In this document: one piece after another, positions 1 through 64,000 of the stretch
Numbering within the stretch: position 1 is the stretch's first letter
Layout: each line of letters opens with the position of its first letter
From: a virus
IMG/VR virus record: IMGVR_UViG_3300010354_000047
Coordinates: 32,001 to 96,000 of that record
Reading direction: 5' to 3' (one strand)
Length of the DNA stretch: 64,000 nt
The notes under the pieces: generated by a model
Seen by the model: the letters and a program-made list of their open reading frames with translations, nothing else
Database searches by the model: none
Told to the model about the DNA's origin: nothing
Made by a program: the position numbers and the translations under genes

Positions 1-2154
1 TACGCCCCGAAGTGGCTTGATGAAGGCGCTACAAACAGCCTTCTCCAGTGTTACAATTTTCACGTGTACGAAGTCAGGAAGTACTTCGGGGACGACAAGG
101 TTCGACCCCTTGACCAAGGAGACAAGAAAGTTCGAGATATCTTTGTAGACGCTACTCACATCTCACAAATTACGGCGGTTCTGGAAAGCGCAGTAGATTA
201 CGCCATGAAGGACGCATTCTACACTGCGGAACTCTTTCAAGCCCTCTGGTTTAAGTATCTGGATAGCACACCTTCGATGGTCGGCCTCTGCGGTCACTAC
301 CACTTGAACGGAAGCGTAGTTCCTCTTGTGGATAACTGGGAGGAGTGGATCAAAGAGGCAGAAAGGGTTTATCACGGTATGAACGACGAGATGACAGAAC
401 TCTGCCGGAAACTCGTCTGGCAGACTTATGAATCCTGGAAAGAAGTCTTGGAGAGTTGTGAAGACAAAGAGGAGGGGCTGGAGAAGGCTAACCTTTGGTC
501 TCTAAAGGACCCCTGGACTAGTCAACTTAACTGGAACGTTAAGTCTCGAAAAGGTGTCTATGCCTGGATTCCTGAATGGATGCGTCCATTTATTCGCGAT
601 CCGAATCGTCACATCGGAGTTCGCTCCGAATTGGCGCATTTGCTCCTGAAGTTGAAGTACGAAGGGTCTCCGATTATTCTCACTTCCGATAAAGGTTGGT
701 GCTATCATGATGAGACTGGTGAGCTGGTGAAAATCCCTCACCCGAAGGGGAATGGCGCAAATGTTGGAGGAGTTTTGTCGAAAGACTTTGTTCAAGACAT
801 GGAAGTCGGTCGCCTCAGCAGCGACCTCCCTGAAGCCAAAAGAGCTCTTGACATCGCCAATGCAACAAGTTACTGGACCTCAGTGCGAAGCAGGGTAATG
901 AGTCGCATTTTCTTGAAGGTCAACAACCCGCAAGGAAGCGACGCTTTCGTAACTCTCCCCGAGATTCTTTGCCACGGGACCGTCACTCGTCGAACTGTAG
1001 AAAGTCTGATGGCAACTATGTGCTCTACAAAGTCTTGGCGAGTCGGCACCGAGCTCAAGACGAGAATCCAGGCCCCGGAAGGCTGGAAGATCGTTAGCGC
1101 GGACTACGACGGTCAAGAACTTCAGATTGCTTCGATCTACAGTGACCGGTGGGAAGGCGGTTTTGTTGGCTGTTCCCCGATGGGTTACAACGTTCTCTCC
1201 GGAGCAAAGGAGAACGGTACGGACCCGCACACAAGCCTCGCTCGGGCTATTCTCCCGGAGCTGTACAAGGGTCTTGTATGGGATAAAAAGCTCGGTGTTT
1301 GCTACTCCTCTACGGAGCGACCCCTCTCTGAAGAAGGCTGGGTCTTGTCAGCTGGAACATGGCTCAACCCTGTAGATAAGGACAGGGATAATCTCTTAAA
1401 GAAGGCTCGTGACCTTAGTAAGATTGTGGGTTTCGCAACCCTTTATGGGGGAAGCGTCCGAGCATTAAGCACACCGATTCGTCGAACTTTTCCTGAAAAG
1501 AACGCAAAAGAAGTCAAAGACTTCGCCTTAAGAGTTCTTTCTACAAAGAAAGGGGTTTTGAGCAACGGAATCTATGTCGATGGTTCTGACTCCGGGGCGT
1601 TCAACCTGATGGAAGAGATCTCGATGCGAACTAAAGTTCCCCAACTCCCTTGTCTTGGAACGAAGATCTCAACGGCGATGCGTCCGGCGGCAGTCGGTAC
1701 AGACTTCAAAACCGGGAGGACGAACTGGACGATTCAGGCCTCTGGGGCTGAAATCCTTTCAATCACCCTCACAGCTGTGGCCTGGTTGGCCCAGGAGTAC
1801 AAGATCCCTTACAGATTCATCATTAGCATCCATGACGAACTACACTTTATGACCCCTGAGAAGTATGCAGAGCAGTTCTCCGTCCTTTTTCAGATTGCCC
1901 ATCTTTACACTTGGGCTCGTTTTCAGAGTGCTGTAAGGATTCCGGAGTTGCCCCTGAGCCGAGCCTTCTTCTCCTCCGTTGCGATTGATGACCGCCTTCG
2001 CAAGTCCCCCAAGGAATGCACGGTAACTCCTTCAAACCCACAAGGTAAAACCGAACCAAACGGGGTAGAACACTCCATGCAAGATCTCAGCGAGATCGGT
2101 GCAATTGACCGTCTAAAAATTCGTTACAACGCTATTCAAAACAATCTGATTTAA
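1..2154 (+). CDS. Family A DNA polymerase, mitochondrial Pol-gamma-like (5' truncated by window edge)
   Basis: Frame is open from base 1 (YAPKWLDEGATNSL...). Motif A SADYDGQELQIA, motif B ARDLSKIVGFATLYGG and motif C ISIHDE are present. PolG-like blocks: GTVTRRTVE, RVGTELKTRIQAP, AFFSSVAIDDRLRK, CTVTPSNP. Confidence 0.92.
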   Translation, partial: YAPKWLDEGATNSLLQCYNFHVYEVRKYFGDDKVRPLDQGDKKVRDIFVDATHISQITAVLESAVDYAMKDAFYTAELFQALWFKYLDSTPSMVGLCGHYHLNGSVVPLVDNWEEWIKEAERVYHGMNDEMTELCRKLVWQTYESWKEVLESCEDKEEGLEKANLWSLKDPWTSQLNWNVKSRKGVYAWIPEWMRPFIRDPNRHIGVRSELAHLLLKLKYEGSPIILTSDKGWCYHDETGELVKIPHPKGNGANVGGVLSKDFVQDMEVGRLSSDLPEAKRALDIANATSYWTSVRSRVMSRIFLKVNNPQGSDAFVTLPEILCHGTVTRRTVESLMATMCSTKSWRVGTELKTRIQAPEGWKIVSADYDGQELQIASIYSDRWEGGFVGCSPMGYNVLSGAKENGTDPHTSLARAILPELYKGLVWDKKLGVCYSSTERPLSEEGWVLSAGTWLNPVDKDRDNLLKKARDLSKIVGFATLYGGSVRALSTPIRRTFPEKNAKEVKDFALRVLSTKKGVLSNGIYVDGSDSGAFNLMEEISMRTKVPQLPCLGTKISTAMRPAAVGTDFKTGRTNWTIQASGAEILSITLTAVAWLAQEYKIPYRFIISIHDELHFMTPEKYAEQFSVLFQIAHLYTWARFQSAVRIPELPLSRAFFSSVAIDDRLRKSPKECTVTPSNPQGKTEPNGVEHSMQDLSEIGAIDRLKIRYNAIQNNLI

Positions 2155-2158
2155 GAAC

Positions 2159-2356
2159 ATGAGAGTCACAAGAAAAGTTAAAAAGCCTCGGGTTCAAAGT
2201 GTAATCATCGAGGTTTGTAAGACGAAAGTTGGGGCGTATTGGTGGCCCATTCCTTTTGACAAAAAGGATCGCTTCATCCCCTCCTCTGTAGATTGTCTCT
2301 ACAGCCAAGAGTACTTCGAGAAAAAGGAGGCTGTTCAAATGATGCTATCTTTGTGA
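2159..2356 (+). CDS. hypothetical protein (65 aa)
   Basis: ORF tightly packed between neighbouring genes on the coding strand. Confidence 0.55.
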   Translation: MRVTRKVKKPRVQSVIIEVCKTKVGAYWWPIPFDKKDRFIPSSVDCLYSQEYFEKKEAVQMMLSL

Positions 2357-2360
2357 GCCC

Positions 2361-2810
2361 ATGGATGAAACATTGCAGTTCTTGCAAGAGAGGGACTACT
2401 TCCATTCTTGGATCGAGAGTGAGAATACGACGGCAGAAGATCTCGAACGGTATGCGCAAACTGGAAAAGTCCCAGTAAAAAAGAGCACAAAACCACGAGA
2501 TTTCAACCTTCCTCCTCCTGGAACTTTCTTTGAGGGGAGCATATGGTTTCACCCTGTTTCCTATCAGAAGTTTGTGTACAAAGGAGGAGCTTGGGAGGCT
2601 GAACCAATCTCATTTTCCTCTGAAGACGTCCGCTTGGCGGCCAAAGAGAAAGGGATCCATTCCTATTACAACTCTGTGACTCACCAATTTGTCTTCTCTA
2701 ACTTTCTAAGGGGGGAGTCTTTAACTGTTCCTCTTGAAGTTATAAAGGATTTGAAACACCGAAGTGATCTTGACGATTTCCTTTCTAGCCTGTTTTCGAG
2801 TGAAATATGA
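2361..2810 (+). CDS. hypothetical protein
   Basis: 149-aa ORF whose stop overlaps the next start (ATGA). Confidence 0.7.
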   Translation: MDETLQFLQERDYFHSWIESENTTAEDLERYAQTGKVPVKKSTKPRDFNLPPPGTFFEGSIWFHPVSYQKFVYKGGAWEAEPISFSSEDVRLAAKEKGIHSYYNSVTHQFVFSNFLRGESLTVPLEVIKDLKHRSDLDDFLSSLFSSEI

Positions 2811-3064
2811 ACTGTTCAAAGTCCAACCCTCTTTCTTGGAGGTTTTGCCCGAGCTGCAAAGTTAGCCTGGTGTCGGCCGAGATGTCTGAAGCGCTTAAGC
2901 ACACTTGTGAACCCGGTGCATTTCACTCCCGTTTACTTGGGGGAAGGGACCCTGACACTGGAACCATCGAGTACTGGAAGTGCCCAGACTGCTCTGAAGT
3001 TTTTTCTACGCTCGACAAACCAGTTGTCCACACCCTTTCCGACGTCTTTCTCCCGAACTCTTAA
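2807..3064 (+). CDS. small zinc-ribbon protein
   Basis: FCPSC ... WKCPDC cysteine pairs. Confidence 0.7.
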   Translation: MNCSKSNPLSWRFCPSCKVSLVSAEMSEALKHTCEPGAFHSRLLGGRDPDTGTIEYWKCPDCSEVFSTLDKPVVHTLSDVFLPNS

Positions 3065-3095
3065 AAGTTCTTCAGACGCAATTAGACTTAAGTGA

Positions 3096-3314
3096 GTGAA
3101 AATGCCATTCCCACTCCCTCTTGATCCCACTTTTCGCAAGGAAGTTATCGAGTCCTGGTTGCAGGATGTCGAGGACCGAATTGAAATGGGGGACCTTGAG
3201 GGAGCAAAAGTAAGCTGGCATTTCGCCCAGGGTATCTACATATCCCTTCCCCCAGGTTTCGGTGACGGGGAAATCGAGTCAAAGCTTATGGAGCTAAGGG
3301 TAAAGTTTGAGTAG
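3096..3314 (+). CDS. hypothetical protein
   Basis: 72-aa ORF in the operon. Confidence 0.6.
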   Translation: MKMPFPLPLDPTFRKEVIESWLQDVEDRIEMGDLEGAKVSWHFAQGIYISLPPGFGDGEIESKLMELRVKFE

Positions 3315-3333
3315 CATTGCTACTACGAAAACT

Positions 3334-3660
3334 ATGCGTTCAGTGACAACTACCGAAAGCTCCGCTGACAACTCAGGAGCAAAACCAAGCAACTTGAAAA
3401 CTTTTACTGCGACTCTCTCTGATGGTCGAGAGATTACCATTCGTGAGATGACTGGCCGAGACTTAATCTACATGGAAGAAGAGCTCGGAAAGTACGGTGA
3501 TACGCGTCAGAGTTTTTACCTCGTTGAACGGCTAAATGTTGGCCCGGACAAGATTACATTTGATGAAATCGCAGACATGACCGCTAAGGACTTGAAGATC
3601 ATTTCCGATTTGGTCAAGAAAGCCAATGATGGAGAAGAGGACGAGAATAACCCAAAATAA
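3334..3660 (+). CDS. tail assembly chaperone (lambda gpG / Mu gp41-like), short form
   Basis: LSDGREITIREMTGRDL ... ITFDEIADMTAKDL is a typical myophage chaperone pattern. It ends in slippery C CCA AAA immediately before TAA. ATG 3334 lies 36 nt after a GGGTAAA motif. Confidence 0.75.
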   Translation: MRSVTTTESSADNSGAKPSNLKTFTATLSDGREITIREMTGRDLIYMEEELGKYGDTRQSFYLVERLNVGPDKITFDEIADMTAKDLKIISDLVKKANDGEEDENNPK

Positions 3661-4076
3661 CGGCTCAGGACCTTGAAGACTTTTCTTACCTAGTTACGGT
3701 GGGTGGGTCAATTTCGGTCCACCTTAGGGAGGTGAAGCCAAAGGACTTCTTCTTCTACAGAGTTCTAGAAGATCGCAAGGAATCCACTCTGAAACTGATG
3801 ATTCGGTTGATTCAAAACCAAGAGGTGTTGGACCAGCTAACCTCTAGTCAGTTTCGAGATCTTGCGAATTGGATAGCCGATAATCTTCTCAACGAGAGCG
3901 TAATGTCTCCTGAAAACTGGATGGAAGTCGCTTTCCATCTTAATAAACAGAGATGGGACTCCGCAATCGACTGGTTAGAGAATCAACCCATGAGCAAGAT
4001 TAAGTTGATGATGGAAATCAACAAAAAGACCGCTGAAGACACCCAAAAGGAAATGAAGTCTCGAAGGAGGAAGTGA
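3657..4076 (+). CDS. tail assembly chaperone -1 frameshift extension (gpGT-like)
   Basis: The -1 frame is open from 3657 (ITAQDLEDFSYLVTVGG...) straight into the listed 3699-4076 ORF. Confidence 0.65.
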   Translation: MTAQDLEDFSYLVTVGGSISVHLREVKPKDFFFYRVLEDRKESTLKLMIRLIQNQEVLDQLTSSQFRDLANWIADNLLNESVMSPENWMEVAFHLNKQRWDSAIDWLENQPMSKIKLMMEINKKTAEDTQKEMKSRRRK

Positions 4077-4486
4077 TGTTTAAATTCAAAGTCAAAACCA
4101 ACTTCGGGGTAAAACCGTTCAACCTAAACTGGTGGGAGCCTACCAAAACAGAATGGGCACCTGTTCTACTCGATAGTAATCGCCCATACTGGAAAAACCA
4201 AACGGAAGCTGATGGCCGGGCATGGAAACCTTTAAGTGCAAAATACCGAGCCTGGAAGAATGGTAGATATGGCCCTCTCCCAATCCTTCGCATATCTGGA
4301 AGGATGCAAGATACTGCGAAAGTTCGAGCGGACTTACGCAACGATCGCTTCTACGTAGAAACTACAAAGGTAGGCCCTTACCACCAATTCGGAACGAGTA
4401 AAATGGCCGCCAGACCCTGGATGGGAGTTCCAGACTCCTCCCTTTCAAAACTCGCATCTATAGCTTGGAAAAACATTCTAAAGTAA
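4073..4486 (+). CDS. virion morphogenesis / tail completion protein (Mu gpG, P2 gpS-like)
   Basis: DGRAWKPLS...ILRISGRMQ...YHQFGTSKMAARPWMG motifs. Confidence 0.85.
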   Translation: MMFKFKVKTNFGVKPFNLNWWEPTKTEWAPVLLDSNRPYWKNQTEADGRAWKPLSAKYRAWKNGRYGPLPILRISGRMQDTAKVRADLRNDRFYVETTKVGPYHQFGTSKMAARPWMGVPDSSLSKLASIAWKNILK

Positions 4487-4487
4487 C

Positions 4488-4967
4488 ATGGCAAAACGCA
4501 AATCACAAGAAAACGACCCTCAGTTTGAAGAGGGAGTAGAAGGTATGACTCCTTCCTTCGAGTCCCCTGACGAGGACCCAGCCGCCGAGGCCACCCTTGA
4601 GGCTCCTGCAGAACTCCCTGAGGAGGGTTTCTCCACCGTGGCCACCCCTGAGGTCGCCGCCACCGGAACCGAACCAGAGGCTCCAGAGGTCCCTGCAGAG
4701 GATCCTCATGCCCCGGTCACAGGGGAGCTTCATGTTCCCACAACGGCAGGAGTGAAGGATCCTCAGTCAAAAGAAGAAATTGGGGCGGCTATTCAAGAAA
4801 AACTTTTGAACCGTGATACAAGTGGGGAACCTGGATCTGAAGTCAATCTTCAGCAACTGCGAAATGAAGTTAAGCAAGTTGCTGAAAAGCTAGGATTCCC
4901 CTTGTCTCGCGGAACCGAGGCTGGTGCAGCCCTTATGGCTCGTGCCCGTAAAAGAAACGCCCGGTAA
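4488..4967 (+). CDS. hypothetical acidic, Pro/Glu-rich protein
   Basis: 159-aa ORF with TAATG coupling to the next gene. Confidence 0.7.
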   Translation: MAKRKSQENDPQFEEGVEGMTPSFESPDEDPAAEATLEAPAELPEEGFSTVATPEVAATGTEPEAPEVPAEDPHAPVTGELHVPTTAGVKDPQSKEEIGAAIQEKLLNRDTSGEPGSEVNLQQLRNEVKQVAEKLGFPLSRGTEAGAALMARARKRNAR

Positions 4968-5329
4968 TGAACACTTTAGTCTTTCAACCCGGAATGACTT
5001 GGAGGAAGCTCGGTTATGGGCTTTACTCCGACTCCATGGCTTATCGGGAAGTTTTGGACCAGAACCCTAAATGGAGCGTCACAGAACTTCCCCCAGTTGG
5101 TACTGTTCTCTCTTCTCAAACGACTCCTTCTCTTTCAGGAATCTCTCAACAATCTTCGGTGTTTGGAAGGCCTACCGGACTTTCCTCTCTTGAGTACTAT
5201 CCGTTTGAAAGTGAGGGAAGCTACTACTCGGCACTTTCAAGGTATAGTCGAAATTCTTTGGCAGAAGTTGAAAGATTAAACGGCTGGACAATGGATAGTT
5301 CAGCTGCTTCCGGAGTGAATGAGGGGTAA
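4967..5329 (+). CDS. tail protein X / LysM-like baseplate protein
   Basis: GMTWRKLGYGLYSDSMAYREVLDQNP...LPPVGTVL resembles the P2 gpX/LysM pattern. Confidence 0.65.
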   Translation: MNTLVFQPGMTWRKLGYGLYSDSMAYREVLDQNPKWSVTELPPVGTVLSSQTTPSLSGISQQSSVFGRPTGLSSLEYYPFESEGSYYSALSRYSRNSLAEVERLNGWTMDSSAASGVNEG

Positions 5330-5330
5330 A
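5324..5330 (+). promoter_or_regulatory. putative late promoter GGGTAAA upstream of sheath
   Basis: One of at least 18 copies found upstream of gene starts. Confidence 0.6.
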
Positions 5331-5428
5331 ACTTCCTTGCAAACACCTAAACCTTTGGCCCACGGGCACCACCGTCGGAGTTATCCTCGCCGGCACAAAG
5401 GTAAGGAAAAGGAGGAATTTTACCCCAA

Positions 5429-8400
5429 ATGGCAACTTTTTCATTCGGTACCGGAGTAGTCCCTGGAGCTCCTGGAACCTACATCAACGAAGTATCAGGC
5501 AATGTCTCCCTGGCAGGCATCGCCTCTTTTAACACAACCTACCTTCTTGTTGAAACTGAGGAAGACGTTCCAACTACGCGTTTTCCCTTCAATCGTCCTG
5601 TCCCCGTATCTTCCCTCGCAGACTATAAGGTTCTCGTTGGAGGAGTTCCTGAGTCTAGAATTCCCCTTCTGAGTTACAACTGCGTTAGCTCTTTCTTCTC
5701 GAATGCACAAGTCGGAGACCTTCGTGTTGTTCGCGTTGGCACTCCAAACCAGATTGTTGAAATCGAAATTATCCCTTCTGGTACCAAGTTCAACAACACG
5801 GGACTCCCCTCTTCTCTACAAGCTGGGGACATAGTTCATGTACAGTTGCTCCTCAACAACCTGAAACTCGTTTCAGGCGACGGAACCACTGGTTACACCG
5901 ATGATGGAGAATGGCTCGGAGTTCCTGTCACAATTCCCGTAGACTATATCTCGGGTGATGAAGTCAACAATCGTAAGATCTCCGCAGCGATTATTCAAGC
6001 GATCGCCACTGCAATCGAGACCAACCCGAGCGTCGCGAGTTCCGTTTATGTTCGAAGCTTTGGTCTTGTAAACGATCTGGACCCGACTTCAAACTCTCAG
6101 AACGGATACATCACTCTAGCCGCTACGACTTACGACGGAAACATTTCTGTCCTCCCTCAGCAACAAGAAGTCGGTGGCGCATACATCCTGATGCAAAATG
6201 CTTACGATATTGAGAATATCGTGGGTCTTTCAAACAATTTGGAAAGAGTCCCTCAGGACTACATCCAGTGCATCGATACTGCTTTTGATGGGCAAGTAAA
6301 CCAAGGGTACTTGATCGCACCAACCGCTTACGCCCAGTTTGACGCGGAAGGCAGAGAAAAGGTGGGTGCCGCTGCTGCTGCTCATTGTCAAAGCCCTGAC
6401 TTCAAATGGCTAGCTCTTGCAGATCCTGGCCCTTTCCTCGTCACAGACTTGAACAAGTACAAGGAATACACTCCTCACGAGCCTGCTGAAGATCTTGTAA
6501 CTGGTACCAAGTATTTGGTAGACAATGCCATCTACGAATGGACAGGAACTAGCGTTAATTACGACCGTCTAAAGCATCAGGGTCTTGTTCCTGGTTACGA
6601 TTCACAAGTTGCTGTTGAAACCTCTGTGGAAGCTGTAGCAGCAGACGAAAAAGTCGGACTTATTGACCTTGCCTCCTACGTTGTAAACTCGAACTCGCCA
6701 TTCGCAGAATTGGGTGTTTTCAATCTCGATTCTAATGTGACTTGGCCTGTTGACTACCAGATTCAGGAAGTTACCTTGAGTGCTAAGGGGGCTGATTTTT
6801 CTTCCTTCCCCGACACTGTATACTTTGTCGCTCCTCCGTACGACTCGGCTGTTTACGGCCCTTATCCTTCGGATGGAACCGACCAGTACGTATATATCGC
6901 TGAAACTGCTTCAGAAGCCGTTGCGATTCTGACCGAAGTTACAGCTCTTGGAGGAACTGCGAAAGCAATCGGAACCTCTACTCTTCCGACTGGGGCTCTC
7001 GATGTTGCCGCTCCTACAGGAAGTACGGCATCCGCGACTTACGTCACTCCACAATGGAATCTCCCTGTTGAGATCGAAGGTCAGTCCTCGAACCTGATTC
7101 GTAATCTCACTGGCGCTTCTGCCTACGTGAATACTCTTCACCTTCCTGGAACCCTTCAGGATCCAACGAACGAATATCGCTTGTCTTTTGTCAGCCGAAC
7201 TCTGTTTGATCCCTCCGTTGTTCTTTCCTCGAGCACAGAACCAGGATTCACAGGTGCGGCAGAATTTGCTGTAGTATCCCACAACTTGGTCGACGGGCAA
7301 AGAATCTTTTTCACTCAACCAATCAGTGGCAATGGGACAGCAATCTTTAAGGCAACTTCAAAGACCAACATTCAACCTTACTTTGTGAAGGTTATCAACA
7401 ACGATGCTTTCGTTCTCGCCACCTCAAGTTCGAATTATCTCTCCGGATCTTTCATTCCTTATCCGACTGGGATGGTTAGTATCTCCACTACACCAACTAT
7501 CCTATACAGCGCCATCAGCGGCGGAAACCTCACCTCGATCAATCTTTCTGAGTTGGGCACTGTTCCGTTCATTCGAGGAAGAAAATACGGAATGGCTACT
7601 GGAACTATTGCGAATGAAGCTGCTTCCTCAACTTCCTTCTCACCGAGTTCCGGAAACCCTGACATCTCGATCTACCTGAATTCAAGTTCTCTTGTTCTCG
7701 GTAAGGAAAGAATCTTCCCCTACGGAGAGACCACCCAGGCTAACTGGTTGCCCAAACTGGACTTGGTGAACCCAGGTTCAACAACTACGTCCGTTGAGAA
7801 CTTCCTTTGCACTCCAACCGTTAATCAGAGCTTTAGCACTGAGGCATACTTGGTTCCTGCAATCGAAGCCATCGATGGGGGTGAATACGATCCAACAGCG
7901 GGAACAGCAGGTGAGGTTATGAATCTGACCTCTTACACAACTGCGGTTGGACTTTCCGACCCAGAGGATAGCGCAAACGTTCAAGGTTATGTCACTGCAG
8001 GTCTCCTTACTGGAGTCTATTTTACCGTTGTTAACGGTTCGGGTTTTGCTCCGGATGGCACAACGGCTGTAGCAGAGGACGACAGAATTGCAGTTGTTAA
8101 CACGGGTTCAACGTTTGAATGGGTTGTTATTCCTCCCGCTGCTTCTGGTGGTGACATGAGCTCCGTTGCTCAAGTCTGCTATGGTTCCCAAGTCGAACTG
8201 ACTCTCACACAAGAGCAGACTCCCCCTGACAACCTCTGGAGATTCGAGACGATCACTTCTACCGAAATCATCGATGACGCACTTCGCGGAGTCGGATTCG
8301 GCGGAGAACCCCAAGCTAAGTTCATCGAAGCTGGTGTTGACAATGTGAACCGCCTCTACGAGGATAGCCAGCGCTACTTCAACGGATTCGGCTTCATTGC

Positions 8401-9064
8401 TTTCTACGGTCCTTACGTAGAGAATGCGTCAGGGCAGTTCATTCCTCCTTCCCCTTACGTGACTGGTGTTGCCACTCGCAGATATCGCGCAGAAGGCTTC
8501 CAGTTCCCACCGGCTGGAACGAAGTACCAACTCTCAGACGCTGTTGGAGTTCAAATCGGAATCAATTCCGCTCAGCAAAACCTGCTAAACCCGGACGGCT
8601 GCAACGCAGTGCGTTCCCTGCCCGGTTACCCAACCACGGCAGTGTTCATCTGGGGTGGTCGTACTCGGATCAACAAGGCAGTTGCAGAGCAAAGGAAGTT
8701 CCAATTTGTCAACACTCGCGTCATTCAGAACGTCGTATACGGTTCTCTGAGAAACGCTTTTGACAATCAGATCTTCTCTGTTGTCGACGGATTCGGAGTT
8801 GTCTTCAACCAGATCACTTCAATCGGTAACAGCGTTCTTAGCCAGCTTTATCTCGCGGGCGCTTTGTTCGGTCGTAGACCTTCAGATGCCTTCCAGATTA
8901 TCTGCGATGACCGAATCAACCAACCTGAGAACCTTGAGAACGGAATTGTTTACGTCAAAGTCTTTGACACTCCAGTTCCGACGCTTGAGCGTATCGAAGT
9001 TGACCTGATTCGTGTTTCGATTGGTCAAATGAACAAGGAGCTTGAGTCGCAAGGACTTAGCTGA
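5429..9064 (+). CDS. contractile tail sheath protein with large internal insertion
   Basis: N-terminal PGAPGTYINE. C-terminal sheath motifs AFYGPY..PPSPYVTG, FPPAG, QNLLNPDGCNAVR, IWGGRT, FVNTR, AFQIICDDRIN, PVPTLERI. Confidence 0.92.
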   Translation: MATFSFGTGVVPGAPGTYINEVSGNVSLAGIASFNTTYLLVETEEDVPTTRFPFNRPVPVSSLADYKVLVGGVPESRIPLLSYNCVSSFFSNAQVGDLRVVRVGTPNQIVEIEIIPSGTKFNNTGLPSSLQAGDIVHVQLLLNNLKLVSGDGTTGYTDDGEWLGVPVTIPVDYISGDEVNNRKISAAIIQAIATAIETNPSVASSVYVRSFGLVNDLDPTSNSQNGYITLAATTYDGNISVLPQQQEVGGAYILMQNAYDIENIVGLSNNLERVPQDYIQCIDTAFDGQVNQGYLIAPTAYAQFDAEGREKVGAAAAAHCQSPDFKWLALADPGPFLVTDLNKYKEYTPHEPAEDLVTGTKYLVDNAIYEWTGTSVNYDRLKHQGLVPGYDSQVAVETSVEAVAADEKVGLIDLASYVVNSNSPFAELGVFNLDSNVTWPVDYQIQEVTLSAKGADFSSFPDTVYFVAPPYDSAVYGPYPSDGTDQYVYIAETASEAVAILTEVTALGGTAKAIGTSTLPTGALDVAAPTGSTASATYVTPQWNLPVEIEGQSSNLIRNLTGASAYVNTLHLPGTLQDPTNEYRLSFVSRTLFDPSVVLSSSTEPGFTGAAEFAVVSHNLVDGQRIFFTQPISGNGTAIFKATSKTNIQPYFVKVINNDAFVLATSSSNYLSGSFIPYPTGMVSISTTPTILYSAISGGNLTSINLSELGTVPFIRGRKYGMATGTIANEAASSTSFSPSSGNPDISIYLNSSSLVLGKERIFPYGETTQANWLPKLDLVNPGSTTTSVENFLCTPTVNQSFSTEAYLVPAIEAIDGGEYDPTAGTAGEVMNLTSYTTAVGLSDPEDSANVQGYVTAGLLTGVYFTVVNGSGFAPDGTTAVAEDDRIAVVNTGSTFEWVVIPPAASGGDMSSVAQVCYGSQVELTLTQEQTPPDNLWRFETITSTEIIDDALRGVGFGGEPQAKFIEAGVDNVNRLYEDSQRYFNGFGFIAFYGPYVENASGQFIPPSPYVTGVATRRYRAEGFQFPPAGTKYQLSDAVGVQIGINSAQQNLLNPDGCNAVRSLPGYPTTAVFIWGGRTRINKAVAEQRKFQFVNTRVIQNVVYGSLRNAFDNQIFSVVDGFGVVFNQITSIGNSVLSQLYLAGALFGRRPSDAFQIICDDRINQPENLENGIVYVKVFDTPVPTLERIEVDLIRVSIGQMNKELESQGLS

Positions 9065-9076
9065 ATAAGGTGAATC

Positions 9077-9346
9077 ATGACAACCGAGATCAAACTACTT
9101 CTCCCTAACTCCCTCGTCGAGTCTTTGGCTCAAAAGGCGAAAAACCAGGGCGTCTCTCTCGAGGCGCTCTGCGCTTCCCTTCTTGAAGAAAAGAATGCTT
9201 TAACGGACCCGACAATTTATTCATCTTTAAGCAATCAAGATATAAAGCTCGAGATGAAAAAGATAATGAGCAGCGACTTAGGTAAAGAAGAGAAGAATCG
9301 ACGCATCAAAATTCTCGAACACCAAGTTTTACGGTTTATTCGATGA
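9077..9346 (+). CDS. putative ribbon-helix-helix DNA-binding protein
   Basis: IKLLLPNSLVESLAQKAKNQGVSLEALCASLL matches the RHH/CopG pattern. Confidence 0.55.
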   Translation: MTTEIKLLLPNSLVESLAQKAKNQGVSLEALCASLLEEKNALTDPTIYSSLSNQDIKLEMKKIMSSDLGKEEKNRRIKILEHQVLRFIR

Positions 9347-9720
9347 CAGCTCCTTATACACCTTCTCCATCTATTCGCGGATTGTCATACCCTCTTCGAA
9401 TTGAAAACGGCAATCTTGCGACCAGCAGCGATTACCAATCAAAGCAAGAAGAGATTCGAAGTGTGGTCGAAACGAGATTCTATGAGAGGGTTATGCGGGC
9501 TGACTATGGGGTAGGAGACCACACCCTTGAAGTGATAAACCCTGGGCAAATAAACTCAGAGTTTCAAAAGTCTATTCAGACTCATGTCGAAGGTTTAAGT
9601 TCTCTTGTTGTAAAAGGGGATTGGTTGACTGGAGGGGAAGAGGGAATATACCGTGTTTCGATCATCTACTCGGTTAACGGAATTCCTCAGCCTCCTCTCA
9701 ATTTCAGTCTCGCTAACTGA
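9343..9720 (+). CDS. baseplate wedge subunit (T4 gp25 / P2 gpW-like)
   Basis: GLSYPL...IRSVVETRFYERVMRADYG motif. Confidence 0.85.
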   Translation: MTAPYTPSPSIRGLSYPLRIENGNLATSSDYQSKQEEIRSVVETRFYERVMRADYGVGDHTLEVINPGQINSEFQKSIQTHVEGLSSLVVKGDWLTGGEEGIYRVSIIYSVNGIPQPPLNFSLAN

Positions 9721-9726
9721 GTACCA

Positions 9727-9733
9727 GGGTAAA
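9727..9733 (+). promoter_or_regulatory. putative late promoter GGGTAAA upstream of portal
   Basis: Intergenic copy of the recurrent motif. Confidence 0.6.
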
Positions 9734-9825
9734 ACTTTCCATGACTGTGCTCCACTCTTTCAGTTTCGGAAACGATTTACTTTGGTAACATGAAACTATG
9801 TTTAAAAATGGCTGGGGAAAACTAA

Positions 9826-11394
9826 GTGGCACAAAGATTTAAGGTAGCACCTGTCCCCCAGGGAGAAGTTAGCCGTTATACTTCTAATCCATATGCCCTG
9901 AGCAGCATTTACATGTTTGGCTCCAGTTCCCCGTTTACGGGTTCTGGAAACAGCATTGTAAGACCGAGTGACGACCTTCTCATTCAGAAAGGCGGAAATA
10001 GAGCCCTCTCTGTATACCAAAGGTTGCTAAATGATGAGCAGGTTCAGAGCTGCTTCTCTAAATTAACCCAGGAGATCACTGCGAGACCCTGGTATGTTCA
10101 GGAATTTAGCGGAAAACCAGGAGACCTTGCGATTCGTGACTTTGTAGCTGAGACTCTTGAAGACTTGGGAATTGACGATCTATACAAAGGTTTGGCAGAG
10201 GCTTTAATCGTCGGCTACAGCGTTAGCGAGGTTATGTGGAAAAAGTCCAAGCGCGGAGTTATCCCCTACGACATTCGCATGAGGGACCAAAGAAGATTCA
10301 TCTTTCAGGAGTCTGAAGATTCTCAAACAGGTTTCACAATGCGCTGCCTAACCTTCAATCGCATGTTTGAGGGTATTGAGTTACCGGCGAGAAAGTTCAT
10401 TGTGAATCGCTACTGGACCCAACACAACGGGGACCCCTACGGAACGGCAATGGGAAGAATTCTGTACCCGTTGGTTAAGTTTCGCAGAAGAGCGCTTGAG
10501 TCTTACGTTTTGTACGGAGACCGTTACGCTACCCCGACAGTTGTTGCAACGGCGCCATTGAGTGCTTCAACAGCAGAAGTGGACTCCATTTACGAAAGAA
10601 TTACCAACTTATCCCAAGAGACGGGATTCATTTTGCCAGACGGATTCAAGCTCGACTTTATCAATCCTTCAGGAACCCCGGACGTTTTCAAGGGTTTAAT
10701 TGACTACCTAGATAAGGAAATCAGTTTACTTTTGTGCGGTGAAAATGAAGCCGGACAAGCTGAGTCCGGTTCTCGAGCTTCTTCCCAAGTCGCTAACGTA
10801 GTCCGAATTGTTAAAGCTTCAGAAATCTCCGAAGCTATTTCCCACCTACTTACGAGGACTCTGGTCCGTTGGATTGTCGATCTAAACTTTGGAATCGACG
10901 TGGCTGCTCCGACCTTGACTCGAGAATTCCGAATCGAAGAGTCTAACCTCACAGCTTCGGACCTGTCAATGCTCGATCAGTTGGGCTTCAAGCCGAGAAG
11001 AGAGTGGGTGGAGAGGCACTTCAGAATCGAACTCGAGAATGAAGTGGGATTTAACACCACAGAGGAAAGCCCTGAGGAAAACGAAAGCTACAATCCTGAG
11101 GAAGACCTTTACGCTTCCATTTTCGGAGATGAGGCCCCTTCAGAGGAGTTCCCGGAGGAAGAAGGTACTTCTTTGGAAGAAACTCCGGAGGAGTTTCCGG
11201 AAGAGCAAACCGCCGAGGAAGAAACTCCAGAGGGAGACGATGAAGATCTATTCGACTCCGTATTCGGTGATGTTGAAGATTCAGAGGAGGATGTTCCCGA
11301 GGTGGATGCTCCCGAGGAAGAGACCCCCGAAGTGGAGAACCCTGCAGAAAAAAGTGACGATAAGAAAGCCAGTAAGGGTAAAAATAAGTTATGA
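9826..11394 (+). CDS. portal protein (Mu gp29 / DUF935-like) with acidic C-terminal tail
   Basis: YQRLLNDEQV, ALIVGYSVSEVMW, RDQRRF, LPARKFIV, DPYGTAMGRILY, YLDKEISLLLCGE. Confidence 0.88.
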   Translation: MAQRFKVAPVPQGEVSRYTSNPYALSSIYMFGSSSPFTGSGNSIVRPSDDLLIQKGGNRALSVYQRLLNDEQVQSCFSKLTQEITARPWYVQEFSGKPGDLAIRDFVAETLEDLGIDDLYKGLAEALIVGYSVSEVMWKKSKRGVIPYDIRMRDQRRFIFQESEDSQTGFTMRCLTFNRMFEGIELPARKFIVNRYWTQHNGDPYGTAMGRILYPLVKFRRRALESYVLYGDRYATPTVVATAPLSASTAEVDSIYERITNLSQETGFILPDGFKLDFINPSGTPDVFKGLIDYLDKEISLLLCGENEAGQAESGSRASSQVANVVRIVKASEISEAISHLLTRTLVRWIVDLNFGIDVAAPTLTREFRIEESNLTASDLSMLDQLGFKPRREWVERHFRIELENEVGFNTTEESPEENESYNPEEDLYASIFGDEAPSEEFPEEEGTSLEETPEEFPEEQTAEEETPEGDDEDLFDSVFGDVEDSEEDVPEVDAPEEETPEVENPAEKSDDKKASKGKNKL

Positions 11395-13979
11395 GTACTC
11401 CCAGTAACAAAGTGTTTACAAAACGTGTTCATATTTTTAAGGCAGGTCCTCAAATCTCTGCTCAAGGGGTAGAAAGAGAGTTCACTCCAGAAGACCTCCA
11501 ACAGGTTGTAGATTCTTACGACCCTAAAACCCACGAAGCTCCTTTAGTGATTGGGCATTCGGGGGATAATGATAGCGCACCATCTTTTGGATGGGTGAAG
11601 AAGTTTGTTCGGAAAGGTGAGGACCTTTACGCGGACGTCGATTTCACCGATGCAGCTAAAGATTTGGTGAAAGACGGCCACTACAGAAAAGTGTCTGTTT
11701 CATTTTATTCCCCTGAATCCCCTGTTAATCCTCATCAAGGCCACTGGAGTGCTCGTCACCTGGCCCTGTTAGGTGCTGCTCCACCCTCTGTAAAAGGTCT
11801 TGAAGCCTTCTCTTTCTCTGAGAAAGGAGTCTATGATTTTGCTACTACTTCTTCGATTGGTGAGATCTTTGACGAAGAACTCGGACCGACTCTTCTAATT
11901 GAGAGAAGCCCCTTAGAAATCTTGAAGGAAAAACTGCAAGAGGTCCGAGGGGACATGGACAACTCTCTCAAGGAACTAGAGGAAAACCAAGAAAATCAAT
12001 CCCAAGCAACTGCGGATGAAACAAGTCAACAATCAGCGGACGAAAAAACCGCACCCGAAAACCCTGCTCAACAATTTTCCGAAATGAAAAAGAAATTAGG
12101 GCGCGAAGGGGCCGAAGCCTCTGACTCCGCTCAGTCAATCGCAGACCTGGAAACTGAATTCCCAGAAGAAAAGTTTGAAGAAGGCGTCTCTCGCCGTGTG
12201 CGAAAGGGGGCCAACGGTCAAAAAGTTCAAGTCGTCGAACAAGTCTTCGAAGAAGACGATGAGATGTCTGAAGACCACAAAGAAATCCCCGAAGCCTTCA
12301 AAAAGAACATCGAAAAGATGAAGGCTAAAGCGAAAGGTGGACACAAAGCCGAAGCCGAAATGGAAGACGCAGACCACGGTGAACTTCCGCCAGCTCTTCG
12401 AAAGAACATGGAGAAGATGAAGGCAAAGAAGAAGATGCATGCGGAAGAGGAAGATGAGTCGGACGGAGAGTTCGCGGAAGTTTCCCACAAGACCGTGAGT
12501 AATCACAAACCTTCTTTCGGAAAGCATGCTCAAAAAGACGAAGAAGACCCAGCCGGACGTGGTAAAACTGGGCGTTCGACAAGCGACAGCTACGCTAATC
12601 GTCAGGCGGTTGGTGAGAGCGGAGAAGAAGATCGTGATACGATTGCCAAAAATGGCGAAGAAGACCTAGATCGTGTTCGAACTGCTAAAAGTGCTGAGGA
12701 AGACGCAGACCGCCTTAACACCGGTAAAGACTCCGAAGGTGACGACGACAGCGATGGCCGTTGGGCTGACCAGCCTGAAGGCAAGAGCCGCGCTCACAAC
12801 ATGGATCAATACGACGACGGAGAAGAAGGTCTTCCTCAAAGGAACAAACCCGGAGTCTCCGACGGAGATGAGCCAAGAGGTAGGGACGGAGGTCCAACTT
12901 CTTTCACGAGAAAGGTTGAAGAAGACCCTGATTCTGAGGACATTACGGTTCAACTCGAAAGCACAAAAGGAAACAAGGTTTCCCGAGTTCTTCACACGGC
13001 GTCTGGAGAAAAGAGGGCTCCTTTAAAGGGTGGCTCGATCTCCGACCATAGCGAAGAGTCTGACGGAGTCACAAGGAAGGCCAAAGAGGCAGCAATCTCT
13101 TCTGGTTCTGAGCCTCGCGGTCGGGATGATGGTCCAACCGAGTTCCCGGTTCGTTCCGAAGAAGACCCTGACGATATGGAACTGGCTGTCGATGTGGAAA
13201 GCATCGTTGACAATCCAAAAGTTCGAGTACTTCGCCAGAAGTCTGGAGATAAGGCGTCCGTTGACCACTCTGAAGAAGATATCTTAACCGATGACGACAT
13301 CGATGGGCTGATTGAGTCCATTCTTCAAGAGGTTTCCGAAGAAGACTTCGGTGAGAAAATGCCTTACACTAAGACGGGACTCGGTTCCACATATGGTTCC
13401 CGTAAGGCTAAACTCAAGTCCGAGGAAATGGATGAGGATGAGTACGAGGATGAAGAAGATGAGGAGGAGGATGAGGACGAAGAGTTCGCTGAAACTGAGT
13501 CCTTCTGCGGAACTGGTTCGATGGGCCAGTCTCGTTCCAAGGTCTATCCAGTGATGTTCGATGAGTTTCGCAAGCAACTCCACTCCCTTAAGAAGGAGAA
13601 TGAGAAACTCAGGAAGGAATACAAAGAGCACAAGGTTCGCAGCCGCAAAGAAAAAATTGCTGAGCAGGTGAACCAGTTGTATACCGAAGGTAAGATCACT
13701 GATGGTATTATTCCGCAAAGAGAGTTGCAGAACTACTGCGAAGGTCTCGAGTTCGGTACTCTCGAATTCTCCGAAGGGGAAACTCCTGCGTCCAAGCTGC
13801 TTCAACTCTTGGATCGCCTTCCGAACATGGTTTATTTCGGTGAAGTTGTTCAAGATGGCGTCTTTCAGGAAGATGACTTCGATCTAGATCCCCACACAAA
13901 AGCTCTCCGAATGGTTGAGAGCGGAGAGTGCTCAGACTACGTAGAAGCCATCAAACGCTGCATCGACTGGGGTTATTGA
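11391..13979 (+). CDS. prohead protease (Mu gpI-like) fused to long acidic scaffold region
   Basis: HEAPLVIGH, FGWVK, LYADVD, YRKVSVSFY, RHLALLGAAPPSVKGL, plus a C-terminal coiled coil. The start could be GTG 11412 based on spacing from GGGTAAA at 11376. Confidence 0.88.
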   Translation: MSTPSNKVFTKRVHIFKAGPQISAQGVEREFTPEDLQQVVDSYDPKTHEAPLVIGHSGDNDSAPSFGWVKKFVRKGEDLYADVDFTDAAKDLVKDGHYRKVSVSFYSPESPVNPHQGHWSARHLALLGAAPPSVKGLEAFSFSEKGVYDFATTSSIGEIFDEELGPTLLIERSPLEILKEKLQEVRGDMDNSLKELEENQENQSQATADETSQQSADEKTAPENPAQQFSEMKKKLGREGAEASDSAQSIADLETEFPEEKFEEGVSRRVRKGANGQKVQVVEQVFEEDDEMSEDHKEIPEAFKKNIEKMKAKAKGGHKAEAEMEDADHGELPPALRKNMEKMKAKKKMHAEEEDESDGEFAEVSHKTVSNHKPSFGKHAQKDEEDPAGRGKTGRSTSDSYANRQAVGESGEEDRDTIAKNGEEDLDRVRTAKSAEEDADRLNTGKDSEGDDDSDGRWADQPEGKSRAHNMDQYDDGEEGLPQRNKPGVSDGDEPRGRDGGPTSFTRKVEEDPDSEDITVQLESTKGNKVSRVLHTASGEKRAPLKGGSISDHSEESDGVTRKAKEAAISSGSEPRGRDDGPTEFPVRSEEDPDDMELAVDVESIVDNPKVRVLRQKSGDKASVDHSEEDILTDDDIDGLIESILQEVSEEDFGEKMPYTKTGLGSTYGSRKAKLKSEEMDEDEYEDEEDEEEDEDEEFAETESFCGTGSMGQSRSKVYPVMFDEFRKQLHSLKKENEKLRKEYKEHKVRSRKEKIAEQVNQLYTEGKITDGIIPQRELQNYCEGLEFGTLEFSEGETPASKLLQLLDRLPNMVYFGEVVQDGVFQEDDFDLDPHTKALRMVESGECSDYVEAIKRCIDWGY

Positions 13980-14002
13980 GCGAGAACCCCTAGGGGAAGA
14001 TT

Positions 14003-14695
14003 ATGGACCTGCTAACTTTGGTAGGCCAAGTGACTAAAAAGAGAGGGGAATACTTCACTCAAGCGAAAAACTTGGCTCTGAAAGTAAAGACACTTGAAAA
14101 ACTCGAAGAGGTTATGAACTCTCGAGCGAAAACAATTGTGAAAGCCTTTCATGGTAAGGAAATTCGTTGGGAGGAGTATTTCCGATCTATAGTCGATGAG
14201 ACGATCACTTCTGCTCTCGCCTCAGTGTACCTTGGCGCAGGATCCTCTTCCCCTGAAAAAAAGCTCGAGCGAGCTTGGCCCGTGGTGACGGGAAAAATGC
14301 TTCCCCCACTTGTGGACTTTCTGAACCAGACAGAACAAGCCCTACAAAACGGGTCACTATTGGTCGGAGATACCACTGTGGAATTTCAAGAGCTTTTCGA
14401 GGAATCCCCTCAGGACTTTCTCGAGGGTTCTTTAATCTCTTGGCCAAGGGTTCTATCTCGTGTAGTTCGCTACCTTGCAAATCCCAGCTACTCTTTCTTT
14501 AGTCTCGGCGACTATTACGTTCGCCGAGAACAAGGCTACAAACAAATGAGGCGAGTTCCTGTTCAAGACAGGAGAACTTGCCCTGACTGCACTCGTTTTG
14601 GCAGATTGGGTTGGCAAACGATAGGAACTCTTCCGATGCCGGGCCAAGATTGCCGTTGCTACGATCAATGTCGCTGCCGAATCGAATATCGCTAG
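14003..14695 (+). CDS. putative head morphogenesis protein (MuF / SPP1 gp7-like)
   Basis: C-terminal DRRTCPDC...PGQDCRCYDQCRCRIEY; located in the head module. Confidence 0.6.
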   Translation: MDLLTLVGQVTKKRGEYFTQAKNLALKVKTLEKLEEVMNSRAKTIVKAFHGKEIRWEEYFRSIVDETITSALASVYLGAGSSSPEKKLERAWPVVTGKMLPPLVDFLNQTEQALQNGSLLVGDTTVEFQELFEESPQDFLEGSLISWPRVLSRVVRYLANPSYSFFSLGDYYVRREQGYKQMRRVPVQDRRTCPDCTRFGRLGWQTIGTLPMPGQDCRCYDQCRCRIEYR

Positions 14696-14701
14696 TCCAC
14701 A

Positions 14702-14708
14702 GGGTAAA
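14702..14708 (+). promoter_or_regulatory. putative late promoter GGGTAAA
   Basis: Intergenic, upstream of the head decoration gene. Confidence 0.6.
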
Positions 14709-14780
14709 ACCTTTCAACTTAACTCGGTAAAAAACAAGTCCGAGAGCAAACAACTTTTGAAGTCCTTCACACATACTAAC

Positions 14781-15254
14781 ATGTCCCTTAATATCGCACC
14801 CGTTTACGGTAAGCAGTTTATCCGCTACGCGGAAACCTGGGAAGCCGCAACCGACAACGAAGACGGTGATGTAGGAGTCGTTGAGATTCCTGAATTCGCC
14901 GTTGTTGCTTACGCAACCTACGCTGGCTCCAACAAAGTTTGCGCCCCTGGCGACCTCGATACTTTTGAAGGCGCTGTTGTTGGTGTAAACCAGGCTTACA
15001 TTCCGACCTCCTTGGCTCAGCCTTACACCGCTCGCCAAGCTTCCATTGCTACCAGCGGTTCCTTGATCGTTGAAGTCAGCGCCGATACCGTCGCTTCTTT
15101 CGCTCTCAACACACAACTCGCTGTTGGCCCGAACGGAAAGGCCCTCCCCGCCGCTGATGGTGGAATCGAGGTTACCGTTGACGGAACTACTCCTCTCATT
15201 CGTGAGATTGTTGAGATCGGTGGTCGCACCATCCTGATCGTTTCCTTCAACTGA
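14781..15254 (+). CDS. head decoration / capsid cement protein
   Basis: Small beta-rich protein just upstream of the capsid gene (VVGVNQ, IATSGSLIVEV, LAVGPNGKA). ATG 14781 is preferred over TTG 14757. Confidence 0.7.
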   Translation: MSLNIAPVYGKQFIRYAETWEAATDNEDGDVGVVEIPEFAVVAYATYAGSNKVCAPGDLDTFEGAVVGVNQAYIPTSLAQPYTARQASIATSGSLIVEVSADTVASFALNTQLAVGPNGKALPAADGGIEVTVDGTTPLIREIVEIGGRTILIVSFN

Positions 15255-15277
15255 GCCTCTTCAGTTTTTCTCTCCCG

Positions 15278-15304
15278 AGAGCTTCGAAAGGGGCTCTTTT
15301 TTTT
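15278..15304 (+). terminator. rho-independent terminator
   Basis: AGAGCTTC-GAAA-GGGGCTCT hairpin followed by a T run. Confidence 0.8.
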
Positions 15305-15322
15305 GTGCGGCGGGGAAAAGTG

Positions 15323-15329
15323 GGGTATA
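15323..15329 (+). promoter_or_regulatory. putative late promoter variant GGGTATA upstream of major capsid gene
   Basis: Lies directly after a terminator and before capsid exon 1. Confidence 0.55.
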
Positions 15330-15420
15330 ACTTGGTAGCTTGCGAGTCGAATCTTTTCGAACGCAGGCCGAATTGCGAAAGCAATTCTTGAAGTCAACCT
15401 AGAAAAGGAAATCATTAATT

Positions 15421-15456
15421 ATGATGAATCTTCAACAAACCTACGCTGGCGTGGAT
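15421..15456 (+). CDS. major capsid protein, exon 1 (MMNLQQTYAGVD)
   Basis: AAGGA lies upstream. The exon ends in U at a group I 5' splice site. Splicing gives VD|PILT, a typical N-terminal capsid motif. Confidence 0.85.
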
Positions 15457-16408
15457 TAAAAAGGTCCCTTTCTTCAGTAATGAAGATCGAAAACTGGGTG
15501 AATTGCTGAAACGCTGAGATGCCAATCAGCAGCCAAGTTTACTTCGGGTCCCTACCGTTAAGATAGGGTGAAGTAAAAAGGTTCAACGACTAGGAGATGA
15601 CTGACCCAAGAATAAATCTCCCACGAGTGCCCAGCTCCATGGATTATTTTCCTTCATTGAAGACCTTCTCCCGAACAGAAGATCGAAACCCGACTTTTAC
15701 TCGGAAAGACACCACATTATACCGAAATGTGTTGGGGGCTCCGATGAAGAAGAAAACCTCATTTACCTCACACCTTCAGAGCACCTGATCGCTCACCAGC
15801 TTCTGGTTAAAACCTTCCCGGAACATTCAAAGCTCAAATCCGCACTGTGGATTATGAGTCACAAGAACGGAAAAAGTTTAACCCCAAAGGAATACGAAGA
15901 ACTTAGGCTTTTATGCTCAGAAACCCTTTCCACTCGGAGAAAGGGGGGTACTTCTCAAGAGACGAAAGATAAGATTAGTAAGATTCACAAAGGTAAGACG
16001 ATTTCAAAAGAGCACAAATTGGCAAACAGCTCGGCTGTCAGAAATTATCTTTTGAATACACCGGAAGGGAGAAGCCAAGCCCAAAGAGGAGGAAAGACTA
16101 CTGGAAAACTCCCTTGGTGGAATAAAGACGGAATTACTAGACGATCTTACGAGTCACCAGGGGAAGGTCGGGTGAGGGGCAGAGGCAAGGGAATTAGCCC
16201 TGCAATGGCCGAAGCGGGATCAAAGAACAAAGGAAAAGTTTACTGGTCCCGAGTTAATTCTTCAGGTGAAATAGAGAGGAGGCGAAGTTTCTCCCCTCCT
16301 TCCGAAGAGTGGACTAGAGGTTATAATCCGGGATGATGATATAGTCTGAACTTTTCAGAATCCAATGAAAAGAGTTAAGGGATAAAAAGCCCTTAAGATA
16401 ACAATTTG
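15457..16408 (+). mobile_element. group I intron 1 in major capsid gene
   Basis: P1: exon GGAU pairs with GUCC (15464-15467), with U.G at the splice site. Core elements GGGTGAATTGCTG, AATCAGCAGCCAAG, GGTTCAACGACTAG and GATATAGTCTG are present. The terminal G is at 16408. Confidence 0.9.
15639..16336 (+). CDS. intron-encoded HNH homing endonuclease with NUMOD3-like motif (apparent frameshift near 15647-15650)
   Basis: The frame of the 15854 ORF extends upstream as SERHHIIPKCVGGSDEEENLIYLTPSEHLIAHQLL. ATG 15639 is one base out of frame at a T run. SQETKDKISKIHKGK is NUMOD3-like. Confidence 0.8.
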
Positions 16409-17267
16409 CCTATCCTCACAACGCTAGCACAAGGTTTCATGCTCCCGTCTACAAACATCGCAAACTTTATTGCGCCTGTTGTAGACACTCCTACCCGTGC
16501 AGGACGTATTCTGCGCTTTGGTAAGGAACAATTCGCAATCAACGACTTCCGTCGTGCCTATGGAACCAACATTCCCTACGTTCAGAGCCGTTACGACTCT
16601 GAGCCCTACGCCCTCGAACAAGAGGTCGTGGCTTGGGAACTTCCAGAAGAAGTGATCGAGAACGCTGGGGAAGGTCCTGCACAAGTCGACCTCCGGGCGA
16701 TTGAAACAAGGAACGCAATGTCGAGAATCATGAACTCTTATGAGTATACTGTTTCTCAGGCCGTTAGCGTTACTGGTTCCTACAACCCCTATGAGCCCTG
16801 GAACACCGTTCCCGGTTCTCAAACTGGCCTCGGCTTCGAAACCTGGACAGATTTCAACACCGCCTATGCAGCCGCTTCCGGTCCTGCTGCGTGGTCCGCT
16901 CTTTCTTCGAACCCCATCGAAGACGTGAAGACCCTTAAGCGTTCCGTTGCTAACCAGATCGGTATTCGTCCGAACTCTGCCGTTCTTGGAACTGCAGTTT
17001 TTGACCTGTTGCTGACCAACCAGGCGATCCTTGAGCGTATCAAGTACACCAGCGCTGACAGCATCGACACTGACGTCATTGCTCGCTACTTCGGTCTCGA
17101 GCGTGGTGTTCGCGTTGCAGAAGGTCGTTACTTGGCACAAGACGGAACCCTCCAACCGGTATTCCCGGCTAACGGAATCCTCCTGTTCTACAGCCCGAGT
17201 GGTCCTTCTGATTCCATCATGCCTGCTGGTGGTGCTAACGCCGCAACTCCGGCTTTTGCCTACACGT
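16409..17267 (+). CDS. major capsid protein, exon 2
   Basis: PILTTLAQGF..IANFIAPVV..GRILRFGKEQF..IGIRPNSAVLG..ILERIKYT..PAFAYT. Confidence 0.9.
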
Positions 17268-18177
17268 ATGTTAATAACATCGTTCCATTCAAGCGAGTTA
17301 GATGCGTGGTTTGACGGTAACGTCAAATTACCTGCCTGATCAGCAGGTCAATGGGGTGAATTGCTGGGACACCTGACGGTTTCAGAAATGAAATACAAGG
17401 TAATCAGCAGCCAAGTTTACTTCGTCGAATCAGGACTAAACTGATTGAAGTAAAAAGGTTCAACGACTAGACGATGAGTTTCGACAACAATAACTCGTCC
17501 ACGAGTGCCCCACTCCTTAAATGCTTTTACCGAAACAAGTACGAAAGATGCTACTGGGAACTAATCTCAGTAACACCTTCCGAGAAACCAAGAACCTTTA
17601 AAACTGAAGAGCACCACATAATCCCTAAGTGCTTAGGGGGACATCCTCGGGAAAAGAGCAACCTTAGCTACCCAACTCCGAGACAACATTTCGTTTTACA
17701 TCGATTGTTGAATAAGATGTTTCCAGATCACGAAGGACTTTTCTACGCTATATTCCGAATGAGCTGTTCGGGAAATAGCAGAGTTTACTCCCACTTAAAG
17801 TTGAACTATGTTCGATCAAGTGAGCATAACCAAAGAATCTCTGAATCTCTACGAGGACAGAGGTTGACGGAAACTCGGAAGAAAAAAAAATCCCGTGCTA
17901 GACTCGCCTCCCCAAATACCTTAAGCGGTGAAGATCACCCCAACTCTAACAAAGACTTAGAAAGTCGAAAAGAAGAGATAAGAAGTGTCTGGTTGGAAAA
18001 TGGCAAACCGGGAGACGTAAAACTAGGCCAATTTCTTGGCTTAGGAACAGGAAAGAAAGGTTACAGGTGTAAAACTCTTCAAAGGTTCATAAAAGAATTT
18101 AAGGATGAAGATATAGTCTGAACTCCGTAAAAATACGGAGAAGTGAAGGATAAAGAGCCTTCGCGTTAACAAATTTG
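17268..18177 (+). mobile_element. group I intron 2 in major capsid gene
   Basis: P1: exon CACGU pairs with GCGUG (17304-17308). The same core elements as intron 1 are present (GGGTGAATTGCTGG, AATCAGCAGCCAAG, GGTTCAACGACTAG, AAGATATAGTCTG). It ends AAATTTG at 18177. Confidence 0.9.
17474..18121 (+). CDS. intron-encoded HNH homing endonuclease
   Basis: EEHHIIPKCLGG...NLSYPTPRQHFVLHRLL; SEHNQRISESLRG is NUMOD3-like; the stop overlaps the intron core. Confidence 0.85.
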   Translation: MSFDNNNSSTSAPLLKCFYRNKYERCYWELISVTPSEKPRTFKTEEHHIIPKCLGGHPREKSNLSYPTPRQHFVLHRLLNKMFPDHEGLFYAIFRMSCSGNSRVYSHLKLNYVRSSEHNQRISESLRGQRLTETRKKKKSRARLASPNTLSGEDHPNSNKDLESRKEEIRSVWLENGKPGDVKLGQFLGLGTGKKGYRCKTLQRFIKEFKDEDIV

Positions 18178-18338
18178 ATCAACTCACCGGAACACCCGCT
18201 GTCCGCCCTGAGTACTACATCCGTGAGCGTCGCGTTGTCCGCGCAGAAATCACTATCGAGCGTGTGATCAACCTGGTCGGCCTTGGTGCAACTGGTCTTA
18301 TCGGTTCTGGCGCTATGATCACCGACATCCTGTCCTGA
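18178..18338 (+). CDS. major capsid protein, exon 3
   Basis: T|AT CAA restores AYTYQLTGTPAVRPEYYIRERRVVRAEITIERVINLVGLGATGLIGSGAMITDILS*. Exons total 36+859+161=1056 nt (351 aa). Confidence 0.88.
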
Positions 18339-18365
18339 TCGGATAGGAACTAAGGAGGTGCTCAA

Positions 18366-18809
18366 ATGGCTATTCTCAGACCCATTACTAAGGCCCAGTA
18401 CGAAGTTTCTTTCGTCGCGCCAGATGGACCAACCCTGATTGCTACCTTCACGAAGTTCTCAGGAATCAAAGATTCCTCAGACAGCAGTGAATACGCCAAC
18501 GGAACTGGAAACCGTATTTACCATGTTGTCGGCCCAAGAAAAGCTGATAACATCACTCTTACTGCCCCCTACGATCCAACGATCTTCAAGCAGCTTGAGG
18601 TTTACTGGCTCCAGTACAATTGTCGTGAAATCACAGTTACCGTCACTCCAAAAGACTGCGTTGGAAACGGCTCCGCCCCTGCTGGTGGACAATACACATG
18701 CTACGGCTGTCAATTTGTCTCACTCAACACGGCTGAAGCCGACCGCGAAAGCGGCGACGTTCAAGAGATCGAAATCGAACTAACGGTTAACTCTTGGGAT
18801 CGTACCTGA
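18366..18809 (+). CDS. tail tube protein (T4 gp19-like)
   Basis: Strong AAGGAGGT RBS; FTKFSGI..EYANG..GPRKADNITL..VQEIEIELTV. Confidence 0.8.
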   Translation: MAILRPITKAQYEVSFVAPDGPTLIATFTKFSGIKDSSDSSEYANGTGNRIYHVVGPRKADNITLTAPYDPTIFKQLEVYWLQYNCREITVTVTPKDCVGNGSAPAGGQYTCYGCQFVSLNTAEADRESGDVQEIEIELTVNSWDRT

Positions 18810-18831
18810 TTCAGTTTTTCATAGTTTTTTC

Positions 18832-18856
18832 GCCCCGACCCGTTCGGGGCTTTTTA
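18832..18856 (+). terminator. rho-independent terminator
   Basis: GCCCCGA-CCCGT-TCGGGGC followed by TTTTT. Confidence 0.8.
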
Positions 18857-18868
18857 TTACCAATCCAA

Positions 18869-18875
18869 GGGTAAA
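18869..18875 (+). promoter_or_regulatory. putative late promoter GGGTAAA
   Basis: Immediately downstream of a terminator, 38 nt before ATG 18907. Confidence 0.65.
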
Positions 18876-18906
18876 ACTAGATGAATCACGGTTAGTACTC
18901 TTATAG

Positions 18907-19389
18907 ATGGCCAAGACTTTTTTCTCCCCGGGAGTGATAGTAACAAGCAAGTGGTTGAATGGTTCCCGGCAGATTTACTTTGACGGCCAAGACTTAGACT
19001 GGCACTATGATCCCTTGGGGCTCAAGTCCCTTGTGACAACAGGCCCGGACGGGCTTGATAATCGCTATATCACCCTCTCCACAAGTCAGCCAACGCTTTC
19101 TGGGTCAGGATCATTTATCACTGGCCAGCCGATTTCCGGGGGAAAAGTAGTTTCAGGGTATTGGAATTTCGGATTCGACCCGATTGAAAATCCTTTAGAG
19201 CCTCAAAACTTTGAGAATTCTCCGCGAAGTTATCTCACAAACTTAAAGTACGATGATGCCAACGGAGTCACGATTCCACCTCCGACCATCGCTGACAAGT
19301 TTGCCGCTCTGCAGGACTCTGACCTAATCACAAAGAAAGTTTTGTCAGACCAATTCCAGAATCTTGTAGTCGATAACGGGACCTACTGA
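18907..19389 (+). CDS. putative tail/baseplate structural protein
   Basis: MAKTFFSPGVIVTSKWLN N-terminus resembles tail-associated proteins; position in the tail module. Confidence 0.6.
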   Translation: MAKTFFSPGVIVTSKWLNGSRQIYFDGQDLDWHYDPLGLKSLVTTGPDGLDNRYITLSTSQPTLSGSGSFITGQPISGGKVVSGYWNFGFDPIENPLEPQNFENSPRSYLTNLKYDDANGVTIPPPTIADKFAALQDSDLITKKVLSDQFQNLVVDNGTY

Positions 19390-19400
19390 TAGAGTGAACC

Positions 19401-22229
19401 ATGGCCAGATACTCCCCGCTTCCCTCCGTACCCATTGACCCAAGAAATGAGGCTCAATTAGTTCAGGCAGCGGCACAAAAGGTTTACGAAGCTTCAAACC
19501 GGACGCTAAATGACTTCAGCGCTGGAAACCCTTTAGCCGTTCTTCTCGAGGGGCAGGCTTTCGCCCAGGGCGAATTCCTGTACTGGGCTAACCAGCTCCC
19601 TGAGAAAATTCTGATTGAGTGGATCGGGCCTTTCCTAGGCGCGATGCGAAGGCTCGGAACACCAGCTGCCACGCTCCTACAGGTTACAATCCCGCCATCA
19701 AAGACGGAAACAACTCTTCCAGCCGGGTCCATCTTCTCTACAAATTCGCAGTTAACCTCTGGAGAGAGTTACGAATTTGTCTCATCGGACGATCTGGTCA
19801 TTCCTGCGGGCGATAGCGTAGGGGAGGTTCCCGTTTACTCAAAGTATGTAGGAACCATCTACAACGTCCCCTCTAACACGATCACGGGATCGACAAACAT
19901 TGGGCTCACAAACTTTTCAGTCACAAACCCGCAGCCTGCTGTGGGAGGAAGTGACGTTGAAACGTTTCAGGAAGTTCAGGAAAGATTTTTCACCCTTCTC
20001 CGCCGAAGAAACCCCGTAAGCGAGAGTGACTGGCAAGACTTTTTCACGGACCTTTTTGGAGTCGGAACTCTAACCTCAGTTCAGCCAAATAGAACCAGCT
20101 TCTACGGTTACAACTACGACCTTGACTACCAGATTCCCAACGGTCAAGTCTCCTTTTTCGTCCTCGGCCCAAACGGGACCGAATTGACTGAGCAACAGTT
20201 AACAGCCGGTCAGAATGCCATCAACTACTCCCTCCCGATCGAAAACAGAGCGTACCTCTATCCGATCACTCTGAGCCAAGTTCAGTACAATCTGACCCTG
20301 GAAGTAGATGCCAATGGCAGCTTCGGAAGCAACTATCGTGAATCCTCCCTCAACTTTCGGGACAGGTTGTTCTCAGTCCTAACTCCCGGAAACGTCTTCC
20401 CAGCCGACGTCAATCCTACGGTAAGCGACATTGACGCGGCATTTTACTCCACTTTTGACTCAGCCACTCGATTTCGTGACCCGACGATTGAGGCCTCTGT
20501 TGCCTACAATACTCCGAGTCAACTCAGCCCGAACGCAGCAACTTACACAAACGTATACGACTTTGAGCCAACCGAATACCTTCTAACAGAGAGGGATTTG
20601 GTCGTAGACTACAACCCAAACCCAACCTTCTACCCTGTTGACTCAAGTTTCACTCCTTACTCCACAGACAAGTTTGATCAAACCGTTTACGGAAACCTCT
20701 CCCTGAAGCAAATCAAATTCCTAACGGCTGGTTCCTTTAATTTAGGGGACATCGTTTACTACGATGGGGCTGCGGATCTCGCTCAGCAAGGACTCCATGT
20801 GATACTGGAGAACCTAAACATCAGCTCTTCTTCGCAGATTCTTCCACTGATCGCAAGCGGTAGGATAAGTGGGGTGAAAACTTTCCAACCATGGGTAGTC
20901 GGTAATTCTTATGTGTATGAAACCGACGGGACTATCGACCCCGATATCATAGAGTACGATTACACTTCTGGAGAGTTCATACCAAACTCCCCACCCTCCG
21001 CTATTCCCTTGAACAGCAGACCAGGTGGATTCGCCTGGCTCGTGTCTCAGAATTTCACTCTGCAACCCGAAACAAACGACATTTCCGGAGCTCAGTTGAC
21101 TTCTGCCATCGGTTCTTCCGTAGTTCCCACAAGCCTCGAGACCGGGTCTTCCTACTCCGCAGGAACCTGGGTGTGTACACCGCAAGTCGGAAGTGGTCCG
21201 AGTCCTATAGTTGACCCTTTCTACAACTACGTGGACGTGGAACAAGGTGCTATCGTTAAGTACGCTTATGTAATCTCTTCTTTCACTTTTGCCCCGAACG
21301 AGCTAACGGTTAGCCAATACTTTGACGATCTTGTGACGTCAGGAACACTGCAAGAAGTTCAGCTGTTTGATGGGTCAAATGGGCTCCCTGTCTATAAGTA
21401 TAGAGCACGGTTTAAGGGGGGACAGTACCTCCTGTACAAGGAATCCTCTGGTTCCGCTCCAAAGTACTACATCGCCTCTTCGTTCTTCACCCCAAGCAGC
21501 ACAAACATCCGAGATCTTCTAGCTGATGGTTCGGTGTATGATCTGGCGCCAACCCCTGCCTTGTTTACACAACTTTTGACAGATCTCCAGAGCGAGGTGG
21601 TAACAAAGGATATACATAGAATGTTCACATTCTTCCTAGGGGATCGAACATTCTTCCGGGAAGGCTCTGACGTTCTCTCCTTCACAGCTACTTCTGCAGT
21701 CACACCTTTGTTCAACTTTGACGTTTACCTCAACAACGGTGTCTTCATCAAATCGGATCCCTCAGTAGACGGATTTGAAGAGAGTTCTGACTACATTCCT
21801 TACTACAGTCCGGAGTACGTTGAGACTGCTGAGGACACCATTCTGAGTGAAGACGGTCGCAACCTTTACAGAGTGATGAAAGCCTTCACTCCACAAAGTC
21901 TTGTAACGTCTTGGACAGGAATTGAAGAGGATAATACAGCTAGGTATGAGGAGTATCGAAGAAACCTGCTTCGGTTTGTTGTCAGCTATCGTTGCGAAGA
22001 ATCCGTTCTATCCCAGTATGGGACCGAGACTTCTTCAATTAAACTCGGATCGTGCCAGATTTCAGTGATTCCTAAGAACTATGGCAGGAGCCTTAATTCC
22101 TCTCCTACCATTGTGTATGTTTGGGAGAACACAGCGAACCTAGAGGAAGTCCCTCAACTTTCGTGGTACTCTGAGTCTACTTTCCCGTACACTCCTCCGG
22201 ACTATAAGAACGGAACACTCGCCCTATGA
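19401..22229 (+). CDS. baseplate J-like wedge protein with long C-terminal extension
   Basis: IDPRNEAQLV, LNDFSAGNPLAVLLE, GTIYNV, VTNPQPAVGGSDVET, LRRRNPVSESDW. Confidence 0.85.
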   Translation: MARYSPLPSVPIDPRNEAQLVQAAAQKVYEASNRTLNDFSAGNPLAVLLEGQAFAQGEFLYWANQLPEKILIEWIGPFLGAMRRLGTPAATLLQVTIPPSKTETTLPAGSIFSTNSQLTSGESYEFVSSDDLVIPAGDSVGEVPVYSKYVGTIYNVPSNTITGSTNIGLTNFSVTNPQPAVGGSDVETFQEVQERFFTLLRRRNPVSESDWQDFFTDLFGVGTLTSVQPNRTSFYGYNYDLDYQIPNGQVSFFVLGPNGTELTEQQLTAGQNAINYSLPIENRAYLYPITLSQVQYNLTLEVDANGSFGSNYRESSLNFRDRLFSVLTPGNVFPADVNPTVSDIDAAFYSTFDSATRFRDPTIEASVAYNTPSQLSPNAATYTNVYDFEPTEYLLTERDLVVDYNPNPTFYPVDSSFTPYSTDKFDQTVYGNLSLKQIKFLTAGSFNLGDIVYYDGAADLAQQGLHVILENLNISSSSQILPLIASGRISGVKTFQPWVVGNSYVYETDGTIDPDIIEYDYTSGEFIPNSPPSAIPLNSRPGGFAWLVSQNFTLQPETNDISGAQLTSAIGSSVVPTSLETGSSYSAGTWVCTPQVGSGPSPIVDPFYNYVDVEQGAIVKYAYVISSFTFAPNELTVSQYFDDLVTSGTLQEVQLFDGSNGLPVYKYRARFKGGQYLLYKESSGSAPKYYIASSFFTPSSTNIRDLLADGSVYDLAPTPALFTQLLTDLQSEVVTKDIHRMFTFFLGDRTFFREGSDVLSFTATSAVTPLFNFDVYLNNGVFIKSDPSVDGFEESSDYIPYYSPEYVETAEDTILSEDGRNLYRVMKAFTPQSLVTSWTGIEEDNTARYEEYRRNLLRFVVSYRCEESVLSQYGTETSSIKLGSCQISVIPKNYGRSLNSSPTIVYVWENTANLEEVPQLSWYSESTFPYTPPDYKNGTLAL

Positions 22230-23500
22230 GCCAAATTCTGACCCCGCTTTCTAACGGAAGCGCCCAAATACAGACTTCTTCAACCTTTCAGCAAGGGGTC
22301 AATCTGTCTCCGCAGTATGTAGCTGTAAATAGGCTTTCACCACAACCGACCGAGTGGGATTCTTCAGGAAGGCCAATATACGACCGCCTTCCCTCCGCTT
22401 CAGAACGTTACAAGTTATTCTTCGGTTACGAAGATGATAGTTCATTCATATACTCCCCTCCGGGTTCTGCAAGCACTGGAGTAGGAACTTGTCAAGTCAC
22501 TGAATCCGGGGATAAAAAGTTTCTAGTTATTCAATCGGGGAAGCTTGTTTGGAAGTATGGCTCCCTTGACGTAAACTCTGTAATCATCGACTTACAGGCG
22601 ATGAACATGGTAAATACCAAATACCTTTTGGCTTACCAGCTGGTTTATGAAGACTCCCCTATCATCTCCCCGTATTCTGTCGAAGAATTTTCCTTGTCCG
22701 GTCAAGACCTTCTGGTCTCGAGTGGAACTGATTCAGTCACAGGCTGGCGTTACACTCCGAAGTTCGCTTTCACAGGAGATTCTAGAAGATCCTGGAGAAA
22801 CTACGACGGGTTCTTCTCCTCCTACTCAGGGGACGCTCACCTATCTTGGCAAAGCCCTTATTCCTCAAGTTACTCCCGAATCCTTCTGAGGTGCCCTCCC
22901 GGAACATCCATATCAGGGGCGGCAACTCTATACTACATGCTGTGTGACGAAGAGCTTGAAGAAAATCAGTACTGCACCTCCCCTCAATGGACTGAAGTCA
23001 CTTCCACAAGTGTGAAGAAAGACTCAATCGGTCAATATTTTGAGTTCTCACTGGCGACTCCGATAGCGCAGAGAGGTTGGAAGATTTCATGGGAGGATTC
23101 CAAAGTCTCTGTCTACGACATCCGAGTCTCCGGAACAATCACGCTAAAAAGAAAGCCTGCGACTGCCTTCACAACATATCAGTTAGTAGCATACCCTGAG
23201 AACTCGTTTCCAAAGCGAATCACAAACCTCGGCGGCGACGTGGTGGAAAGTTCCTTTTGCAAACTCGCTTCTGTGGACATAGACCAGTCCTTTCGAGTGC
23301 AAAGAATTCGTGATCTTCGGGAGACGGCCAATAATGAATATCAGCCGATCGCAGACTGGTTAACTTTACCATGGGACGACAACCTGAAAGAAATGTATGA
23401 GCAAGTCAAAGATTACTCGAGATTGTGGATGTCTCCTTCAGAGTGCCTATACCAAGAATACTTGGGACTACAAGAACAATCTATAACGGTGGAGGTCTAA
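22226..23500 (+). CDS. putative baseplate/tail protein
   Basis: 424-aa ORF coupled to the baseplate J gene; RPIYDRLP and ADWLT.PWD segments. Confidence 0.65.
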   Translation: MSQILTPLSNGSAQIQTSSTFQQGVNLSPQYVAVNRLSPQPTEWDSSGRPIYDRLPSASERYKLFFGYEDDSSFIYSPPGSASTGVGTCQVTESGDKKFLVIQSGKLVWKYGSLDVNSVIIDLQAMNMVNTKYLLAYQLVYEDSPIISPYSVEEFSLSGQDLLVSSGTDSVTGWRYTPKFAFTGDSRRSWRNYDGFFSSYSGDAHLSWQSPYSSSYSRILLRCPPGTSISGAATLYYMLCDEELEENQYCTSPQWTEVTSTSVKKDSIGQYFEFSLATPIAQRGWKISWEDSKVSVYDIRVSGTITLKRKPATAFTTYQLVAYPENSFPKRITNLGGDVVESSFCKLASVDIDQSFRVQRIRDLRETANNEYQPIADWLTLPWDDNLKEMYEQVKDYSRLWMSPSECLYQEYLGLQEQSITVEV

Positions 23501-26353
23501 GTGCCGGAACTAAATTCTACTTTCAACGTAAAAGACTTTGAAAACTACGGAAGCACAGACCTTTACTTAACACCAGATCAGCTGGACACAGTTGCTCTAA
23601 CTGAGAGCCGTGTAAATTCCCAATTAGATTGGTTGGCTCAACTTTTGGGATGGAACGGTCCCAATTACTGGAATAATCTCGCATCATCCGTAACAGAAAA
23701 AAGAAGCCTTCAAACAGGCTCTTACGGTATTTACAACGGTTTCATCTTTCCCGAAATCGTAGAAGTACGAAACTGGGATAATAAAGTCGTTGTAAAAGCA
23801 GACCCACGTATCCAGGCTGGACAGACCTTTTTCCTAGGGGACGAGACTTACACCCTTCTGAGTCTGTCCTCAGAAAATGATCTATACTTCTTAGACTTCG
23901 GAACTTTTACGGAGCAGTTTGTAGAAGATATCAACTCCAATAATCAACTAAAAGTCCTAAGCCCCAATGCTCTACCTACCCCTTTCTCGAGAAAGTCCGC
24001 AGGGGTCTCAGGAGACTTTTCGTTCTTGTGTCAAGTTAGCGGAACCTCCTTAAGTCTTTATCCGTCATTCGACACGAACTTCCAGTTTCCTGTTCTGTTC
24101 AATACGCTTTTCAAAGGTTCTCGTTACTTCTTTGATAAACCGGTTTCTCTCCAGATAGGGCTCGATACCGTGAACCCGGAGTATGATTTCACTCGGGAAA
24201 GGTGGTATATTGATGTTCCACCCGTAACAAAGAATGATACAAACATTGAAGAAACTCTGACCTACGGTTTGTCGTCTTTACGAGTTCGATTGAAAGATTG
24301 GACAGACCCTTCTGACTGGGTTAATTCCAGCACTATTCAGAACTTCAAAGGAGTCTGGTCCAACAAAGGAGGGAAATTCCCGTTTCACTTTGTGTTTGAC
24401 GCCCTGAACCTTCATGGATTTGATGATGAAACATCTGTCTACCTTGGAGAGTTTGAAAGATCCATTTCCTTTGACTCCCTTCTGAATCACATTTACTATC
24501 AGATTGCGTCTACAGAGCCCGACTCGCCAAGCCCAGAGTTCGGAAGAGTTTGGTGGAACAGTCAGACAGGTAACTTCTCAGTGTTTGTAGGGGATTCCTT
24601 AAACTGCGGACCATGGGTGGAAATTGCCTATCCGTACAACCCTGAAGTCGGCCCCGCTCCGGACTACGTTTTTTCCGATGTTTCGAGCTTTCTAGCTTTC
24701 CCCGACGAGATTCCCTCAGGTTGTCTTGTAGACATTCTAGACGCTTCCGGTCTGAACCCCTCCCTTGGGATTGAGGGTCTTGTAGAACCTCTTTCAGGTC
24801 CATGCCGAGTTCAAATCTACAAGAGGGAGGACTCCCCTTACTGGACATTCTTCCTAATCATTTTCGATGATGAGCCTAGTTTTGACGCAAATGCGACTGT
24901 TCTCCCTGAGAAAGTAGTAATCAAGATTCTGGATTCGTTGGGTCTAACATCAAGTTCAGGAAATTATAGAGTCCAGAACCTTGGGGCTACCATAACAGGT
25001 CAGTACCCGTTGCTCCTGATGAAGGATGTTTATGCAGGAGCGTGGTACATTTCCCCTCCTTCTTATCTCCGTTACATCGGTGACACTCGTTTGTTCGAAA
25101 GTTCCCTTAATTTCGCAAACCCTGTGGGCGGAGAGCTGAATTGGGATTTTTCAGTTCCCGTACCAGAAAACCGCCTTGCGAGAATTTTTTACTACAGCAA
25201 TTGGCAACAAGACCCTTTGACTTCGGAGTGGGAACTTACGGGGGACTGGGTTGCTATAAATGATGAAAATTCCGTTCTTCCTGCACCGGTAACAATCGAC
25301 TTTGGTTCCATTCTTGTCTACTGCAACGACACCTTGCTTTCCCCCAATGATTCTTACCAGAATGAAGACTTTCAAATAAGTTACACGATCGATTCTGGAG
25401 ACGGACTTTTCACCTTTAAATACATTCCGATCTCTTACACAGGGGTCATAACTCTTCCAGTCATTACAATCTCTGACTCTCTAACAACCGTCTTCAGACA
25501 CGACATATCTGAGGTAGTTTTTAGTGGTCTGCAGTACTACATGTCCTCAAATGTTGAGAATTCGCAAAAGTTGTTAAGAGTGTGGAAGACAGAAGCCCTT
25601 CAAGTTACGGATTCCCTTTCGGAGTTGTCTTCCCTGAGATATCTTAACCCACTAGTTGCAGATCAAAATCAAGGCCCAGCAGATGACAACTGGGAAAGAT
25701 ACTTCCTACGTCTCCCCCCATCCTATCAAAGGAATGGGGCGGAGTGGCAAAAGGTGAACCTGGTTTGTCAGAATTTCGGCTACTGGGGATCCTCAACAAA
25801 CCCGGAGAAAATGTCCTGTTCTCAGTCCGATCTCGTTCCTGAAATATACGAAGAGGTACTGATTTACGGAAAACCTAAGGAACAACACACGTATCTTTAC
25901 AGTGAGCCATATCTCTACTCTGAGATTGCTTACTCCTACGATGCTTCCTCTCTTGACTTTGATAACTCTGATGTTCTTTCCGGTTTTGATCGGCCATATG
26001 ATGACTTTGACGAGGCAGAAATTCAGAACTATGAACCTTTGCACAATCGCAGAGCGGAATTGAGTCAACCTCTTTCCTCTCCGGACTATGGTAACTGGGT
26101 CGGTATGTACTTTAGGTCGGCAGCTTGTTTCGACCTCTCAGGTTTCCTTGTTAATGACATTGAAGCTGGTGTTCTTGAAGCAATGTCACCACCCGTTTGG
26201 GATGCGAGTATCTATAAGTTTCCTCCGATCTGTGGACCGAGTTCCTCAGATAATTTGGAGGATGTAAACCACTTCAAGGTGGGGTATGCCTTTTTCGCTG
26301 CAGACTTGTCCTCCGCTGGTGAAGCAGTTTTCGATCTAGTCTCGGCAGGGTAA
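23501..26353 (+). CDS. putative baseplate/tail protein (P2 gpI-like N-terminus)
   Basis: QLDWLAQLLGW motif; 950 aa; position in the baseplate module. Confidence 0.65.
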   Translation: MPELNSTFNVKDFENYGSTDLYLTPDQLDTVALTESRVNSQLDWLAQLLGWNGPNYWNNLASSVTEKRSLQTGSYGIYNGFIFPEIVEVRNWDNKVVVKADPRIQAGQTFFLGDETYTLLSLSSENDLYFLDFGTFTEQFVEDINSNNQLKVLSPNALPTPFSRKSAGVSGDFSFLCQVSGTSLSLYPSFDTNFQFPVLFNTLFKGSRYFFDKPVSLQIGLDTVNPEYDFTRERWYIDVPPVTKNDTNIEETLTYGLSSLRVRLKDWTDPSDWVNSSTIQNFKGVWSNKGGKFPFHFVFDALNLHGFDDETSVYLGEFERSISFDSLLNHIYYQIASTEPDSPSPEFGRVWWNSQTGNFSVFVGDSLNCGPWVEIAYPYNPEVGPAPDYVFSDVSSFLAFPDEIPSGCLVDILDASGLNPSLGIEGLVEPLSGPCRVQIYKREDSPYWTFFLIIFDDEPSFDANATVLPEKVVIKILDSLGLTSSSGNYRVQNLGATITGQYPLLLMKDVYAGAWYISPPSYLRYIGDTRLFESSLNFANPVGGELNWDFSVPVPENRLARIFYYSNWQQDPLTSEWELTGDWVAINDENSVLPAPVTIDFGSILVYCNDTLLSPNDSYQNEDFQISYTIDSGDGLFTFKYIPISYTGVITLPVITISDSLTTVFRHDISEVVFSGLQYYMSSNVENSQKLLRVWKTEALQVTDSLSELSSLRYLNPLVADQNQGPADDNWERYFLRLPPSYQRNGAEWQKVNLVCQNFGYWGSSTNPEKMSCSQSDLVPEIYEEVLIYGKPKEQHTYLYSEPYLYSEIAYSYDASSLDFDNSDVLSGFDRPYDDFDEAEIQNYEPLHNRRAELSQPLSSPDYGNWVGMYFRSAACFDLSGFLVNDIEAGVLEAMSPPVWDASIYKFPPICGPSSSDNLEDVNHFKVGYAFFAADLSSAGEAVFDLVSAG

Positions 26354-26354
26354 A
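26348..26354 (+). promoter_or_regulatory. putative late promoter GGGTAAA overlapping upstream stop codon
   Basis: 29 nt before ATG 26377. Confidence 0.6.
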
Positions 26355-26376
26355 ACACTTTATACGAAAGTCAAGC

Positions 26377-26676
26377 ATGGCAACAAGAAAGAAAAAGCTG
26401 GACGCAGAGAGCCTCGCGCCGGAAGGGGATTGGACTTTTATCGAAACTTTCGAGGATATCGATGGAATCGAGCAAAGCCCGGAAGCAATGGAAGAGATAC
26501 CACTCGCGGATGTTTCGGTAGACGACACTGAGTCTGTAGAGGTTTCTTCGGAAATCGCTGAAGAAATCCTCCCGTTAGAGGATGAGTCAGAAGGTGAAGA
26601 AAAAGTTCAAAGAAGACCCAGAGTTGTCCCCCGAAGAAGCCCTAGAAGAACACTAAGATTCACTACCAAGTCCTGA
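26377..26676 (+). CDS. hypothetical protein (acidic core, basic ends)
   Basis: 99-aa ORF downstream of the motif. Confidence 0.65.
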   Translation: MATRKKKLDAESLAPEGDWTFIETFEDIDGIEQSPEAMEEIPLADVSVDDTESVEVSSEIAEEILPLEDESEGEEKVQRRPRVVPRRSPRRTLRFTTKS

Positions 26677-26682
26677 TTCGAG

Positions 26683-27876
26683 ATGCCTCATAACCTTCGA
26701 AACGTTCCCTGGATAAAACAAACGGCTCAGATGATAAAAGCCCTTGAGAGCCAGGGTTTCAAGGGTCCTTCTGGTGGAACAGTTAGAGGGAAGATTGTGA
26801 GCGTGGAAGACCCGGAGGAGCGAGGGCGAGTCAAAGTTCTTTTTGATGCGCTGAATCCCCAAGACATTCCCGCTGTGGAGGGTGCGGGGGAATATTCCCT
26901 TTCCCGAAAAGGTGAAGCGAGCAACTACTCTCACTGGATAGACGTCTCTCCCCCATTCAAGGGAAGAATGCCAGAGTCTTTGGTAGGCAAAAGGGTGAAT
27001 ATCTCTCTAAGTAACGGGCAGTATCACTATGCTGTATTACAGGATGTTCTGTTTGACCCCCAAAATCTGACCGACGAGGCCCAAAAAGACTTTGATCTTC
27101 CTAACAACACTACGATGACACGCTTACCGGTCTATCCGGCCGGTAGTTTGCCACCTGCCTGCAAAGAAAATCACGGTTGCTCTGTGGTAGAGGAAGGAGG
27201 ACCGATGAACTCAGATTGGGTTTGCGTTTGCCTCAAAAGAGATGGAAAATACATATGGGTGCGCCACTCAGACTTGGCCCATGGCCACGCAGGAGGGAAC
27301 GACGTCACTTCCCAAGTAGACTCTTCAGGAAATCGCCCGAGTCCAGGACAAATGGCTGCCACTTATGACCACGTTTTTGTAACCAGTCACAGGGAGATGA
27401 AAAAAGAAGGGAGGACTGGATACAGCACCCGCCCCGCTGGAAACCCTTGGGGAGCTGATGCTGCCTGGGCTCCACCCCCTATGAGTGACATTAAGCCTCT
27501 CGAATTTAAAGATGGCCCCTTGTTTGACCAAAACGTAGCCCTATCTTTCGCTCGAAATTCAGGTTTCGTGAACGATATTCCCGGCGCATTCACTACAGCT
27601 TATGCCCCAGAAATCCTTGCCGCTGTTGAAACAGTTCCTGGGTCCAAATTTGCACTCAATGCGTTGAAGAAAGCTCAAGAAGCTCTTTCCCTATATGAAA
27701 AGCTTAAGAAGATCGTAGCGGATCCGACCACTTTTGTGAAAGAGACTGCCTTGAAATCTTTGCAGAACTATGCGCCGGGGGCTACCAAATTTGTCCTTTC
27801 CGCTCTGTCAAATCCCGCAGGGGCGATAAAAACCGTATTTGATCAACTTCCCAAGTTACCGAACCCCTTCAAATGA
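26683..27876 (+). CDS. baseplate spike/hub protein (gp5/gpV OB-fold N-terminus)
   Basis: RGKIVSVEDPEERGRVKV ... SHWIDVSPPF; HGHAG resembles a spike-tip His motif. Confidence 0.75.
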   Translation: MPHNLRNVPWIKQTAQMIKALESQGFKGPSGGTVRGKIVSVEDPEERGRVKVLFDALNPQDIPAVEGAGEYSLSRKGEASNYSHWIDVSPPFKGRMPESLVGKRVNISLSNGQYHYAVLQDVLFDPQNLTDEAQKDFDLPNNTTMTRLPVYPAGSLPPACKENHGCSVVEEGGPMNSDWVCVCLKRDGKYIWVRHSDLAHGHAGGNDVTSQVDSSGNRPSPGQMAATYDHVFVTSHREMKKEGRTGYSTRPAGNPWGADAAWAPPPMSDIKPLEFKDGPLFDQNVALSFARNSGFVNDIPGAFTTAYAPEILAAVETVPGSKFALNALKKAQEALSLYEKLKKIVADPTTFVKETALKSLQNYAPGATKFVLSALSNPAGAIKTVFDQLPKLPNPFK

Positions 27877-28262
27877 CTTTTACAGAAGACTATGATCCAG
27901 GGTTTGTCAACGCTCCGGGTTTTGGCCAAAGCGCGACAAATCCTCTTGCCCCAGTGTTCTACACTTCCCTCGGCGTCGTCGAAGATGTGTCTGTCTATGG
28001 TTCAATATATTCAGCAAACAACATTCAGGCAAATCTTTCTTTCACAATTGGAGGCTCGTCCCTCACGCAAGAATTGCTCAATGTGGCCGTTCCAAGCCTC
28101 TTTCGCGAACCCATTCAATCGGAGGAAACCGTAACGTGTCAAAAAGACATCAAAGTTCTTGACGTCACCGACACAAACAGGTTGATTGTGAATGGTGTTG
28201 AGTACCGTGAAGGCGTGATAGCCGGAAAAAACGGTAGTTTTCGTGTCTTAATGAAAATCTGA
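27873..28262 (+). CDS. hypothetical structural protein
   Basis: Translationally coupled, beta-rich ORF. Confidence 0.6.
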   Translation: MTFTEDYDPGFVNAPGFGQSATNPLAPVFYTSLGVVEDVSVYGSIYSANNIQANLSFTIGGSSLTQELLNVAVPSLFREPIQSEETVTCQKDIKVLDVTDTNRLIVNGVEYREGVIAGKNGSFRVLMKI

Positions 28263-28675
28263 TGGCAATCCGAAGACCTTCTGTTTATCGTGAACGAGAG
28301 TTCATATTCCAGGATTTCCTGTACCTGCAGGAGGACGACAGTCAATTGCGATACATCCTCGTAAAATGGGATGGAGCACCCTATGATTCCGTTTCCCAAA
28401 CATTCGATTACCCTACCCCTGAATTCAAGGGGGGAGACGTCGTAGCAAGACTAGAGTACATGGTTTCGGGTAAGTTAGTGATAATCGAAGATTGGTGGAT
28501 TAATTTTCGAGATGAGTGGCCCCTTCGGCTCGCAATTCAGTTTTTGGCAAACTGTTTGTATAGCCCTGGGCAAGGCTTTTCAATTCAAGTTCGAAGAGAA
28601 GCGTACCCCTTCTGGGTCTCTGAGAACTTTTTTCCTCTAACAAATGATCCAGAAGATTTCTTAATAGGTAAATAA
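28262..28675 (+). CDS. hypothetical protein
   Basis: Translationally coupled ORF (TGATG). Confidence 0.65.
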   Translation: MAIRRPSVYREREFIFQDFLYLQEDDSQLRYILVKWDGAPYDSVSQTFDYPTPEFKGGDVVARLEYMVSGKLVIIEDWWINFRDEWPLRLAIQFLANCLYSPGQGFSIQVRREAYPFWVSENFFPLTNDPEDFLIGK

Positions 28676-28677
28676 CG

Positions 28678-29757
28678 ATGGCCACTCCGAAGATTAAGGA
28701 AGCTACTCTAACAACACCCACTAACATTATCCTTTACTTTGACAGCCCTCTTGAATCAAAAATTAGCGTTCCTGTAAACAGTTTCACTGTCAACTACGGG
28801 CAGTTCGGAGTTCTGACCCTCATATACTCTTCAGATACAATGGTTAGTTTAGGGATCGATAGCTCCCTATCTCCTTGGGATGAAGTTTTTGTCTCATATG
28901 AACCCCCTTTAGATCTCAATGTCTGCATGCGAGGTCCAATCCCTCCCTCAGCCAACGACGTTGTTAAGAAGAGGAATGCTGTTCGAGCTTTTTACCGGTT
29001 TCCAGTTAGGAACACTCTAGCCCCCGATGAAACTTCTGACGGTTCACACAAGAATTCTAACCTGGGTCAAACAATCGGAGGGTATGGTTTTCCGTACCAA
29101 GATCGCTCCGGAACCCTTTCCCAATACAAATCGGACCCTAAAAGTGCTTCACCGGACGACTTTATTGTCGCGTATGGTTTAAAGGAGGCTATCCAGCTCA
29201 CAAACATTGATGATGCCAGCGCGACTACGGTCAATGTAGCAAAAATGCGAATGGCGATTGAAGACGCAAATGCGTTAATCGATTCATATATCGAACAGTC
29301 AGGGAAAGCGGGAAGGGTCTTAATAACAAGCAACCGCAGAAGAACTGCGCTCATAATCGCAAGGTACTACCTAGACAACGTCCGAAGAAGAGAAGACGTC
29401 TATAAAGATTACGTAGAAGCCCTGAAGCAACTAGATGCCGAGAGGGAAATGACTGCCATTCGCGCAGGTCATGGAGACTCAGCAATTGACACAAAGAGGG
29501 GAATTCTGAGAACATGGGGAATTCCTCAGAAATATAACAGCGTATCTGGAAAAGGGCTTAGCGGGTGGAACTCTGATACGGCTGGGGATCAAGCTCCAGA
29601 TTTCCGCCTGGGATTTGGAGCCACGGGCCAGAATGTATCGTATCCGAACTGGATATCCCCTAGAAACTTTGAGGATCTCGGTGGTGCCATACAGCATAAT
29701 GAGCCGAACGATGCAGGTGGTTACACTCGCGGCAGCTCCGACACAAACTTTCCTTAA
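28678..29757 (+). CDS. head-tail connector (Mu gp36 / DUF1320-like) with N-terminal SwmB-like Ig domain
   Basis: YGLKEAIQLTN..AIEDANALIDSYI..IARYYLD..YVEAL is gp36-like; IILYFDSPL..FTVN..VFVSYEPP is SwmB-like. Confidence 0.75.
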   Translation: MATPKIKEATLTTPTNIILYFDSPLESKISVPVNSFTVNYGQFGVLTLIYSSDTMVSLGIDSSLSPWDEVFVSYEPPLDLNVCMRGPIPPSANDVVKKRNAVRAFYRFPVRNTLAPDETSDGSHKNSNLGQTIGGYGFPYQDRSGTLSQYKSDPKSASPDDFIVAYGLKEAIQLTNIDDASATTVNVAKMRMAIEDANALIDSYIEQSGKAGRVLITSNRRRTALIIARYYLDNVRRREDVYKDYVEALKQLDAEREMTAIRAGHGDSAIDTKRGILRTWGIPQKYNSVSGKGLSGWNSDTAGDQAPDFRLGFGATGQNVSYPNWISPRNFEDLGGAIQHNEPNDAGGYTRGSSDTNFP

Positions 29758-29815
29758 GTGCGCCAAGGGGTAGTTCAATGATCGAGTCTACTCTATTTAG
29801 TAACAGGAGAACAAA

Positions 29816-31039
29816 TTGAAACTAGACACCATAACTAGAATAGAGCAGTTTTTGTGTGATTCACTGATTGCTTCCCCACTAATTCCCTTGGGGGTCAACA
29901 TTCTTCGTCTTGCGGATGCTGTGGAGAAAGAAGGTGTTGTATCCCAAACGAATAACATTGTGGTCAGATTCGTCAACTCTACTTCTAACGTCAAGAATAG
30001 AGTACCATTTATTTACGAAGAAACCCTTAACTTTGAGTTAAACTTCTCTTGCCAAAATTACTTAACAAGCTCAGCTCACGATTTCGCCACTCAGCTCTTA
30101 ATGGGAGCTAAGATTACGATATCTGGAAGTGCCCCGTCAGGTGCGTATGTTCAGGTCTTGGAACCCTTTCGCTGTAGCTCCTCTAACTTCACAGGAATCA
30201 CAGAAGAGTCACAATACACCTACACCCAGAATTATGCCGTAACGATTGAGGAAGTTTTACCTTATATAGCCCTTGACCCTTGTGTTCAAAGGGGGGATTG
30301 TCGACAGATCTTCCCCGGTCAGAACGTTGCGACTACACTCCCTCTTGCCGGAGTTGTCGATGAAGCGACAGGGAGTATTTACATTCCTTGGTATCCTGGA
30401 ACGAATGAACTCGAAGCGGCTTTCACGGAGGCCCTTGGTGTTAGGTGGAGCAATGAAGTAACACAGTCTGGGGATTGGGTCTATGTCTGCGCTCCTGACG
30501 AAGTCTTCATTCAGGACCCGCTTAACCAACCCATTTACCTCTTGAGTAACAATAGCTACACAGAAGAAGGTTACCTAGTTGTTACAGTTTGGGATGCGAC
30601 AACAAAGGAGCCCATCAAGGAGGTTTTCTACGTTGACTCTGGAAAGAAGCTTGTTCGCTACGCGGTAGAGCTCTGGAGAAACACGGTGCTTGGGTCCTCC
30701 ACCGGGACGATTGATCCAGATAGTGTTCTTGATGCGACTTGGACGTCCGGTTTTACCGTCGGAGAATTTGCCGTTGTGAAGGGAGCAACCCAAACTTTAT
30801 ACTCTGATCCACTTGAGCCGAGCGGTAGGCAACAGACTCTAATGGGCGGGACTCTGATTGGGGTCAAGATGGACATTTTCATTCAAACCGCCAAGGGTCG
30901 TTTCTACTTTGTCGCTCAATCGCCCCAGGGTAAAGGTTGGTTGATACAGGACTCCTTTGAGTTGGCTTCAATCAACTCCCTCTGGAAACTCGGATGCTTA
31001 CCTTGCGAAGGCGGACCAAATCCCCCGAGACTGTGCTAA
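29816..31039 (+). CDS. putative tail terminator / neck protein
   Basis: The N-terminal ~150 aa have the size and pattern of a Mu gp37-like terminator; follows the gp36-like gene. Confidence 0.5.
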   Translation: MKLDTITRIEQFLCDSLIASPLIPLGVNILRLADAVEKEGVVSQTNNIVVRFVNSTSNVKNRVPFIYEETLNFELNFSCQNYLTSSAHDFATQLLMGAKITISGSAPSGAYVQVLEPFRCSSSNFTGITEESQYTYTQNYAVTIEEVLPYIALDPCVQRGDCRQIFPGQNVATTLPLAGVVDEATGSIYIPWYPGTNELEAAFTEALGVRWSNEVTQSGDWVYVCAPDEVFIQDPLNQPIYLLSNNSYTEEGYLVVTVWDATTKEPIKEVFYVDSGKKLVRYAVELWRNTVLGSSTGTIDPDSVLDATWTSGFTVGEFAVVKGATQTLYSDPLEPSGRQQTLMGGTLIGVKMDIFIQTAKGRFYFVAQSPQGKGWLIQDSFELASINSLWKLGCLPCEGGPNPPRLC

Positions 31040-31191
31040 TGAACACCCCACAAGAACTCTGGAAAAGATACTCACTCGCAGTTCAAGCCAATAATCTCGA
31101 ACTCGCGCAGTCAATCTTGAAAGAGATTCAAAAGTTTAAGTCCTACCCCGTTCGAACAACCGGGTGCGCCAAATGCAGAAAAACGCTATGA
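31039..31191 (+). CDS. small hypothetical protein with CxxC
   Basis: MNTPQELWKRY...GCAKCRKTL, coupled on both sides. Confidence 0.55.
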   Translation: MNTPQELWKRYSLAVQANNLELAQSILKEIQKFKSYPVRTTGCAKCRKTL

Positions 31192-31481
31192 ACAACGCCA
31201 CAGAAAAGATCATTAAGCAAAAGGAGGCGCTGGCAACTCAGGCACTTCAGGTTGCGGAAGACGCTCTCGAACTCCTGAAAGATCAACTGGAAGAGTGTAG
31301 CACTCGAGATCTTGTCACTGTCTTCAATTCTGCCGTCAAGGCTCATCGGGAAATCACCTCGGATGTCTTGTCTTTGGCGGAGAGCGAGGCCAAAAGTGAG
31401 CAGGAACTTGCGAAAGAATATGACGGGAAGGTGGGGGAACTTCTCCTCAGGCTCCAGAACGGTGGCCCTAACGGCTTATGA
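31188..31481 (+). CDS. putative terminase small subunit
   Basis: Small helical protein overlapping the terminase large subunit start; called by position only. Confidence 0.5.
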   Translation: MNNATEKIIKQKEALATQALQVAEDALELLKDQLEECSTRDLVTVFNSAVKAHREITSDVLSLAESEAKSEQELAKEYDGKVGELLLRLQNGGPNGL

Positions 31482-33241
31482 ACTACAGAGAACCCTCAGT
31501 CACTCACGCTTCCCAGCTCGAAGAAAGGTCGAGATGGCGGCAGTACCAACGCGGACTGAGGGAACTTGAGCTACTCGAGGCTCCAAAATCAGTAATTCAA
31601 AACTATCGTTATCAGGCGGCTCGGGACTGCTTTCTCGCCTTTTGCGACATTATGAAGAACGGGGACTTGAAGGTTGCCCCTTTTCACGAAATTATTGCGA
31701 GTGCATTCGAGGACCTTTTTGATCGACGATACCGTCGTCTAATCGTTTCCTGCCCCCCGCGATCCGGAAAGTCAATGCTATCCAGTATGTTTCTGGCGTG
31801 GCTTATCGGAAAAGATGAGAAGACACAACATATTCTGGCCTCTTACGGTGCGTCCCTATCTCAGAAGTTTCACAGAGACGCCGTCATTATGATGAAGAGT
31901 CCGAACTATCGCCGGATATTTCCCGAGTTTTCGGGGTTCAACAAGGACTCTAAATACGACTTAACTGGTGGTGGTTATATTCTTTCCACCTCTGTTGGTG
32001 GTGTTCTAACAGGATTCACTTCAGGGACAACCGACATTACATCGAAAGGGATTGGAGTCGCTCTGATCGACGATCCGCTCAAGTCCTCTGATTCAAAAGC
32101 GGCTCTCGAGAATCTGGAGAGTTGGTGGGGAGAGCAAATGTCCACTCGAAGAACCAATAACTATGCTCAAATTTTAATTGCTACTCGATTCCACGAGAAA
32201 GACTTGCATGGTATTTTAGTTGACGGGGATGGGTTGTATGACCCGATTGAAAATCCTTTTGGCTGGCGCTGGATAAATATACAAGGGCTTTGCGAGGACC
32301 CCGCGAATGACATTCTTGGCCGAAGTCTTGGAGAATCCCACTGGCCGGAAAACTCAGCTTTTGCTGTTCCTGTTCTGGAGTCACAGAAAAAGATTATGGG
32401 TAGCTTCAAGTTTGCAGCCCTTTATCAAGGAGTACCTGTAGCTGCTGAAGGTCAAATAATCAAAAACAGCTGGATCAGCATTGTTGAAGAAGAAGAATGC
32501 CCTCCTCTTGATGTCGTTTGGTTCGGAGTCGATTGCGCCTTCTCCGAAAAAGAACTTGCCGATGAGAGTGTAATTTGCGTAGCCGGAATCAGTACTCGAG
32601 ACCCTGGAACTGTTTACATCAAAGACATAATCAAAGGTAGATGGGGTTTTCCTGACTTACTTGAGTCTGTTAAGCAACAACATTCTTTCTACAAAGCCAA
32701 GATGCTTTGCATAGAGAAGGCCGCAGCTGGACACTCTTTACTACAAGTTCTTCGGAGGGAGTCGAAGATTCCAGTTGAGGAGATGAAACCTCAGCAGCGG
32801 TCAAAGTCCGTCCGCCTCCAGGCAGTCTCCCCTTTACTCGAGAATAATCGCGTTAAGATAGTTCGAGGGCTGTGGAGCGATGCCTTCATTAAGGAGCTCA
32901 CTGCATTCCCCTTTGTAAAACACGACGACAGCGTAGACGCTTTCGTATGGGCCCTAACCTTCTATTCCATGAAGCTGGATAACACTGAGAGAGCGGTGCA
33001 GGACTCCGTCCTTCAGAGTCGAAAGTGGCAGCCTCAGCTTCGGAGAGATTTCGGGGACGAATCAACATACTCTCGACTTGTCGAAGACGAAAATAGGGTT
33101 AGTCGAAGAGTCTCTCCGCTCCCCGGAATCTCTGAGACCAACACTGAAACTTACGCTCAGCAAGGGTCTTCAAAAGGGATCATACGGTCTGTTAGGGGGC
33201 GTCCCTCGGCAAGAAACTTTGGATATAACATCTGGGATTAG
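31478..33241 (+). CDS. terL: terminase large subunit
   Basis: PPRSGKS Walker A, LIDDPLK Walker B, ATRFHEKDL, ALYQGVP, GVDCAF, IEKAAAG, FPFVKHDDSVDA. Confidence 0.95.
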   Translation: MNYREPSVTHASQLEERSRWRQYQRGLRELELLEAPKSVIQNYRYQAARDCFLAFCDIMKNGDLKVAPFHEIIASAFEDLFDRRYRRLIVSCPPRSGKSMLSSMFLAWLIGKDEKTQHILASYGASLSQKFHRDAVIMMKSPNYRRIFPEFSGFNKDSKYDLTGGGYILSTSVGGVLTGFTSGTTDITSKGIGVALIDDPLKSSDSKAALENLESWWGEQMSTRRTNNYAQILIATRFHEKDLHGILVDGDGLYDPIENPFGWRWINIQGLCEDPANDILGRSLGESHWPENSAFAVPVLESQKKIMGSFKFAALYQGVPVAAEGQIIKNSWISIVEEEECPPLDVVWFGVDCAFSEKELADESVICVAGISTRDPGTVYIKDIIKGRWGFPDLLESVKQQHSFYKAKMLCIEKAAAGHSLLQVLRRESKIPVEEMKPQQRSKSVRLQAVSPLLENNRVKIVRGLWSDAFIKELTAFPFVKHDDSVDAFVWALTFYSMKLDNTERAVQDSVLQSRKWQPQLRRDFGDESTYSRLVEDENRVSRRVSPLPGISETNTETYAQQGSSKGIIRSVRGRPSARNFGYNIWD

Positions 33242-33309
33242 AGCGTTAAAAGTCGGTATTGCGATTTGCAACCGCATTAAAAGTTGCTGTTGTTATCAAC
33301 AGTTTCAAA

Positions 33310-33513
33310 ATGGCTATTTCACCTACAGATTTCAACTCCTCAATAATGAAAGAGGATCTCGGGACAGTATGTCTGATTACGAATCCCCGTTCCGACAAGT
33401 ACCTAGTAAAACCAGAGAAGAAAATCAAACCAGGGATCCCGGAAGATTCCTACTCCCGATGGTGTGGAGGGGCCGGTGGTTTCGACCTCTTCGTTGAGCG
33501 CGTACATGAATGA
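33310..33513 (+). CDS. hypothetical protein
   Basis: ATG 33310 within the listed ORF; YSRWCGGAGGFDLFVER. Confidence 0.55.
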   Translation: MAISPTDFNSSIMKEDLGTVCLITNPRSDKYLVKPEKKIKPGIPEDSYSRWCGGAGGFDLFVERVHE

Positions 33514-33570
33514 ATATGTTGAGCGCCTTCTGAACCAGGATGAATGGTGGGCTCTCTGAGCGTGAGTGGA

Positions 33571-33577
33571 GGGTAAA
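33571..33577 (+). promoter_or_regulatory. putative late promoter GGGTAAA upstream of phoH
   Basis: Recurrent motif; implies the real start lies downstream of the listed 33540. Confidence 0.55.
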
Positions 33578-33701
33578 GTCCCTCAGTGGGGTTTCACTCA
33601 TGGCTCTACACTTGAAAAATGAAGGGGGTGAGGATCATGTAATCCGTCACAGCAACGAAGTATACATCGTATCCACTGTTGTCACAAACCCTCTTCACCA
33701 A

Positions 33702-34424
33702 ATGTTGAAAAGCAAAGAAAAGCGCAAAATGCGCCGTGCTGAATCTGCCCAATTGATCGAACGCTCGTATAGTAGGGGAATGGACGTTTCCTCCCCGAAG
33801 TTCCTGACCTGGAAACAAGAAGAATTTTGGAACACCCTCAAGAAAAACACTGTAACACTTGCTTCAGGCGCAGCAGGAACGGGAAAAACCTTGATCGCCC
33901 TCCATTATGGACTCTTTGGAGTTGCTCAAGGAACATTTGACAAGATTTACTATATTCGAAGCGATGTCGGAGTCGAGTTCCAGAGGGGAAGAGGGGCTTT
34001 GCCAGGTGATTTATCCGAAAAGATTGCACCGCTTGTTGCCCCGATTCATGACAATCTACCCTGTATTATGCGGTCGCAAGGTGCTGCTGAGTACTTGCTG
34101 AACAAGAAAATCATCGAGCCGTCTCTTCTTGAAGACGTTAGAGGGCGATCTTTAAACAACGCTTTCATCATCGTAGACGAAGCTCAGAACTTTTTGCCTT
34201 CTCAGTGTAAGACCGTGCTGACTCGCGTTGGTAAAGATTCGAAGATTTGCCTTATTGGTGATACGAAGCAGACGGACCTCGAAGTTTTTCGTCGTGAAAA
34301 TGGCCTACTTGATGCCATCAGTCGATTAAAGAATCTTCCTGAAGTTGGAATAGTCCACTTTGACCGAAGCGACATTGTTCGAAACTCAGTTATCTCTCAC
34401 ATACTCGAAAGATACGAAGAGTGA
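33702..34424 (+). CDS. phoH: PhoH-like ATPase
   Basis: GAAGTGKT, GALPGDLSEK, RGRSLNNAFIIVDEAQN, TRVG, GDTKQTD, DIVRNS. Confidence 0.95.
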   Translation: MLKSKEKRKMRRAESAQLIERSYSRGMDVSSPKFLTWKQEEFWNTLKKNTVTLASGAAGTGKTLIALHYGLFGVAQGTFDKIYYIRSDVGVEFQRGRGALPGDLSEKIAPLVAPIHDNLPCIMRSQGAAEYLLNKKIIEPSLLEDVRGRSLNNAFIIVDEAQNFLPSQCKTVLTRVGKDSKICLIGDTKQTDLEVFRRENGLLDAISRLKNLPEVGIVHFDRSDIVRNSVISHILERYEE

Positions 34425-34427
34425 CTC

Positions 34428-34451
34428 AAGGGGCTTCGGCCCCTTATTTTT
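34428..34451 (+). terminator. rho-independent terminator
   Basis: AAGGGGC-TTCG-GCCCCTT hairpin (UUCG tetraloop) followed by ATTTTT. Confidence 0.8.
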
Positions 34452-34481
34452 AGGGTATACTACCTTAGTCATCTTTTTTGT

Positions 34482-35271
34482 ATGCCCTATAGTCCTGAAC
34501 AACTTTTCTCCGTTCTGGGGTACTCCGCACGTGCTCTGGGTGCCTCTGACGGGGAAATCTACGAATTTGCACGCTGCATGCGACCCGATGGAACCTTCTA
34601 CGGAACGCGAGGAAAGTGTAAAAAAAAGGTTCGGAAGTTAACCCTGAGTCACAAGACAAAGGCCCTCAATCTGAAAGGAAGGTTCTAAAGGAAATGGTTA
34701 GGGCCGGGGGAAAGTTTCATCTTCCGTCCAGAGGAAAACCTGAAACACCCGACGAAGTTCAAGCTAGAAAAGCCAGAGTTGAGAAAGATCATGAGGCTAA
34801 GAAGAAACAAAAGGAGAGAATAGCAGAACAAGACGAAAGACACACAAAAATCGCAAAAGACTTATACGAACTGGGTGGCGGTGATTCTAAGGATGACAGT
34901 TTATATTCACGTAACCGGCGGAAGGGTATAAAAGAGGAACTTGACATTATTGGTAATGCAGGTCGTCAAGGTGCTCAATATCTTAAGAAGGGGATACTGC
35001 TGCTCTTCTTGAGCACGCAAGGAAGGTGTCCGCAGGAGGGGTGAAAACTCACGTTGAAAGCTTGGTAAAGGCCAAGAAAGAGGAACAGAAAGCTAGACTT
35101 AAGGAGGAAATAGCACGAAAGAAAGAAAGAGGTGATAGTCCTGAAGACATAGCTCAATACAAGGCAAACGAAAACTTTTATATGAAGAGGGAGCTAAAGA
35201 GAACAGCATATGATGCGGAAAGGGAGTGGAATGCCTTAGTCGCAATTGAAAGAGCTAGTCGAGGGAGGTGA
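34482..35271 (+). CDS. RCxRPDG-motif protein with basic helical payload; interrupted by two homopolymer frameshifts
   Basis: EFARCMRPDGTFYGTRGKCKK|GSE continues in the 34694 frame across an A8 run (34620-34627), then in the 35026 frame across a G4 run (34990-34993). Confidence 0.7.
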
Positions 35272-35322
35272 AACCAAAGGTCGCCTTTGATACTTTGGTT
35301 GTAGAGTAAAAGTTTGAGGTTT

Positions 35323-37153
35323 ATGAAATCTAAATTCTTGTGGCATAACTTTCGAGACTCTCGACATCTTAATGGAGAGGACGAGCGCGTCGATGGGAAT
35401 ATACGAAGGAATAGACTTGAAGGTCCTTCAAGCCCTTTACCTTCTAAAAGGGACTCGAGCAGAGAACCTTCCGCTAGGGAAGTAGAAAGGGCTAAAGAAG
35501 AAGCAGTAGGAGGAAAAAGGGACGAATGCAAAAAGGGGGAAGTCTTGCAGCGCTACTTGCATATACTATAATGACAAATGTTTAGTAGCTCTCCCAGCCC
35601 CCTTGAGTGAGGGATTAAGAAAAGTAATAGGCATTCTAGAAGAAGCTACAGGAAGAGGTATTTCAGACGATGAAGCTGGAACTATCTTTGAGAAGCATCT
35701 TAAGTTGCAAGATGAGATAAAGTTTGGGCCGAATAAAGAACTCGTGGTCCCAGACCCGAAAGATCCCGACAATCCTGCCAAGTTTAAGGTCAATCTGGAG
35801 TTATTCCCTAAGAAACTCCAAGCCGAGGTTCAAAGAGACACGGAAGAACTTAACTCTAGATTAGAGGAAGTCAGGTCTAAATACGGTAAGACCGAGGGTG
35901 ATAAAAGAATCTCGGAAATAGTTGGCATCATGGTGCCAACGACGATAGCAAGGGAGAGGGAGAAAATCTCATACACACCTCCTGAAGCATTGGAGTATAT
36001 CTACAAGAATAGGAAAACTTTCGAGAGAATGAACGACATATACGAAGAACTTTCCAAACTCCAGAAAGAAGGAAAATTGACCCCGGAGATTGTTAACGAG
36101 AGGATGAAGGAAATAAGTCAAACCTTGCGACCTAGAATGGGGGAGTGGTCCCAAGAAGAAATAGCTTTAGCGGCTTCATTGTTAACCCCCTTAGAAAGAA
36201 ACTTCTTTGGAAAGGCGGGTTCCCTTTCAGAAGGGGGAGGTCTATTTCGAGCTGGAGACGAACTCCCCTCTTCCTACGGCGATCTTAGTGCAGCTACAGA
36301 TGAGCAGCAAAGGGCACGAGTCTTATTGGGAGCCCGAATTATTCTTGAGTCAAACGGAAAAAACATCTACACCGGGCAACCTCTAAATGTCCTGGAGTCA
36401 GATTGGGAGCACATGATTTCATTTGAAGCTATTCGCAGGAATGCGGAGGTGTACCATAATATAGGGTTGGTGTCTAGTAGGGACAATGGTGGAAAGGCCG
36501 ACAAACCACCCTCTTGGTTGTATAATACAGGGAAAGGTGGTTACATGTCCGGAATGAAGTTTGACGATAACGGGAAGCTTACGCCAGAAAGTAGAGCAAA
36601 GTGGGAGGCTAAAGAGCGAGCTAAAGTAGAAGTTAAGGAGTTAAAGCGAAAAGGTTTTGAGCTCTCTTACTACCAAAGGGGGCAAGAAAGAGTCCAAGCT
36701 CTTCAAGAATTGGTAGCAATGGTTCAGAATTCTAAGTTAAGAAGTAAAGATAAACTCGATGTCCTCAATAAAGTTGCCTTAGGTATGTTGCTGGAGGGTG
36801 ATCCGAAGTTTGCAGCGACAGCTGGAGGGGGAATTCAGTCACATGGAAGAGCAGGCAAAAGATGGTATTACTTTGGTTATGATAACCCTGAGTTTTGCAG
36901 GTTTGTTTCCAATAAATTGCTAGAACTTGCTGCGAAAGGCGATTCCGAAGGAATCAAAAAAGTGGGAGAAATTATGGAAGCTGAAGTCAATGAGAAATTG
37001 AATCCCACGATTAAAGAGCAATTGGGAACTAACTACACATACAAAGGTAAACCTTCCTTTAAGTTGGGTGATGAGGGGACAGAGCAAGTGCGAGAAATCA
37101 TGGAAAAATTATCCAAACAAGCCATGGAGCGTATAAAACAGGAGATAGGCTAA
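35323..37153 (+). CDS. Cys-motif + HNH nuclease protein 1 (one frameshift at G5 run 35535-35539)
   Basis: Removing one G gives CKKGKSCSATCIYYNDKCL, collinear with paralogue 37210. HNH core: NIYTGQPL..DWEHMISF..NIGLVSSRDNGGKAD. Confidence 0.8.
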
Positions 37154-37209
37154 CTTTCCGCTCAGATTAAATTAGCGGGTAAAGTCTGTGAAGTCTGTGG
37201 TCCGTGAGG

Positions 37210-38826
37210 ATGAATCCATTGTTCAATTGGCATAACTTCTCCGACTCTCGAAAGTTGCAAGGGGATGATGCGAGAGTTGAAGATTTGGGTCGTCATCAGG
37301 GCCTCACCGGTGAATCCTCCCCAGTTCCTTCGAAAAAGGCTCCGAAAGAAGCTCCAAGCCCCGCTTCAGGAAAGACCCCTGGCCAGTCTTCGGGAAAGGG
37401 TTCTAAAAAGTGTTCGAAAGGAAAGTCTTGTAGTGCGACCTGCATTTACAAAGGCGATGATTGCCTAAAGGGTCTTGACCCTAAAGTTGCAGAAGGTTTG
37501 AACCGTCTCGCCCAAGAAATTAAAAAGTTTGCTGGCAGAGGAGGGGGAGAAGAAGAAGCCCTCGCCGCCGTTAGCCGACTTGAGTCCTCTGGAACCATTG
37601 AAGGGCAAGCTAAGAAGATCGCAGCGTCTCTTAACGCTATGGATGAAAAGTACCCTGATCCGGCAGAGAGGGATGCTCGAATCTCGCAAGTATTTGACTT
37701 AGTCCTCCCTGGAATGGCTAAGAAAGGAGATACGGGTGAAAAACAAGCATATTCCGAGGGCCAGCTTCAAAGGTTGATCAACAACAAAGATATTGAAGAG
37801 TTTGAGAAGGTGTATCAATCCGTTAAGAAAGGGGAGATTAAGAATCTAGAAGAGTTTGAAGCAAGAATGAGGCCTCTAGCTCAAAGAAGAAGGGTCAATG
37901 ACATTTCGGACGAGCAAGTGGACCTGGCAATGGCACTACTCCCAAAAGACTTGATTGCCTCACTGGGAAAGCAAGGGCGACCAGGGATTTGGGGGAAATG
38001 GGGGGAGAACCAAGATTCGCTCGCTTCCCCTGAGATGGGCCACACCCCTAAAAATGAGTCTGCCACGGGTCGAGCCAGGTTGATTCTAAGAATTGGCATG
38101 GAAGAGGGTATGAGGGATATGTACACAGGCCAAAGAGTTGGCTTTGGAGACATTGACCTGGAGCACACGATTCCCTTCGGAGTTGGAAAGTCCTTTGCCG
38201 AGCATGGTTCAAATTTCGGTTTGACAACGAGACTCAATAATCGGGCAAAGGGGGACATCAGTCCTGAAGAGTGGCGTTCAAAGGTCCTAAAGCAGTACGG
38301 GATTTCCGACGGGGCGATCACAGACAAAACTCGGGAGAGACTAAGGAAAGAGCAAGCAGAGGCTCAGAAATATAACGACGACCGAGCAAGGGTTTCTGGA
38401 GGGACCTCTCCCGAAACTGTTGCGTCTGTTTTCAAGGGTATTGATGAGTCCGCTAACAAACCATTAATTAAACAGAAACTAAAGAACAAAGCCCTTCAAT
38501 CTATGGCGGGTTACACTGAAACTTATCTTCACGGTTTTAGAGCGAATCGAGCTGGGGCAAGCCGCCGAGTCTATATATTTCGTGGAACAGAGCTCGGAGA
38601 AAGAGTCATGGACGCCGCCGCATCGCAGATTGACAAATTTCAAGCTACTGGTGATAAAGGAAAAGTCGAAAAAGCTTTGGAGATTCTCAGGTCGGCAGGA
38701 CCCAGAATCAACGAGGCCCTAGATAGCAAGTACGGAAACCAAAGGCTAGATAAAGATGCAACCGAGGCAGTGAATGTTGCCAACGACATTCGAAAACAGA
38801 TACTCGAAGAGATAAACGCTCTATGA
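37210..38826 (+). CDS. Cys-motif + HNH nuclease protein 2
   Basis: CSKGKSCSATCIYKGDDC; RDMYTGQ..DIDLEHTIPF..NFGLTTRLNNRAKGD; GGGTAAA at 37177. Confidence 0.85.
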   Translation: MNPLFNWHNFSDSRKLQGDDARVEDLGRHQGLTGESSPVPSKKAPKEAPSPASGKTPGQSSGKGSKKCSKGKSCSATCIYKGDDCLKGLDPKVAEGLNRLAQEIKKFAGRGGGEEEALAAVSRLESSGTIEGQAKKIAASLNAMDEKYPDPAERDARISQVFDLVLPGMAKKGDTGEKQAYSEGQLQRLINNKDIEEFEKVYQSVKKGEIKNLEEFEARMRPLAQRRRVNDISDEQVDLAMALLPKDLIASLGKQGRPGIWGKWGENQDSLASPEMGHTPKNESATGRARLILRIGMEEGMRDMYTGQRVGFGDIDLEHTIPFGVGKSFAEHGSNFGLTTRLNNRAKGDISPEEWRSKVLKQYGISDGAITDKTRERLRKEQAEAQKYNDDRARVSGGTSPETVASVFKGIDESANKPLIKQKLKNKALQSMAGYTETYLHGFRANRAGASRRVYIFRGTELGERVMDAAASQIDKFQATGDKGKVEKALEILRSAGPRINEALDSKYGNQRLDKDATEAVNVANDIRKQILEEINAL

Positions 38827-39158
38827 TAACTGACACACGATTCCCTCGAGAAGATAGATCAATCCTAGAACAGCGCCTTCCTCCGGGAACTTTGAGCCAC
38901 CCGCAAGCCTTTGGCGTCTGGTCTATCTTCTTGCAATGCGATGACCCTTCCGACGTAGCTCACAAGTTTCGATCTTATCGAGACAGCAATCTTTGTTCAA
39001 TCCCTCGGGGCAACCTTCGAGCTATGCGTGACACTCTTATTCTCTCGATGCGTGAAGAGAACAAGAAGCTAAAGGTCCCGAGAAAGGAGAAGAAGAAAGG
39101 AGTGCATTATATGGACTATGAGAATGAATGGGTGGACAAACCAAGAACAGGAGCCTAA
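38823..39158 (+). CDS. hypothetical protein coupled to HNH gene
   Basis: ATGA overlap with the upstream stop. Confidence 0.7.
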   Translation: MITDTRFPREDRSILEQRLPPGTLSHPQAFGVWSIFLQCDDPSDVAHKFRSYRDSNLCSIPRGNLRAMRDTLILSMREENKKLKVPRKEKKKGVHYMDYENEWVDKPRTGA

Positions 39159-39524
39159 ATGGAAAAAACTTCCACTAAAATAGAAGAGCTTTATAGCATA
39201 CCTTGTGGCCCCATGGATGTCTCCGCTGATTCAGTCTGCCGGCGCTCCTTAAGGGATTTTATGGATTCTCTTCTTGACAGATTGACTCGAGAAATAAACT
39301 CACATCCTCAGAAGACCCCCTCACTTCCAAAAGATCTTGAAGCTGGAGAAGGGGGAACAATCGTAGCAAAGGGGGCAGAAAATGAAGAGTCTCGAAAAGA
39401 GAGACTGATTCGAGAAGGAAAGCTCAGAGCGGACGTGTCAAATGAGGTTAGAAAATATCGAGAGCAGCTTCAGGGAAACAGTAAGATGCTTCAAGACATT
39501 TCGGGAAAGATTGAACCTTTTTGA
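39159..39524 (+). CDS. hypothetical protein
   Basis: 121-aa ORF with AGGAG RBS. Confidence 0.7.
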   Translation: MEKTSTKIEELYSIPCGPMDVSADSVCRRSLRDFMDSLLDRLTREINSHPQKTPSLPKDLEAGEGGTIVAKGAENEESRKERLIREGKLRADVSNEVRKYREQLQGNSKMLQDISGKIEPF

Positions 39525-39572
39525 TACCGACTGGCGAAAAGGGTAAAAGTTGAGCAGTTCACACCCTATGTA

Positions 39573-40205
39573 ATGAGCAACAGAATCAACGGAGACTTCA
39601 ACCAAGAAACTCTTGAAGCATTTCGTTCGGCTTATGCGAGTCGAGAGCTTGAACCGGAAGACCTGGAAATGGACCCGCGAACAGGCCTTCCTTCCAACGT
39701 CGTTCTCAACACATCCCCCTGGATCCAGCACACTGGACTCTGGAAAGCAAACGACGGAACCGATAGAAACTTTGTTCCTAACCAGGTTCTTATCCCTGGT
39801 GAAGAAGCCGAAGAGGATGAACTCGAAGAAATGACGGACGAAGAGCTTGAGAAGTTTCTTGAAGAGTTTTTATCAGAAGAGGGGCAGGACGAGGAGGTCT
39901 TCGAAGAAGACGACGACTTTTTCAGTTCATCTGATGATCAAGGGGGACTCTCTGACGAAGAGATTGACTCCCTTTTGGAAGAGATTCTAGAAGAAATGGA
40001 TCTAGAACCAGAGGACGAAGAGGAGGACCCGGATACTGAAATTTCGGATGAAGAGATCGATTCCTTGTTAGAAGAGATTCTGGAAGACTTCGACCCGGAA
40101 CCTGAAGACGAAGATGAGAACGACTCAGACAGTATTGGAATCTCAGATGAGATGATTGATGCACTGATAGCGGAACTTGAGGGGGAAACTCTTGACGAGG
40201 ATTGA
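39573..40205 (+). CDS. highly acidic protein with (I/L/M)(S/T)DEEIDSLLEEIL repeats
   Basis: About four imperfect repeats; GGGTAAA at 39541. Confidence 0.8.
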   Translation: MSNRINGDFNQETLEAFRSAYASRELEPEDLEMDPRTGLPSNVVLNTSPWIQHTGLWKANDGTDRNFVPNQVLIPGEEAEEDELEEMTDEELEKFLEEFLSEEGQDEEVFEEDDDFFSSSDDQGGLSDEEIDSLLEEILEEMDLEPEDEEEDPDTEISDEEIDSLLEEILEDFDPEPEDEDENDSDSIGISDEMIDALIAELEGETLDED

Positions 40206-40208
40206 TGG

Positions 40209-40880
40209 ATGAAGCCCCGAAAGTGTGTGAAAGGAAAAGCTTGCTCAGGAGCGTGCGTTGATCCGAATGAGGACTGTAGAAAAACATTTCCTCCCGGGTC
40301 TCAACCAGCTCTAAAGAAAGCAGTTCACATGATTGAACACATTGGCGTCAACGTTCTTTCCTGGAAAGTTGGAAAGACTCTGGGACCGATGGTTTCCGGA
40401 TTTCTAGAGAACTCTTACGGAGTTCCGAGAGAAAGTTCCCAAATGCTTTCTGAAGCTTTGGTTCAGGCTGTGACAGCCGTCGGCCTTAACTACAAGAAAA
40501 TCAAGTCCCCTGAAGACCTTGTTCGAAACCTCTTAATTGAATCCTCAGCAGCAATTCTTGGTAAGAGCGCCCACTCCGGGGCCGAAGAATTTCTGTCTTC
40601 TGCCGAAGGAAAGGAGATGTTAAAGAGTGCTCTTCCCCTTTTAGCTGGAAAGTTTACGGGGATTGGGGTTGCATTTGCGGGCTCCAGATTGCCCAGTCTT
40701 TCTCAGCTTTCCCGAATAGTCGCTGAACGTTCACAAAGCGACATTCAGAAACTTCGTGGCTTTATGAACCCACAGATGTTTAACGCATCGGAGGAGAAAA
40801 CTATTGAGGATATCTCCCAGACACTGACTGATATCTTCATTTTGTCATTACTAAGGTCTTCACGTCTTTTGGGTCAATGA
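40209..40880 (+). CDS. Cys-motif protein with hydrophobic helical payload
   Basis: CVKGKACSGACVDPNEDC N-terminus followed by Gly/Ala-rich helices. Confidence 0.75.
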   Translation: MKPRKCVKGKACSGACVDPNEDCRKTFPPGSQPALKKAVHMIEHIGVNVLSWKVGKTLGPMVSGFLENSYGVPRESSQMLSEALVQAVTAVGLNYKKIKSPEDLVRNLLIESSAAILGKSAHSGAEEFLSSAEGKEMLKSALPLLAGKFTGIGVAFAGSRLPSLSQLSRIVAERSQSDIQKLRGFMNPQMFNASEEKTIEDISQTLTDIFILSLLRSSRLLGQ

Positions 40881-41155
40881 AATTCTTCAATGAGAGGGCC
40901 TTCCTGGTTCGTTCTCTGATCGGCATCTTCGCCGTTCAATTTGTTACCGTGGGTTATCAAACCTTCCTCTGCCAACGCTCTGTGCTCACTGTGAAGGAGT
41001 CCGATCGCGTTTCCCTAATCTGCACGAATGCAGCAAACTCCTACAACGAAACCGGAAAACTGGCTTTGGCCACAATTTTGGCCCTTCTAGTTCCTTCTTC
41101 GAAGCAAGAGTCTCCCGAAAGTAGTGAAAAAGAGGATAATTCGAAGGAAGGGTAA
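40877..41155 (+). CDS. small two-TM membrane protein (holin-like or immunity-like)
   Basis: Hydrophobic segments FLVRSLIGIFAVQFVTVGY and LALATILALLVP. Confidence 0.65.
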   Translation: MKFFNERAFLVRSLIGIFAVQFVTVGYQTFLCQRSVLTVKESDRVSLICTNAANSYNETGKLALATILALLVPSSKQESPESSEKEDNSKEG

Positions 41156-41179
41156 AAGTAACGATATTGTTGACAAGGT

Positions 41180-42166
41180 ATGTACGGAGCCAACTTAGAC
41201 TTTTCGGGTGTTCTACTACCCGGCACTGGCGGTTCTTTGAACGCTGCGACTGCCATCACATCGGATAAACTACAAGAGATGAATCGTTCTGGAAAGAAGT
41301 GGGGAATCGACAAAGAAACCGGTAACCTAACATTTCACAACGAAGCCACACTAAAGGCAAATCAAAAGACAAGAAGCAACCGTGAAAACCTGATCAACAG
41401 AGATCGAGATGCTCATTCCGACGGCCAAGAGGCTATGAAGGAAATCTTTGGTCGAAAGAAGGCTCGTATGGAAGCATTTCGGGAGATTAAGAAAAAAGAG
41501 TACAACTTCGCAGACGACACAGAAATGATGTCGATGCCCCAACCTTTCTCCCACAAAGAGGCCAAGGGTTGCTCAGCATCGTGCAAAGGTCCTGGAAAGT
41601 GCAGTTGTGATTCCTGCAAGAAGTCCCTCTATGACTCTAACTACAGGGAGTGGTCAACTAAGAAGAGAGAGAAGCTTCAAAAAGGTGAAATCAAAGGTGA
41701 ATTTGCCGGAAAAGGAATGTCTTTTCCGATTGCGAGTCCGAAAGATGTGGCCGCTGCGTGGGCTTCTGTGGGAAGGACTGAAAATCCTCAGGAAGTGATG
41801 GCCAACATAATTCGAATCTCAAAGAAGTTCGGCTGGGAGTCCGGCTTACCTCAAACTGTTAGAGACCGTCTGAATGAAGGAAAGTCGGGACTGCCCTCCA
41901 CTAATTTTCGCGAATGGTCTTCGGATAAGCGCAAGAAACTCTCTGAAGGTGACCTCAGAGGGGAGTTCGCTGGCCCAGGAATGTCCTTTCCGATCTCAAG
42001 CGCCGAAGATGTCTCCGCTGCCTGGTCTTCAGTAGGTCGCGCCGCCAATCCAAGAAAAGTGATGGCCGAGATCATTCGCATTGCGAAAAAGTTCGGTTGG
42101 GAGTCCGGTCTCCCCGAGACCGTAAAACAAAGACTTAACGAAGGAAAGTCAGGTCTACCGGAGTAA
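41180..42166 (+). CDS. putative internal head protein with two tandem DUF6582-like repeats
   Basis: REWS..KR.KL..G...GEFAG.GMSFPI.S..DV.AAW.SVGR..NP..VMA.IIRI.KKFGWESGLP occurs twice; GGGTAAA at 41150. Confidence 0.75.
   Translation: MYGANLDFSGVLLPGTGGSLNAATAITSDKLQEMNRSGKKWGIDKETGNLTFHNEATLKANQKTRSNRENLINRDRDAHSDGQEAMKEIFGRKKARMEAFREIKKKEYNFADDTEMMSMPQPFSHKEAKGCSASCKGPGKCSCDSCKKSLYDSNYREWSTKKREKLQKGEIKGEFAGKGMSFPIASPKDVAAAWASVGRTENPQEVMANIIRISKKFGWESGLPQTVRDRLNEGKSGLPSTNFREWSSDKRKKLSEGDLRGEFAGPGMSFPISSAEDVSAAWSSVGRAANPRKVMAEIIRIAKKFGWESGLPETVKQRLNEGKSGLPE
41638..42163 (+). repeat. tandem ~79-codon direct repeat (2 copies) inside CDS
   Basis: Near-identical protein repeats starting NYREWS and NFREWS. 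Confidence 0.85.
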
Positions 42167-42169
42167 GAA

Positions 42170-42541
42170 ATGGGTGTAGAGTGGGTTATTGCCGTATTCG
42201 GCTTGGTTATAAGCGCAGCTGTATCGGCAACTGGTGGAGCTTTCTGGATTCAATTAAAGGGGTCGGAGAGAATCGACAAAATTAAAAGAGCATCCGACGA
42301 CCGCCTCGAAACTATGAGGAAAGCTTCAGACGAAAGAGTTGATCGACTGATTTCAGAAAACAAGTCACAAATGGAGATTCTTCTTTCACATGTTCAGAAA
42401 GTTGAGAACGTTCTAAATGACATGAGAGCTGAGCTTCCCACAAAATACGTCCTTCGAGAGGACTTTCTTCGTCTAGTGGAAAAAGTGGAAGAGCTTCGAA
42501 TCGATTCTTACCGTCCACGGGAACAGAGAAAAGATGCTTGA
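42170..42541 (+). CDS. membrane-anchored coiled-coil protein (holin-like)
   Basis: N-terminal TM helix, coiled coil, ELPTKYVLREDF motif. Confidence 0.65.
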   Translation: MGVEWVIAVFGLVISAAVSATGGAFWIQLKGSERIDKIKRASDDRLETMRKASDERVDRLISENKSQMEILLSHVQKVENVLNDMRAELPTKYVLREDFLRLVEKVEELRIDSYRPREQRKDA

Positions 42542-43046
42542 CTACGATTGGTCTCGACTTCAAAGCCTAGGTTTTGACACAAACTTTATCGAGAAGTCCC
42601 TTCCGGAAACCTATCGAAAAGGACTGACTAAGGAAGAGCAGGAGATTGCGAAAAAGGAAGCAAAAGATACTATGAAGAAGGCGGAAGAGGGAAAGGTTTC
42701 CTCTAAGGAACTCTACGCCGATTGGGAATCCGATAAAAGGTACAGAAAACGAAAGAAGAAGATCCCGCTTTCTCCCGCAACAAAAGCTTTTCACAAAGAC
42801 TTCGCAGAGGCAAAGTCCGGAGTTAGCAAATCTCTTCAAGAAAAGTCCAAGAAGTCTGGTATACCAGTGGGGGTCCTGAGGAAAGTCTTTCAAAGGGGTA
42901 TGGCCGCCTGGCGTTCCGGTCACCGGCCTGGTGTCGCCCCACAACAATGGGCTCACGCTCGCGTAAATTCCTTCATCACAGGAAAGGGAAAGGCTCGACA
43001 GGCTGACGAAGATCTGTGGAAGAAGGCGAAGGGTAAAAGAGCTTAG
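42534..43046 (+). CDS. basic protein with DUF5824-like domain
   Basis: KKSGIPVGVLRKVFQRGMAAWRSGHRPGVAPQQWAHARVNSF. Confidence 0.75.
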   Translation: MLDYDWSRLQSLGFDTNFIEKSLPETYRKGLTKEEQEIAKKEAKDTMKKAEEGKVSSKELYADWESDKRYRKRKKKIPLSPATKAFHKDFAEAKSGVSKSLQEKSKKSGIPVGVLRKVFQRGMAAWRSGHRPGVAPQQWAHARVNSFITGKGKARQADEDLWKKAKGKRA

Positions 43047-43061
43047 TCCGCTTTCAGTAAA

Positions 43062-43982
43062 ATGCCACACTGGGGATCCTTTTCTCCCGACTCCTATGAG
43101 TCTTTTCTGAACAAAGTCGATAATCCTGTCGACTATATGGTTGTAGCGCCTGCACTTGCACCACGGGCCGCTACCAACCCTTCCTCTTTTATGATGGATG
43201 AACAAGAAGATGACGAGGGAGACATGTATGATTGGGAAGATGAAGGTTACGAAGATGAAGAAGACATTGAGCCAAATGCTGGAATGGCTATGAGCCAGTT
43301 GCGGTCAATGGCTGAAGACATCATGTCTATCCTCAGTGAAATGACTCCTTACGATAATCTTGAGCCCTGGGTTGCTGCCAAGATTACAATGAGTAAACAA
43401 AACATTTCCGCCGTCGCTGACTACCTCCGCTTTGGTTCAGACTTCTCCGAAGGGGAATTTGACTTTGCCCGATGTCAAAGACCCGACGGAAGCACCTATG
43501 GTAGCAGAGGAAAATGCAGGAAGGGGAGCGAAGTGTCGGCCGTGACTGAAGAGGAACCGAAACCGAAAACCAAAAAGAAGAAAGATGATCGATCCGCAAG
43601 CCCTGTTCCACCTTTTGAAGATGTGAAAGAGCTCACAGAGAAGGCAAAGGGTTTTACATATGGGAAATCTTGGACAAAAGACCATCAGGAAGTTTGGAAT
43701 CGCATTTTGGCGTCTCCGGACACTAAGACATTAGGATCACTCACAAGAAAACTCAATAAAGAAGTCTTTGATGATAGCGAGTACGACGTTAGTGCCGGTT
43801 TTCTAAAGGGGGCTCTGAAGACAATGAAAGAATGGCTCGAAGCTAACGGGAGGTCCGGAGTTGGTGCAGCGAAGGAAGCTCGAATTGCCGCAATGACGCC
43901 TGAAGAGCGTAAGAGGGCTGCGTCTGCTGAAAGAGTTGAAAGGGGAATAAGGGCAGGGGTTGTAAAGGGGAGAATGATATAA
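43062..43982 (+). CDS. modular protein: leader + MAMSQL..NLEPWVAAKIT domain + RCxRPDG motif + payload
   Basis: DFARCQRPDGSTYGSRGKCRKGSE; GGGTAAA at 43031. Confidence 0.8.
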   Translation: MPHWGSFSPDSYESFLNKVDNPVDYMVVAPALAPRAATNPSSFMMDEQEDDEGDMYDWEDEGYEDEEDIEPNAGMAMSQLRSMAEDIMSILSEMTPYDNLEPWVAAKITMSKQNISAVADYLRFGSDFSEGEFDFARCQRPDGSTYGSRGKCRKGSEVSAVTEEEPKPKTKKKKDDRSASPVPPFEDVKELTEKAKGFTYGKSWTKDHQEVWNRILASPDTKTLGSLTRKLNKEVFDDSEYDVSAGFLKGALKTMKEWLEANGRSGVGAAKEARIAAMTPEERKRAASAERVERGIRAGVVKGRMI

Positions 43983-44080
43983 TGAATCTCTTGAGCAATT
44001 ACGATTGGGGCCTTCACAAGAGTTTAGGGTTTGACCTGACCTTTGTAGAAAATTTGAAGCGGAATCTAAAAGCAAGGTGA
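43982..44080 (+). CDS. 32-aa micro-ORF paralogous to the N-terminus of the 42534 protein
   Basis: MNLLSNYDWGLHKSLGFDLTFVENLKRNLKAR vs MLDYDWSRLQSLGFDTNFIEK; TAATG coupling; fills the intergenic gap. Confidence 0.7.
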   Translation: MNLLSNYDWGLHKSLGFDLTFVENLKRNLKAR

Positions 44081-44083
44081 TTT

Positions 44084-44434
44084 ATGTTCGGTAGCTTTCC
44101 TGAAGACATCCTGAGTCAGTTTCAAAGAGACTACGCAGAGCGCTTTGACAAAGAAGATCTTGAGTGCAACAAACCTCGGTCAACTCCGAGCCACCCTAGC
44201 AGCTCACATATCGTGAAAGCTTGCTACCCTGGGGCTCCTGAAGGAGGTAAACTAATACGCTTTGGTCAACAAGGCGTTAAAGGTTCTCCCAAGAAAGAGG
44301 GAGAATCCGAAGCCTATCGTAAGAGGCGTGAATCCTTTAAGGCGAGACACGCAAAGAATATAGCGAAAGGGAAGTCCTCTGCTGCCTACTGGGCGGACAT
44401 TGTGAAATGGAGCGAACCCGATTTTGAGGGGTAA
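44084..44434 (+). CDS. DUF6321-like basic protein with GSF leader
   Basis: TPSHPSSSHIVKAC..KLIRFGQQGV..RRESFKARHAKNIAKGKSSAAYWA. Confidence 0.8.
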   Translation: MFGSFPEDILSQFQRDYAERFDKEDLECNKPRSTPSHPSSSHIVKACYPGAPEGGKLIRFGQQGVKGSPKKEGESEAYRKRRESFKARHAKNIAKGKSSAAYWADIVKWSEPDFEG

Positions 44435-44458
44435 TTGCTCTTTTATTATTGTGCTAAA

Positions 44459-44908
44459 ATGATCAGAAATTTCAACCTTCCTTGTGTGGACAACCTTCGA
44501 GAGGGAATCGACTACCGACTAGTGGAGTGGGATTTCGCATCCCAGCAACCATCCCGAACTCCTGGGACTCCTTGCCCTCCTGGAGAAAAGGTTGTTTTTG
44601 GAGTTTGTCGCAAGGTCGGTGACTCAGGGGAAAAAGACTTTGACTCCGAAAAGAAAACTTCCCAAGAATCTCAGCTTGAAGAGGAAGCCACACGTCAAGG
44701 TAAGAAAGTTTCTACCAAGGAAGAGGCTACCGCCGCTAACGTAAAAGGCTTTGAGACAGGTGGGAAGAAGTATGGCTGGGCAATTAAAAACGGAAAACCT
44801 GTCATTGTTGAATGGGGTTCCGTAGCAGGTACAAAGAAGAAGGGTAAGGAAAAAACAACTGCCCCTGAAGCACCAGCAGCAGCTACCACAACTCCGGCTC
44901 CTAAGTAA
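44459..44908 (+). CDS. hypothetical modular protein (CPPGEKVVFGVCRK motif)
   Basis: ATG 44459 lies 30 nt after the GGGTAAT variant. Confidence 0.7.
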   Translation: MIRNFNLPCVDNLREGIDYRLVEWDFASQQPSRTPGTPCPPGEKVVFGVCRKVGDSGEKDFDSEKKTSQESQLEEEATRQGKKVSTKEEATAANVKGFETGGKKYGWAIKNGKPVIVEWGSVAGTKKKGKEKTTAPEAPAAATTTPAPK

Positions 44909-44943
44909 TTGAAAGGGTAAATAACTTTATAGACTAAACTTAT

Positions 44944-45789
44944 ATGGACCTTCCCACTAAGATTTCCGCCGATTACTTTCGAGGAACAGTTATGGAACCC
45001 GAACGAGTTTCCCCTTTTCGTTCAAATTACACCGAGTACGAGCGGCTAGGAATGAAGCACGAGGAGCTCTCAAAAAGGATTGAGGCTCTTCAAGATAAGA
45101 TGAAGCTCTCTCGTCAAAACGGCGCCTTCCAAAACCTTCAGATGCAGATGTCTGAGGTGAAACAACTCGTCAAGGATCGAGAGGAAATCGATGCTAAGAT
45201 GTCGACACTTGACTTGGCAAGAAAGAAGGACGACGATTACAGAGCTGCTGCGGGCTACGAAGCATCCTACGGTGAGTGCCTGGAATCTTTTGACTCCCGT
45301 GTCGAAAAGCTCGAAAGTCTTCTAGAAGAGTTCTCTGAGCTCGCTGCGAGCGAAAACTTTGACTTCACTCGTTGCGTTCGCCCCGATGGTTCTGTATATG
45401 GGACAAGAGGAAAGTGCAAGAAAGGTTCTGAAACTAGCGCCCCGGTCAAAGAAGTAAAAGTGTCATCAAAAGCTCTCAGACTTTCTGTAAGGGAGAAGTC
45501 TTCACACCTAAATGAAGTTAGAAAGCAGTTATCAGCTGGTGAAAAGAAGTTCAGGGCGATGGTCAAGGAGGCCAAAAAGAATCCCTCCCCTGAAAAGAAA
45601 GAGGAGCTGAAACTGGCCCAGAAAGCTTTAGCCCAGAAACAAAGAGAGGTTGCCAGAGCAGAAAGAGAAGCAGAGAAAGCCCTAAGACAGTGGAGTTCTG
45701 CTCGCAAAAAAGAAGAAAGAGCGAAGATGAACCCTGCGCAACTGCAGTCTGAAAGAAAGCTAGATAGAATTATTCGGGAACGAGGCTGA
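44944..45789 (+). CDS. coiled-coil + RCxRPDG motif + basic helical payload
   Basis: DFTRCVRPDGSVYGTRGKCKKGSE; GGGTAAA at 44915. Confidence 0.8.
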   Translation: MDLPTKISADYFRGTVMEPERVSPFRSNYTEYERLGMKHEELSKRIEALQDKMKLSRQNGAFQNLQMQMSEVKQLVKDREEIDAKMSTLDLARKKDDDYRAAAGYEASYGECLESFDSRVEKLESLLEEFSELAASENFDFTRCVRPDGSVYGTRGKCKKGSETSAPVKEVKVSSKALRLSVREKSSHLNEVRKQLSAGEKKFRAMVKEAKKNPSPEKKEELKLAQKALAQKQREVARAEREAEKALRQWSSARKKEERAKMNPAQLQSERKLDRIIRERG

Positions 45790-45795
45790 CCTGAA

Positions 45796-47121
45796 ATGGC
45801 ACGTTGTAACAAAGGAAAAAGTTGCAAGGGTACGTGCATCCAGAGAAGCGATAATTGCTTGGCCCCACTTGGAAAAAACCTCTCCAAACAACTAGATGTG
45901 GCCTCAGAAAAGATGGAGGGCCTCGGAGATATCTTTCTTCGAAAAATTGTTACTCCCGGAAAGCCCCCCTCACCTCCTGCCCCCCTTGTAAACAAAGAAA
46001 CCAACAAGCAAGTTCAAAAACTTGTAGACCAACTCGGACTCGGCCCTCTGACCGTTAAAGAAGTTGGCAATAGTTTCGAAGTCTACAAGAGAGAAGCTCT
46101 GAGGCAGCTTAAGGAACTGGAGAATAAACCAAATAAGACGAGCGCAGATAGAACAAAAGAAAACCAAATTCGAGATGCTTTGCTAGCGGTTTGGGAGAAT
46201 AAGACCAATGTTAGCCGCGGAATGTTAATCGATCGCCTGGACGCCCTAGACTTCGATAACACATTTAAGCCAAACTATAAGACAGGAAAGTACGACTGGG
46301 ACAGTTCCTACGCCTCCGGTTCAAGACACCTTGGTTCAGGTGGCTTCGCGAGTGTAGTGGCTTCTAAAGAGCCTCCCCCGGTTGTAGTTAAGAGAGGGGA
46401 AGTCAGCGAAAATGAAATTCAGATCTTGAAAAAACTGAAAGGCAAGGATCTATCCCCTGAGCTAATAGCTGCGGAGATGGACACAAAGTCGGGGATAGAG
46501 AGTAAAGAAGCGGACATTGATTTTTACTCGGGTCGAATCGCCATGTCCCGCGTCTCCGGGAAAGCTGCAGAGGAATTCAATACGTACAACGACCGTGTTG
46601 GTGGCACAACTGTCGGGGACTCTTACTGGGCTCTTCGCCGTCGACTCCATAGCAATGGGGTAGCCCACAACGATGCGCACATCGGAAACGTTCTGATCGA
46701 CGATTCCGGAAAGTCTCGCTTTGTAGATTTCGGGATTTCCCAGGACGACCCCCGCGCTGCCCTCTCTGAAGCCATTGGAGTCTATGCGAATCGCAGATTT
46801 CTTCCCGCAGGTTCTGTAACAAAGTCCCCCGTAGATAGACAGTCGGGTGACTGGCAAGGAAGACGCTTCGACCAGTTCACCGAGCCTTTATCTAAGGCGA
46901 CGGAACCTAGCAATAAATCTAACTATGCCAGAGTAATCCAGAATCGGACAAAGGTTTACCAGGCCCTAAAAGAGCTAGGTTTATCTAACGACGATATAGC
47001 GGAAGTTGTGATCCACGGTATCAGGAGACCCCTTAGCTCTTTCAATAGTGGACCCTGGGGAAAGATTAGTAAAGAAGAAGCCATGAAGTTGATTCAGCTC
47101 GTTTACCAAGGTGTGGAATAA
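45796..47121 (+). CDS. Cys-motif + protein kinase-like domain
   Basis: CNKGKSCKGTCIQRSDNC; LGSGGFASV, VVVK, HNDAHIGNVL, VDFG. Confidence 0.85.
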   Translation: MARCNKGKSCKGTCIQRSDNCLAPLGKNLSKQLDVASEKMEGLGDIFLRKIVTPGKPPSPPAPLVNKETNKQVQKLVDQLGLGPLTVKEVGNSFEVYKREALRQLKELENKPNKTSADRTKENQIRDALLAVWENKTNVSRGMLIDRLDALDFDNTFKPNYKTGKYDWDSSYASGSRHLGSGGFASVVASKEPPPVVVKRGEVSENEIQILKKLKGKDLSPELIAAEMDTKSGIESKEADIDFYSGRIAMSRVSGKAAEEFNTYNDRVGGTTVGDSYWALRRRLHSNGVAHNDAHIGNVLIDDSGKSRFVDFGISQDDPRAALSEAIGVYANRRFLPAGSVTKSPVDRQSGDWQGRRFDQFTEPLSKATEPSNKSNYARVIQNRTKVYQALKELGLSNDDIAEVVIHGIRRPLSSFNSGPWGKISKEEAMKLIQLVYQGVE

Positions 47122-47291
47122 TGTCAAAAGAAAACGACCAGAAGTATCTAGACTTGATGTCCCTGTACAAAAAGCTTCGGAGAAGCCCAAAAACAGACGC
47201 CCAGTCCCAAAAAGTCCTTGACAAAGCACTGAAATTCTCTAAGGATAACGCCATTAGCCCCGAAGCTCTAGAAGCTGCTAGATACTTTTAA
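47121..47291 (+). CDS. 56-aa protein coupled to the kinase gene (not in ORF track)
   Basis: TAATG overlap; MSKENDQKYLDLMSLYKKLRR...EALEAARYF. Confidence 0.7.
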   Translation: MSKENDQKYLDLMSLYKKLRRSPKTDAQSQKVLDKALKFSKDNAISPEALEAARYF

Positions 47292-47293
47292 GC

Positions 47294-47300
47294 GGGTAAA
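47294..47300 (+). promoter_or_regulatory. putative late promoter GGGTAAA upstream of the tail-fibre block
   Basis: Intergenic copy of the motif. Confidence 0.6.
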
Positions 47301-47344
47301 GTAAGGAGTGCCTCTGCACAACCTTCTCTTTCGCTCTTTAGCAA

Positions 47345-50300
47345 ATGTCCGCAAAACGTATAATCCTGAAGCGATCTTCGATTGCAGGGAAGAGGCCAAC
47401 AGCTGAAAACCTTTCCCCTGGTGAGATCGGTCTCAACACGAATAGTACTGAACCAGGAGCGTTCTTTCAGACAACAGACGGAAGAACTGTAAAAGTTGGT
47501 CCCACATCATATCTGTCCTACCCTCCCACAGAATTCCCGGAGAAGGGAGAACTTTGGTTCGATAGTGAAGACGGAACCCTAAAAGTAGGGACGGCCGAAC
47601 ATGAATGGATGTCTATTTCCGCTCCTTTTCTTGGTGGAGAAGGCCCCATTGTATTCGTTGCCCCAGAGTTCCATTTTTCTACAGATTCCTTGAGTAATGA
47701 TGGTCAAGCTTTGCCTTTTCAGACCGTTTCCCGAGCTATTCTTGAACTTTCGAAAATATACCTAAGTCGCGTTCTTAGTGGTTTTTCTACACGAGATGAA
47801 AGTAAGCGGTACACAATTTTCATCTTCCCATCCCAGTCAATTGCCAACAATAGCCCGGGAGTTTCCCCAGAAGAGTTTAACCTTGATCTATCAAACAAGG
47901 TTGGAAACGACATAACCATACCCGAACTTGAACAATTCAATCCTGTCACAGGCGGTATCGTCGTCCCCTTTGGTATTACTCTTCGAGGGATAGATCTAAA
48001 GAAAAGTGTAATATCCCCTTCTTATGTTCCTTCTTACTCTAATCCCTTCTACCCTACCGGCCTTCAGGGTGTTGACCAACCCTTGAGTGCCATTTTTAAG
48101 TGTGGAGGGAATGTTTACGCCGAGGACTTTTCTGTAGTCGATAAACTCTCAGAGAGAGTTATCGTGGGAGTCATTGACGATAATGATTTGGCAGTGTTTC
48201 GTTCAGAAAGACCCCACGGACTTCGAGTCGACGACTTTGTCACTGTCTCGTATTTCGCAACTGTTGATCAGAGCACCGGAACATTTCAGCCTGGTAACTA
48301 TTACGCAGTTCCCGTTGACTCCTATCACTTCTACCTTTCCACAGGTCCACAAACCGAGAGCCAGGCCGCTGAGTATATCCTTTTTCAGAGCATTCCTGCG
48401 TTAGTGAATGACTCTAACCCGAAGTTCTTAGTCACCAACTCTCTCAAGTCTGCCCATCGGCTTAGCCTCTTTAGGAACGCATCTCTTTCAGAAATTCAAG
48501 AATACTTTGTAAAGGTTCAGAAGGCTTTTCCAAAGGTTTTTGGAGGAAAGGTCACAGATACACCCCAAATAGTGGATCAAGGGGACTATGTTATTGTCGG
48601 ACCAGTCGGGGCCTACCCTCAGAACGAAGCCTCAAACACAACTAAAAACTCTTCCTTTTACGCCAACCAAGTGAACATGCGTTCCGAGTACGGAATGTGC
48701 TGGGGTGACTTTGATGGTCGACTTGTTTCAGGGTTTAAGTCGGTTGTTGCAAATGCGTGTACAGCTATAACCTTGCAGAATGACCCTTGCGTATACGAAG
48801 TATATACCACACTTGTGAACCCGGATACGAATCTTCCCGAGAAAAAGTGGTGGGGGCTCACCCAAGCTGTCTATCTCTCGACTCCAGTGGAACAAAGGCC
48901 GGCATCTATCGTAGACGTTCCGGTTGTTCAACAATTGGATGTTTTGAATACAACTCCAATTAACAATATACGTTACCATTACGAGAACCTGAAAACAGAA
49001 GCAGGGAAAAGTATTGGTATCGTGAATACCGAGAAAGACTTTCGCCACTTTGGTTTTCGCGTTCAAAATGGTGCTTACGGGCAATTCCAGTCGACTTATT
49101 GCATTGGAGCTGCAGTCGGTGTGTGGGCACTGAATGGGGGAACTTGCAGCTTGACAAACAGTACTACAAACTTTGGATCCGTTGCCTTCAAAGCCGAAGG
49201 ATTTCTAGGAATCAATACAATCGGAGGGGCAAAGGCGAACGGAAAAGGTTTCGTATTTGAAGGGATTCAGCGGCCTCTCGCCATCACAAAGTCTCAAGCA
49301 GAAAACACTTCCAACAAAAAGATTCTATCCCTTGGCGGGAGAATAACCAACATATACCTCGATGAAAGTGATCCAAACATTCAGATTGTTGAACTTAGCT
49401 CCGACTTTTCTCCTTGTTACTTACTTCCGTTTTCTCTGAAACCCGGATCGGCCCTTTGGGTTGAATCTGAGTCTTGTACCTACCGGGGGTTTTTGGCCAC
49501 AGACGGTGGCCCAACGATTTTCACTGGAATAGATAGCCCGAACTTTGCTAAAATTCGAATTCGGTCCTCTGATAGCACAATCCCAAACAACACCGACCTT
49601 CTTCCGGTTTTGGGAGTTCCCTACGTTCGTAGATTTAGTGACCCAAGGCAAGACTTCGAAAGAAGCTACAGTATCTGTCTGAAGAATACCTTCCAGAATG
49701 CTATCTCTCCTCAAATTGGTTCTGTCCTTAGACTCAATCAAACCAGTCAGCAACTGGGGTCTTCCTCTCTGACTCCAAACGTTCAGTTTGATCCAGGAAT
49801 TCTAGGGGGTTGGGGTCGGGTCTTCACCGTGGATGCAGTTGAGACTGGTGGGCTTGGTGCTTCGCCTCAGTTCAATTATACTATAAGCGACCCTAGCCAA
49901 GACCAGACTTATTACGTAGCAATAACAGGGAGCGACATGAGCCGCCCATGGGTACAGGGTCTGAACTTTCGGAACTCGCAAGGGGATTATGTCACTTTTG
50001 AGAACAGAAACTGGTATGCTGCTGAGAACAACATTTGGGAATCTCTATATTACGGAGACTCTTCAAGTTTTACGGAAAACTTTGGGCCATACTCCATAGC
50101 CCCTATTGAGAGGTGCTCGCCTTTTGTGGATACGAGTGTTCTCGAAAAGCAGGAAAAGGTCCTGGATACTTATCAAGGGGTTTACGCTCCTGATGACTTT
50201 GTCGGAAATCCGGAGTATGTCGGCTACGAAAACGGAACTTATTTTCGTGGTTCAACCGAGCCCTATCCGACTTACGATACTAAAAATGTATATGATGACG

Positions 50301-52108
50301 ACGACAGCTCAGAGAGCATGGGTCTCTGCCTGAAGGATATTGCCAATGGGGCAACTACTTCTACAGTCTCAGGCATCACAGTTATTCAGACTGGGACAGC
50401 CGCGAGTTCAACCTCTCGCTATCGTCCAGAAGTTATCGAGTTTTCCGTGCTCTCTTCGACAGAAATCGAAAACCCTCGACAAACAGTCTCAGTCGTTCGG
50501 CTCAGTTCGACTGAAGGTGAGGAATACATTCGTGTAACTAATCTGAACGGAACAATTGTTCGCGGTATCCGTCTTAATTACCAAAACAGCTTCTACCCTT
50601 CTACCGCTCCAGGTTTCAATTGGCCCCAGCTAACGACCGTTACGGTTTGCTCCACAAACCCAATCGCTGAGACTGAACTTTACGACCCTGATTGGTCAAA
50701 TACGAAGAGGGCTGTTTATCGCTTTTTCCAGGTGATGGGTTATAGTCCTGAGATCATGAAGCCATACCTCACTCCTCAGTATTGGGGAGAGAGATTGCTT
50801 TCGGTTTCCGTTCTCGAAGGGACCCTTCCGGAAAACGGTTATGCTCTAACCACTGATAAGTGGCCTCTCGAGTTTAACCAACCGTCTGCAGTGATTGCCA
50901 ACACTCACACATGGGCTTACACTGGCTACTACAATTACTCTCGCGGCCTTCCCGAGTTTCAGACAAATGATTTCACCAAGAAATTGGCGGCGGACTTCCA
51001 GGCTACAACGACCTGGAGCGGACGCCTGACTGTAACAGGGATAAATGACAAAGGTGAAATCGTTCAGTTTGGACCACAAAGGCAAGCTCTTACGGCCAAC
51101 TTCTACGAAGACACATACCCTACCACCAATGTTGCAAATCAACAAATCTACGAAGAGCAACCCTATGTGGAATTCCCGGCTCAAGTCGTCGTCTACTCTG
51201 TCGACGACATTTCCTCACTATTCGACGGAGTTATCGACACTTTCGATCTACTGAGAAGCGGGCTTGCGATTCCCCCAGAACAGCTCAGTGTAGAATCCTT
51301 ATTTGTTGCCCTTGGCGCTTCAATGCAGAAGCCAGTGGAAAGTTACACACTTCTTAACAACAAGATCAAATTCGCTTCACCTCCTCCAGAGGGTACGAAT
51401 TGCAACATTCGGGTAGTCACTAGTGTAGATTCTTCTCGCACCTTGGTCACTGTTCCGCTTGAGTTCCAGGAGCAGTTTGATGGCTCGCGAACAACGTTTA
51501 CTGCCGTCTCTTCGAGCGTGGATATAACCCCTCTCGAAATCACATCGAACGGTACCTTTGTTTTCTTGGGTGGTGTTGAGCAAATCCCGGTATCAGATGT
51601 TAACCCCTCTCTGCCATTCTCTTATTCGATTGAGAGAACTTCTCCGACGACTGTTCAGTTTTCTTTCACTGGGCCTCCTCCTGCTGGGACAACTCTAGAT
51701 GTCAGAACAATCTGTTCAGGTTCGTACTGGTCACTACGTGGAATCTACCCTGTAGAAGTCTACTCGCTTGACTCAATTGCTTGCGACTTTAACGGTGCTA
51801 ATCTATCTTTCAACCTCACTTATGACGGGTTGCTGGTGAACCCTAATGCTGTCACACAGGATAACCTAATCGTCAGCCTTGGTGGATCGATTCAAATTCC
51901 TGGAGTTTCTTACACTGTGGAAAACTCCATTCTCACTTTCCTTGACCCGGTAGATGCGCCGCAACCAGGTACGACCATTAACCTTCGAGTGATTGCGAAT
52001 GCCGAGTTTATCTCTTGCCAAGATCAATCGGTTTACGGTTCCGGATTCCTGAGATGGGGACCCGGCCTCGTTCTCACTCTTGCTAACGATGCTGGACTGT
52101 TAGGGTGA
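47345..52108 (+). CDS. large tail fibre / tailspike-like protein
   Basis: N-terminal IILKRSSIAGKRPT..GEIGLN module; cyanophage-type central domain (PFQTVSRAILE, RGIDLKK, RSEYG); three C-terminal FDG..TF..V.LGG..Q.P repeats. Confidence 0.8.
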   Translation: MSAKRIILKRSSIAGKRPTAENLSPGEIGLNTNSTEPGAFFQTTDGRTVKVGPTSYLSYPPTEFPEKGELWFDSEDGTLKVGTAEHEWMSISAPFLGGEGPIVFVAPEFHFSTDSLSNDGQALPFQTVSRAILELSKIYLSRVLSGFSTRDESKRYTIFIFPSQSIANNSPGVSPEEFNLDLSNKVGNDITIPELEQFNPVTGGIVVPFGITLRGIDLKKSVISPSYVPSYSNPFYPTGLQGVDQPLSAIFKCGGNVYAEDFSVVDKLSERVIVGVIDDNDLAVFRSERPHGLRVDDFVTVSYFATVDQSTGTFQPGNYYAVPVDSYHFYLSTGPQTESQAAEYILFQSIPALVNDSNPKFLVTNSLKSAHRLSLFRNASLSEIQEYFVKVQKAFPKVFGGKVTDTPQIVDQGDYVIVGPVGAYPQNEASNTTKNSSFYANQVNMRSEYGMCWGDFDGRLVSGFKSVVANACTAITLQNDPCVYEVYTTLVNPDTNLPEKKWWGLTQAVYLSTPVEQRPASIVDVPVVQQLDVLNTTPINNIRYHYENLKTEAGKSIGIVNTEKDFRHFGFRVQNGAYGQFQSTYCIGAAVGVWALNGGTCSLTNSTTNFGSVAFKAEGFLGINTIGGAKANGKGFVFEGIQRPLAITKSQAENTSNKKILSLGGRITNIYLDESDPNIQIVELSSDFSPCYLLPFSLKPGSALWVESESCTYRGFLATDGGPTIFTGIDSPNFAKIRIRSSDSTIPNNTDLLPVLGVPYVRRFSDPRQDFERSYSICLKNTFQNAISPQIGSVLRLNQTSQQLGSSSLTPNVQFDPGILGGWGRVFTVDAVETGGLGASPQFNYTISDPSQDQTYYVAITGSDMSRPWVQGLNFRNSQGDYVTFENRNWYAAENNIWESLYYGDSSSFTENFGPYSIAPIERCSPFVDTSVLEKQEKVLDTYQGVYAPDDFVGNPEYVGYENGTYFRGSTEPYPTYDTKNVYDDDDSSESMGLCLKDIANGATTSTVSGITVIQTGTAASSTSRYRPEVIEFSVLSSTEIENPRQTVSVVRLSSTEGEEYIRVTNLNGTIVRGIRLNYQNSFYPSTAPGFNWPQLTTVTVCSTNPIAETELYDPDWSNTKRAVYRFFQVMGYSPEIMKPYLTPQYWGERLLSVSVLEGTLPENGYALTTDKWPLEFNQPSAVIANTHTWAYTGYYNYSRGLPEFQTNDFTKKLAADFQATTTWSGRLTVTGINDKGEIVQFGPQRQALTANFYEDTYPTTNVANQQIYEEQPYVEFPAQVVVYSVDDISSLFDGVIDTFDLLRSGLAIPPEQLSVESLFVALGASMQKPVESYTLLNNKIKFASPPPEGTNCNIRVVTSVDSSRTLVTVPLEFQEQFDGSRTTFTAVSSSVDITPLEITSNGTFVFLGGVEQIPVSDVNPSLPFSYSIERTSPTTVQFSFTGPPPAGTTLDVRTICSGSYWSLRGIYPVEVYSLDSIACDFNGANLSFNLTYDGLLVNPNAVTQDNLIVSLGGSIQIPGVSYTVENSILTFLDPVDAPQPGTTINLRVIANAEFISCQDQSVYGSGFLRWGPGLVLTLANDAGLLG

Positions 52109-52149
52109 TCTGTAGGGTATAACTTTTTTATACGTGAGATAGTGCAAAA

Positions 52150-55100
52150 GTGTCATTAACAAGAGCTCAATTGCTAATGGGGGACAGCGGGCAAGGTCCG
52201 CTTCTCCCTGGCCAAGTTCAAGGTGTTAAACCAGGTCCGGGCGTGTCGATCGACTCAGACGGCACTATTACCTTTTTTGCCGGCTCAGCAACTGGCGTCG
52301 TTAGGACCAATAACACTTCTGCATATAATGGCTATATCTGGCCGAGTTCCACTCTCACCAATGGTCAATTAGTTTTAGGCGCGGGCGGAAATTTGTCATG
52401 GGGACGAATTCCGGGATACGGCCTCGTTGAAAACGGTAGTGCTCTGAAGTCTCGAACCGTAGTTTCAACCTCAGCTCCCTCTACCGGAGTTGGATTGAAT
52501 GAAGCCCCGGAAGGGGGAATGTATTGGAATAGCGAAAACGAGATTCTCTATATCCGGTATGGGGGCGTATGGAACCAAGTTAGTTATGGTCCCGCTGACC
52601 TAAGTACGGACCTACTGACCGGAACTTACACACTGTATGTTAACCCTGAAATCGGAAGTGACAAATACGTCACAGGGGTTTATGACGGAAGCGTGACTCC
52701 GGTGATTACCAACCAAATGGTAGTAGCCGGTTATACTCCACAGAAGCCGTTTAAGACGATAGCCCGTGCCGCTCTTGAAATAGCACGTATACAGAGTGGT
52801 TTGGGTCTTGATGCTCAAGCTTTCGATCGTTATGTAATTAGCTGCTCATCTGGAACGCACATTGTCGACAACGACTTTGGAATCGGAGCTGTGATCGGTT
52901 GGGAAGATGGAGAAGTTCCAAGCGACGCCAAGCTTCGAGAAATGAACAGCGAAACTTACGCTGGTGTTGTGTTGCCAAGGGGTGTGTCGGTTGTCGGAGC
53001 GGACCTTCGCAAAACAATTATTCGGCCGAAGTATGTTCCGGAAAAGAGCGGAAGCATGGAGGGTGACCGTGCCTCCATCTTTCGAGTCACGGGGGGCAGT
53101 TTCTTCTTCAACTTCACATTTAAGGATAAAGAAGACTACGAAGAAAGTCACCACTTACTTGACTGTTTCTCGTTTGTCTCAGACTCGGATCTAGAAGATT
53201 ACTACGAAAAAGCGCAGATTATCTTCAATCAGGCGTACAGGAATGAACCTGTGAACCCTGGGGAAACAGAAATCGTAGCTCCTCAACCTCCAGGAGTTGC
53301 TGAAGAGGAAACTGATTCTGTCTACGGATCTTCCCCATACATTTTTAACTGCTCTGTTCGCTCTGAGTACGGACTTTGCGGAGTGAACGCAGATGGCGCG
53401 GATGTAACTGGCTTCCGTTCGATGGTTCTTGCGCAATTCACGGGAGTGAGTTTGCAGAAAGACCTGACTTGTTGGCAGAAGTACAACTCCGGACCTAAAA
53501 CCTGGACCAATACAATCCTGAACTACAACTCTTACATCTCGCTCAACCCAAATGATGTGAGAATGGATCCTACGAAGAGAAGTTTTCACGTTAGGGCCAT
53601 CAATAATGCGTTTGTTCAAGAAGTATCCGTATTCGCGATTGGACAAGGTATTCACCACTGGGTGAAGTCCGGCGGGGAGATTTCAATCACCAACTCAAAT
53701 AGCTCGTTCGGTGGTTGCGCTGCCCTCGCTGAGGACTACAAGTCCGAAGCTTTTCCACAGGATTCAAACTGGAACGTGGCCACAATCAATGTGGCTGCTA
53801 ATCTCAGTGATCAAGTCCCCAACATATCATTGTATAAGCTTGGGACGGTAGCCACTGGCCAGGTTGATGACGCAACGACCATAACTCTTTCCCTCCCTCT
53901 CACGGACTCTGAGAGGTACCCAGGAACCCCTGAGATTTTAGCATCACGAAATTACACTTTTGCCCCAGGAAGCTACCTCTGGATTGAGAACAGTGATGGC
54001 CCAGACTGGAGAGCACCTTTAGAAACAGTGGCTTGGACTTCTGGATCTCCGGACAGTATTGAAATTACCGTCGCAATGGAGAATCAGGACGGTGACCTAC
54101 CGGGAGTGGGAGGGCAGCCGAGTCTTGAAGGGAGTCAAGTTTATGTTCGCCGCTTACAGGATACGCGTACCCTTTCGCAAAGAAGATACAGTCTAAACAT
54201 CACTAATACTGATAGCAACACTCGAGCCCCACTCCGAGACTACGTCGTTCAGACAACAATTGGATCAGGTGGCGGAATAGTCGGACCGCTCCCCGACTCC
54301 GACATGGTTTTAGTGAATAAATCGGGATCCATTCCAATCGGAACTGATCCAGTAGTTCGGAAGTCGCAAGTTATTCTTCAAAGAGCGAACCCGTTAAATA
54401 CGTGGACTGCAGATAACTACTATAGACCTGGTGATACTGTTCGCCATGAGAATAAGCATTTTACTTGCGTTCTGGAGAATTCTGATTCCGTTTTTGATGC
54501 GGATAAGTGGAACCAGTCTTTCGTTCACATGCCGTCAGACTTTAATGCTTACGACTTCTTCCTGAATGTTTCCCCGGTCATCTATTTTGATAACGACACC
54601 GATGGTCAAGACGAGACATCGAACTGTGGCTATGATCTGACCACGTGCTGGGAAACCGACTCAGAAATTATAGCCCAGTACACTTCGGCAACTGATTATC
54701 GAGGAGTTTACCAGTTTCTTGTTGGACTTGGTTTCTCGAGTGCAGATGCTCAAGACATTTTGCTTCCCGCACCTTCCTCCGCAAGAGAGCTTGATCCCTC
54801 TTCCAGCGTGGACATGAAGGGTTACGTTCCGGACGGAGCCGCGAACCTTCTCTCCAACTGGCCGATTGAATTCCGAAGACCCTCTGTCCTTCGAATTTTT
54901 GGCCATGCATGGGAGTGGGCAGGTTTCTTAAACTATTCAAAAGCTCTTCCTGCTTATCAGGGCGATCTATCTGCGCAAAACCAATTCACCTATTACTTCA
55001 CAAATCAGCTCGGGGGAAGGGTGTATGCTACAGGTTTCAATCAGGAAGGGTACTTCGTAACCGCTGCCGGCTTAACAGATCTTTCAACCGGGGAAAATAT

Positions 55101-55737
55101 AGGGATTTCAGACCTTGGTGGCAACTTTGAAGGAATTACTACTCCTCCGGTCTACATCCCCGCCTCGATTATTGAAAATAAGGGGGATATCCTGATCGGA
55201 TTGTCCAGCGACACTCCCTCTGTCTTGCCTGTGGGTCCCGACGGATACGTTTTGACAGCGGACTCCTCTACATCCTCAGGTTTAGCCTGGGTCGCAGGAA
55301 TACCAGCGGGAGTTATTGTGATGTGGTCTGGTACCATAGCGAACATACCAACGGGTTGGGCACTTTGCAATGGTTCGGGAGGTACTCCAGACCTCCGTAA
55401 CAGATTCATTGTCGGTGCCCATAGCGGAACGGGAAGTGGAACTACAACTTCCGCAGGACCAACGGTGAATGTTTCAACCGGAGCGCTGAGTGCGAACTAT
55501 ACTCCAGGTAACATTGGTGGTGGAAATGGCCATCAGTTGTCTGTAGCCGAACTTGCTGCGCATACTCATAAAGTCTTTTTTGATGGGTTCGACTATCTCG
55601 GCCAAGCAGCAGGGGGGCCTAACCTCGGAACTTACGGTCCGTTGGATACTGAGGCGACGACCACCGGAGCCGGTTCTAACTATTACCATGAGAATCGTCC
55701 TGCTTATTACGCCCTAGCGTATATTATGAAACTTTGA
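52150..55737 (+). CDS. tail fibre protein with C-terminal collar domain
   Basis: Paralogue of 47345 (PFKTIARAALE, GADLRK, RSEYG, WPIEF); IPAGVIVMWSG..IPTGWALCNG..TPDLRNRFIVG collar; ENRPAYYALAYIMKL. Confidence 0.85.
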   Translation: MSLTRAQLLMGDSGQGPLLPGQVQGVKPGPGVSIDSDGTITFFAGSATGVVRTNNTSAYNGYIWPSSTLTNGQLVLGAGGNLSWGRIPGYGLVENGSALKSRTVVSTSAPSTGVGLNEAPEGGMYWNSENEILYIRYGGVWNQVSYGPADLSTDLLTGTYTLYVNPEIGSDKYVTGVYDGSVTPVITNQMVVAGYTPQKPFKTIARAALEIARIQSGLGLDAQAFDRYVISCSSGTHIVDNDFGIGAVIGWEDGEVPSDAKLREMNSETYAGVVLPRGVSVVGADLRKTIIRPKYVPEKSGSMEGDRASIFRVTGGSFFFNFTFKDKEDYEESHHLLDCFSFVSDSDLEDYYEKAQIIFNQAYRNEPVNPGETEIVAPQPPGVAEEETDSVYGSSPYIFNCSVRSEYGLCGVNADGADVTGFRSMVLAQFTGVSLQKDLTCWQKYNSGPKTWTNTILNYNSYISLNPNDVRMDPTKRSFHVRAINNAFVQEVSVFAIGQGIHHWVKSGGEISITNSNSSFGGCAALAEDYKSEAFPQDSNWNVATINVAANLSDQVPNISLYKLGTVATGQVDDATTITLSLPLTDSERYPGTPEILASRNYTFAPGSYLWIENSDGPDWRAPLETVAWTSGSPDSIEITVAMENQDGDLPGVGGQPSLEGSQVYVRRLQDTRTLSQRRYSLNITNTDSNTRAPLRDYVVQTTIGSGGGIVGPLPDSDMVLVNKSGSIPIGTDPVVRKSQVILQRANPLNTWTADNYYRPGDTVRHENKHFTCVLENSDSVFDADKWNQSFVHMPSDFNAYDFFLNVSPVIYFDNDTDGQDETSNCGYDLTTCWETDSEIIAQYTSATDYRGVYQFLVGLGFSSADAQDILLPAPSSARELDPSSSVDMKGYVPDGAANLLSNWPIEFRRPSVLRIFGHAWEWAGFLNYSKALPAYQGDLSAQNQFTYYFTNQLGGRVYATGFNQEGYFVTAAGLTDLSTGENIGISDLGGNFEGITTPPVYIPASIIENKGDILIGLSSDTPSVLPVGPDGYVLTADSSTSSGLAWVAGIPAGVIVMWSGTIANIPTGWALCNGSGGTPDLRNRFIVGAHSGTGSGTTTSAGPTVNVSTGALSANYTPGNIGGGNGHQLSVAELAAHTHKVFFDGFDYLGQAAGGPNLGTYGPLDTEATTTGAGSNYYHENRPAYYALAYIMKL

Positions 55738-55770
55738 TGAGCCCCGAACTAATTCTCCCCTCTTAAAAAA

Positions 55771-56463
55771 ATGCCTTTGATCAGAATCTTTGCAAAAAGA
55801 CAAGCCGTCATAATCGGAGACGATGCGGCTGCAGGGGTCGATACCTCTTTAATTTCTCCTGACATTCGCGTCATAACTTTCGATCAGAATATACCTATCG
55901 GAAGTATTGTATACTGCGCAGACTCAGAAACCGGGGTAATCCCTCCCCTTGAAACCATAACAAGTTTAGAGCCCTGGATGAGTGTGGTAGAAGAAGCTGA
56001 GGAAATTATCTTTTGTCAGAAGAACCCAAAGACCTTTTACAGTACAATCGAGCCTGTCGGACGGGCGATAACGGTAAGTGAGAAAGGTTGGCCCCAACCT
56101 GAAAATAGCACGGAACAAGAGCCCCCTTCACCCCCCTCCCAAAATACTAAACTTTATTGGTCGGGTGAAGATTTCGTCTGGTGCACTTTTCCCTTTGAAA
56201 GCTCCCTGGAGGAAGCTAAAACCCATATGTGCCAGACTCTGAAACAGATGGCATATTCTCTTTTGCAGCCAACGGACTGGTACGTCATTCGGGAGTTTGA
56301 GACAGGAACAGAAACCCCCCTAGAGGTAACCACGTGGAGGGGACAAATCCGTGAACAAACTAATGAAAAGGAAGCAGAAGTGAACAGTAAAGTGTCGAAA
56401 GAAGAACTAGACTCCTACTGTCAATCAGGTTCCTTCTTAAGCTGGGTGAATGGTCCCTTGTGA
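55771..56463 (+). CDS. tail fibre assembly chaperone
   Basis: AYSLLQPTDWYVIREFETG..P..VTTWRGQIR motif; follows the fibre gene. Confidence 0.75.
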   Translation: MPLIRIFAKRQAVIIGDDAAAGVDTSLISPDIRVITFDQNIPIGSIVYCADSETGVIPPLETITSLEPWMSVVEEAEEIIFCQKNPKTFYSTIEPVGRAITVSEKGWPQPENSTEQEPPSPPSQNTKLYWSGEDFVWCTFPFESSLEEAKTHMCQTLKQMAYSLLQPTDWYVIREFETGTETPLEVTTWRGQIREQTNEKEAEVNSKVSKEELDSYCQSGSFLSWVNGPL

Positions 56464-56537
56464 CTTTCGACGTTATAAAGTCTCTTCCGTCAGGTTTGTA
56501 CTCCGGGGGTAAAACCCAATAACTCCTGTAATTAAAG

Positions 56538-58277
56538 ATGCCATCGAGTTCTGACATAATTACTCCAATTCTGCTGTTGCGGTCCTCTACAGCTTCTAAG
56601 AGGCCCGATCCCGCCGACTTGCTTCCGGGGCAGCCTGCAATCAATTACAATAGCTCTGACCCAGGTCTCTATTTTTCAGATAGCACTCTGTCGGAACTCC
56701 TGAAGATAGGTCCATGTCACGTGGGTCCTACTGAACCAAATGGCACTCCCGCTATTGGAGGGTACGCCGGTAAATGTGTAGGGGAATCTTGGCTGGATAC
56801 ATCTGATCCAGAGCGAAACACTCTCAAGATTTGGGACGGGTCGGCGTGGCTTATTGCGGGTCAAATTACTCCCAACACCTTCTTTATCTCAAACACCCTA
56901 TGGGTGGACGTGGATGGGGACGACTCAAATACGGGCCGTTCACCTATCTACGCGAAAAAGACGATTCAGGCCGCTCTCGATGAAGCAACTGCGGGCATGA
57001 CCATCAGAGTTTCTCCCGGTTCTTTCATCGAGGATAATCCCTTAATCTTTTCCGACGTTAACATCACCATTTCTGGAGCCGGTAGTCAGATAACAGAGAT
57101 TGTTCTAGAGAATGATGCCGACCTGTTTCATATGCGAAGCGGGTCTGTGGTGCAAGACTTCACTTTTTCAAAAGAGACTGCCGTAACAAATAAGGCTATC
57201 ACTCGGTTTATTCCTACGGGAGCAGGGACGATTGTTACACCTCCTCTGGTGAAAGATTGCGTAGCAAACGTCGAGGGGGCAATCGGAATTCTGGCTGATG
57301 GTAATGCCTCTGGTGGTTTAAAGACTTTCTCCTCTTCGGACTTCAAGGTTTCCGCCGAAAACAGCGTGGGATTCAAATGCTTGAACAAAGCTTTTATTGA
57401 AGCGGATGGTTGTGAGACAACTTACGCTCAGACATCGATGCTCACCGAATCCGGAGGAACAATTCGGGCAACGAACTGCAAGTCTGTGTATGGGGAATAT
57501 GGCCTTGTTTCAAATGGTATTAGCGACCCTGAGCAGACTGGGGAATTTGCAACTATTGATGCCCTGGGAACACACATTCAAGTAGATGACTTATCTGAAA
57601 CTTTGAGACCCTATGAAGGGCAAGTTCTCACAGTAGGTGGGACATTCTTCCGAGTGTGCGGATTTCTGATCTCGGACCCAGGAGACGGCTACACATCACC
57701 CCCGCAAGTTATCGTCAGTCTTGGCTCCGGTCCAAACCCAGTAGCGGCTGAAGGCTTTGCAGTCATTGAAGATGGTCAAGTCGTGGATATAGTTTTGACA
57801 GAACCTGGCCAGGGGTACTCAGAATCAGATGTAGTCACAGTAACCTTTGTCGGTGGGACAGGTTGTCCCGCTCACGCCGAAGCAGTTCTTTCACCGATTT
57901 ACTACACTGTTAATACTGCCTCAGAGATTGCAGGAAATTCTAGCGTTGTGTGTATATCTGAACCCCTTCCGTATTCCCCATCCCCAGGAGACGAAGTTGT
58001 CTTTTACAGGATGAGCAAAATTGTAGCCCATTCCCATTACTTTGGCTACCTGGGAACCGGAAGTCAAACTCCTTTTGAAGGAGGCTCCCCCGTACCAGAA
58101 AACGAGGTCGTTGAGCAGGATGGAGGAAGAGTTTTCGTAAGTAGCATGAATCAATCAGGGAATTTCAGGGTTGGAAAAGAATTCTGCATCAGCCAGGTTG
58201 ATAATGTGATTTCCGGCTTCACTTTTTCGAATTCGGTTTTGGCTGCCGTTTTACCCATCATTACTGCAATTGACTGA
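56538..58277 (+). CDS. tailspike-like protein with beta-helix (pectin lyase-like) region
   Basis: N-terminal LLRSSTASKRP module; WVDVDGDDSNTG..KKTIQAAL; PGDGYTSPPQV..A.G.AVI..GQV module; GGGTAAA at 56507. Confidence 0.75.
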   Translation: MPSSSDIITPILLLRSSTASKRPDPADLLPGQPAINYNSSDPGLYFSDSTLSELLKIGPCHVGPTEPNGTPAIGGYAGKCVGESWLDTSDPERNTLKIWDGSAWLIAGQITPNTFFISNTLWVDVDGDDSNTGRSPIYAKKTIQAALDEATAGMTIRVSPGSFIEDNPLIFSDVNITISGAGSQITEIVLENDADLFHMRSGSVVQDFTFSKETAVTNKAITRFIPTGAGTIVTPPLVKDCVANVEGAIGILADGNASGGLKTFSSSDFKVSAENSVGFKCLNKAFIEADGCETTYAQTSMLTESGGTIRATNCKSVYGEYGLVSNGISDPEQTGEFATIDALGTHIQVDDLSETLRPYEGQVLTVGGTFFRVCGFLISDPGDGYTSPPQVIVSLGSGPNPVAAEGFAVIEDGQVVDIVLTEPGQGYSESDVVTVTFVGGTGCPAHAEAVLSPIYYTVNTASEIAGNSSVVCISEPLPYSPSPGDEVVFYRMSKIVAHSHYFGYLGTGSQTPFEGGSPVPENEVVEQDGGRVFVSSMNQSGNFRVGKEFCISQVDNVISGFTFSNSVLAAVLPIITAID

Positions 58278-58638
58278 GATGACTTTACCTCTAACCACTT
58301 TTAATACCACATTTCTCGAGATTCCCGAGATTGAAGAAACTTTTTATACCGCTCCAGCCGGGTACTCTCAGATTGTGACCATGTGCCAGGTTTCAAACGT
58401 GTCCACTACAGACAGTGGATTAGTGAGCTTAAACTTAAACCGTGGCCTCGACGTAATCCAGCAACTTAACGAGTACGAAATTCCTCCTGGCGAAGTTCTT
58501 TGTGTTTACGGAGCTGGACAAGGTTCCTTGATTCTAGAACCTGGTGACTTCATTTCCGTGTTTCGCTCACCGGGAGAGGGTGTGACTTTGAACATCACAA
58601 TGAGTGTAATTGGAACACTTATCGCCAAGACCTGCTGA
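58270..58638 (+). CDS. small virion structural protein
   Basis: YTAPAGYSQIV..QVSNV..IPPGE..LILEPGD pattern. Confidence 0.65.
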   Translation: MTEMTLPLTTFNTTFLEIPEIEETFYTAPAGYSQIVTMCQVSNVSTTDSGLVSLNLNRGLDVIQQLNEYEIPPGEVLCVYGAGQGSLILEPGDFISVFRSPGEGVTLNITMSVIGTLIAKTC

Positions 58639-58648
58639 ATAGACCAAA

Positions 58649-59677
58649 ATGGCCAAATTTTTTGACGACAAAGTTATTCCCACTCCCCCGGAAGAAGCCG
58701 GGGAAGATCGCTATGATCTGCTGAGTCTAAAAAGTGCAGAGCCCAACCTTGGCCTTCCGGAAACAAGCGGATACGTTTTAGCTAGCGACACAGAGGGAAA
58801 TAGATATTGGGTTGCTATCTCAAGTGCCGATGGTGACTGGATTCCTAAATCCATCATACTCGCAAAGGGTGACACAATTGTAGGCTTAAGCTCCGGAAAC
58901 CCTGTTAAGCTTCCCGTTGGCTCAGACGGTCAAGTATTGACAGCCGATTCATCAGCGTCGTACGGAGTTAAATGGGGAGATGTACCTCTTGGTGACTTCA
59001 TTCCGAATGCTATAATTACAGCCAAGGGAGACCTCATTATAGGAGAGGCCTCTAATGACCCCAACAAATTAGCCGTAGGAACAAATGGCTACGTATTGAC
59101 CGCAGACTCCACGGCACCTCTTGGCATAAAGTGGGCAAGTCCTGCTGGGGACTTTATCCCTAACTCTGTGATTAGTGCGAAAGGGGATCTGATCATTGGG
59201 GAAGCCGCCAGTGACCCAAACAAGTTACCCGTTGGAACAAACGGTCATGTGTTGACAGCGGATGCGTCTGCACCCTTGGGAGTCACATGGGCACCGACTG
59301 CGAGCCCCTTAAACTTAACCACGGTAACCAAAACAGCTACGTCTTTGGCACCAGGCGCAGCATATGATTTCACTATTTCCGGGTCGTGTTTCCTCTTCGT
59401 TCGCATAAACGCTAACCAGCCAGCCTGGATAAGGGGGTACGGTACCTCCGCAGCAAGATCGGCAGATATACGAACCCTTCCTGGCGCACCTTACCCAGAC
59501 CCTGGGACGGGTTTCTTCACAGAGGTAGTCACGACAGCTCTTGAGCCGGAAATCTCGTTGTCACCCTTGCCAACAATTTATGGCGACTCTTCTACTACTT
59601 ATTGGAGAGTTATCAACCAAGACACCCTTACTCGAACGATCACAATGGTGTTCAGCATTGTTACTTTAATCGACTGA
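58649..59677 (+). CDS. tail fibre-like protein with three AKGDLI..LPVG..G.VLTADS..G.KW repeats
   Basis: Three ~52-aa repeats visible in the translation. Confidence 0.75.
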   Translation: MAKFFDDKVIPTPPEEAGEDRYDLLSLKSAEPNLGLPETSGYVLASDTEGNRYWVAISSADGDWIPKSIILAKGDTIVGLSSGNPVKLPVGSDGQVLTADSSASYGVKWGDVPLGDFIPNAIITAKGDLIIGEASNDPNKLAVGTNGYVLTADSTAPLGIKWASPAGDFIPNSVISAKGDLIIGEAASDPNKLPVGTNGHVLTADASAPLGVTWAPTASPLNLTTVTKTATSLAPGAAYDFTISGSCFLFVRINANQPAWIRGYGTSAARSADIRTLPGAPYPDPGTGFFTEVVTTALEPEISLSPLPTIYGDSSTTYWRVINQDTLTRTITMVFSIVTLID

Positions 59678-59684
59678 GGTAAGA

Positions 59685-62600
59685 ATGCCTCAACTTTGGC
59701 CGCTGGGTTACATAGAAAGCTGCATCAATCCTACAACTGGGCAACTTTGGCCTTTGTGGCCATACGGAGGGGAACCTTGCCCCGGCCCATCCACATGGGT
59801 GAGGCAAGTTTTCTCCTACCCTGTACTTCCGAGCCCCCCTGACCCTTGGCAGAATAACGTTATTGCGACTGACGAAGAGGGGGGTATCTATGTTTGGACC
59901 AGATTCGCAGCTATAGCTCCTAGTCCGACTTCTCACGGATGGGCAAATATCACGAAGTTTTCTGAAGATGGGTCCTTAGAATGGTCAAAGGACTTAAACA
60001 AAGACATTGGTATTGGTAATGAGTTCCCTCCCCTCCCAGGAATTCTGAGGGCGACTCCCGAGGGTGTTCTAATTGTAGCCTCAAATGCGCGAAATACTCA
60101 AGAAGGAGATCGAAATCCCTGCTATCTTATCTGTTTAAACAAGGAAACAGGAAACTTAAATTGGGCAAAGGCTATCACCCTTAACTTTGTTGGTTCTGAC
60201 GACAATTGCAAATTTGAGGGGTTGCTTGGTATCAACTCTGTAAACGGTAATATATATCTCGGCATTAAATACTATCCCCCGAGTAATTTTAGCGGGGGGG
60301 AATCACCTGGTTTAGTAACCCTTTCCTCAAATGGTTCGGCCATAAGCGCGATTAATCTGGGAATAGATTCTCCATGGTTCATATATTCGCAGTTCTCGGG
60401 AGTTCTCACAAAAGCAGATGGGTCGATTATTGCGTATGGAACGAAAGGTATTTATACAGGGGGGACAATTATCACCTCTGATACCAAGGGATATATTATT
60501 GGCTTGTCTGGTGATGGTTCTTCCACGAGTCCCTCATACTGGCTATACGGAAGTAATACGTCCGATGTTGACTTCACCTCTGGCGGAATTCTGTTGTCTA
60601 ATGGGGACATTCTACTAAGAGTATCAGGAGGTGAAGACGTTAGTAGAAGTCAGATTTGGATTGTCGATCCTTCAACTGGCGAGATTAAGACTAATGCAGT
60701 TCCGTACCATGGCGTGTCAAGTGCCCATTATCTGCAGGAGTTGCCAAGCGGAGAGATAATGGTCGCAGGGTGGATTTTTGGGACGGGAAAGACCGTGATC
60801 AACAATGGCTGGAGAACCTCCTCGAATCCGCAGTATCCAAGCAACTATTTTTCCGTTTATTCATCAGACCTCTCTCAAATAACAGCCTACAGGGAGGTGG
60901 GAATTAACCCGGGAACATTCAACGAAAGCGTTCGTAGCTTTAGCACTCCTAGTTTATCGACTGGTAGATACGTGGGAGCCCCACAATACCGGACTCCAGG
61001 TTTCGTCTCGTACACAACTCCTTACTTTTCCATAGTTTCTACCGATCTCAGCCCCATGGCTAGGAGGTATGCTACCCTTCCGGATTACACATCGTCTGGA
61101 TACGATTCGTATGTGAGATTTGCTAGCGCAACCACTAATCTTCCTGTTAGTGTTTCTGCTGGCTCGAACTACCCCCCTATAGTTACACTTCCTTCTCCTG
61201 CATCACCTTTATCGGCAAACGCCGTTGATCACGCCTCATCAATAGTTTTGACAGAAGGGACCATTGTCTGGGCCTTCTTCCAGGATGACGGTGGAATTAC
61301 CTGTGACACCTTACCATTTGAATGCGACATTGATGTCAATCCCTACTGTGAGACAGACTTTGGTGGTGCCTGGGCTAATTGCACAAGCATCACTTCCTTT
61401 CCATTTATGGATGTTGGCTCTGGAACGGACTTCGAGAGTGCGTGGAGCGGGTGCAGCAATATGTCTTCATTCCCCTCACTGGACGTTAGCTCCGGAACTA
61501 ATTTCCGTTACACCTGGAAAGATTGTTCAAGTTTGTCTAGCTTCCCCCAACTACATACAGGCTCTGGAACCGATTTTTCGTATGCTTGGCAGGGTTGTTC
61601 GGCTTTAACGACTTTTCCTTCTCTTGACGTAAGCTCCGGAACAAAATTTTCATACACTTGGTCAGGGTGTAGCACCTTGACTTCTTTTCCACTCCTGGAC
61701 GTTAGCTCAGGAACATGGTTCTTCGGTGCCTGGTCTGGTTGCAGTAATCTCACTTCCTTCCCCGTTCTAGATGTCAGCTCTGGAACATACTTTGACGCTG
61801 CCTGGCGCGACTGCTCCAGTCTAACTTCCTTTCCCTTTCTAGATCTGAGCTCAGGAATTAATTTCATTGGAACCTGGAAAGGCTGCTCAAGCCTGACGTC
61901 GTTTCCTCCAAACGTTTTCGACGACTGCACATTCGTTTATTCCTTTGAGGATGCCTGGAAGAACTGCGCTCTAAGTGAGGAAAGTGTGGATAATATTTTA
62001 GTCTCCCTCGATGCTTCCGGATTAAGTAATAATACAACAACTCTTGCTGGCGGGACATCGGCCGCTCCGGGTCCTGCAGGATTAGCAGCAAAAGCGTCCC
62101 TGGAAGCAAAAGGGTGGACAGTTTACGTGAATGGGGCTGTTCCTTGTGACCTCCCTCCCTACTATTGTGACACGAATGTGAACCCGAATTGTGTTACCGA
62201 CTTTAGCGATGCTTGGAAAGATTGCGATCTACTAACCTCCTTCCCAGAAATAGACGTAAGCTCAGGAACAAATTTCTATAGAACATGGTACGGTTGTCAA
62301 TCCCTCACCTCTTTCCCAACTTTAAACGTGAGCTCTGGAACAAACTTCAATACAGCTTGGGCTCTTTGTTTCAGCCTGACGTCTTTCCCCCTACTGGACA
62401 CCAGCTCAGGAACTAACTTCTTAGGTGCCTGGGGGCTCTGTCAGAGCTTAACTTCTTTTCCCGCCCTCGATTTCAGCTCAGGAACTAATTTCGAATTGGC
62501 ATGGTATAACTGCACTAGCCTCACGTCCTTCCCCTATATTGACATGGGTTCCGGAACTAATTTCGAATTCGCATGGGCTTACTGCGAAAACCTGAGCTCA

Positions 62601-62834
62601 TTCCCGGCGAATGTTTTTGACAATTGCTCCTATGTCTTCTCTTTCGAAGGAGCTTGGGAGGGTTGCGCCCTGGATCAAACTAGTGTAGACAACATTCTGA
62701 TCTCCCTCGATGTTTCCGGTCTTTTATACGGGAGTACTTCTCTTGCTGAAGGAACATCAGCGGCTCCGGGGCCAGCGGGATTGTCGGCTAAAGCATCCCT
62801 CGTGTCCAAAGGTTGGACAATCGCTACAAACTAA
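59685..62834 (+). CDS. putative adhesin: beta-propeller + two BspA/DUF285-like LRR blocks
   Basis: N-terminal propeller-like repeats (ITKFSEDGSLEWSK, ETGNLNWAK); 23-aa repeats SLTSFPxLDVSSGTNFxxAWxGC; duplicated cap SVDNIL.SLD.SG..SAAPGPAGL.AKASL..KGWT. Confidence 0.8.
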   Translation: MPQLWPLGYIESCINPTTGQLWPLWPYGGEPCPGPSTWVRQVFSYPVLPSPPDPWQNNVIATDEEGGIYVWTRFAAIAPSPTSHGWANITKFSEDGSLEWSKDLNKDIGIGNEFPPLPGILRATPEGVLIVASNARNTQEGDRNPCYLICLNKETGNLNWAKAITLNFVGSDDNCKFEGLLGINSVNGNIYLGIKYYPPSNFSGGESPGLVTLSSNGSAISAINLGIDSPWFIYSQFSGVLTKADGSIIAYGTKGIYTGGTIITSDTKGYIIGLSGDGSSTSPSYWLYGSNTSDVDFTSGGILLSNGDILLRVSGGEDVSRSQIWIVDPSTGEIKTNAVPYHGVSSAHYLQELPSGEIMVAGWIFGTGKTVINNGWRTSSNPQYPSNYFSVYSSDLSQITAYREVGINPGTFNESVRSFSTPSLSTGRYVGAPQYRTPGFVSYTTPYFSIVSTDLSPMARRYATLPDYTSSGYDSYVRFASATTNLPVSVSAGSNYPPIVTLPSPASPLSANAVDHASSIVLTEGTIVWAFFQDDGGITCDTLPFECDIDVNPYCETDFGGAWANCTSITSFPFMDVGSGTDFESAWSGCSNMSSFPSLDVSSGTNFRYTWKDCSSLSSFPQLHTGSGTDFSYAWQGCSALTTFPSLDVSSGTKFSYTWSGCSTLTSFPLLDVSSGTWFFGAWSGCSNLTSFPVLDVSSGTYFDAAWRDCSSLTSFPFLDLSSGINFIGTWKGCSSLTSFPPNVFDDCTFVYSFEDAWKNCALSEESVDNILVSLDASGLSNNTTTLAGGTSAAPGPAGLAAKASLEAKGWTVYVNGAVPCDLPPYYCDTNVNPNCVTDFSDAWKDCDLLTSFPEIDVSSGTNFYRTWYGCQSLTSFPTLNVSSGTNFNTAWALCFSLTSFPLLDTSSGTNFLGAWGLCQSLTSFPALDFSSGTNFELAWYNCTSLTSFPYIDMGSGTNFEFAWAYCENLSSFPANVFDNCSYVFSFEGAWEGCALDQTSVDNILISLDVSGLLYGSTSLAEGTSAAPGPAGLSAKASLVSKGWTIATN
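61340..62830 (+). repeat. 69-nt period LRR-coding repeats in two duplicated blocks
   Basis: Recurrent AGCTC(A/C/T)GGAAC and TC(C/T)TT(C/T)CC at ~69-nt spacing. Confidence 0.85.
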
Positions 62835-62843
62835 GCCATTGTG

Positions 62844-63602
62844 TTAAAAGTCGAGAGAGAGCTCCTCAGAGTCCTTTCTAGAAAAACTTCCAAATAAATC
62901 TTTCGGGGTCTGGTATCCCTCGTTTCCCTTTGATCGATTAGCAGAGGAGCAAACTAAGGAGTAACATGCCTTTCCCTTATGATACGTCTTCCACTCCTTC
63001 CAGAGATTTTCGTCTTTAAATCTTCGTGAAGTCGGGGGTCCTACCAAAGGAATATCTGTGTAACAAAGGGACTGCAGACGCAGGAAAGAGTCGGCGATCT
63101 CGTTAAAGGAGAGCCCAACGTGATCCACATCAGTCCGCATACCTTTTCGAATGCTTTTTCCCGTAAGATAGCATGTGATTGGCAAAACAACTGAGTCTCT
63201 ATATTCTTTTAGTTGGTAACCTATACCTCCTCGCATCGCAGATTTTACTGCGTTGTAATGCTTTTCCTCTAGAGTGGCAGAGGTTGCAATTTTCTTACTC
63301 GGGTAGAGAGCCTCAATTAGTTTAGCCTTTGACACTGGTTGTTTCGTTCCCCCCCTTTCAAGAGATATCATTTTCACACGGCGACCTCCTGCAATGTCTA
63401 CATTGCGCAAGTACACCGAAACTTCTGAGTCATTCGCGAGTTTTGACCACGTGTGGGAGAGGCGGCAGGATCTCAAGACGAATTCTTTTGGCTCCCCGAT
63501 GAGCCTTGTGTTTATTCGATGATTTTCCAGGATTTTCGATAACTTTTCTGTATAGTCCTTTTTCGTGATCCCGAAAGTCTGCTTTCCGATTGTTTCTGGC
63601 AT
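62844..63602 (-). CDS. putative HNH-like endonuclease
   Basis: CYLTG..DVDH..YH..LVCSSANRSK; minus-strand GGGTAAA at 63634-63628, 32 nt before ATG. Confidence 0.65.
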   Translation of the reverse strand: MPETIGKQTFGITKKDYTEKLSKILENHRINTRLIGEPKEFVLRSCRLSHTWSKLANDSEVSVYLRNVDIAGGRRVKMISLERGGTKQPVSKAKLIEALYPSKKIATSATLEEKHYNAVKSAMRGGIGYQLKEYRDSVVLPITCYLTGKSIRKGMRTDVDHVGLSFNEIADSFLRLQSLCYTDIPLVGPPTSRRFKDENLWKEWKTYHKGKACYSLVCSSANRSKGNEGYQTPKDLFGSFSRKDSEELSLDF

Positions 63603-63676
63603 CTAGGGTGTGTGTTTGCTACAAAACTTTACCCAGACTACCCCCTGCTAAACTAAACCAAGAGTTCAAGTCTTTA

Positions 63677-64000
63677 GTGAAAAATGAAAACTCGGTCATT
63701 CGCCAACGGGAGGACCTAAAGTTCTTAAAAGGGGCTCAGGTAGAATGTTCGGGAAGGGTTCGAGAGTTTCGTGAACACGCAAAGAGACGTGATCTAGACT
63801 CAATTTGTCTTGTCAATATTATCATTACACCTATTCCCTTTGGGGAATCCATTTACGTAGATCATTTATGGGTTCTTCGAAAACAGTTTCAGAAACTTGG
63901 AAGGGTCCCGGACCGAAACGAGAGAGTTCAGTTTCTTGGGCAGGTGTACTCTTACAGACGCCTCGGAGGGAAGTCTATCGACCGAGGACTATACGGACTA
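63677..64000 (+). CDS. hypothetical protein, 3' truncated
   Basis: Open frame from GTG 63677 to the window end (VKNENSVIRQREDLKFL...VDHLWV...FLGQVYSYRR). Confidence 0.6.
   Translation, partial: MKNENSVIRQREDLKFLKGAQVECSGRVREFREHAKRRDLDSICLVNIIITPIPFGESIYVDHLWVLRKQFQKLGRVPDRNERVQFLGQVYSYRRLGGKSIDRGLYGL

Follow-up and report, generated by a model that had tools for sequence, protein, structure and literature searches.

A phage major capsid gene interrupted by two predicted group I introns of one family

Phage group I introns such as those in td, nrdB and sunY of T4, and the SPO1-type DNA-polymerase introns with the HNH enzyme I-HmuI, interrupt genes of nucleotide and DNA metabolism. In the Staphylococcus phage Twort, orf142 reportedly holds three group I introns and nrdE two (the work of Landthaler and Shub from 1999 and 2002), and we know of no Twort gene with more than three. 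Capsid-gene introns are already known as well: group I introns lie in the capsid genes of mycobacteriophage LittleE and the lactococcal phage Tuc2009, and splicing of the LittleE capsid intron has been demonstrated in RNA (Pope et al. 2013, PMC3706429). Two further reports describe a psbA group I intron of phage S-CBWM1 that contains an endonuclease ORF of 633 bp (PMC8557907) and, for the Jug jumbo gut phages, a mean of 18.5 group I introns per genome and a terL gene in two to three pieces (PMC12363816). In a literature search that left out supplementary files and subscription journals, neither a many-intron capsid gene of a phage nor any capsid-gene intron in cyanophage-like phages came to light.

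The locus analysed here adds another case. It lies in a 64-kb window (the whole stretch of DNA that was analysed, positions 32,001 to 96,000 of the IMG/VR virus record IMGVR_UViG_3300010354_000047), and we are highly confident that two mobile group I introns of a single family, with HNH genes in P8, split its capsid gene and that the gene is spliced to 351 codons. The original prediction of a capsid gene split by two group I introns is thereby supported, with the reservation that the splice of intron 2 lacks RNA coverage.

The capsid gene and its three exons

The exons at 15421-15456, 16409-17267 and 18178-18338, all on the plus strand, make up one major capsid gene. The coordinates predicted for them all proved correct, as did their joining in frame to a coding sequence of 1056 nt, which gives 351 amino acids and a stop. 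Exon 1 consists of 12 codons (MMNLQQTYAGVD) and is immediately followed by an in-frame TAA at 15457-15459; its end at 15456 is also where the exon stops in an RNA contig described below. Exon 2 contributes 859 nt, the final base being the first of Tyr codon 299, and exon 3 provides the last two bases of this codon, 52 more codons and a TGA stop. Intron 1 is thus positioned after codon 12 and intron 2 within codon 299. At the first junction the letters read GTGGAT, then the intron from TAAAAAGG to AATTTG, then CCTATC; at the second they read TACACGT, the intron from ATGTTAAT to AAATTTG, and ATCAAC.

Exon 2 matches the Pfam family Phage_cap_E (PF03864, 35.8 bits against a cut-off of 22.9) and the major head protein phrog_1005 (E 3.5e-42). 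The nearest annotated matches of the protein are the capsids of S-CBWM1, with 65% identity over exon 2, and of S-TIM5, and the gene is preceded by one for a head maturation protease and followed by one for a tail tube protein. By both the profile match and the position in the head module, the product is, as far as sequence can tell, a major capsid protein of the lambda gpE / HK97 type. The host of the gene is best explained as an uncultured aquatic tailed phage distantly akin to the Synechococcus phage S-CBWM1; megablast of positions 15200-18600 against the phage collection gave no match.

When the joined 351-aa protein is aligned with the capsids of S-CBWM1 and S-TIM5, which are uninterrupted, no gap occurs at either junction. 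Among the best 80 of 248 IMG/VR relatives, the insert at the second site is absent in all 80, exon-3 sequence directly adjoining exon-2 sequence in every case, and the insert at the first site is absent in all 78 for which upstream DNA is present. The 12 residues of exon 1 immediately precede PILTT in 63 of these 78, and MMNLSQTYAGVD stands in their place in 10 more. Homologous capsids that did not continue over the junctions would have refuted the original prediction, a test which it passed with S-CBWM1, S-TIM5 and the close IMG/VR relatives alike. As had been foreseen, ORF callers produce a truncated capsid: the automatically called ORF at 16406-17314 (plus strand, TTG start, 302 aa) extends 47 nt inside intron 2 and ends in a false C-terminus.

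Group I folds and evidence for splicing

The joint predicted for splicing of intron 1 was observed in environmental RNA, in a single contig. This molecule of 151 nt (contig 17 of metatranscriptome run X3) joins 15358-15456 to 16409-16460 with 0 mismatches and without shared letters at the join, intron 1 (15457-16408) being exactly absent. The same joint was not seen in the DNA runs X1 and X2, and none of the best 80 of 248 relatives is more than 86% identical to the 151-mer. The evidence rests on one assembled contig with a depth of 2.9, from an RNA library possibly containing DNA. An isogenic intron-less strain as the origin of this contig is not formally excluded. Of the two spliced junctions that had been expected, the one at 15456 to 16409 was thus found at the exact position while that of intron 2 has no RNA cover: no RNA contig spans 17138-17251, the runs compared show no joint there, and support for this junction comes only from homology and covariance models. 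RNA contigs do occur on 17285-17614 within intron 2, where excised intron and pre-mRNA are indistinguishable. Splicing of intron 2 remains an inference, and so does the autonomy of splicing.

On the strength of covariance models both inserts are group I introns, which agrees with what was first proposed. Intron 2 scores 61.4 bits against RF00028 (E 3.8e-13), above the gathering score of 50, and intron 1 45.3 bits (E 4.4e-10), below it; an ORF-less intron at the intron-1 site of the relative L087 lies under an RF00028 match of 82.6 bits (4846-5109). R1, a family-specific covariance model made from 14 ORF-less relatives, has a consensus of 49 pairs, 35 of which show compensatory double changes. 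It gives 87.5 and 70.2 bits for the 5′ and 3′ halves of intron 1 and 99.3 and 76.4 bits for those of intron 2, and these four halves (E 8e-29 to 5e-20) are its only matches in the window; a search of the whole 136-kb record returned the same four. Given the E-values with both models and the restriction of R1 to four half-introns in 64 kb, the group I match is not due to chance.

The two introns are also related to each other, as had been claimed from shared strings, both of which are present in both introns: once the ORFs are removed, the ribozyme cores are identical at 181 of 288 aligned positions. In P2, P3, P6b, P7.1, P8, P9 and P9.1 the sequences diverge and complementarity is kept, in both introns and two relatives. 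Similarity detectable by blastn in the phage collection is confined to ~55 nt of the core, and a distant blastn search with the intron-2 5′ core gave only 4 records (Bacillus phage SP-15 and two fecal contigs among them), each covering ~20% of the query, an uninformative outcome. The pattern GGTTCAACGACTAN{20,50}ACGAGTGCCC, tried as an intron census, occurs in at least 119 stretches; such a motif is widespread in phage introns generally and unsuitable for a census.

Could the inserts be something other than introns, namely free-standing endonuclease cassettes, inteins or assembly chimeras? Free-standing HNH genes are commonly known in phages, but here covariance-model matches lie on both sides of both ORFs, RNA provides the exact joint for intron 1, and contigs of the source run cross every intron boundary. 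Inteins are excluded by the in-frame stops after both 5′ junctions, and capsid parts of 12 and 53 aa are implausible as stand-alone pieces. We give this explanation practically no weight and consider the inserts as group I introns in what follows.

Intron 1 (15457-16408, plus strand, 952 nt) is supported by RF00028, R1, script-checked helices and its omission from the RNA contig, and intron 2 (17268-18177, plus strand, 910 nt) by RF00028, R1, checked helices and homologues at the same site. Each would fold as a ribozyme comprising P1 to P9.1, with a guide of 4-5 bp pairing with the end of its own 5′ exon. In intron 1, P1 is predicted to pair GGAU (15453-15456) with GUCC (15464-15467) over 4 bp, placing U15456 opposite G15464; P2 (15472-76/15481-85, GUAA loop), P3 (15494-98/15630-34), P4 (15504-09/15526-31), a P5 of only ~2 bp, P6a (15538-45/15570-77), P6b (15550-54/15564-68), P7 (15588-92/16342-46), P7.1 (15593-98/15616-21), P8 (15636-45/16325-33), P9 (16351-57/16366-72) and P9.1 (16375-81/16390-96) complete the fold. 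The P1 of intron 2 would join CACGUAU (17263-17269) to AUGCGUG (17302-17308), that is 5 bp and a 2-bp extension with the pair U17267-G17304, accompanied by P2 (17313-16/17321-24, GUAA loop), P2.1 (17330-35/17343-48), P3 (17352-56/17508-12), P4 (17362-67/17404-09), P5 (17372-74/17398-400), P5a (17380-84/17389-93), P6a (17416-23/17447-54), P6b (17428-33/17441-46), P7 (17465-69/18114-18), P7.1 (17476-80/17492-96), P8 (17514-21/18098-105), P9 (18123-29/18134-40) and P9.1 (18145-49/18158-62).

The splice signals are largely those anticipated. Both P1 helices contain the U.G pair at the 5′ splice site, both 5′ exons end in U and both introns in G, the omega G being G16408 in intron 1 and G18177 in intron 2, inside a conserved tail AACAA..UG that also occurs in relatives. 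A plausible P10 had been proposed for both; it exists in intron 2 (3 bp) but is essentially absent from intron 1. A matching 4-bp guide at intron nt 5-25 is found in 17 of 23 distinct introns of the family; the control, in which exons and introns were mismatched, gave 127 of 460 pairs. Rfam places P1 elsewhere (for intron 1 a hairpin inside exon 1 with its U at 15442, for intron 2 a hairpin at 17289), a placement we rejected because those sites yield no in-frame product with a terminal G and because the RNA joint and the homologues disagree with it. A GUUCA/UGAAC pairing around P7 was likewise dropped, as it is not conserved in the relative L094. Subgroup IA of the Michel-Westhof classes is marked by an extra P7.1/P7.2 pairing between P7 and the 3′ strand of P3. 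Each intron has one hairpin in this interval (15593-15621 and 17476-17496), which covaries across the family (columns 187-190/213-216); without subgroup-specific models this does not amount to an assignment.

Intron 1 has several weak points, namely the sub-threshold RF00028 score, the rudimentary P5, the 4-bp P1 and a negligible P10. It is possible, if in our judgement unlikely, that the inserts are group I introns of which at least one is not autonomous and needs a protein cofactor, an RNA chaperone, translation or the product of the neighbouring intron. With its truncated P5 and short P1 intron 1 would be the likelier of the two, and the RF00028 score below that of intron 2 points the same way; the introns of T4 are said to depend on translation and chaperones in vivo (see the work of Sandegren and Sjoberg from 2007). 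However, it is the splice of intron 1 that is seen in RNA, and its core helices are all intact except P5. Under the preferred reading, two group I introns spliced from the capsid transcript, pre-mRNA splicing would unite the three exons in the 351-codon frame, while on unspliced RNA ribosomes would be expected to halt after 12 codons at intron 1 or 15 codons into intron 2.

Endonuclease genes and the spread of the intron family

Both introns carry a putative HNH homing-endonuclease ORF on the plus strand, which would sit in the P8 loop with its start codon in or beside the P7.1 stem. That of intron 1 (15597-16336), recognized by profile matches and homologues, matches phrog_655 (E 2.9e-41) and the Pfam HNH family (PF01844, 22.0 bits against a cut-off of 21.4) and is frameshifted. 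ATG 15597 opens a frame of 63 codons with a stop at 15786-88, and the HNH frame itself, open for 243 codons (15605-16336), offers no ATG, GTG or TTG before 15854. Intron 1 lacks an intact translatable ORF, the conserved ATG being out of the HNH frame unless a frameshift intervenes. The frameshift site is a run of four T residues (15647-15650). In run X2 a DNA contig contains a single additional T after 15646, and the N-terminus read in the ATG frame matches the ORFs of the relatives L094 and L091. No support was obtained for a rescue by programmed -1 frameshifting at U UUU (15647-50) or by a start at ATT 15656. As judged from these reading frames, the endonuclease has lost one T in the run and is probably decaying.

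The ORF of intron 2 (17474-18121) is intact, encodes 215 aa and matches phrog_655 (E 1.1e-30); against Pfam it gave no match, even at E 5. Intact homologues of 216-225 aa exist in L087 and L090, whose intron-2 site also holds homologous ORF-bearing introns. The ORF starts at the P7.1 hairpin and shares its final codons with the 3′ strands of both P8 and P7, and the intron-1 ORF ends inside the 3′ strand of P8. Since the ORFs overlap ribozyme helices, translation of the endonuclease and folding of the ribozyme should compete. The view that the introns carry different HNH genes is correct for the C-terminal parts, which are unrelated, but both ORFs belong to phrog_655, have the motif HHIIPKC..GG...NL in common and are 52% identical over an HNH core of 56 aa. 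Intact homologues of the endonuclease ORFs lie at the corresponding sites or at different ones. In a co-infection the endonucleases presumably cleave capsid alleles that lack the intron, whereupon repair would copy the intron in; both their activity and homing are inferred.

Related contigs contain the same intron family at ~15 distinct sites of this capsid gene, after nucleotides 9, 36, 41, ~74, 93, 150, 160, 192, 273, 281, 303, 318, 356, 895 and 926 of the coding sequence. Across the lineage a capsid allele holds from 0 to 13 introns, and the window is a modest case. In a complete genome of 279 kb (G001), 13 introns divide the 1056-nt coding sequence into 14 exons, the smallest of 5, 8, 9 and 10 nt; the gene spans 5781 nt, 82% of it intron, and 15 of the 18 R1 matches in the whole genome fall in the capsid region. 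The joined ORF is still intact in G001, as it is in other relatives with multiple introns. Both ORF-less and endonuclease-bearing introns occur at sites 9, 93, 273, 281, 318, 356 and 895, and empty alleles of occupied sites are present in uninterrupted relatives. The ORF-bearing form at site 36 was seen in the window only; the junction pattern of this site occurs in 48 stretches and is followed by the intron core in 23 of them.

The coexistence of empty, ORF-less and ORF-bearing alleles at the same sites fits homing without demonstrating it. It appears quite probable to us that one phage gene has undergone an extreme invasion at ~15 sites throughout the lineage, of which the two introns of the window are a local sign, with collaborative homing as the likely mechanism. 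A few HNH endonucleases would cut the gene, and repair would co-convert neighbouring ORF-less introns into naive alleles. As each intron would have a guide of 4 nt that fits its own micro-exon, the introns could splice independently.

One or both introns might instead be dead relics in a defective genome, with a capsid that is truncated or supplied by a co-infecting helper. The frameshifted endonuclease of intron 1 and the missing RNA joint of intron 2 would be in keeping with this, but the exons are intact and in frame, neither intron has an incomplete ribozyme core, and an intact joined ORF is retained in relatives that hold as many as 13 introns. The genotype was moreover assembled at a depth of ~15 and found again in X2, a run from another study and another year, which carries the boundaries 15456/57, 16408/09 and 17267/68. 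We consider such a decay very improbable and adhere to functional splicing of both introns.

Virion production would then hinge on accurate and efficient splicing of the most-needed late transcript, with two introns to be removed here and thirteen in G001. In multi-intron relatives gene callers would give no capsid at all, and since callers truncate or miss the protein, surveys that use the major capsid protein as marker gene will miss or mis-size such phages. The empty, ORF-less and endonuclease-bearing alleles, together with at least one decaying endonuclease, offer a natural system in which to follow the homing cycle and the spread of introns within one gene, and the family is a source of many compact ribozymes (215-300 nt), each needing only a 4-nt exon guide.

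Comparison with described phage introns

The T4 and SPO1-type introns resemble those of the window in that they contain a homing endonuclease, meet a stop codon shortly behind the 5′ splice site and have the endonuclease start within ribozyme structure; they differ in that they reside in metabolic genes and have their ORF mostly outside P8. Twort likewise has several related group I introns in one phage gene. The capsid gene of the window has two and that of G001 13, with exons down to 5-10 nt. S-CBWM1, the closest cultured relative by capsid, belongs to the same broad phage lineage and possesses an ORF-bearing group I intron, but this intron lies in psbA and the capsid gene is uninterrupted.

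The capsid intron of LittleE is similar in that a self-splicing intron interrupts the most highly expressed virion gene, with an exon-final U, an intron-final G and a homing endonuclease, and occurs in only part of the phage cluster (PMC3706429). LittleE has a single intron, whose LAGLIDADG-like ORF lies on the opposite strand. In contrast, the window has two introns of the same family, both with a P8 HNH ORF on the same strand, as well as a first exon of 12 codons and relatives with up to 13 introns. The Jug phages share with this intron family the many small ORF-less group I introns, their location in essential genes and validation by metatranscriptomes (PMC12363816). There the introns are described as dispersed over many genes, whereas here they are concentrated in one capsid gene.

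The split capsid gene and its joints

Joining nucleotides 15421-15456, 16409-17267 and 18178-18338 gives 1056 nt, or 351 codons followed by TGA without any internal stop, which confirms the original prediction of a major capsid gene in three exons that join in frame. The source record comprises 136,373 bp and is estimated to be 61% complete. Exon 2 matches Pfam Phage_cap_E with 35.8 bits and PHROG 1005 'major head protein' with an E-value of 3.5e-42. Among its neighbours, a head maturation protease fusion is encoded at 11391-13979 and a tail-tube-like protein at 18366-18809, and the order of genes agrees with gp174-gp178 of Synechococcus phage S-CBWM1. The uninterrupted, 341-aa capsid protein of this phage is the closest named one, with 65% identity over exon 2, and the kinship was measured as just this 65% in the capsid; the second named relative, that of S-TIM5, is at 34%. 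The 862-aa ORF at 11391-13979 starts as a head maturation protease (phrog_976, E 8.9e-63) and continues with a very long, acidic stretch of low complexity; it is probably a protease-scaffold fusion.

The prediction would have been refuted by capsid homologues that fail to align continuously over the junctions. Aligned by MAFFT with the S-CBWM1 and S-TIM5 capsids, the spliced product shows no break at either joint (slash): MMNLQQTYAGVD/PILTT faces MMNLNETFVGVE-PILTT at the first and PAFAYTY/QLTG faces PAFAYTYQLAG at the second. We confirmed 248 relatives in IMG/VR and compared the best 80 of them (86-92% amino acid identity). Exon-3 sequence directly follows exon-2 sequence in 80/80, the two queries being separated only by the three bases of the split Tyr codon. 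Of these 80 loci, 78 include upstream DNA, and none of the 78 has an insert between codons 12 and 13; 73 have a complete uninterrupted 12-codon N-terminus (MMNLQQTYAGVD in 63, MMNLSQTYAGVD in 10) and the remaining five (L012, L052, L069, L074, L077) have an intron elsewhere, after codon 3. This intron is also present in L091 and, on the contig shared with L052, at L094:3390-4279 behind a 9-nt first exon (ATGATGAAT/.../CTCCAG); it measures about 890 nt and contains an intact 222-aa HNH ORF starting with GTG or ATG in P7.1. Shifting the intron-2 junction of the window by 1-2 nt would leave the mRNA the same, and 17267/18178 is the sole choice in which the exon ends in U and the intron in G.

Seven sequencing runs were listed, and Logan contigs were compared for the metatranscriptomes X3 and X4 and the DNA runs X1 (the likely source) and X2 (another study and year). 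One X3 contig (contig 17; 151 nt, depth 2.9) lies without mismatch on 15358-15456 and then on 16409-16460. The joint skips 952 nt with ends TA..TG and no letters common to both sides, exactly the excision predicted for intron 1. A DNA copy of an intron-less relative could look the same, since this is a single assembled contig and the X3 library may include DNA. The joint from 15456 to 16409 is absent from both DNA runs X1 and X2. Among the best 80 of the 248 relatives identity to the spliced 151-mer reaches at most 86%, which argues that the RNA stems from the genotype of the window and not from a known intron-less relative. The intron-2 junction has no RNA cover and is thus uninformative either way. 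X2 contigs span the boundaries 15456/57, 16408/09 and 17267/68, so that both introns are also present in data obtained independently. A terminator-like hairpin with a T-run, at 15277-15298, follows the preceding gene and comes before the capsid 5′ UTR; the first position of the spliced RNA contig is 15358.

Ribozyme cores and endonuclease reading frames

That both inserts are group I introns, as had been proposed, is backed by two covariance models. The Rfam group I model RF00028 scores 61.4 bits (E 3.8e-13) on intron 2, exceeding the gathering score of 50, and 45.3 bits (E 4.4e-10, local search), under that score, on intron 1, with no further match elsewhere in the whole record. A second model, R1, was built from an alignment of 14 ORF-less relatives of the intron family. 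Of the 49 pairs in their RNAalifold consensus, which make up P3, P4, P5, P6, P6a, P7.1, P8, P9 and P9.1, 35 show compensatory double changes. At E up to 1, the matches of R1 in the window number exactly four: intron 1 is hit in its 5′ half (15450-15725, 87.5 bits) and its 3′ half (16230-16414, 70.2 bits), and so is intron 2 (17307-17586, 99.3 bits; 18030-18182, 76.4 bits). Nothing beyond these is matched over the whole record. A scripted check of helices assigned by hand found every listed stem complementary in both introns and in that of L094. The sequences of P2, P3, P6b, P7.1, P8, P9 and P9.1 vary between introns with pairing kept, and L2 is a GNRA tetraloop in 4/4 introns compared (GUAA, GUAA, GUGA, GCAA). 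P5 of intron 1 has only about 2 bp, intron 2 has the additional stems P2.1 and P5a, and the two cores are identical at 181/288 positions. One covarying hairpin lies between P7 and the 3′ strand of P3. Such a hairpin is a criterion for subgroup IA and suggests an IA-like architecture, on this general criterion alone and without a subgroup assignment.

Both introns carry an ORF within the P8 loop. That of intron 2 is intact (17474-18121, 215 aa), with its ATG at the P7.1 hairpin and its final codons overlapping the 3′ strands of P8 and P7. The homologous ATG of intron 1, at 15597, opens a frame of only 63 codons, and the HNH motif lies in a different frame (15605-16336, open for 243 codons) without ATG, GTG or TTG before 15854. 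As the N-terminus of the ATG frame (MTDPRINLPRVP) agrees with the intact L094 and L091 ORFs, the frameshift must lie further downstream. One X2 DNA contig reads one T more than the window behind 15646, in the T-run 15647-50, and this would mend the frame. This X2 variant (window 15608-16304; 95-97% identical) has four ORF indels in all, none with a length divisible by three (+T after 15646, +GG after 15733, -1 at 15871, +G after 16087). The depth being only 3-4.6, they reflect either a separate decay of the endonuclease or errors in the contig. A single long open frame of 211-225 codons is present in 7/8 ORF-bearing family members examined, the exception being intron 1 of the window. The claim that the two introns carry different HNH genes held in part: both ORFs match phrog_655 and share an HNH core (52% identity over 56 aa), and nothing is alike beyond it. 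The intron-1 ORF is 30% identical to the site-9 ORF of L094 over 195 aa (E 2e-13), and tblastn found distant HNH homing endonucleases in T4-like phages.

Multi-intron capsid genes in relatives

A 23-mer quoted in the original prediction occurs exactly in 8 IMG/VR contigs, and 6 of the 8 contain arrays of ORF-less RF00028 matches, mostly of 80-100 bits and 17-106 nt apart, the spacers being capsid exons. Exons were mapped by a purpose-written spliced nucleotide alignment guided by the CDS of an uninterrupted relative, L007. Twelve introns were counted in L087, 11 in L093 (the contig ends at CDS nt 848) and 9 in L090, whose joined exons (1056 nt) agree with L007 at 349/352 positions; L092/L255, L088 and L089 also belong to this group of 9-13 introns. 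The relative G001, which contains L087, has a genome of 279,339 bp that carries direct terminal repeats and is rated 100% complete. Its capsid gene (L259; G001:C1:71500-78300, minus strand) has 14 exons, some of only 5, 8, 9 and 10 nt, and 13 introns, which account for 4725 of 5781 nt; the joined ORF is intact (351 aa, 348/352 positions as in L007). These arrays of near-repetitive elements were assembled from short reads, and they are supported by six contigs from different samples and by the intact joined ORFs. R1 matches G001 at 15 places in the capsid region and at only 3 others, which all fall inside a DNA primase gene. The latter (L258; G001:C1:19300-22700, minus strand) are weaker, at 36-68 bits, and lie between primase halves matching phrog_25243 at profile positions 12-273 and 342-585.

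Capsid alleles with 3-10 introns were found in 16 further loci. A second contig group with 3-10 introns (L217, L218, L224, L228, L235, L237, L239, L244, L247, L248, L251-L254) has an additional site near CDS nt 74 (a 215-nt insert), and ORF-less and ORF-bearing forms alternate at sites 9, 93, 318 and 356. Distinct sites lie after CDS nt 9, 36, 41, about 74, 93, 150, 160, 192, 273, 281, 303, 318, 356, 895 and 926, with 36 and 895 being those occupied in the window; site 895 is the aligner's 893 slid by 2, a position that obeys the U/G rule and brings back YTYQ. The inserts of 215 nt near nt 74 and of 329 nt at nt 895 are putative introns, resting on the spliced alignment rather than on individual covariance-model checks. 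At site 36 the intron is ORF-less and of 261-276 nt in 19/19 measurable loci, and the 952-nt form of the window, identical to that of L087 at 170/211 aligned positions, is the sole ORF-bearing one found. Five contigs contain the 22-mer of the site-895 junction, and the introns examined there have intact ORFs of 216-225 aa and about 75% identity to intron 2 of the window. A 4-bp guide for the intron's own exon lies within intron nt 5-25 in 17/23 distinct introns, against 127/460 mismatched exon-intron pairs; exceptions include the site-895 introns, with a guide 37 nt in.

The 277-nt site-93 intron (L087, L090, L093, L092, L089, L259) ends in A instead of G (...GTATATTA/TTCATAGC), and no other boundary yields the same mRNA; a natural non-G last nucleotide, if true, would be unusual in group I introns. 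An ORF-less family intron is also present at L085:989-1238, after ...GGAAAGCAGT, in the gene immediately upstream of the capsid gene, a homologue of window 14757-15254. In the aligned introns of L093, P5, P6a, P7.1 and P8 each occur in two or three versions that are put together differently from one intron of the gene to another, a pattern that suggests recombination between intron copies.

Proposed model and comparison with known systems

Transcription of the late operon would give a pre-mRNA from which each intron folds and splices, which was seen for intron 1 in environmental RNA (one contig) and is only inferred for intron 2. A stop codon directly behind the first 5′ junction and another 15 codons past the second may limit ribosome entry into the ribozymes. 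Since their starts lie inside ribozyme structure, we infer that translation of the endonuclease ORFs is probably poor, or restricted to RNA that is misfolded or excised. At the same sites, alleles that are empty, ORF-less or ORF-bearing exist side by side, and this coexistence, together with the decaying intron-1 endonuclease, fits a homing cycle; endonuclease activity and homing itself are inferred. A few endonucleases might cut, and break repair could then co-convert adjacent ORF-less introns, an inference by analogy with which the dense arrays agree. 'Collaborative homing' in cyanophage psbA is an analogue.

Phage genes with several introns are known, as in Twort. Given this and the following cases, the intron-split capsid of the window is not unprecedented. 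Group I introns in capsid genes have been published for LittleE and Tuc2009 (PMC3706429), the Jug clade comprises jumbo phages rich in introns (PMC12363816) and S-CBWM1 has an intron in psbA (PMC8557907). For a capsid gene with up to 13 introns of the same family and 5-nt exons we located no report in the open full-text literature, supplements and non-open journals being outside the scope of this search. The lineage-wide intron load is thus the part without located precedent in the literature searched, and the case of the window itself represents a known type of intron insertion, that of group I introns into capsid genes.

Follow-up and report, generated by a model that had tools for sequence, protein, structure and literature searches.

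Cysteine-containing N-terminal modules as candidate address tags on enzymes of an S-CBWM1-like cyanomyovirus

The window analysed here, a stretch of 64,000 nucleotides (positions 32,001 to 96,000 of IMG/VR record IMGVR_UViG_3300010354_000047), belongs to a 136-kb myovirus contig related to Synechococcus phage S-CBWM1, whose TerL is 58% identical to that of the window phage. The region in Table 1 is best explained as a conserved gene block of an S-CBWM1-like cyanomyovirus, situated between TerL/PhoH and a large baseplate/fibre protein; the syntenic block in S-CBWM1 is gp105-gp116. Two modules recur on its genes. Tag A is found on four genes of the region, one of them frame-broken, and on a fifth gene elsewhere in the genome, and tag B is carried by three genes in the region and seven in the genome. 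The protease gene of the window (PHROG 976) is located at 11391-13979.

Table 1. Tagged genes, neighbouring ORFs and upstream elements, in window coordinates.
Feature	Position	Strand	Basis
Tag B gene, apparently broken; ORF 34482-34688	34482..35271	+	motif search, reading frames
Tag A + HNH-like paralogue 1, split at a5g5 run 35530-35539	35314..37153	+	frames, identity to P0151
Tag A + helical + putative HNH (ββα-Me, Cas9-HNH-like), 540 aa	37204..38826	+	alignment, model, Foldseek
111-aa highly conserved ORF, overlaps HNH gene by 4 nt, S-CBWM1 gp107 homologue	38823..39158	+	homologue alignment
Acidic repeat protein, gp108-like; conserved module member	39573..40205	+	S-CBWM1 and related-locus comparison
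Tag A (40224-40277, aa 6-23) + 200-aa Gly/Ala-rich helical region	40209..40880	+	motif, family searches
92-aa hydrophobic ORF, gp109-like, 4-nt overlap	40877..41155	+	S-CBWM1 comparison
Tag B protein, 306 aa; tag 43473-43517 (aa 138-152)	43062..43982	+	motif search
Tag B protein, 281 aa; tag 45373-45417 (aa 144-158); Lys/Glu-rich tail	44944..45789	+	motif search
Tag A (45805-45858, aa 4-21) + protein kinase, counterpart of S-CBWM1 gp113	45796..47121	+	motifs, Pfam, PHROG
56-aa ORF, 1-nt overlap, weak S-CBWM1 gp114 homologue (25% identity, E 1e-5)	47121..47291	+	sequence comparison
Six GGGTAAA(A) sites in locus	37177 (37177..37183), 39541, 41150, 43031, 44915, 47294	+	motif count
GGGTAAA before structural genes, examples	5324, 9727, 14702, 18869, 56507		motif count

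An earlier note on this DNA had proposed that four genes share the same tag, and three intact copies and one split copy were indeed found. The strict pattern C-x-KGK-x-C-x3-C-[IV]-x6-C, back-translated to DNA, matched the window three times (37411-37464, 40224-40277 and 45805-45858, all on the plus strand) and was never matched in 100 shuffles of the window (0 expected); a six-frame regular-expression search returned the identical three. The fourth copy is interrupted where the a5g5 run is one base too long. Its upstream part lies in frame 35314-35538, which ends ...EEAVGGKRDECKKG, and its downstream part, in the frame from 35540, reads KSCSATCIYYNDKCLVALPAPLSEGLRKV... and runs into ORF 35603-37153. 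A second assembly, a Logan contig, has the same bases at the split, but as it comes from the probable source run this agreement is not an independent confirmation. Many third codon positions are different between the three intact copies, so these are old and have been kept by selection rather than being recent duplicates.

The tag A motif lies at the core of a longer N-terminal module (about 45-65 aa) with the consensus ...T.SQI..AK..AVGG.RKR-C.KGK[SN]C[SG]A.CI.....C[LM]V[DE][LI]P..., in which the leader sequence is conserved and basic residues (RKR-C-KGK) flank an invariant four-cysteine core. A profile search yielded 1,101 representative protein clusters at E<=1e-3, 122 of them at E<=1e-10. 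Among the best 150 of the 1,101, 95 have exactly one tag, which starts within the first 100 aa in 93 of these 95 (median 30). The many unrelated C termini that the earlier note hoped to see in such a search are present, with 28 C-terminal clusters among 89 viral tag A proteins. Pfam assigned 15 of 93 viral tag A proteins to Pkinase, five to HNH_4 (neither HNH-like protein of the window matches it by itself), two to ART-PolyVal, and one each to Zeta_toxin, SNase, DnaJ, LRAT and lambda-type portal; in a set of 93 representative tag A proteins about 28 are ADP-ribosyltransferases, and lipase and NlpC/LRAT payloads also occur. One viral contig encodes a fusion in which tag A, at aa 521, accompanies a lambda-type portal and an HExxH domain. 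Giant relatives of 1,000-3,600 aa carry 2-6 tags and several enzyme domains, each tag being followed by a hydrophobic segment and by hydrolase domains of lipase or NlpC type. A fixed architecture, which would speak against interchangeable payloads, is seen in the tag-HNH family; across tag A as a whole the payloads vary.

The suggestion that the tag is not a described family agrees with the database searches. No Pfam or NCBIfam family covers tag A, even in P0001 with about 9-10 copies, and a profile search of PDB sequences gave 0 matches at E<=10. A faint match to DUF5874 (E 0.65) was not repeated on the phage's own genome. In AlphaFold2 models, with a confidence of about 82-86 for the tag in isolation and <50 in the full protein, the four-cysteine core is predicted to form a β-hairpin knuckle followed by a helix, and no structural relatives of the model were found. 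This core may bind zinc. Bacterial genomes contain the Cys module as well: in 101 of 118 matches it forms the C-terminal part of a small protein, and the remaining 17 proteins have at least 60 aa behind it and mostly carry it directly after a signal peptide. Secreted nuclease, SH3_3 and lipoprotein clusters are among its carriers, the bacterial copies following signal peptides or lipoboxes. Because the module occurs on secreted bacterial proteins, it is not capsid-specific.

The second module, tag B (FDFxRCxRPDGxxYGxxGKCxKG; general consensus [FY]DF.RC.RP[DN]G..YG..GKC.KG), has two cysteines and is unrelated to tag A. It was observed three times in the window against 0 expected. In two proteins it lies about 140 aa from the protein start. 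In the broken gene, FARCMRPDGTFYGTRGKC at 34575-34619 is followed by an A8 run (34620-34627) and soon afterwards by a stop; the next frame reads KKGSEVNPES..., which fits the tag B consensus GKCKKGSE, and the Logan contig has the same bases. Tag B heads kinases, ADP-ribosyltransferases and NMNAT in the same phages as tag A, and among 112 tag B proteins Pfam recognised ADP-ribosyltransferase (8), Pkinase (7) and CTP_transf_like (3). The phage's own genome encodes two kinases with tag A and one with tag B. Neither tag B nor the Cys module of secreted bacterial proteins was mentioned in the earlier note.

HNH-like paralogue 1 is 39% identical to P0151 over 505 aa and has a WHNFRDSRHL leader and the motif AVGGKRDE-CKKG/KSCSATCIYYNDKC. 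In the product of 37204-38826 the tag occupies aa 70-87, behind a leader of about 69 aa. Its proposed HNH domain gained support from an alignment of the tag-HNH family (27 sequences), in which H321 and N337 are invariant and D305 and E320 near-invariant. The model has strands at 317-321 and 338-342 and flanking helices at pLDDT >85, and its best Foldseek matches are Cas9 HNH domains with weak E-values (0.13, prob 1.00). Alignment and model place a conserved D...(E/D)H...N...N core on a ββα fold, as in HNH (ββα-Me) enzymes of the Cas9 HNH_4 type; the protein is a putative nuclease. Proteins of this family are 450-620 aa long, have a long helical body, and are ~17-28% identical to the window protein, with one exception at 62%. 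The gene order TerL, PhoH, tag-HNH is kept, with TerL upstream in 23 loci and PhoH adjacent in 22. The family is remotely homologous to S-CREM2 ORF12 (hhalign probability 88.7%, E 2.6e-6, 165 columns), which was found in virions with 28 peptides and whose gene adjoins a virion kinase gene.

In 11 related loci the tag-HNH gene is followed immediately by a homologue of the ORF at 38823. This ORF, with 69% mean column identity (14 sequences), encodes one of the most conserved proteins in the block; it is a core gene and not immunity-like. The small ORFs at 38823, 40877 and 47121 do overlap the tagged genes, as had been pointed out, but this is not special to tagged genes, since similar overlaps are common across the window (e.g., 4073, 4967, 11391, 22226, 27873, 28262). 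The S-CBWM1 homologue of 40877, gp109, has no tag gene upstream. For the product of 40209-40880 no known family was found; a relative, P0140, is 44% identical, and S-CBWM1 has no counterpart at that position. The kinase identified earlier at 45796-47121 retains a Gly-rich stretch (GSGGFASV...VVVK), an HxDxxxxN loop (HNDAHIGN) and DFG, with Pfam Pkinase at E 4.7e-5, below the curated cut-off, and a PHROG kinase at E 9.6e-7. Each tagged protein of the window has one recognisable payload. The GGGTAAA motif described as common to the locus and the structural genes is likewise enriched, with 20 matches in the window, 17 on the plus strand, versus 7.9 expected and at most 14 in any shuffle. Within the locus and ahead of structural genes alike, most sites precede a start codon by ~20-50 nt, which makes the motif a candidate promoter element.

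In S-CBWM1, tag A is present on five proteins, gp106, gp113 (RIO-like kinase), gp161 (ChoK-like), gp162 (APH-like) and gp174, and tag B on one, gp39 (NMNAT). The available parts of two publications (PMC10665884, PMC9602691) report APH, ChoK and Rio2 kinases and NMNAT in the S-CBWM1 virion proteome; the three tag A kinases and the tag B NMNAT are thus the enzymes reported there. Those parts do not name gp173, an untagged PknB-like kinase, among the virion kinases, nor do they mention a common N-terminal module; PMC9602691, in the portion available, cautions that abundant proteins may persist in CsCl-purified preparations. Gp174, labelled 'virion structural protein' in GenBank, is a second tag-HNH copy, encoded far from TerL between the protease and a capsid gene. 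The gp161 and gp162 genes lie outside the structural block. The virion kinases and HNH protein of S-CREM2, S-CRM01 and S-TIM5 are without tag A, so the tag is unnecessary for packaging those classes in other lineages. Taken together, the idea of virion cargo receives indirect support from the S-CBWM1 enzymes, as far as the available parts of the reports go, whereas a capsid-specific tag is at odds with the secreted bacterial copies.

On balance, with slightly better than even confidence, tags A and B are regarded as address tags that bring enzymes into the virion for delivery to the host. They serve as interchangeable heads for enzymes acting on host macromolecules or metabolites, the payloads being an HNH nuclease, protein kinases and NMNAT in this phage and ADP-ribosyltransferases, lipases and others in relatives. 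The tags probably bind an internal prohead component before DNA packaging, so that the enzymes would enter the virion, be co-injected with the DNA and act ahead of phage gene expression. A causal role of the tag in packaging is inferred, as are metal binding, cleavage, late expression and co-injection. A broader reading is put forward tentatively: in a large, mostly uncultured aquatic phage clade the tags may constitute a general loading system by which any fused enzyme is virion-packaged and injected, tag A having been recruited from a bacterial extracytoplasmic mini-domain. If true, the tags would correspond to the T4 capsid targeting sequence, but as portable modules the size of a domain.

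The tags could instead be working parts of the enzymes, tag A being a zinc- or disulfide-stabilised basic knuckle that docks them on nucleic acid or a common host target, with virion presence otherwise caused. The basic residues around the invariant core fit this explanation, as do the untagged virion kinases of S-CREM2, S-CRM01 and S-TIM5 and the presence of the same core on proteins that are never encapsidated, such as secreted nucleases of bacteria. It is nevertheless considered rather unlikely: a substrate-docking domain would not be expected N-terminally in 93 of 95 proteins (best 150 of 1,101), the substrates of NMNAT, lipase, NlpC/LRAT, DnaJ and HNH payloads are too different, two unrelated modules are swapped on the same enzyme classes, and the tagged set of S-CBWM1 coincides with its virion enzymes in the reports, as far as available. 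The signal peptides and lipoboxes of bacterial copies, and the hydrophobic segments and lipase or NlpC-type domains of the giant multi-tag proteins, would suit an extracytoplasmic, disulfide-stabilised module that marks phage proteins for the periplasm or membranes at genome ejection (ejectosome-type) rather than cytoplasmic effectors. That explanation is improbable given that the substrates of the kinase, the HNH nuclease and the NMNAT encoded elsewhere in the genome are cytoplasmic and that the window tag proteins are without a signal peptide or clear transmembrane segment.

HNH proteins assist terminase in HK97-like phages, and the conserved place of the two HNH-like genes beside TerL and PhoH (23 and 22 loci) could mean that they belong to the DNA-packaging machinery. 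Little probability is given to this explanation; gp174 is far from TerL and labelled a virion protein, the remote S-CREM2 homologue is a virion protein encoded beside a virion kinase, and the length and long helical body are unlike small terminase-associated HNH proteins. Least credible is a polymorphic toxin-immunity locus, the analogy drawn in the earlier note, in which tagged toxins used in phage or bacterial competition would each be neutralised by the small downstream ORF. A constant N terminus with a variable C terminus, three small ORFs overlapping the stop codons of tagged genes, and the Zeta-toxin, ADP-ribosyltransferase, nuclease and lipase payloads of relatives all recall such systems. 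The ORF behind the HNH gene, however, is a core gene far better conserved (69%) than the HNH proteins (~17-28%), no tagged gene precedes the gp109-like ORF of S-CBWM1, the tag-HNH proteins keep one architecture and their gene its place behind PhoH (22 loci), and comparable overlaps are found throughout the window. The analogy with small downstream partners thus finds no support.

Phage-carried enzymes are known, among them T4 Alt and internal proteins, N4 RNA polymerase and cyanophage virion kinases; to our knowledge, how cargo is chosen is not known for most phages. Tags A and B are two unannotated domain families, and provide a recognisable sequence signature in >1,000 protein clusters that coincides, in its one cultured carrier, with virion enzymes, according to the available parts of the reports. 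If the tags are a loading signal, the injected 'first-strike' proteome of uncultured phages would be predictable from sequence alone, the recurrence of kinases, ADP-ribosyltransferases, nucleases and NAD-synthesis enzymes in cyanophage virions would be explained, and selected proteins might be loaded into phage particles by using a tag as the handle.

T4 IPI-III and Alt, an ADP-ribosyltransferase, share a short N-terminal capsid targeting sequence of ~10 residues that is removed by the prohead protease; they are incorporated into the prohead and injected with DNA. The tags resemble this system in being a common N-terminal element on unrelated proteins, ADP-ribosyltransferases included, but have no sequence likeness to the T4 signal and are longer (25-65 aa), cysteine-containing and probably folded. 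Polymorphic toxins, including MuF-headed phage toxins, likewise combine a constant N-terminal domain with exchangeable C-terminal enzymes, as the 28 clusters behind tag A do. A co-varying immunity gene downstream of tagged genes was not found at the locus, and Phage_Mu_F is absent from the Pfam families listed for 93, 112 and 93 tagged proteins (the 25 commonest families in the case of alignments) and from the window proteins. Polyvalent proteins, in the part of their description available (Iyer et al. 2017, PMC5512222), have kinase, ADP-ribosyltransferase, peptidase and nuclease domains predicted to travel with invading DNA; ART-PolyVal is shared with two of 93 tag A proteins, and the giant relatives are also multidomain. 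They differ in having 2-15 effector domains per polypeptide, compared with one payload per window protein, and the terms 'cysteine', 'zinc ribbon' and 'ZnR' are all absent from the main text of PMC5512222, so that the module is undescribed there in those words. The closest match in enzyme classes is with cyanomyovirus virion enzymes, namely kinases, NMNAT/cytidylyltransferase and a Cas9-HNH-like nuclease (S-CBWM1; S-CREM2 ORF12 nuclease, ORF14 kinase and ORF154 cytidylyltransferase). The S-CREM2 and S-CRM01 proteins, which lack tag A, have a different repeated N-terminal motif.

Tag A, the N-terminal cysteine motif that the earlier note had described as recurring in this region, was confirmed and extended. 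It is a four-cysteine module with the core C-x-KGK-x-C-x3-C-[IV]-x6-C, and its strict back-translated pattern matches the window three times (37411, 40224, and 45805) versus none in 100 shuffles. A fourth copy is split by an additional base in the a5g5 stretch 35530-35539: frame 35314-35538 closes with ...AVGGKRDECKKG, and the reading frame beginning at 35540 resumes the copy as KSCSATCIYYNDKCLVALP... and runs into ORF 35603-37153. A fifth copy lies beyond the window, on the minus strand, at the head of a kinase. Many synonymous positions vary among the copies, so selection is maintaining the motif. A second assembly of the probable source run, not independent of the first, is identical at both frame breaks, with 14.8x word depth at the split gene, where a simple slip of the assembler becomes less probable; assembled contigs of a second run covered 157 bases. 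The split gene may be decaying or may depend on a frameshift.

A second, unrelated N-terminal module with two cysteines (tag B, [FY][DE]F.RC.RP[DN]G..YG..GKC.KG) was absent from the earlier list. It occurs three times in the window (34575-34619, 43473-43517, and 45373-45417), where none is expected, and seven times genome-wide. Chance or low-complexity sequence was rejected as the origin of both tags on the shuffle counts. The gene with the first tag B copy stops just past an A8 run (34620-34627), and because the next frame continues the consensus with ...KKGSE, a frame break is suggested. Relatives match over the tag region alone, so homology did not show ORFs 34694-35044 and 35026-35271 to be parts of this gene. 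Two tagged genes within 1 kb are broken at homopolymer runs; they may be pseudogenes or slippage sites, or both breaks may reflect one sequencing bias.

The window spans positions 32001-96000 of an IMG/VR viral record of 136,373 bp. Its products include TerL, a PhoH-like protein, a head maturation protease, and a head-tail adaptor, as well as a tail sheath, a baseplate wedge, and tail fibres. Among GenBank phages it is closest to Synechococcus phage S-CBWM1 (TerL 58% identity at 88% query coverage), which belongs to the genus Aokuangvirus and is a cyanomyovirus outside the T4 group. The tag region is bounded by PhoH and a 1,587-residue baseplate/fibre protein and is syntenic with S-CBWM1 gp105-gp116. 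PhoH lies directly upstream of the tag-HNH gene in 22 contigs of the locus comparison, and many contigs keep TerL, PhoH, tag-HNH, and the small ORF in this fixed order, so the HNH gene is a core gene of the phage group rather than a swappable cassette. Swapping becomes visible when the tag family is taken as a whole, as in contigs that carry tandem arrays of three to five tagged genes.

The HNH-like products of 37204-38826 and 35603-37153 belong to one family (27 aligned sequences), in which H321 and N337 are invariant and D305 and E320 nearly so. An AlphaFold2 model from this alignment (mean pLDDT 77.3) has a mostly helical body plus a ββα unit. A Foldseek search with the full-length model gave weak best matches to Cas9 HNH domains (E 0.13-0.6) and none for the helical body. 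The kinase at 45796-47121 has a Gly-rich loop, HNDAHIGN, and DFG, with kinase profile matches below threshold. The 40209-40880 product had no family match in domain searches but has a relative at 44% identity.

The strict tag A DNA pattern was run on IMG/VR viral contigs and matched at least 118 stretches. The 118 listed hold 126 copies. Of these, 37 have fewer than 60 residues from the first cysteine to the C terminus and 89 precede a longer payload, and these payloads form 28 C-terminal clusters. Pfam assigned the 89 listed viral and four window proteins to Pkinase (15), ABC1 (11), APH (11), HNH_4 (5), ART-PolyVal (2), and ADPrib_exo_Tox (2), with single matches to a lambda-type portal, Zeta_toxin, SNase, DnaJ, and LRAT. 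A 42-column tag A profile gave 79 matches in a word-indexed protein search, including 1,400-residue lipase-domain proteins, DnaJ, NUDIX, and kinases. Searched exhaustively against 1.84 billion representatives, the tag A profile found 1,101 proteins with E<=1e-3, of which 122 reached E<=1e-10. Among the best 150 of the 1,101, 95 carry a single tag, which starts within the first 100 residues in 93 (median 30); the others are small (70-190 residues, two to three copies) or giant (1,000-3,600 residues, two to six copies, although the strict pattern detects none in P0081). A leader is conserved with the tag (...T.SQI..AK..AVGG.RKR-C.KGK[SN]C[SG]A.CI.....C[LM]V[DE][LI]P). Pfam on the 93 single-tag representatives gave Pkinase for eight and ADP-ribosyltransferase families for three to five; 13 are members of the HNH-like family. 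About 28 share a C-terminal domain whose printed members carry YRG..., SWS.S, and E.E, which we take to be the R-S-E signature of ADP-ribosyltransferases. P0101, a protein in the wider BLAST cluster of this group, has a Pfam ADPrib_exo_Tox match. Among 50,697 GenBank phage records, tblastn with the 42-residue tag found S-CBWM1 only, the remaining rows being at chance level.

The tag B pattern was found in 101 viral stretches, many on contigs that also carry tag A, and one locus (L169) has seven copies within 14 kb. The tag starts at a median of residue 36 (110 unique proteins of at least 120 residues). Pfam matches in 112 tag B proteins were ADPrib_exo_Tox (8), ART (7), DUF6496 (7), Pkinase (7), and CTP_transf_like (3). 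The phage itself encodes an NMNAT-like protein and one kinase behind tag B and two other kinases behind tag A; both tags therefore serve the same enzyme classes. The NMNAT query matched S-CBWM1 only among GenBank phage records.

No Pfam or NCBIfam family covers tag A, even in a protein with about nine copies, and a PDB sequence profile search gave no matches. A faint lead to the Pfam family DUF5874 failed to reproduce and was rejected. The AlphaFold2 model of a 70-residue segment, built from 47 aligned segments (pLDDT ~82-86), has a β-hairpin whose strands 32-35 and 38-41 bracket Cys-35 and Cys-39, then a loop that holds the fourth cysteine, and a helix; the four cysteines may bind zinc or pair as disulfides. 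A search of 48,161 chains with the isolated model found no structural relative, a single chain reaching Z 2.0. In the ESM Atlas, the feature search gave no usable match, and the structure rows, short and of low TM, pointed to bacterial clusters of lipoprotein, SNase, and SH3_3 type. Both modules are unannotated and, as far as the literature searched goes, undescribed, which does not show the tag to be unpublished. The kind of system is already known: phage enzymes that are packaged and injected, signals for capsid targeting, and the virion kinases of cyanophages all have precedents.

A tag A profile search found five proteins in S-CBWM1 and none in S-TIM5, S-CREM2, or S-CRM01.

Tagged gene products (gp) of the nearest cultured relative
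Product	Phage	Tag	Payload or annotation
gp106	S-CBWM1	A	HNH-like
gp113	S-CBWM1	A, just upstream of annotated start	RIO-like kinase
gp161	S-CBWM1	A	ChoK-like kinase
gp162	S-CBWM1	A	APH-like kinase
gp174	S-CBWM1	A	annotated 'virion structural protein'; between protease and major capsid protein
gp39	S-CBWM1	B	NMNAT

We favor, with a little better than even confidence, the reading that tags A and B are address tags for virion cargo. Four of the five S-CBWM1 tag A proteins and the single tag B protein are reported or labelled as virion-associated: PMC10665884 names the APH, ChoK, and Rio2 kinases and the NMNAT, PMC9602691 repeats the NMNAT statement, and gp174 has the annotation label. The untagged PknB-like kinase gp173 is absent from the kinases named there. 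The HNH-like family is remotely homologous to S-CREM2 ORF12 (hhalign 88.7%, E 2.6e-6), which was detected in the virion with 28 peptides, alongside the virion kinase ORF14 and the cytidylyltransferase ORF154. One viral gene (L072:1685-4066) joins a lambda-type portal, an acidic linker, tag A (residue 521), and a C-terminal domain with HELSH (HExxH), a fusion that would place the tag inside a head. The main rival, in which the tags are working parts of the enzymes, appears rather unlikely. A capsid-only role fits the cysteine module poorly, because the same pattern occurs in bacterial genomes.

The toxin-immunity reading of the locus is very improbable. The small downstream ORFs, proposed in the earlier note as partners of the tagged genes, did not hold up as immunity genes, being conserved or present without a tagged gene upstream. 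The 111-residue, gp107-like product of 38823-39158 has 69% mean column identity and 22 invariant columns in 14 sequences, and its homologues lie directly 3' of the tag-HNH gene in 11 loci. Conservation of this protein far exceeds that of its neighbours; it has a basic C-terminal tail, matches no family, and may act in regulation or packaging as a core factor of the phage group. A complex prediction of it with the HNH body (residues 90-540) scored 0.00, which counts neither for nor against a partnership. ORF 40877-41155 is a homologue of gp109, whose gene in S-CBWM1 comes straight after that of the acidic gp108, a tagged gene being absent at this place; 47121-47291 has a weak likeness to gp114.

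In bacterial genomes, the tag A pattern occurs in at least 120 stretches, mostly from Alphaproteobacteria and Gammaproteobacteria. Among those listed, 101 of 118 regex matches are small proteins ending CC..C.KGK.CG.SCI.....C...GCAC.G, and 17 have at least 60 residues after the tag, which mostly sits directly behind a signal peptide. The cysteine core is therefore a general extracytoplasmic mini-domain in bacteria, from which phages appear to have recruited it. The small proteins (L216-L335, for example L221, L222, and L258) are probably secreted and mostly alphaproteobacterial, and their nine-cysteine end block, CC..C.KGK.CG.SCI.....C...GCAC(D/N)G, contains the tag core.

The GGGTAAA motif, which the earlier note had seen in both the locus and the structural genes, does lie ~20-50 nt upstream of starts in both. 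GGGTAAA(A) has 20 matches in the window versus 7.9 expected, 17 of them on the plus strand spanning 3298-56513, and 16 of 29 forward sites genome-wide fall within the structural half. It is a candidate promoter element of the phage group, and we infer that GGGTAAA could be a late promoter.

Several further observations were made. The virion kinases and HNH protein of T4-like cluster C cyanophages (S-CREM2 gp14 and gp12, S-CRM01 gp130; L212:277-2544, L213:76-2541, L214:105-2714) are without tags A and B. They have a different N-terminal motif in common (A..KA...GL.YRGFGYW.D..TGK / GLVSDGHG.Y.D..T.K.VAR), which may be a third tag specific to this lineage. ORF 11391-13979 (862 residues), which contains the head maturation protease domain (PHROG 976, residues 7-366), is much longer than S-CBWM1 gp170 (480 residues), and its extension may be a fused scaffold-like region. 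The 328-residue protein of 41180-42166 has a weak DUF6582 match, a Cys-rich stretch CSASCKGPGKCSCDSCKK, and two ~75-residue internal repeats with the consensus EWS..KR.KL..G...GEFAG.GMSFPI...DV.AAW.SVGR..NP..VMA.IIRI.KKFGWESGLP. The very acidic, gp108-like product of 39573-40205 contains repeated units SDEEIDSLLEEILE, and at least 10 loci keep it 3' of tag-HNH.
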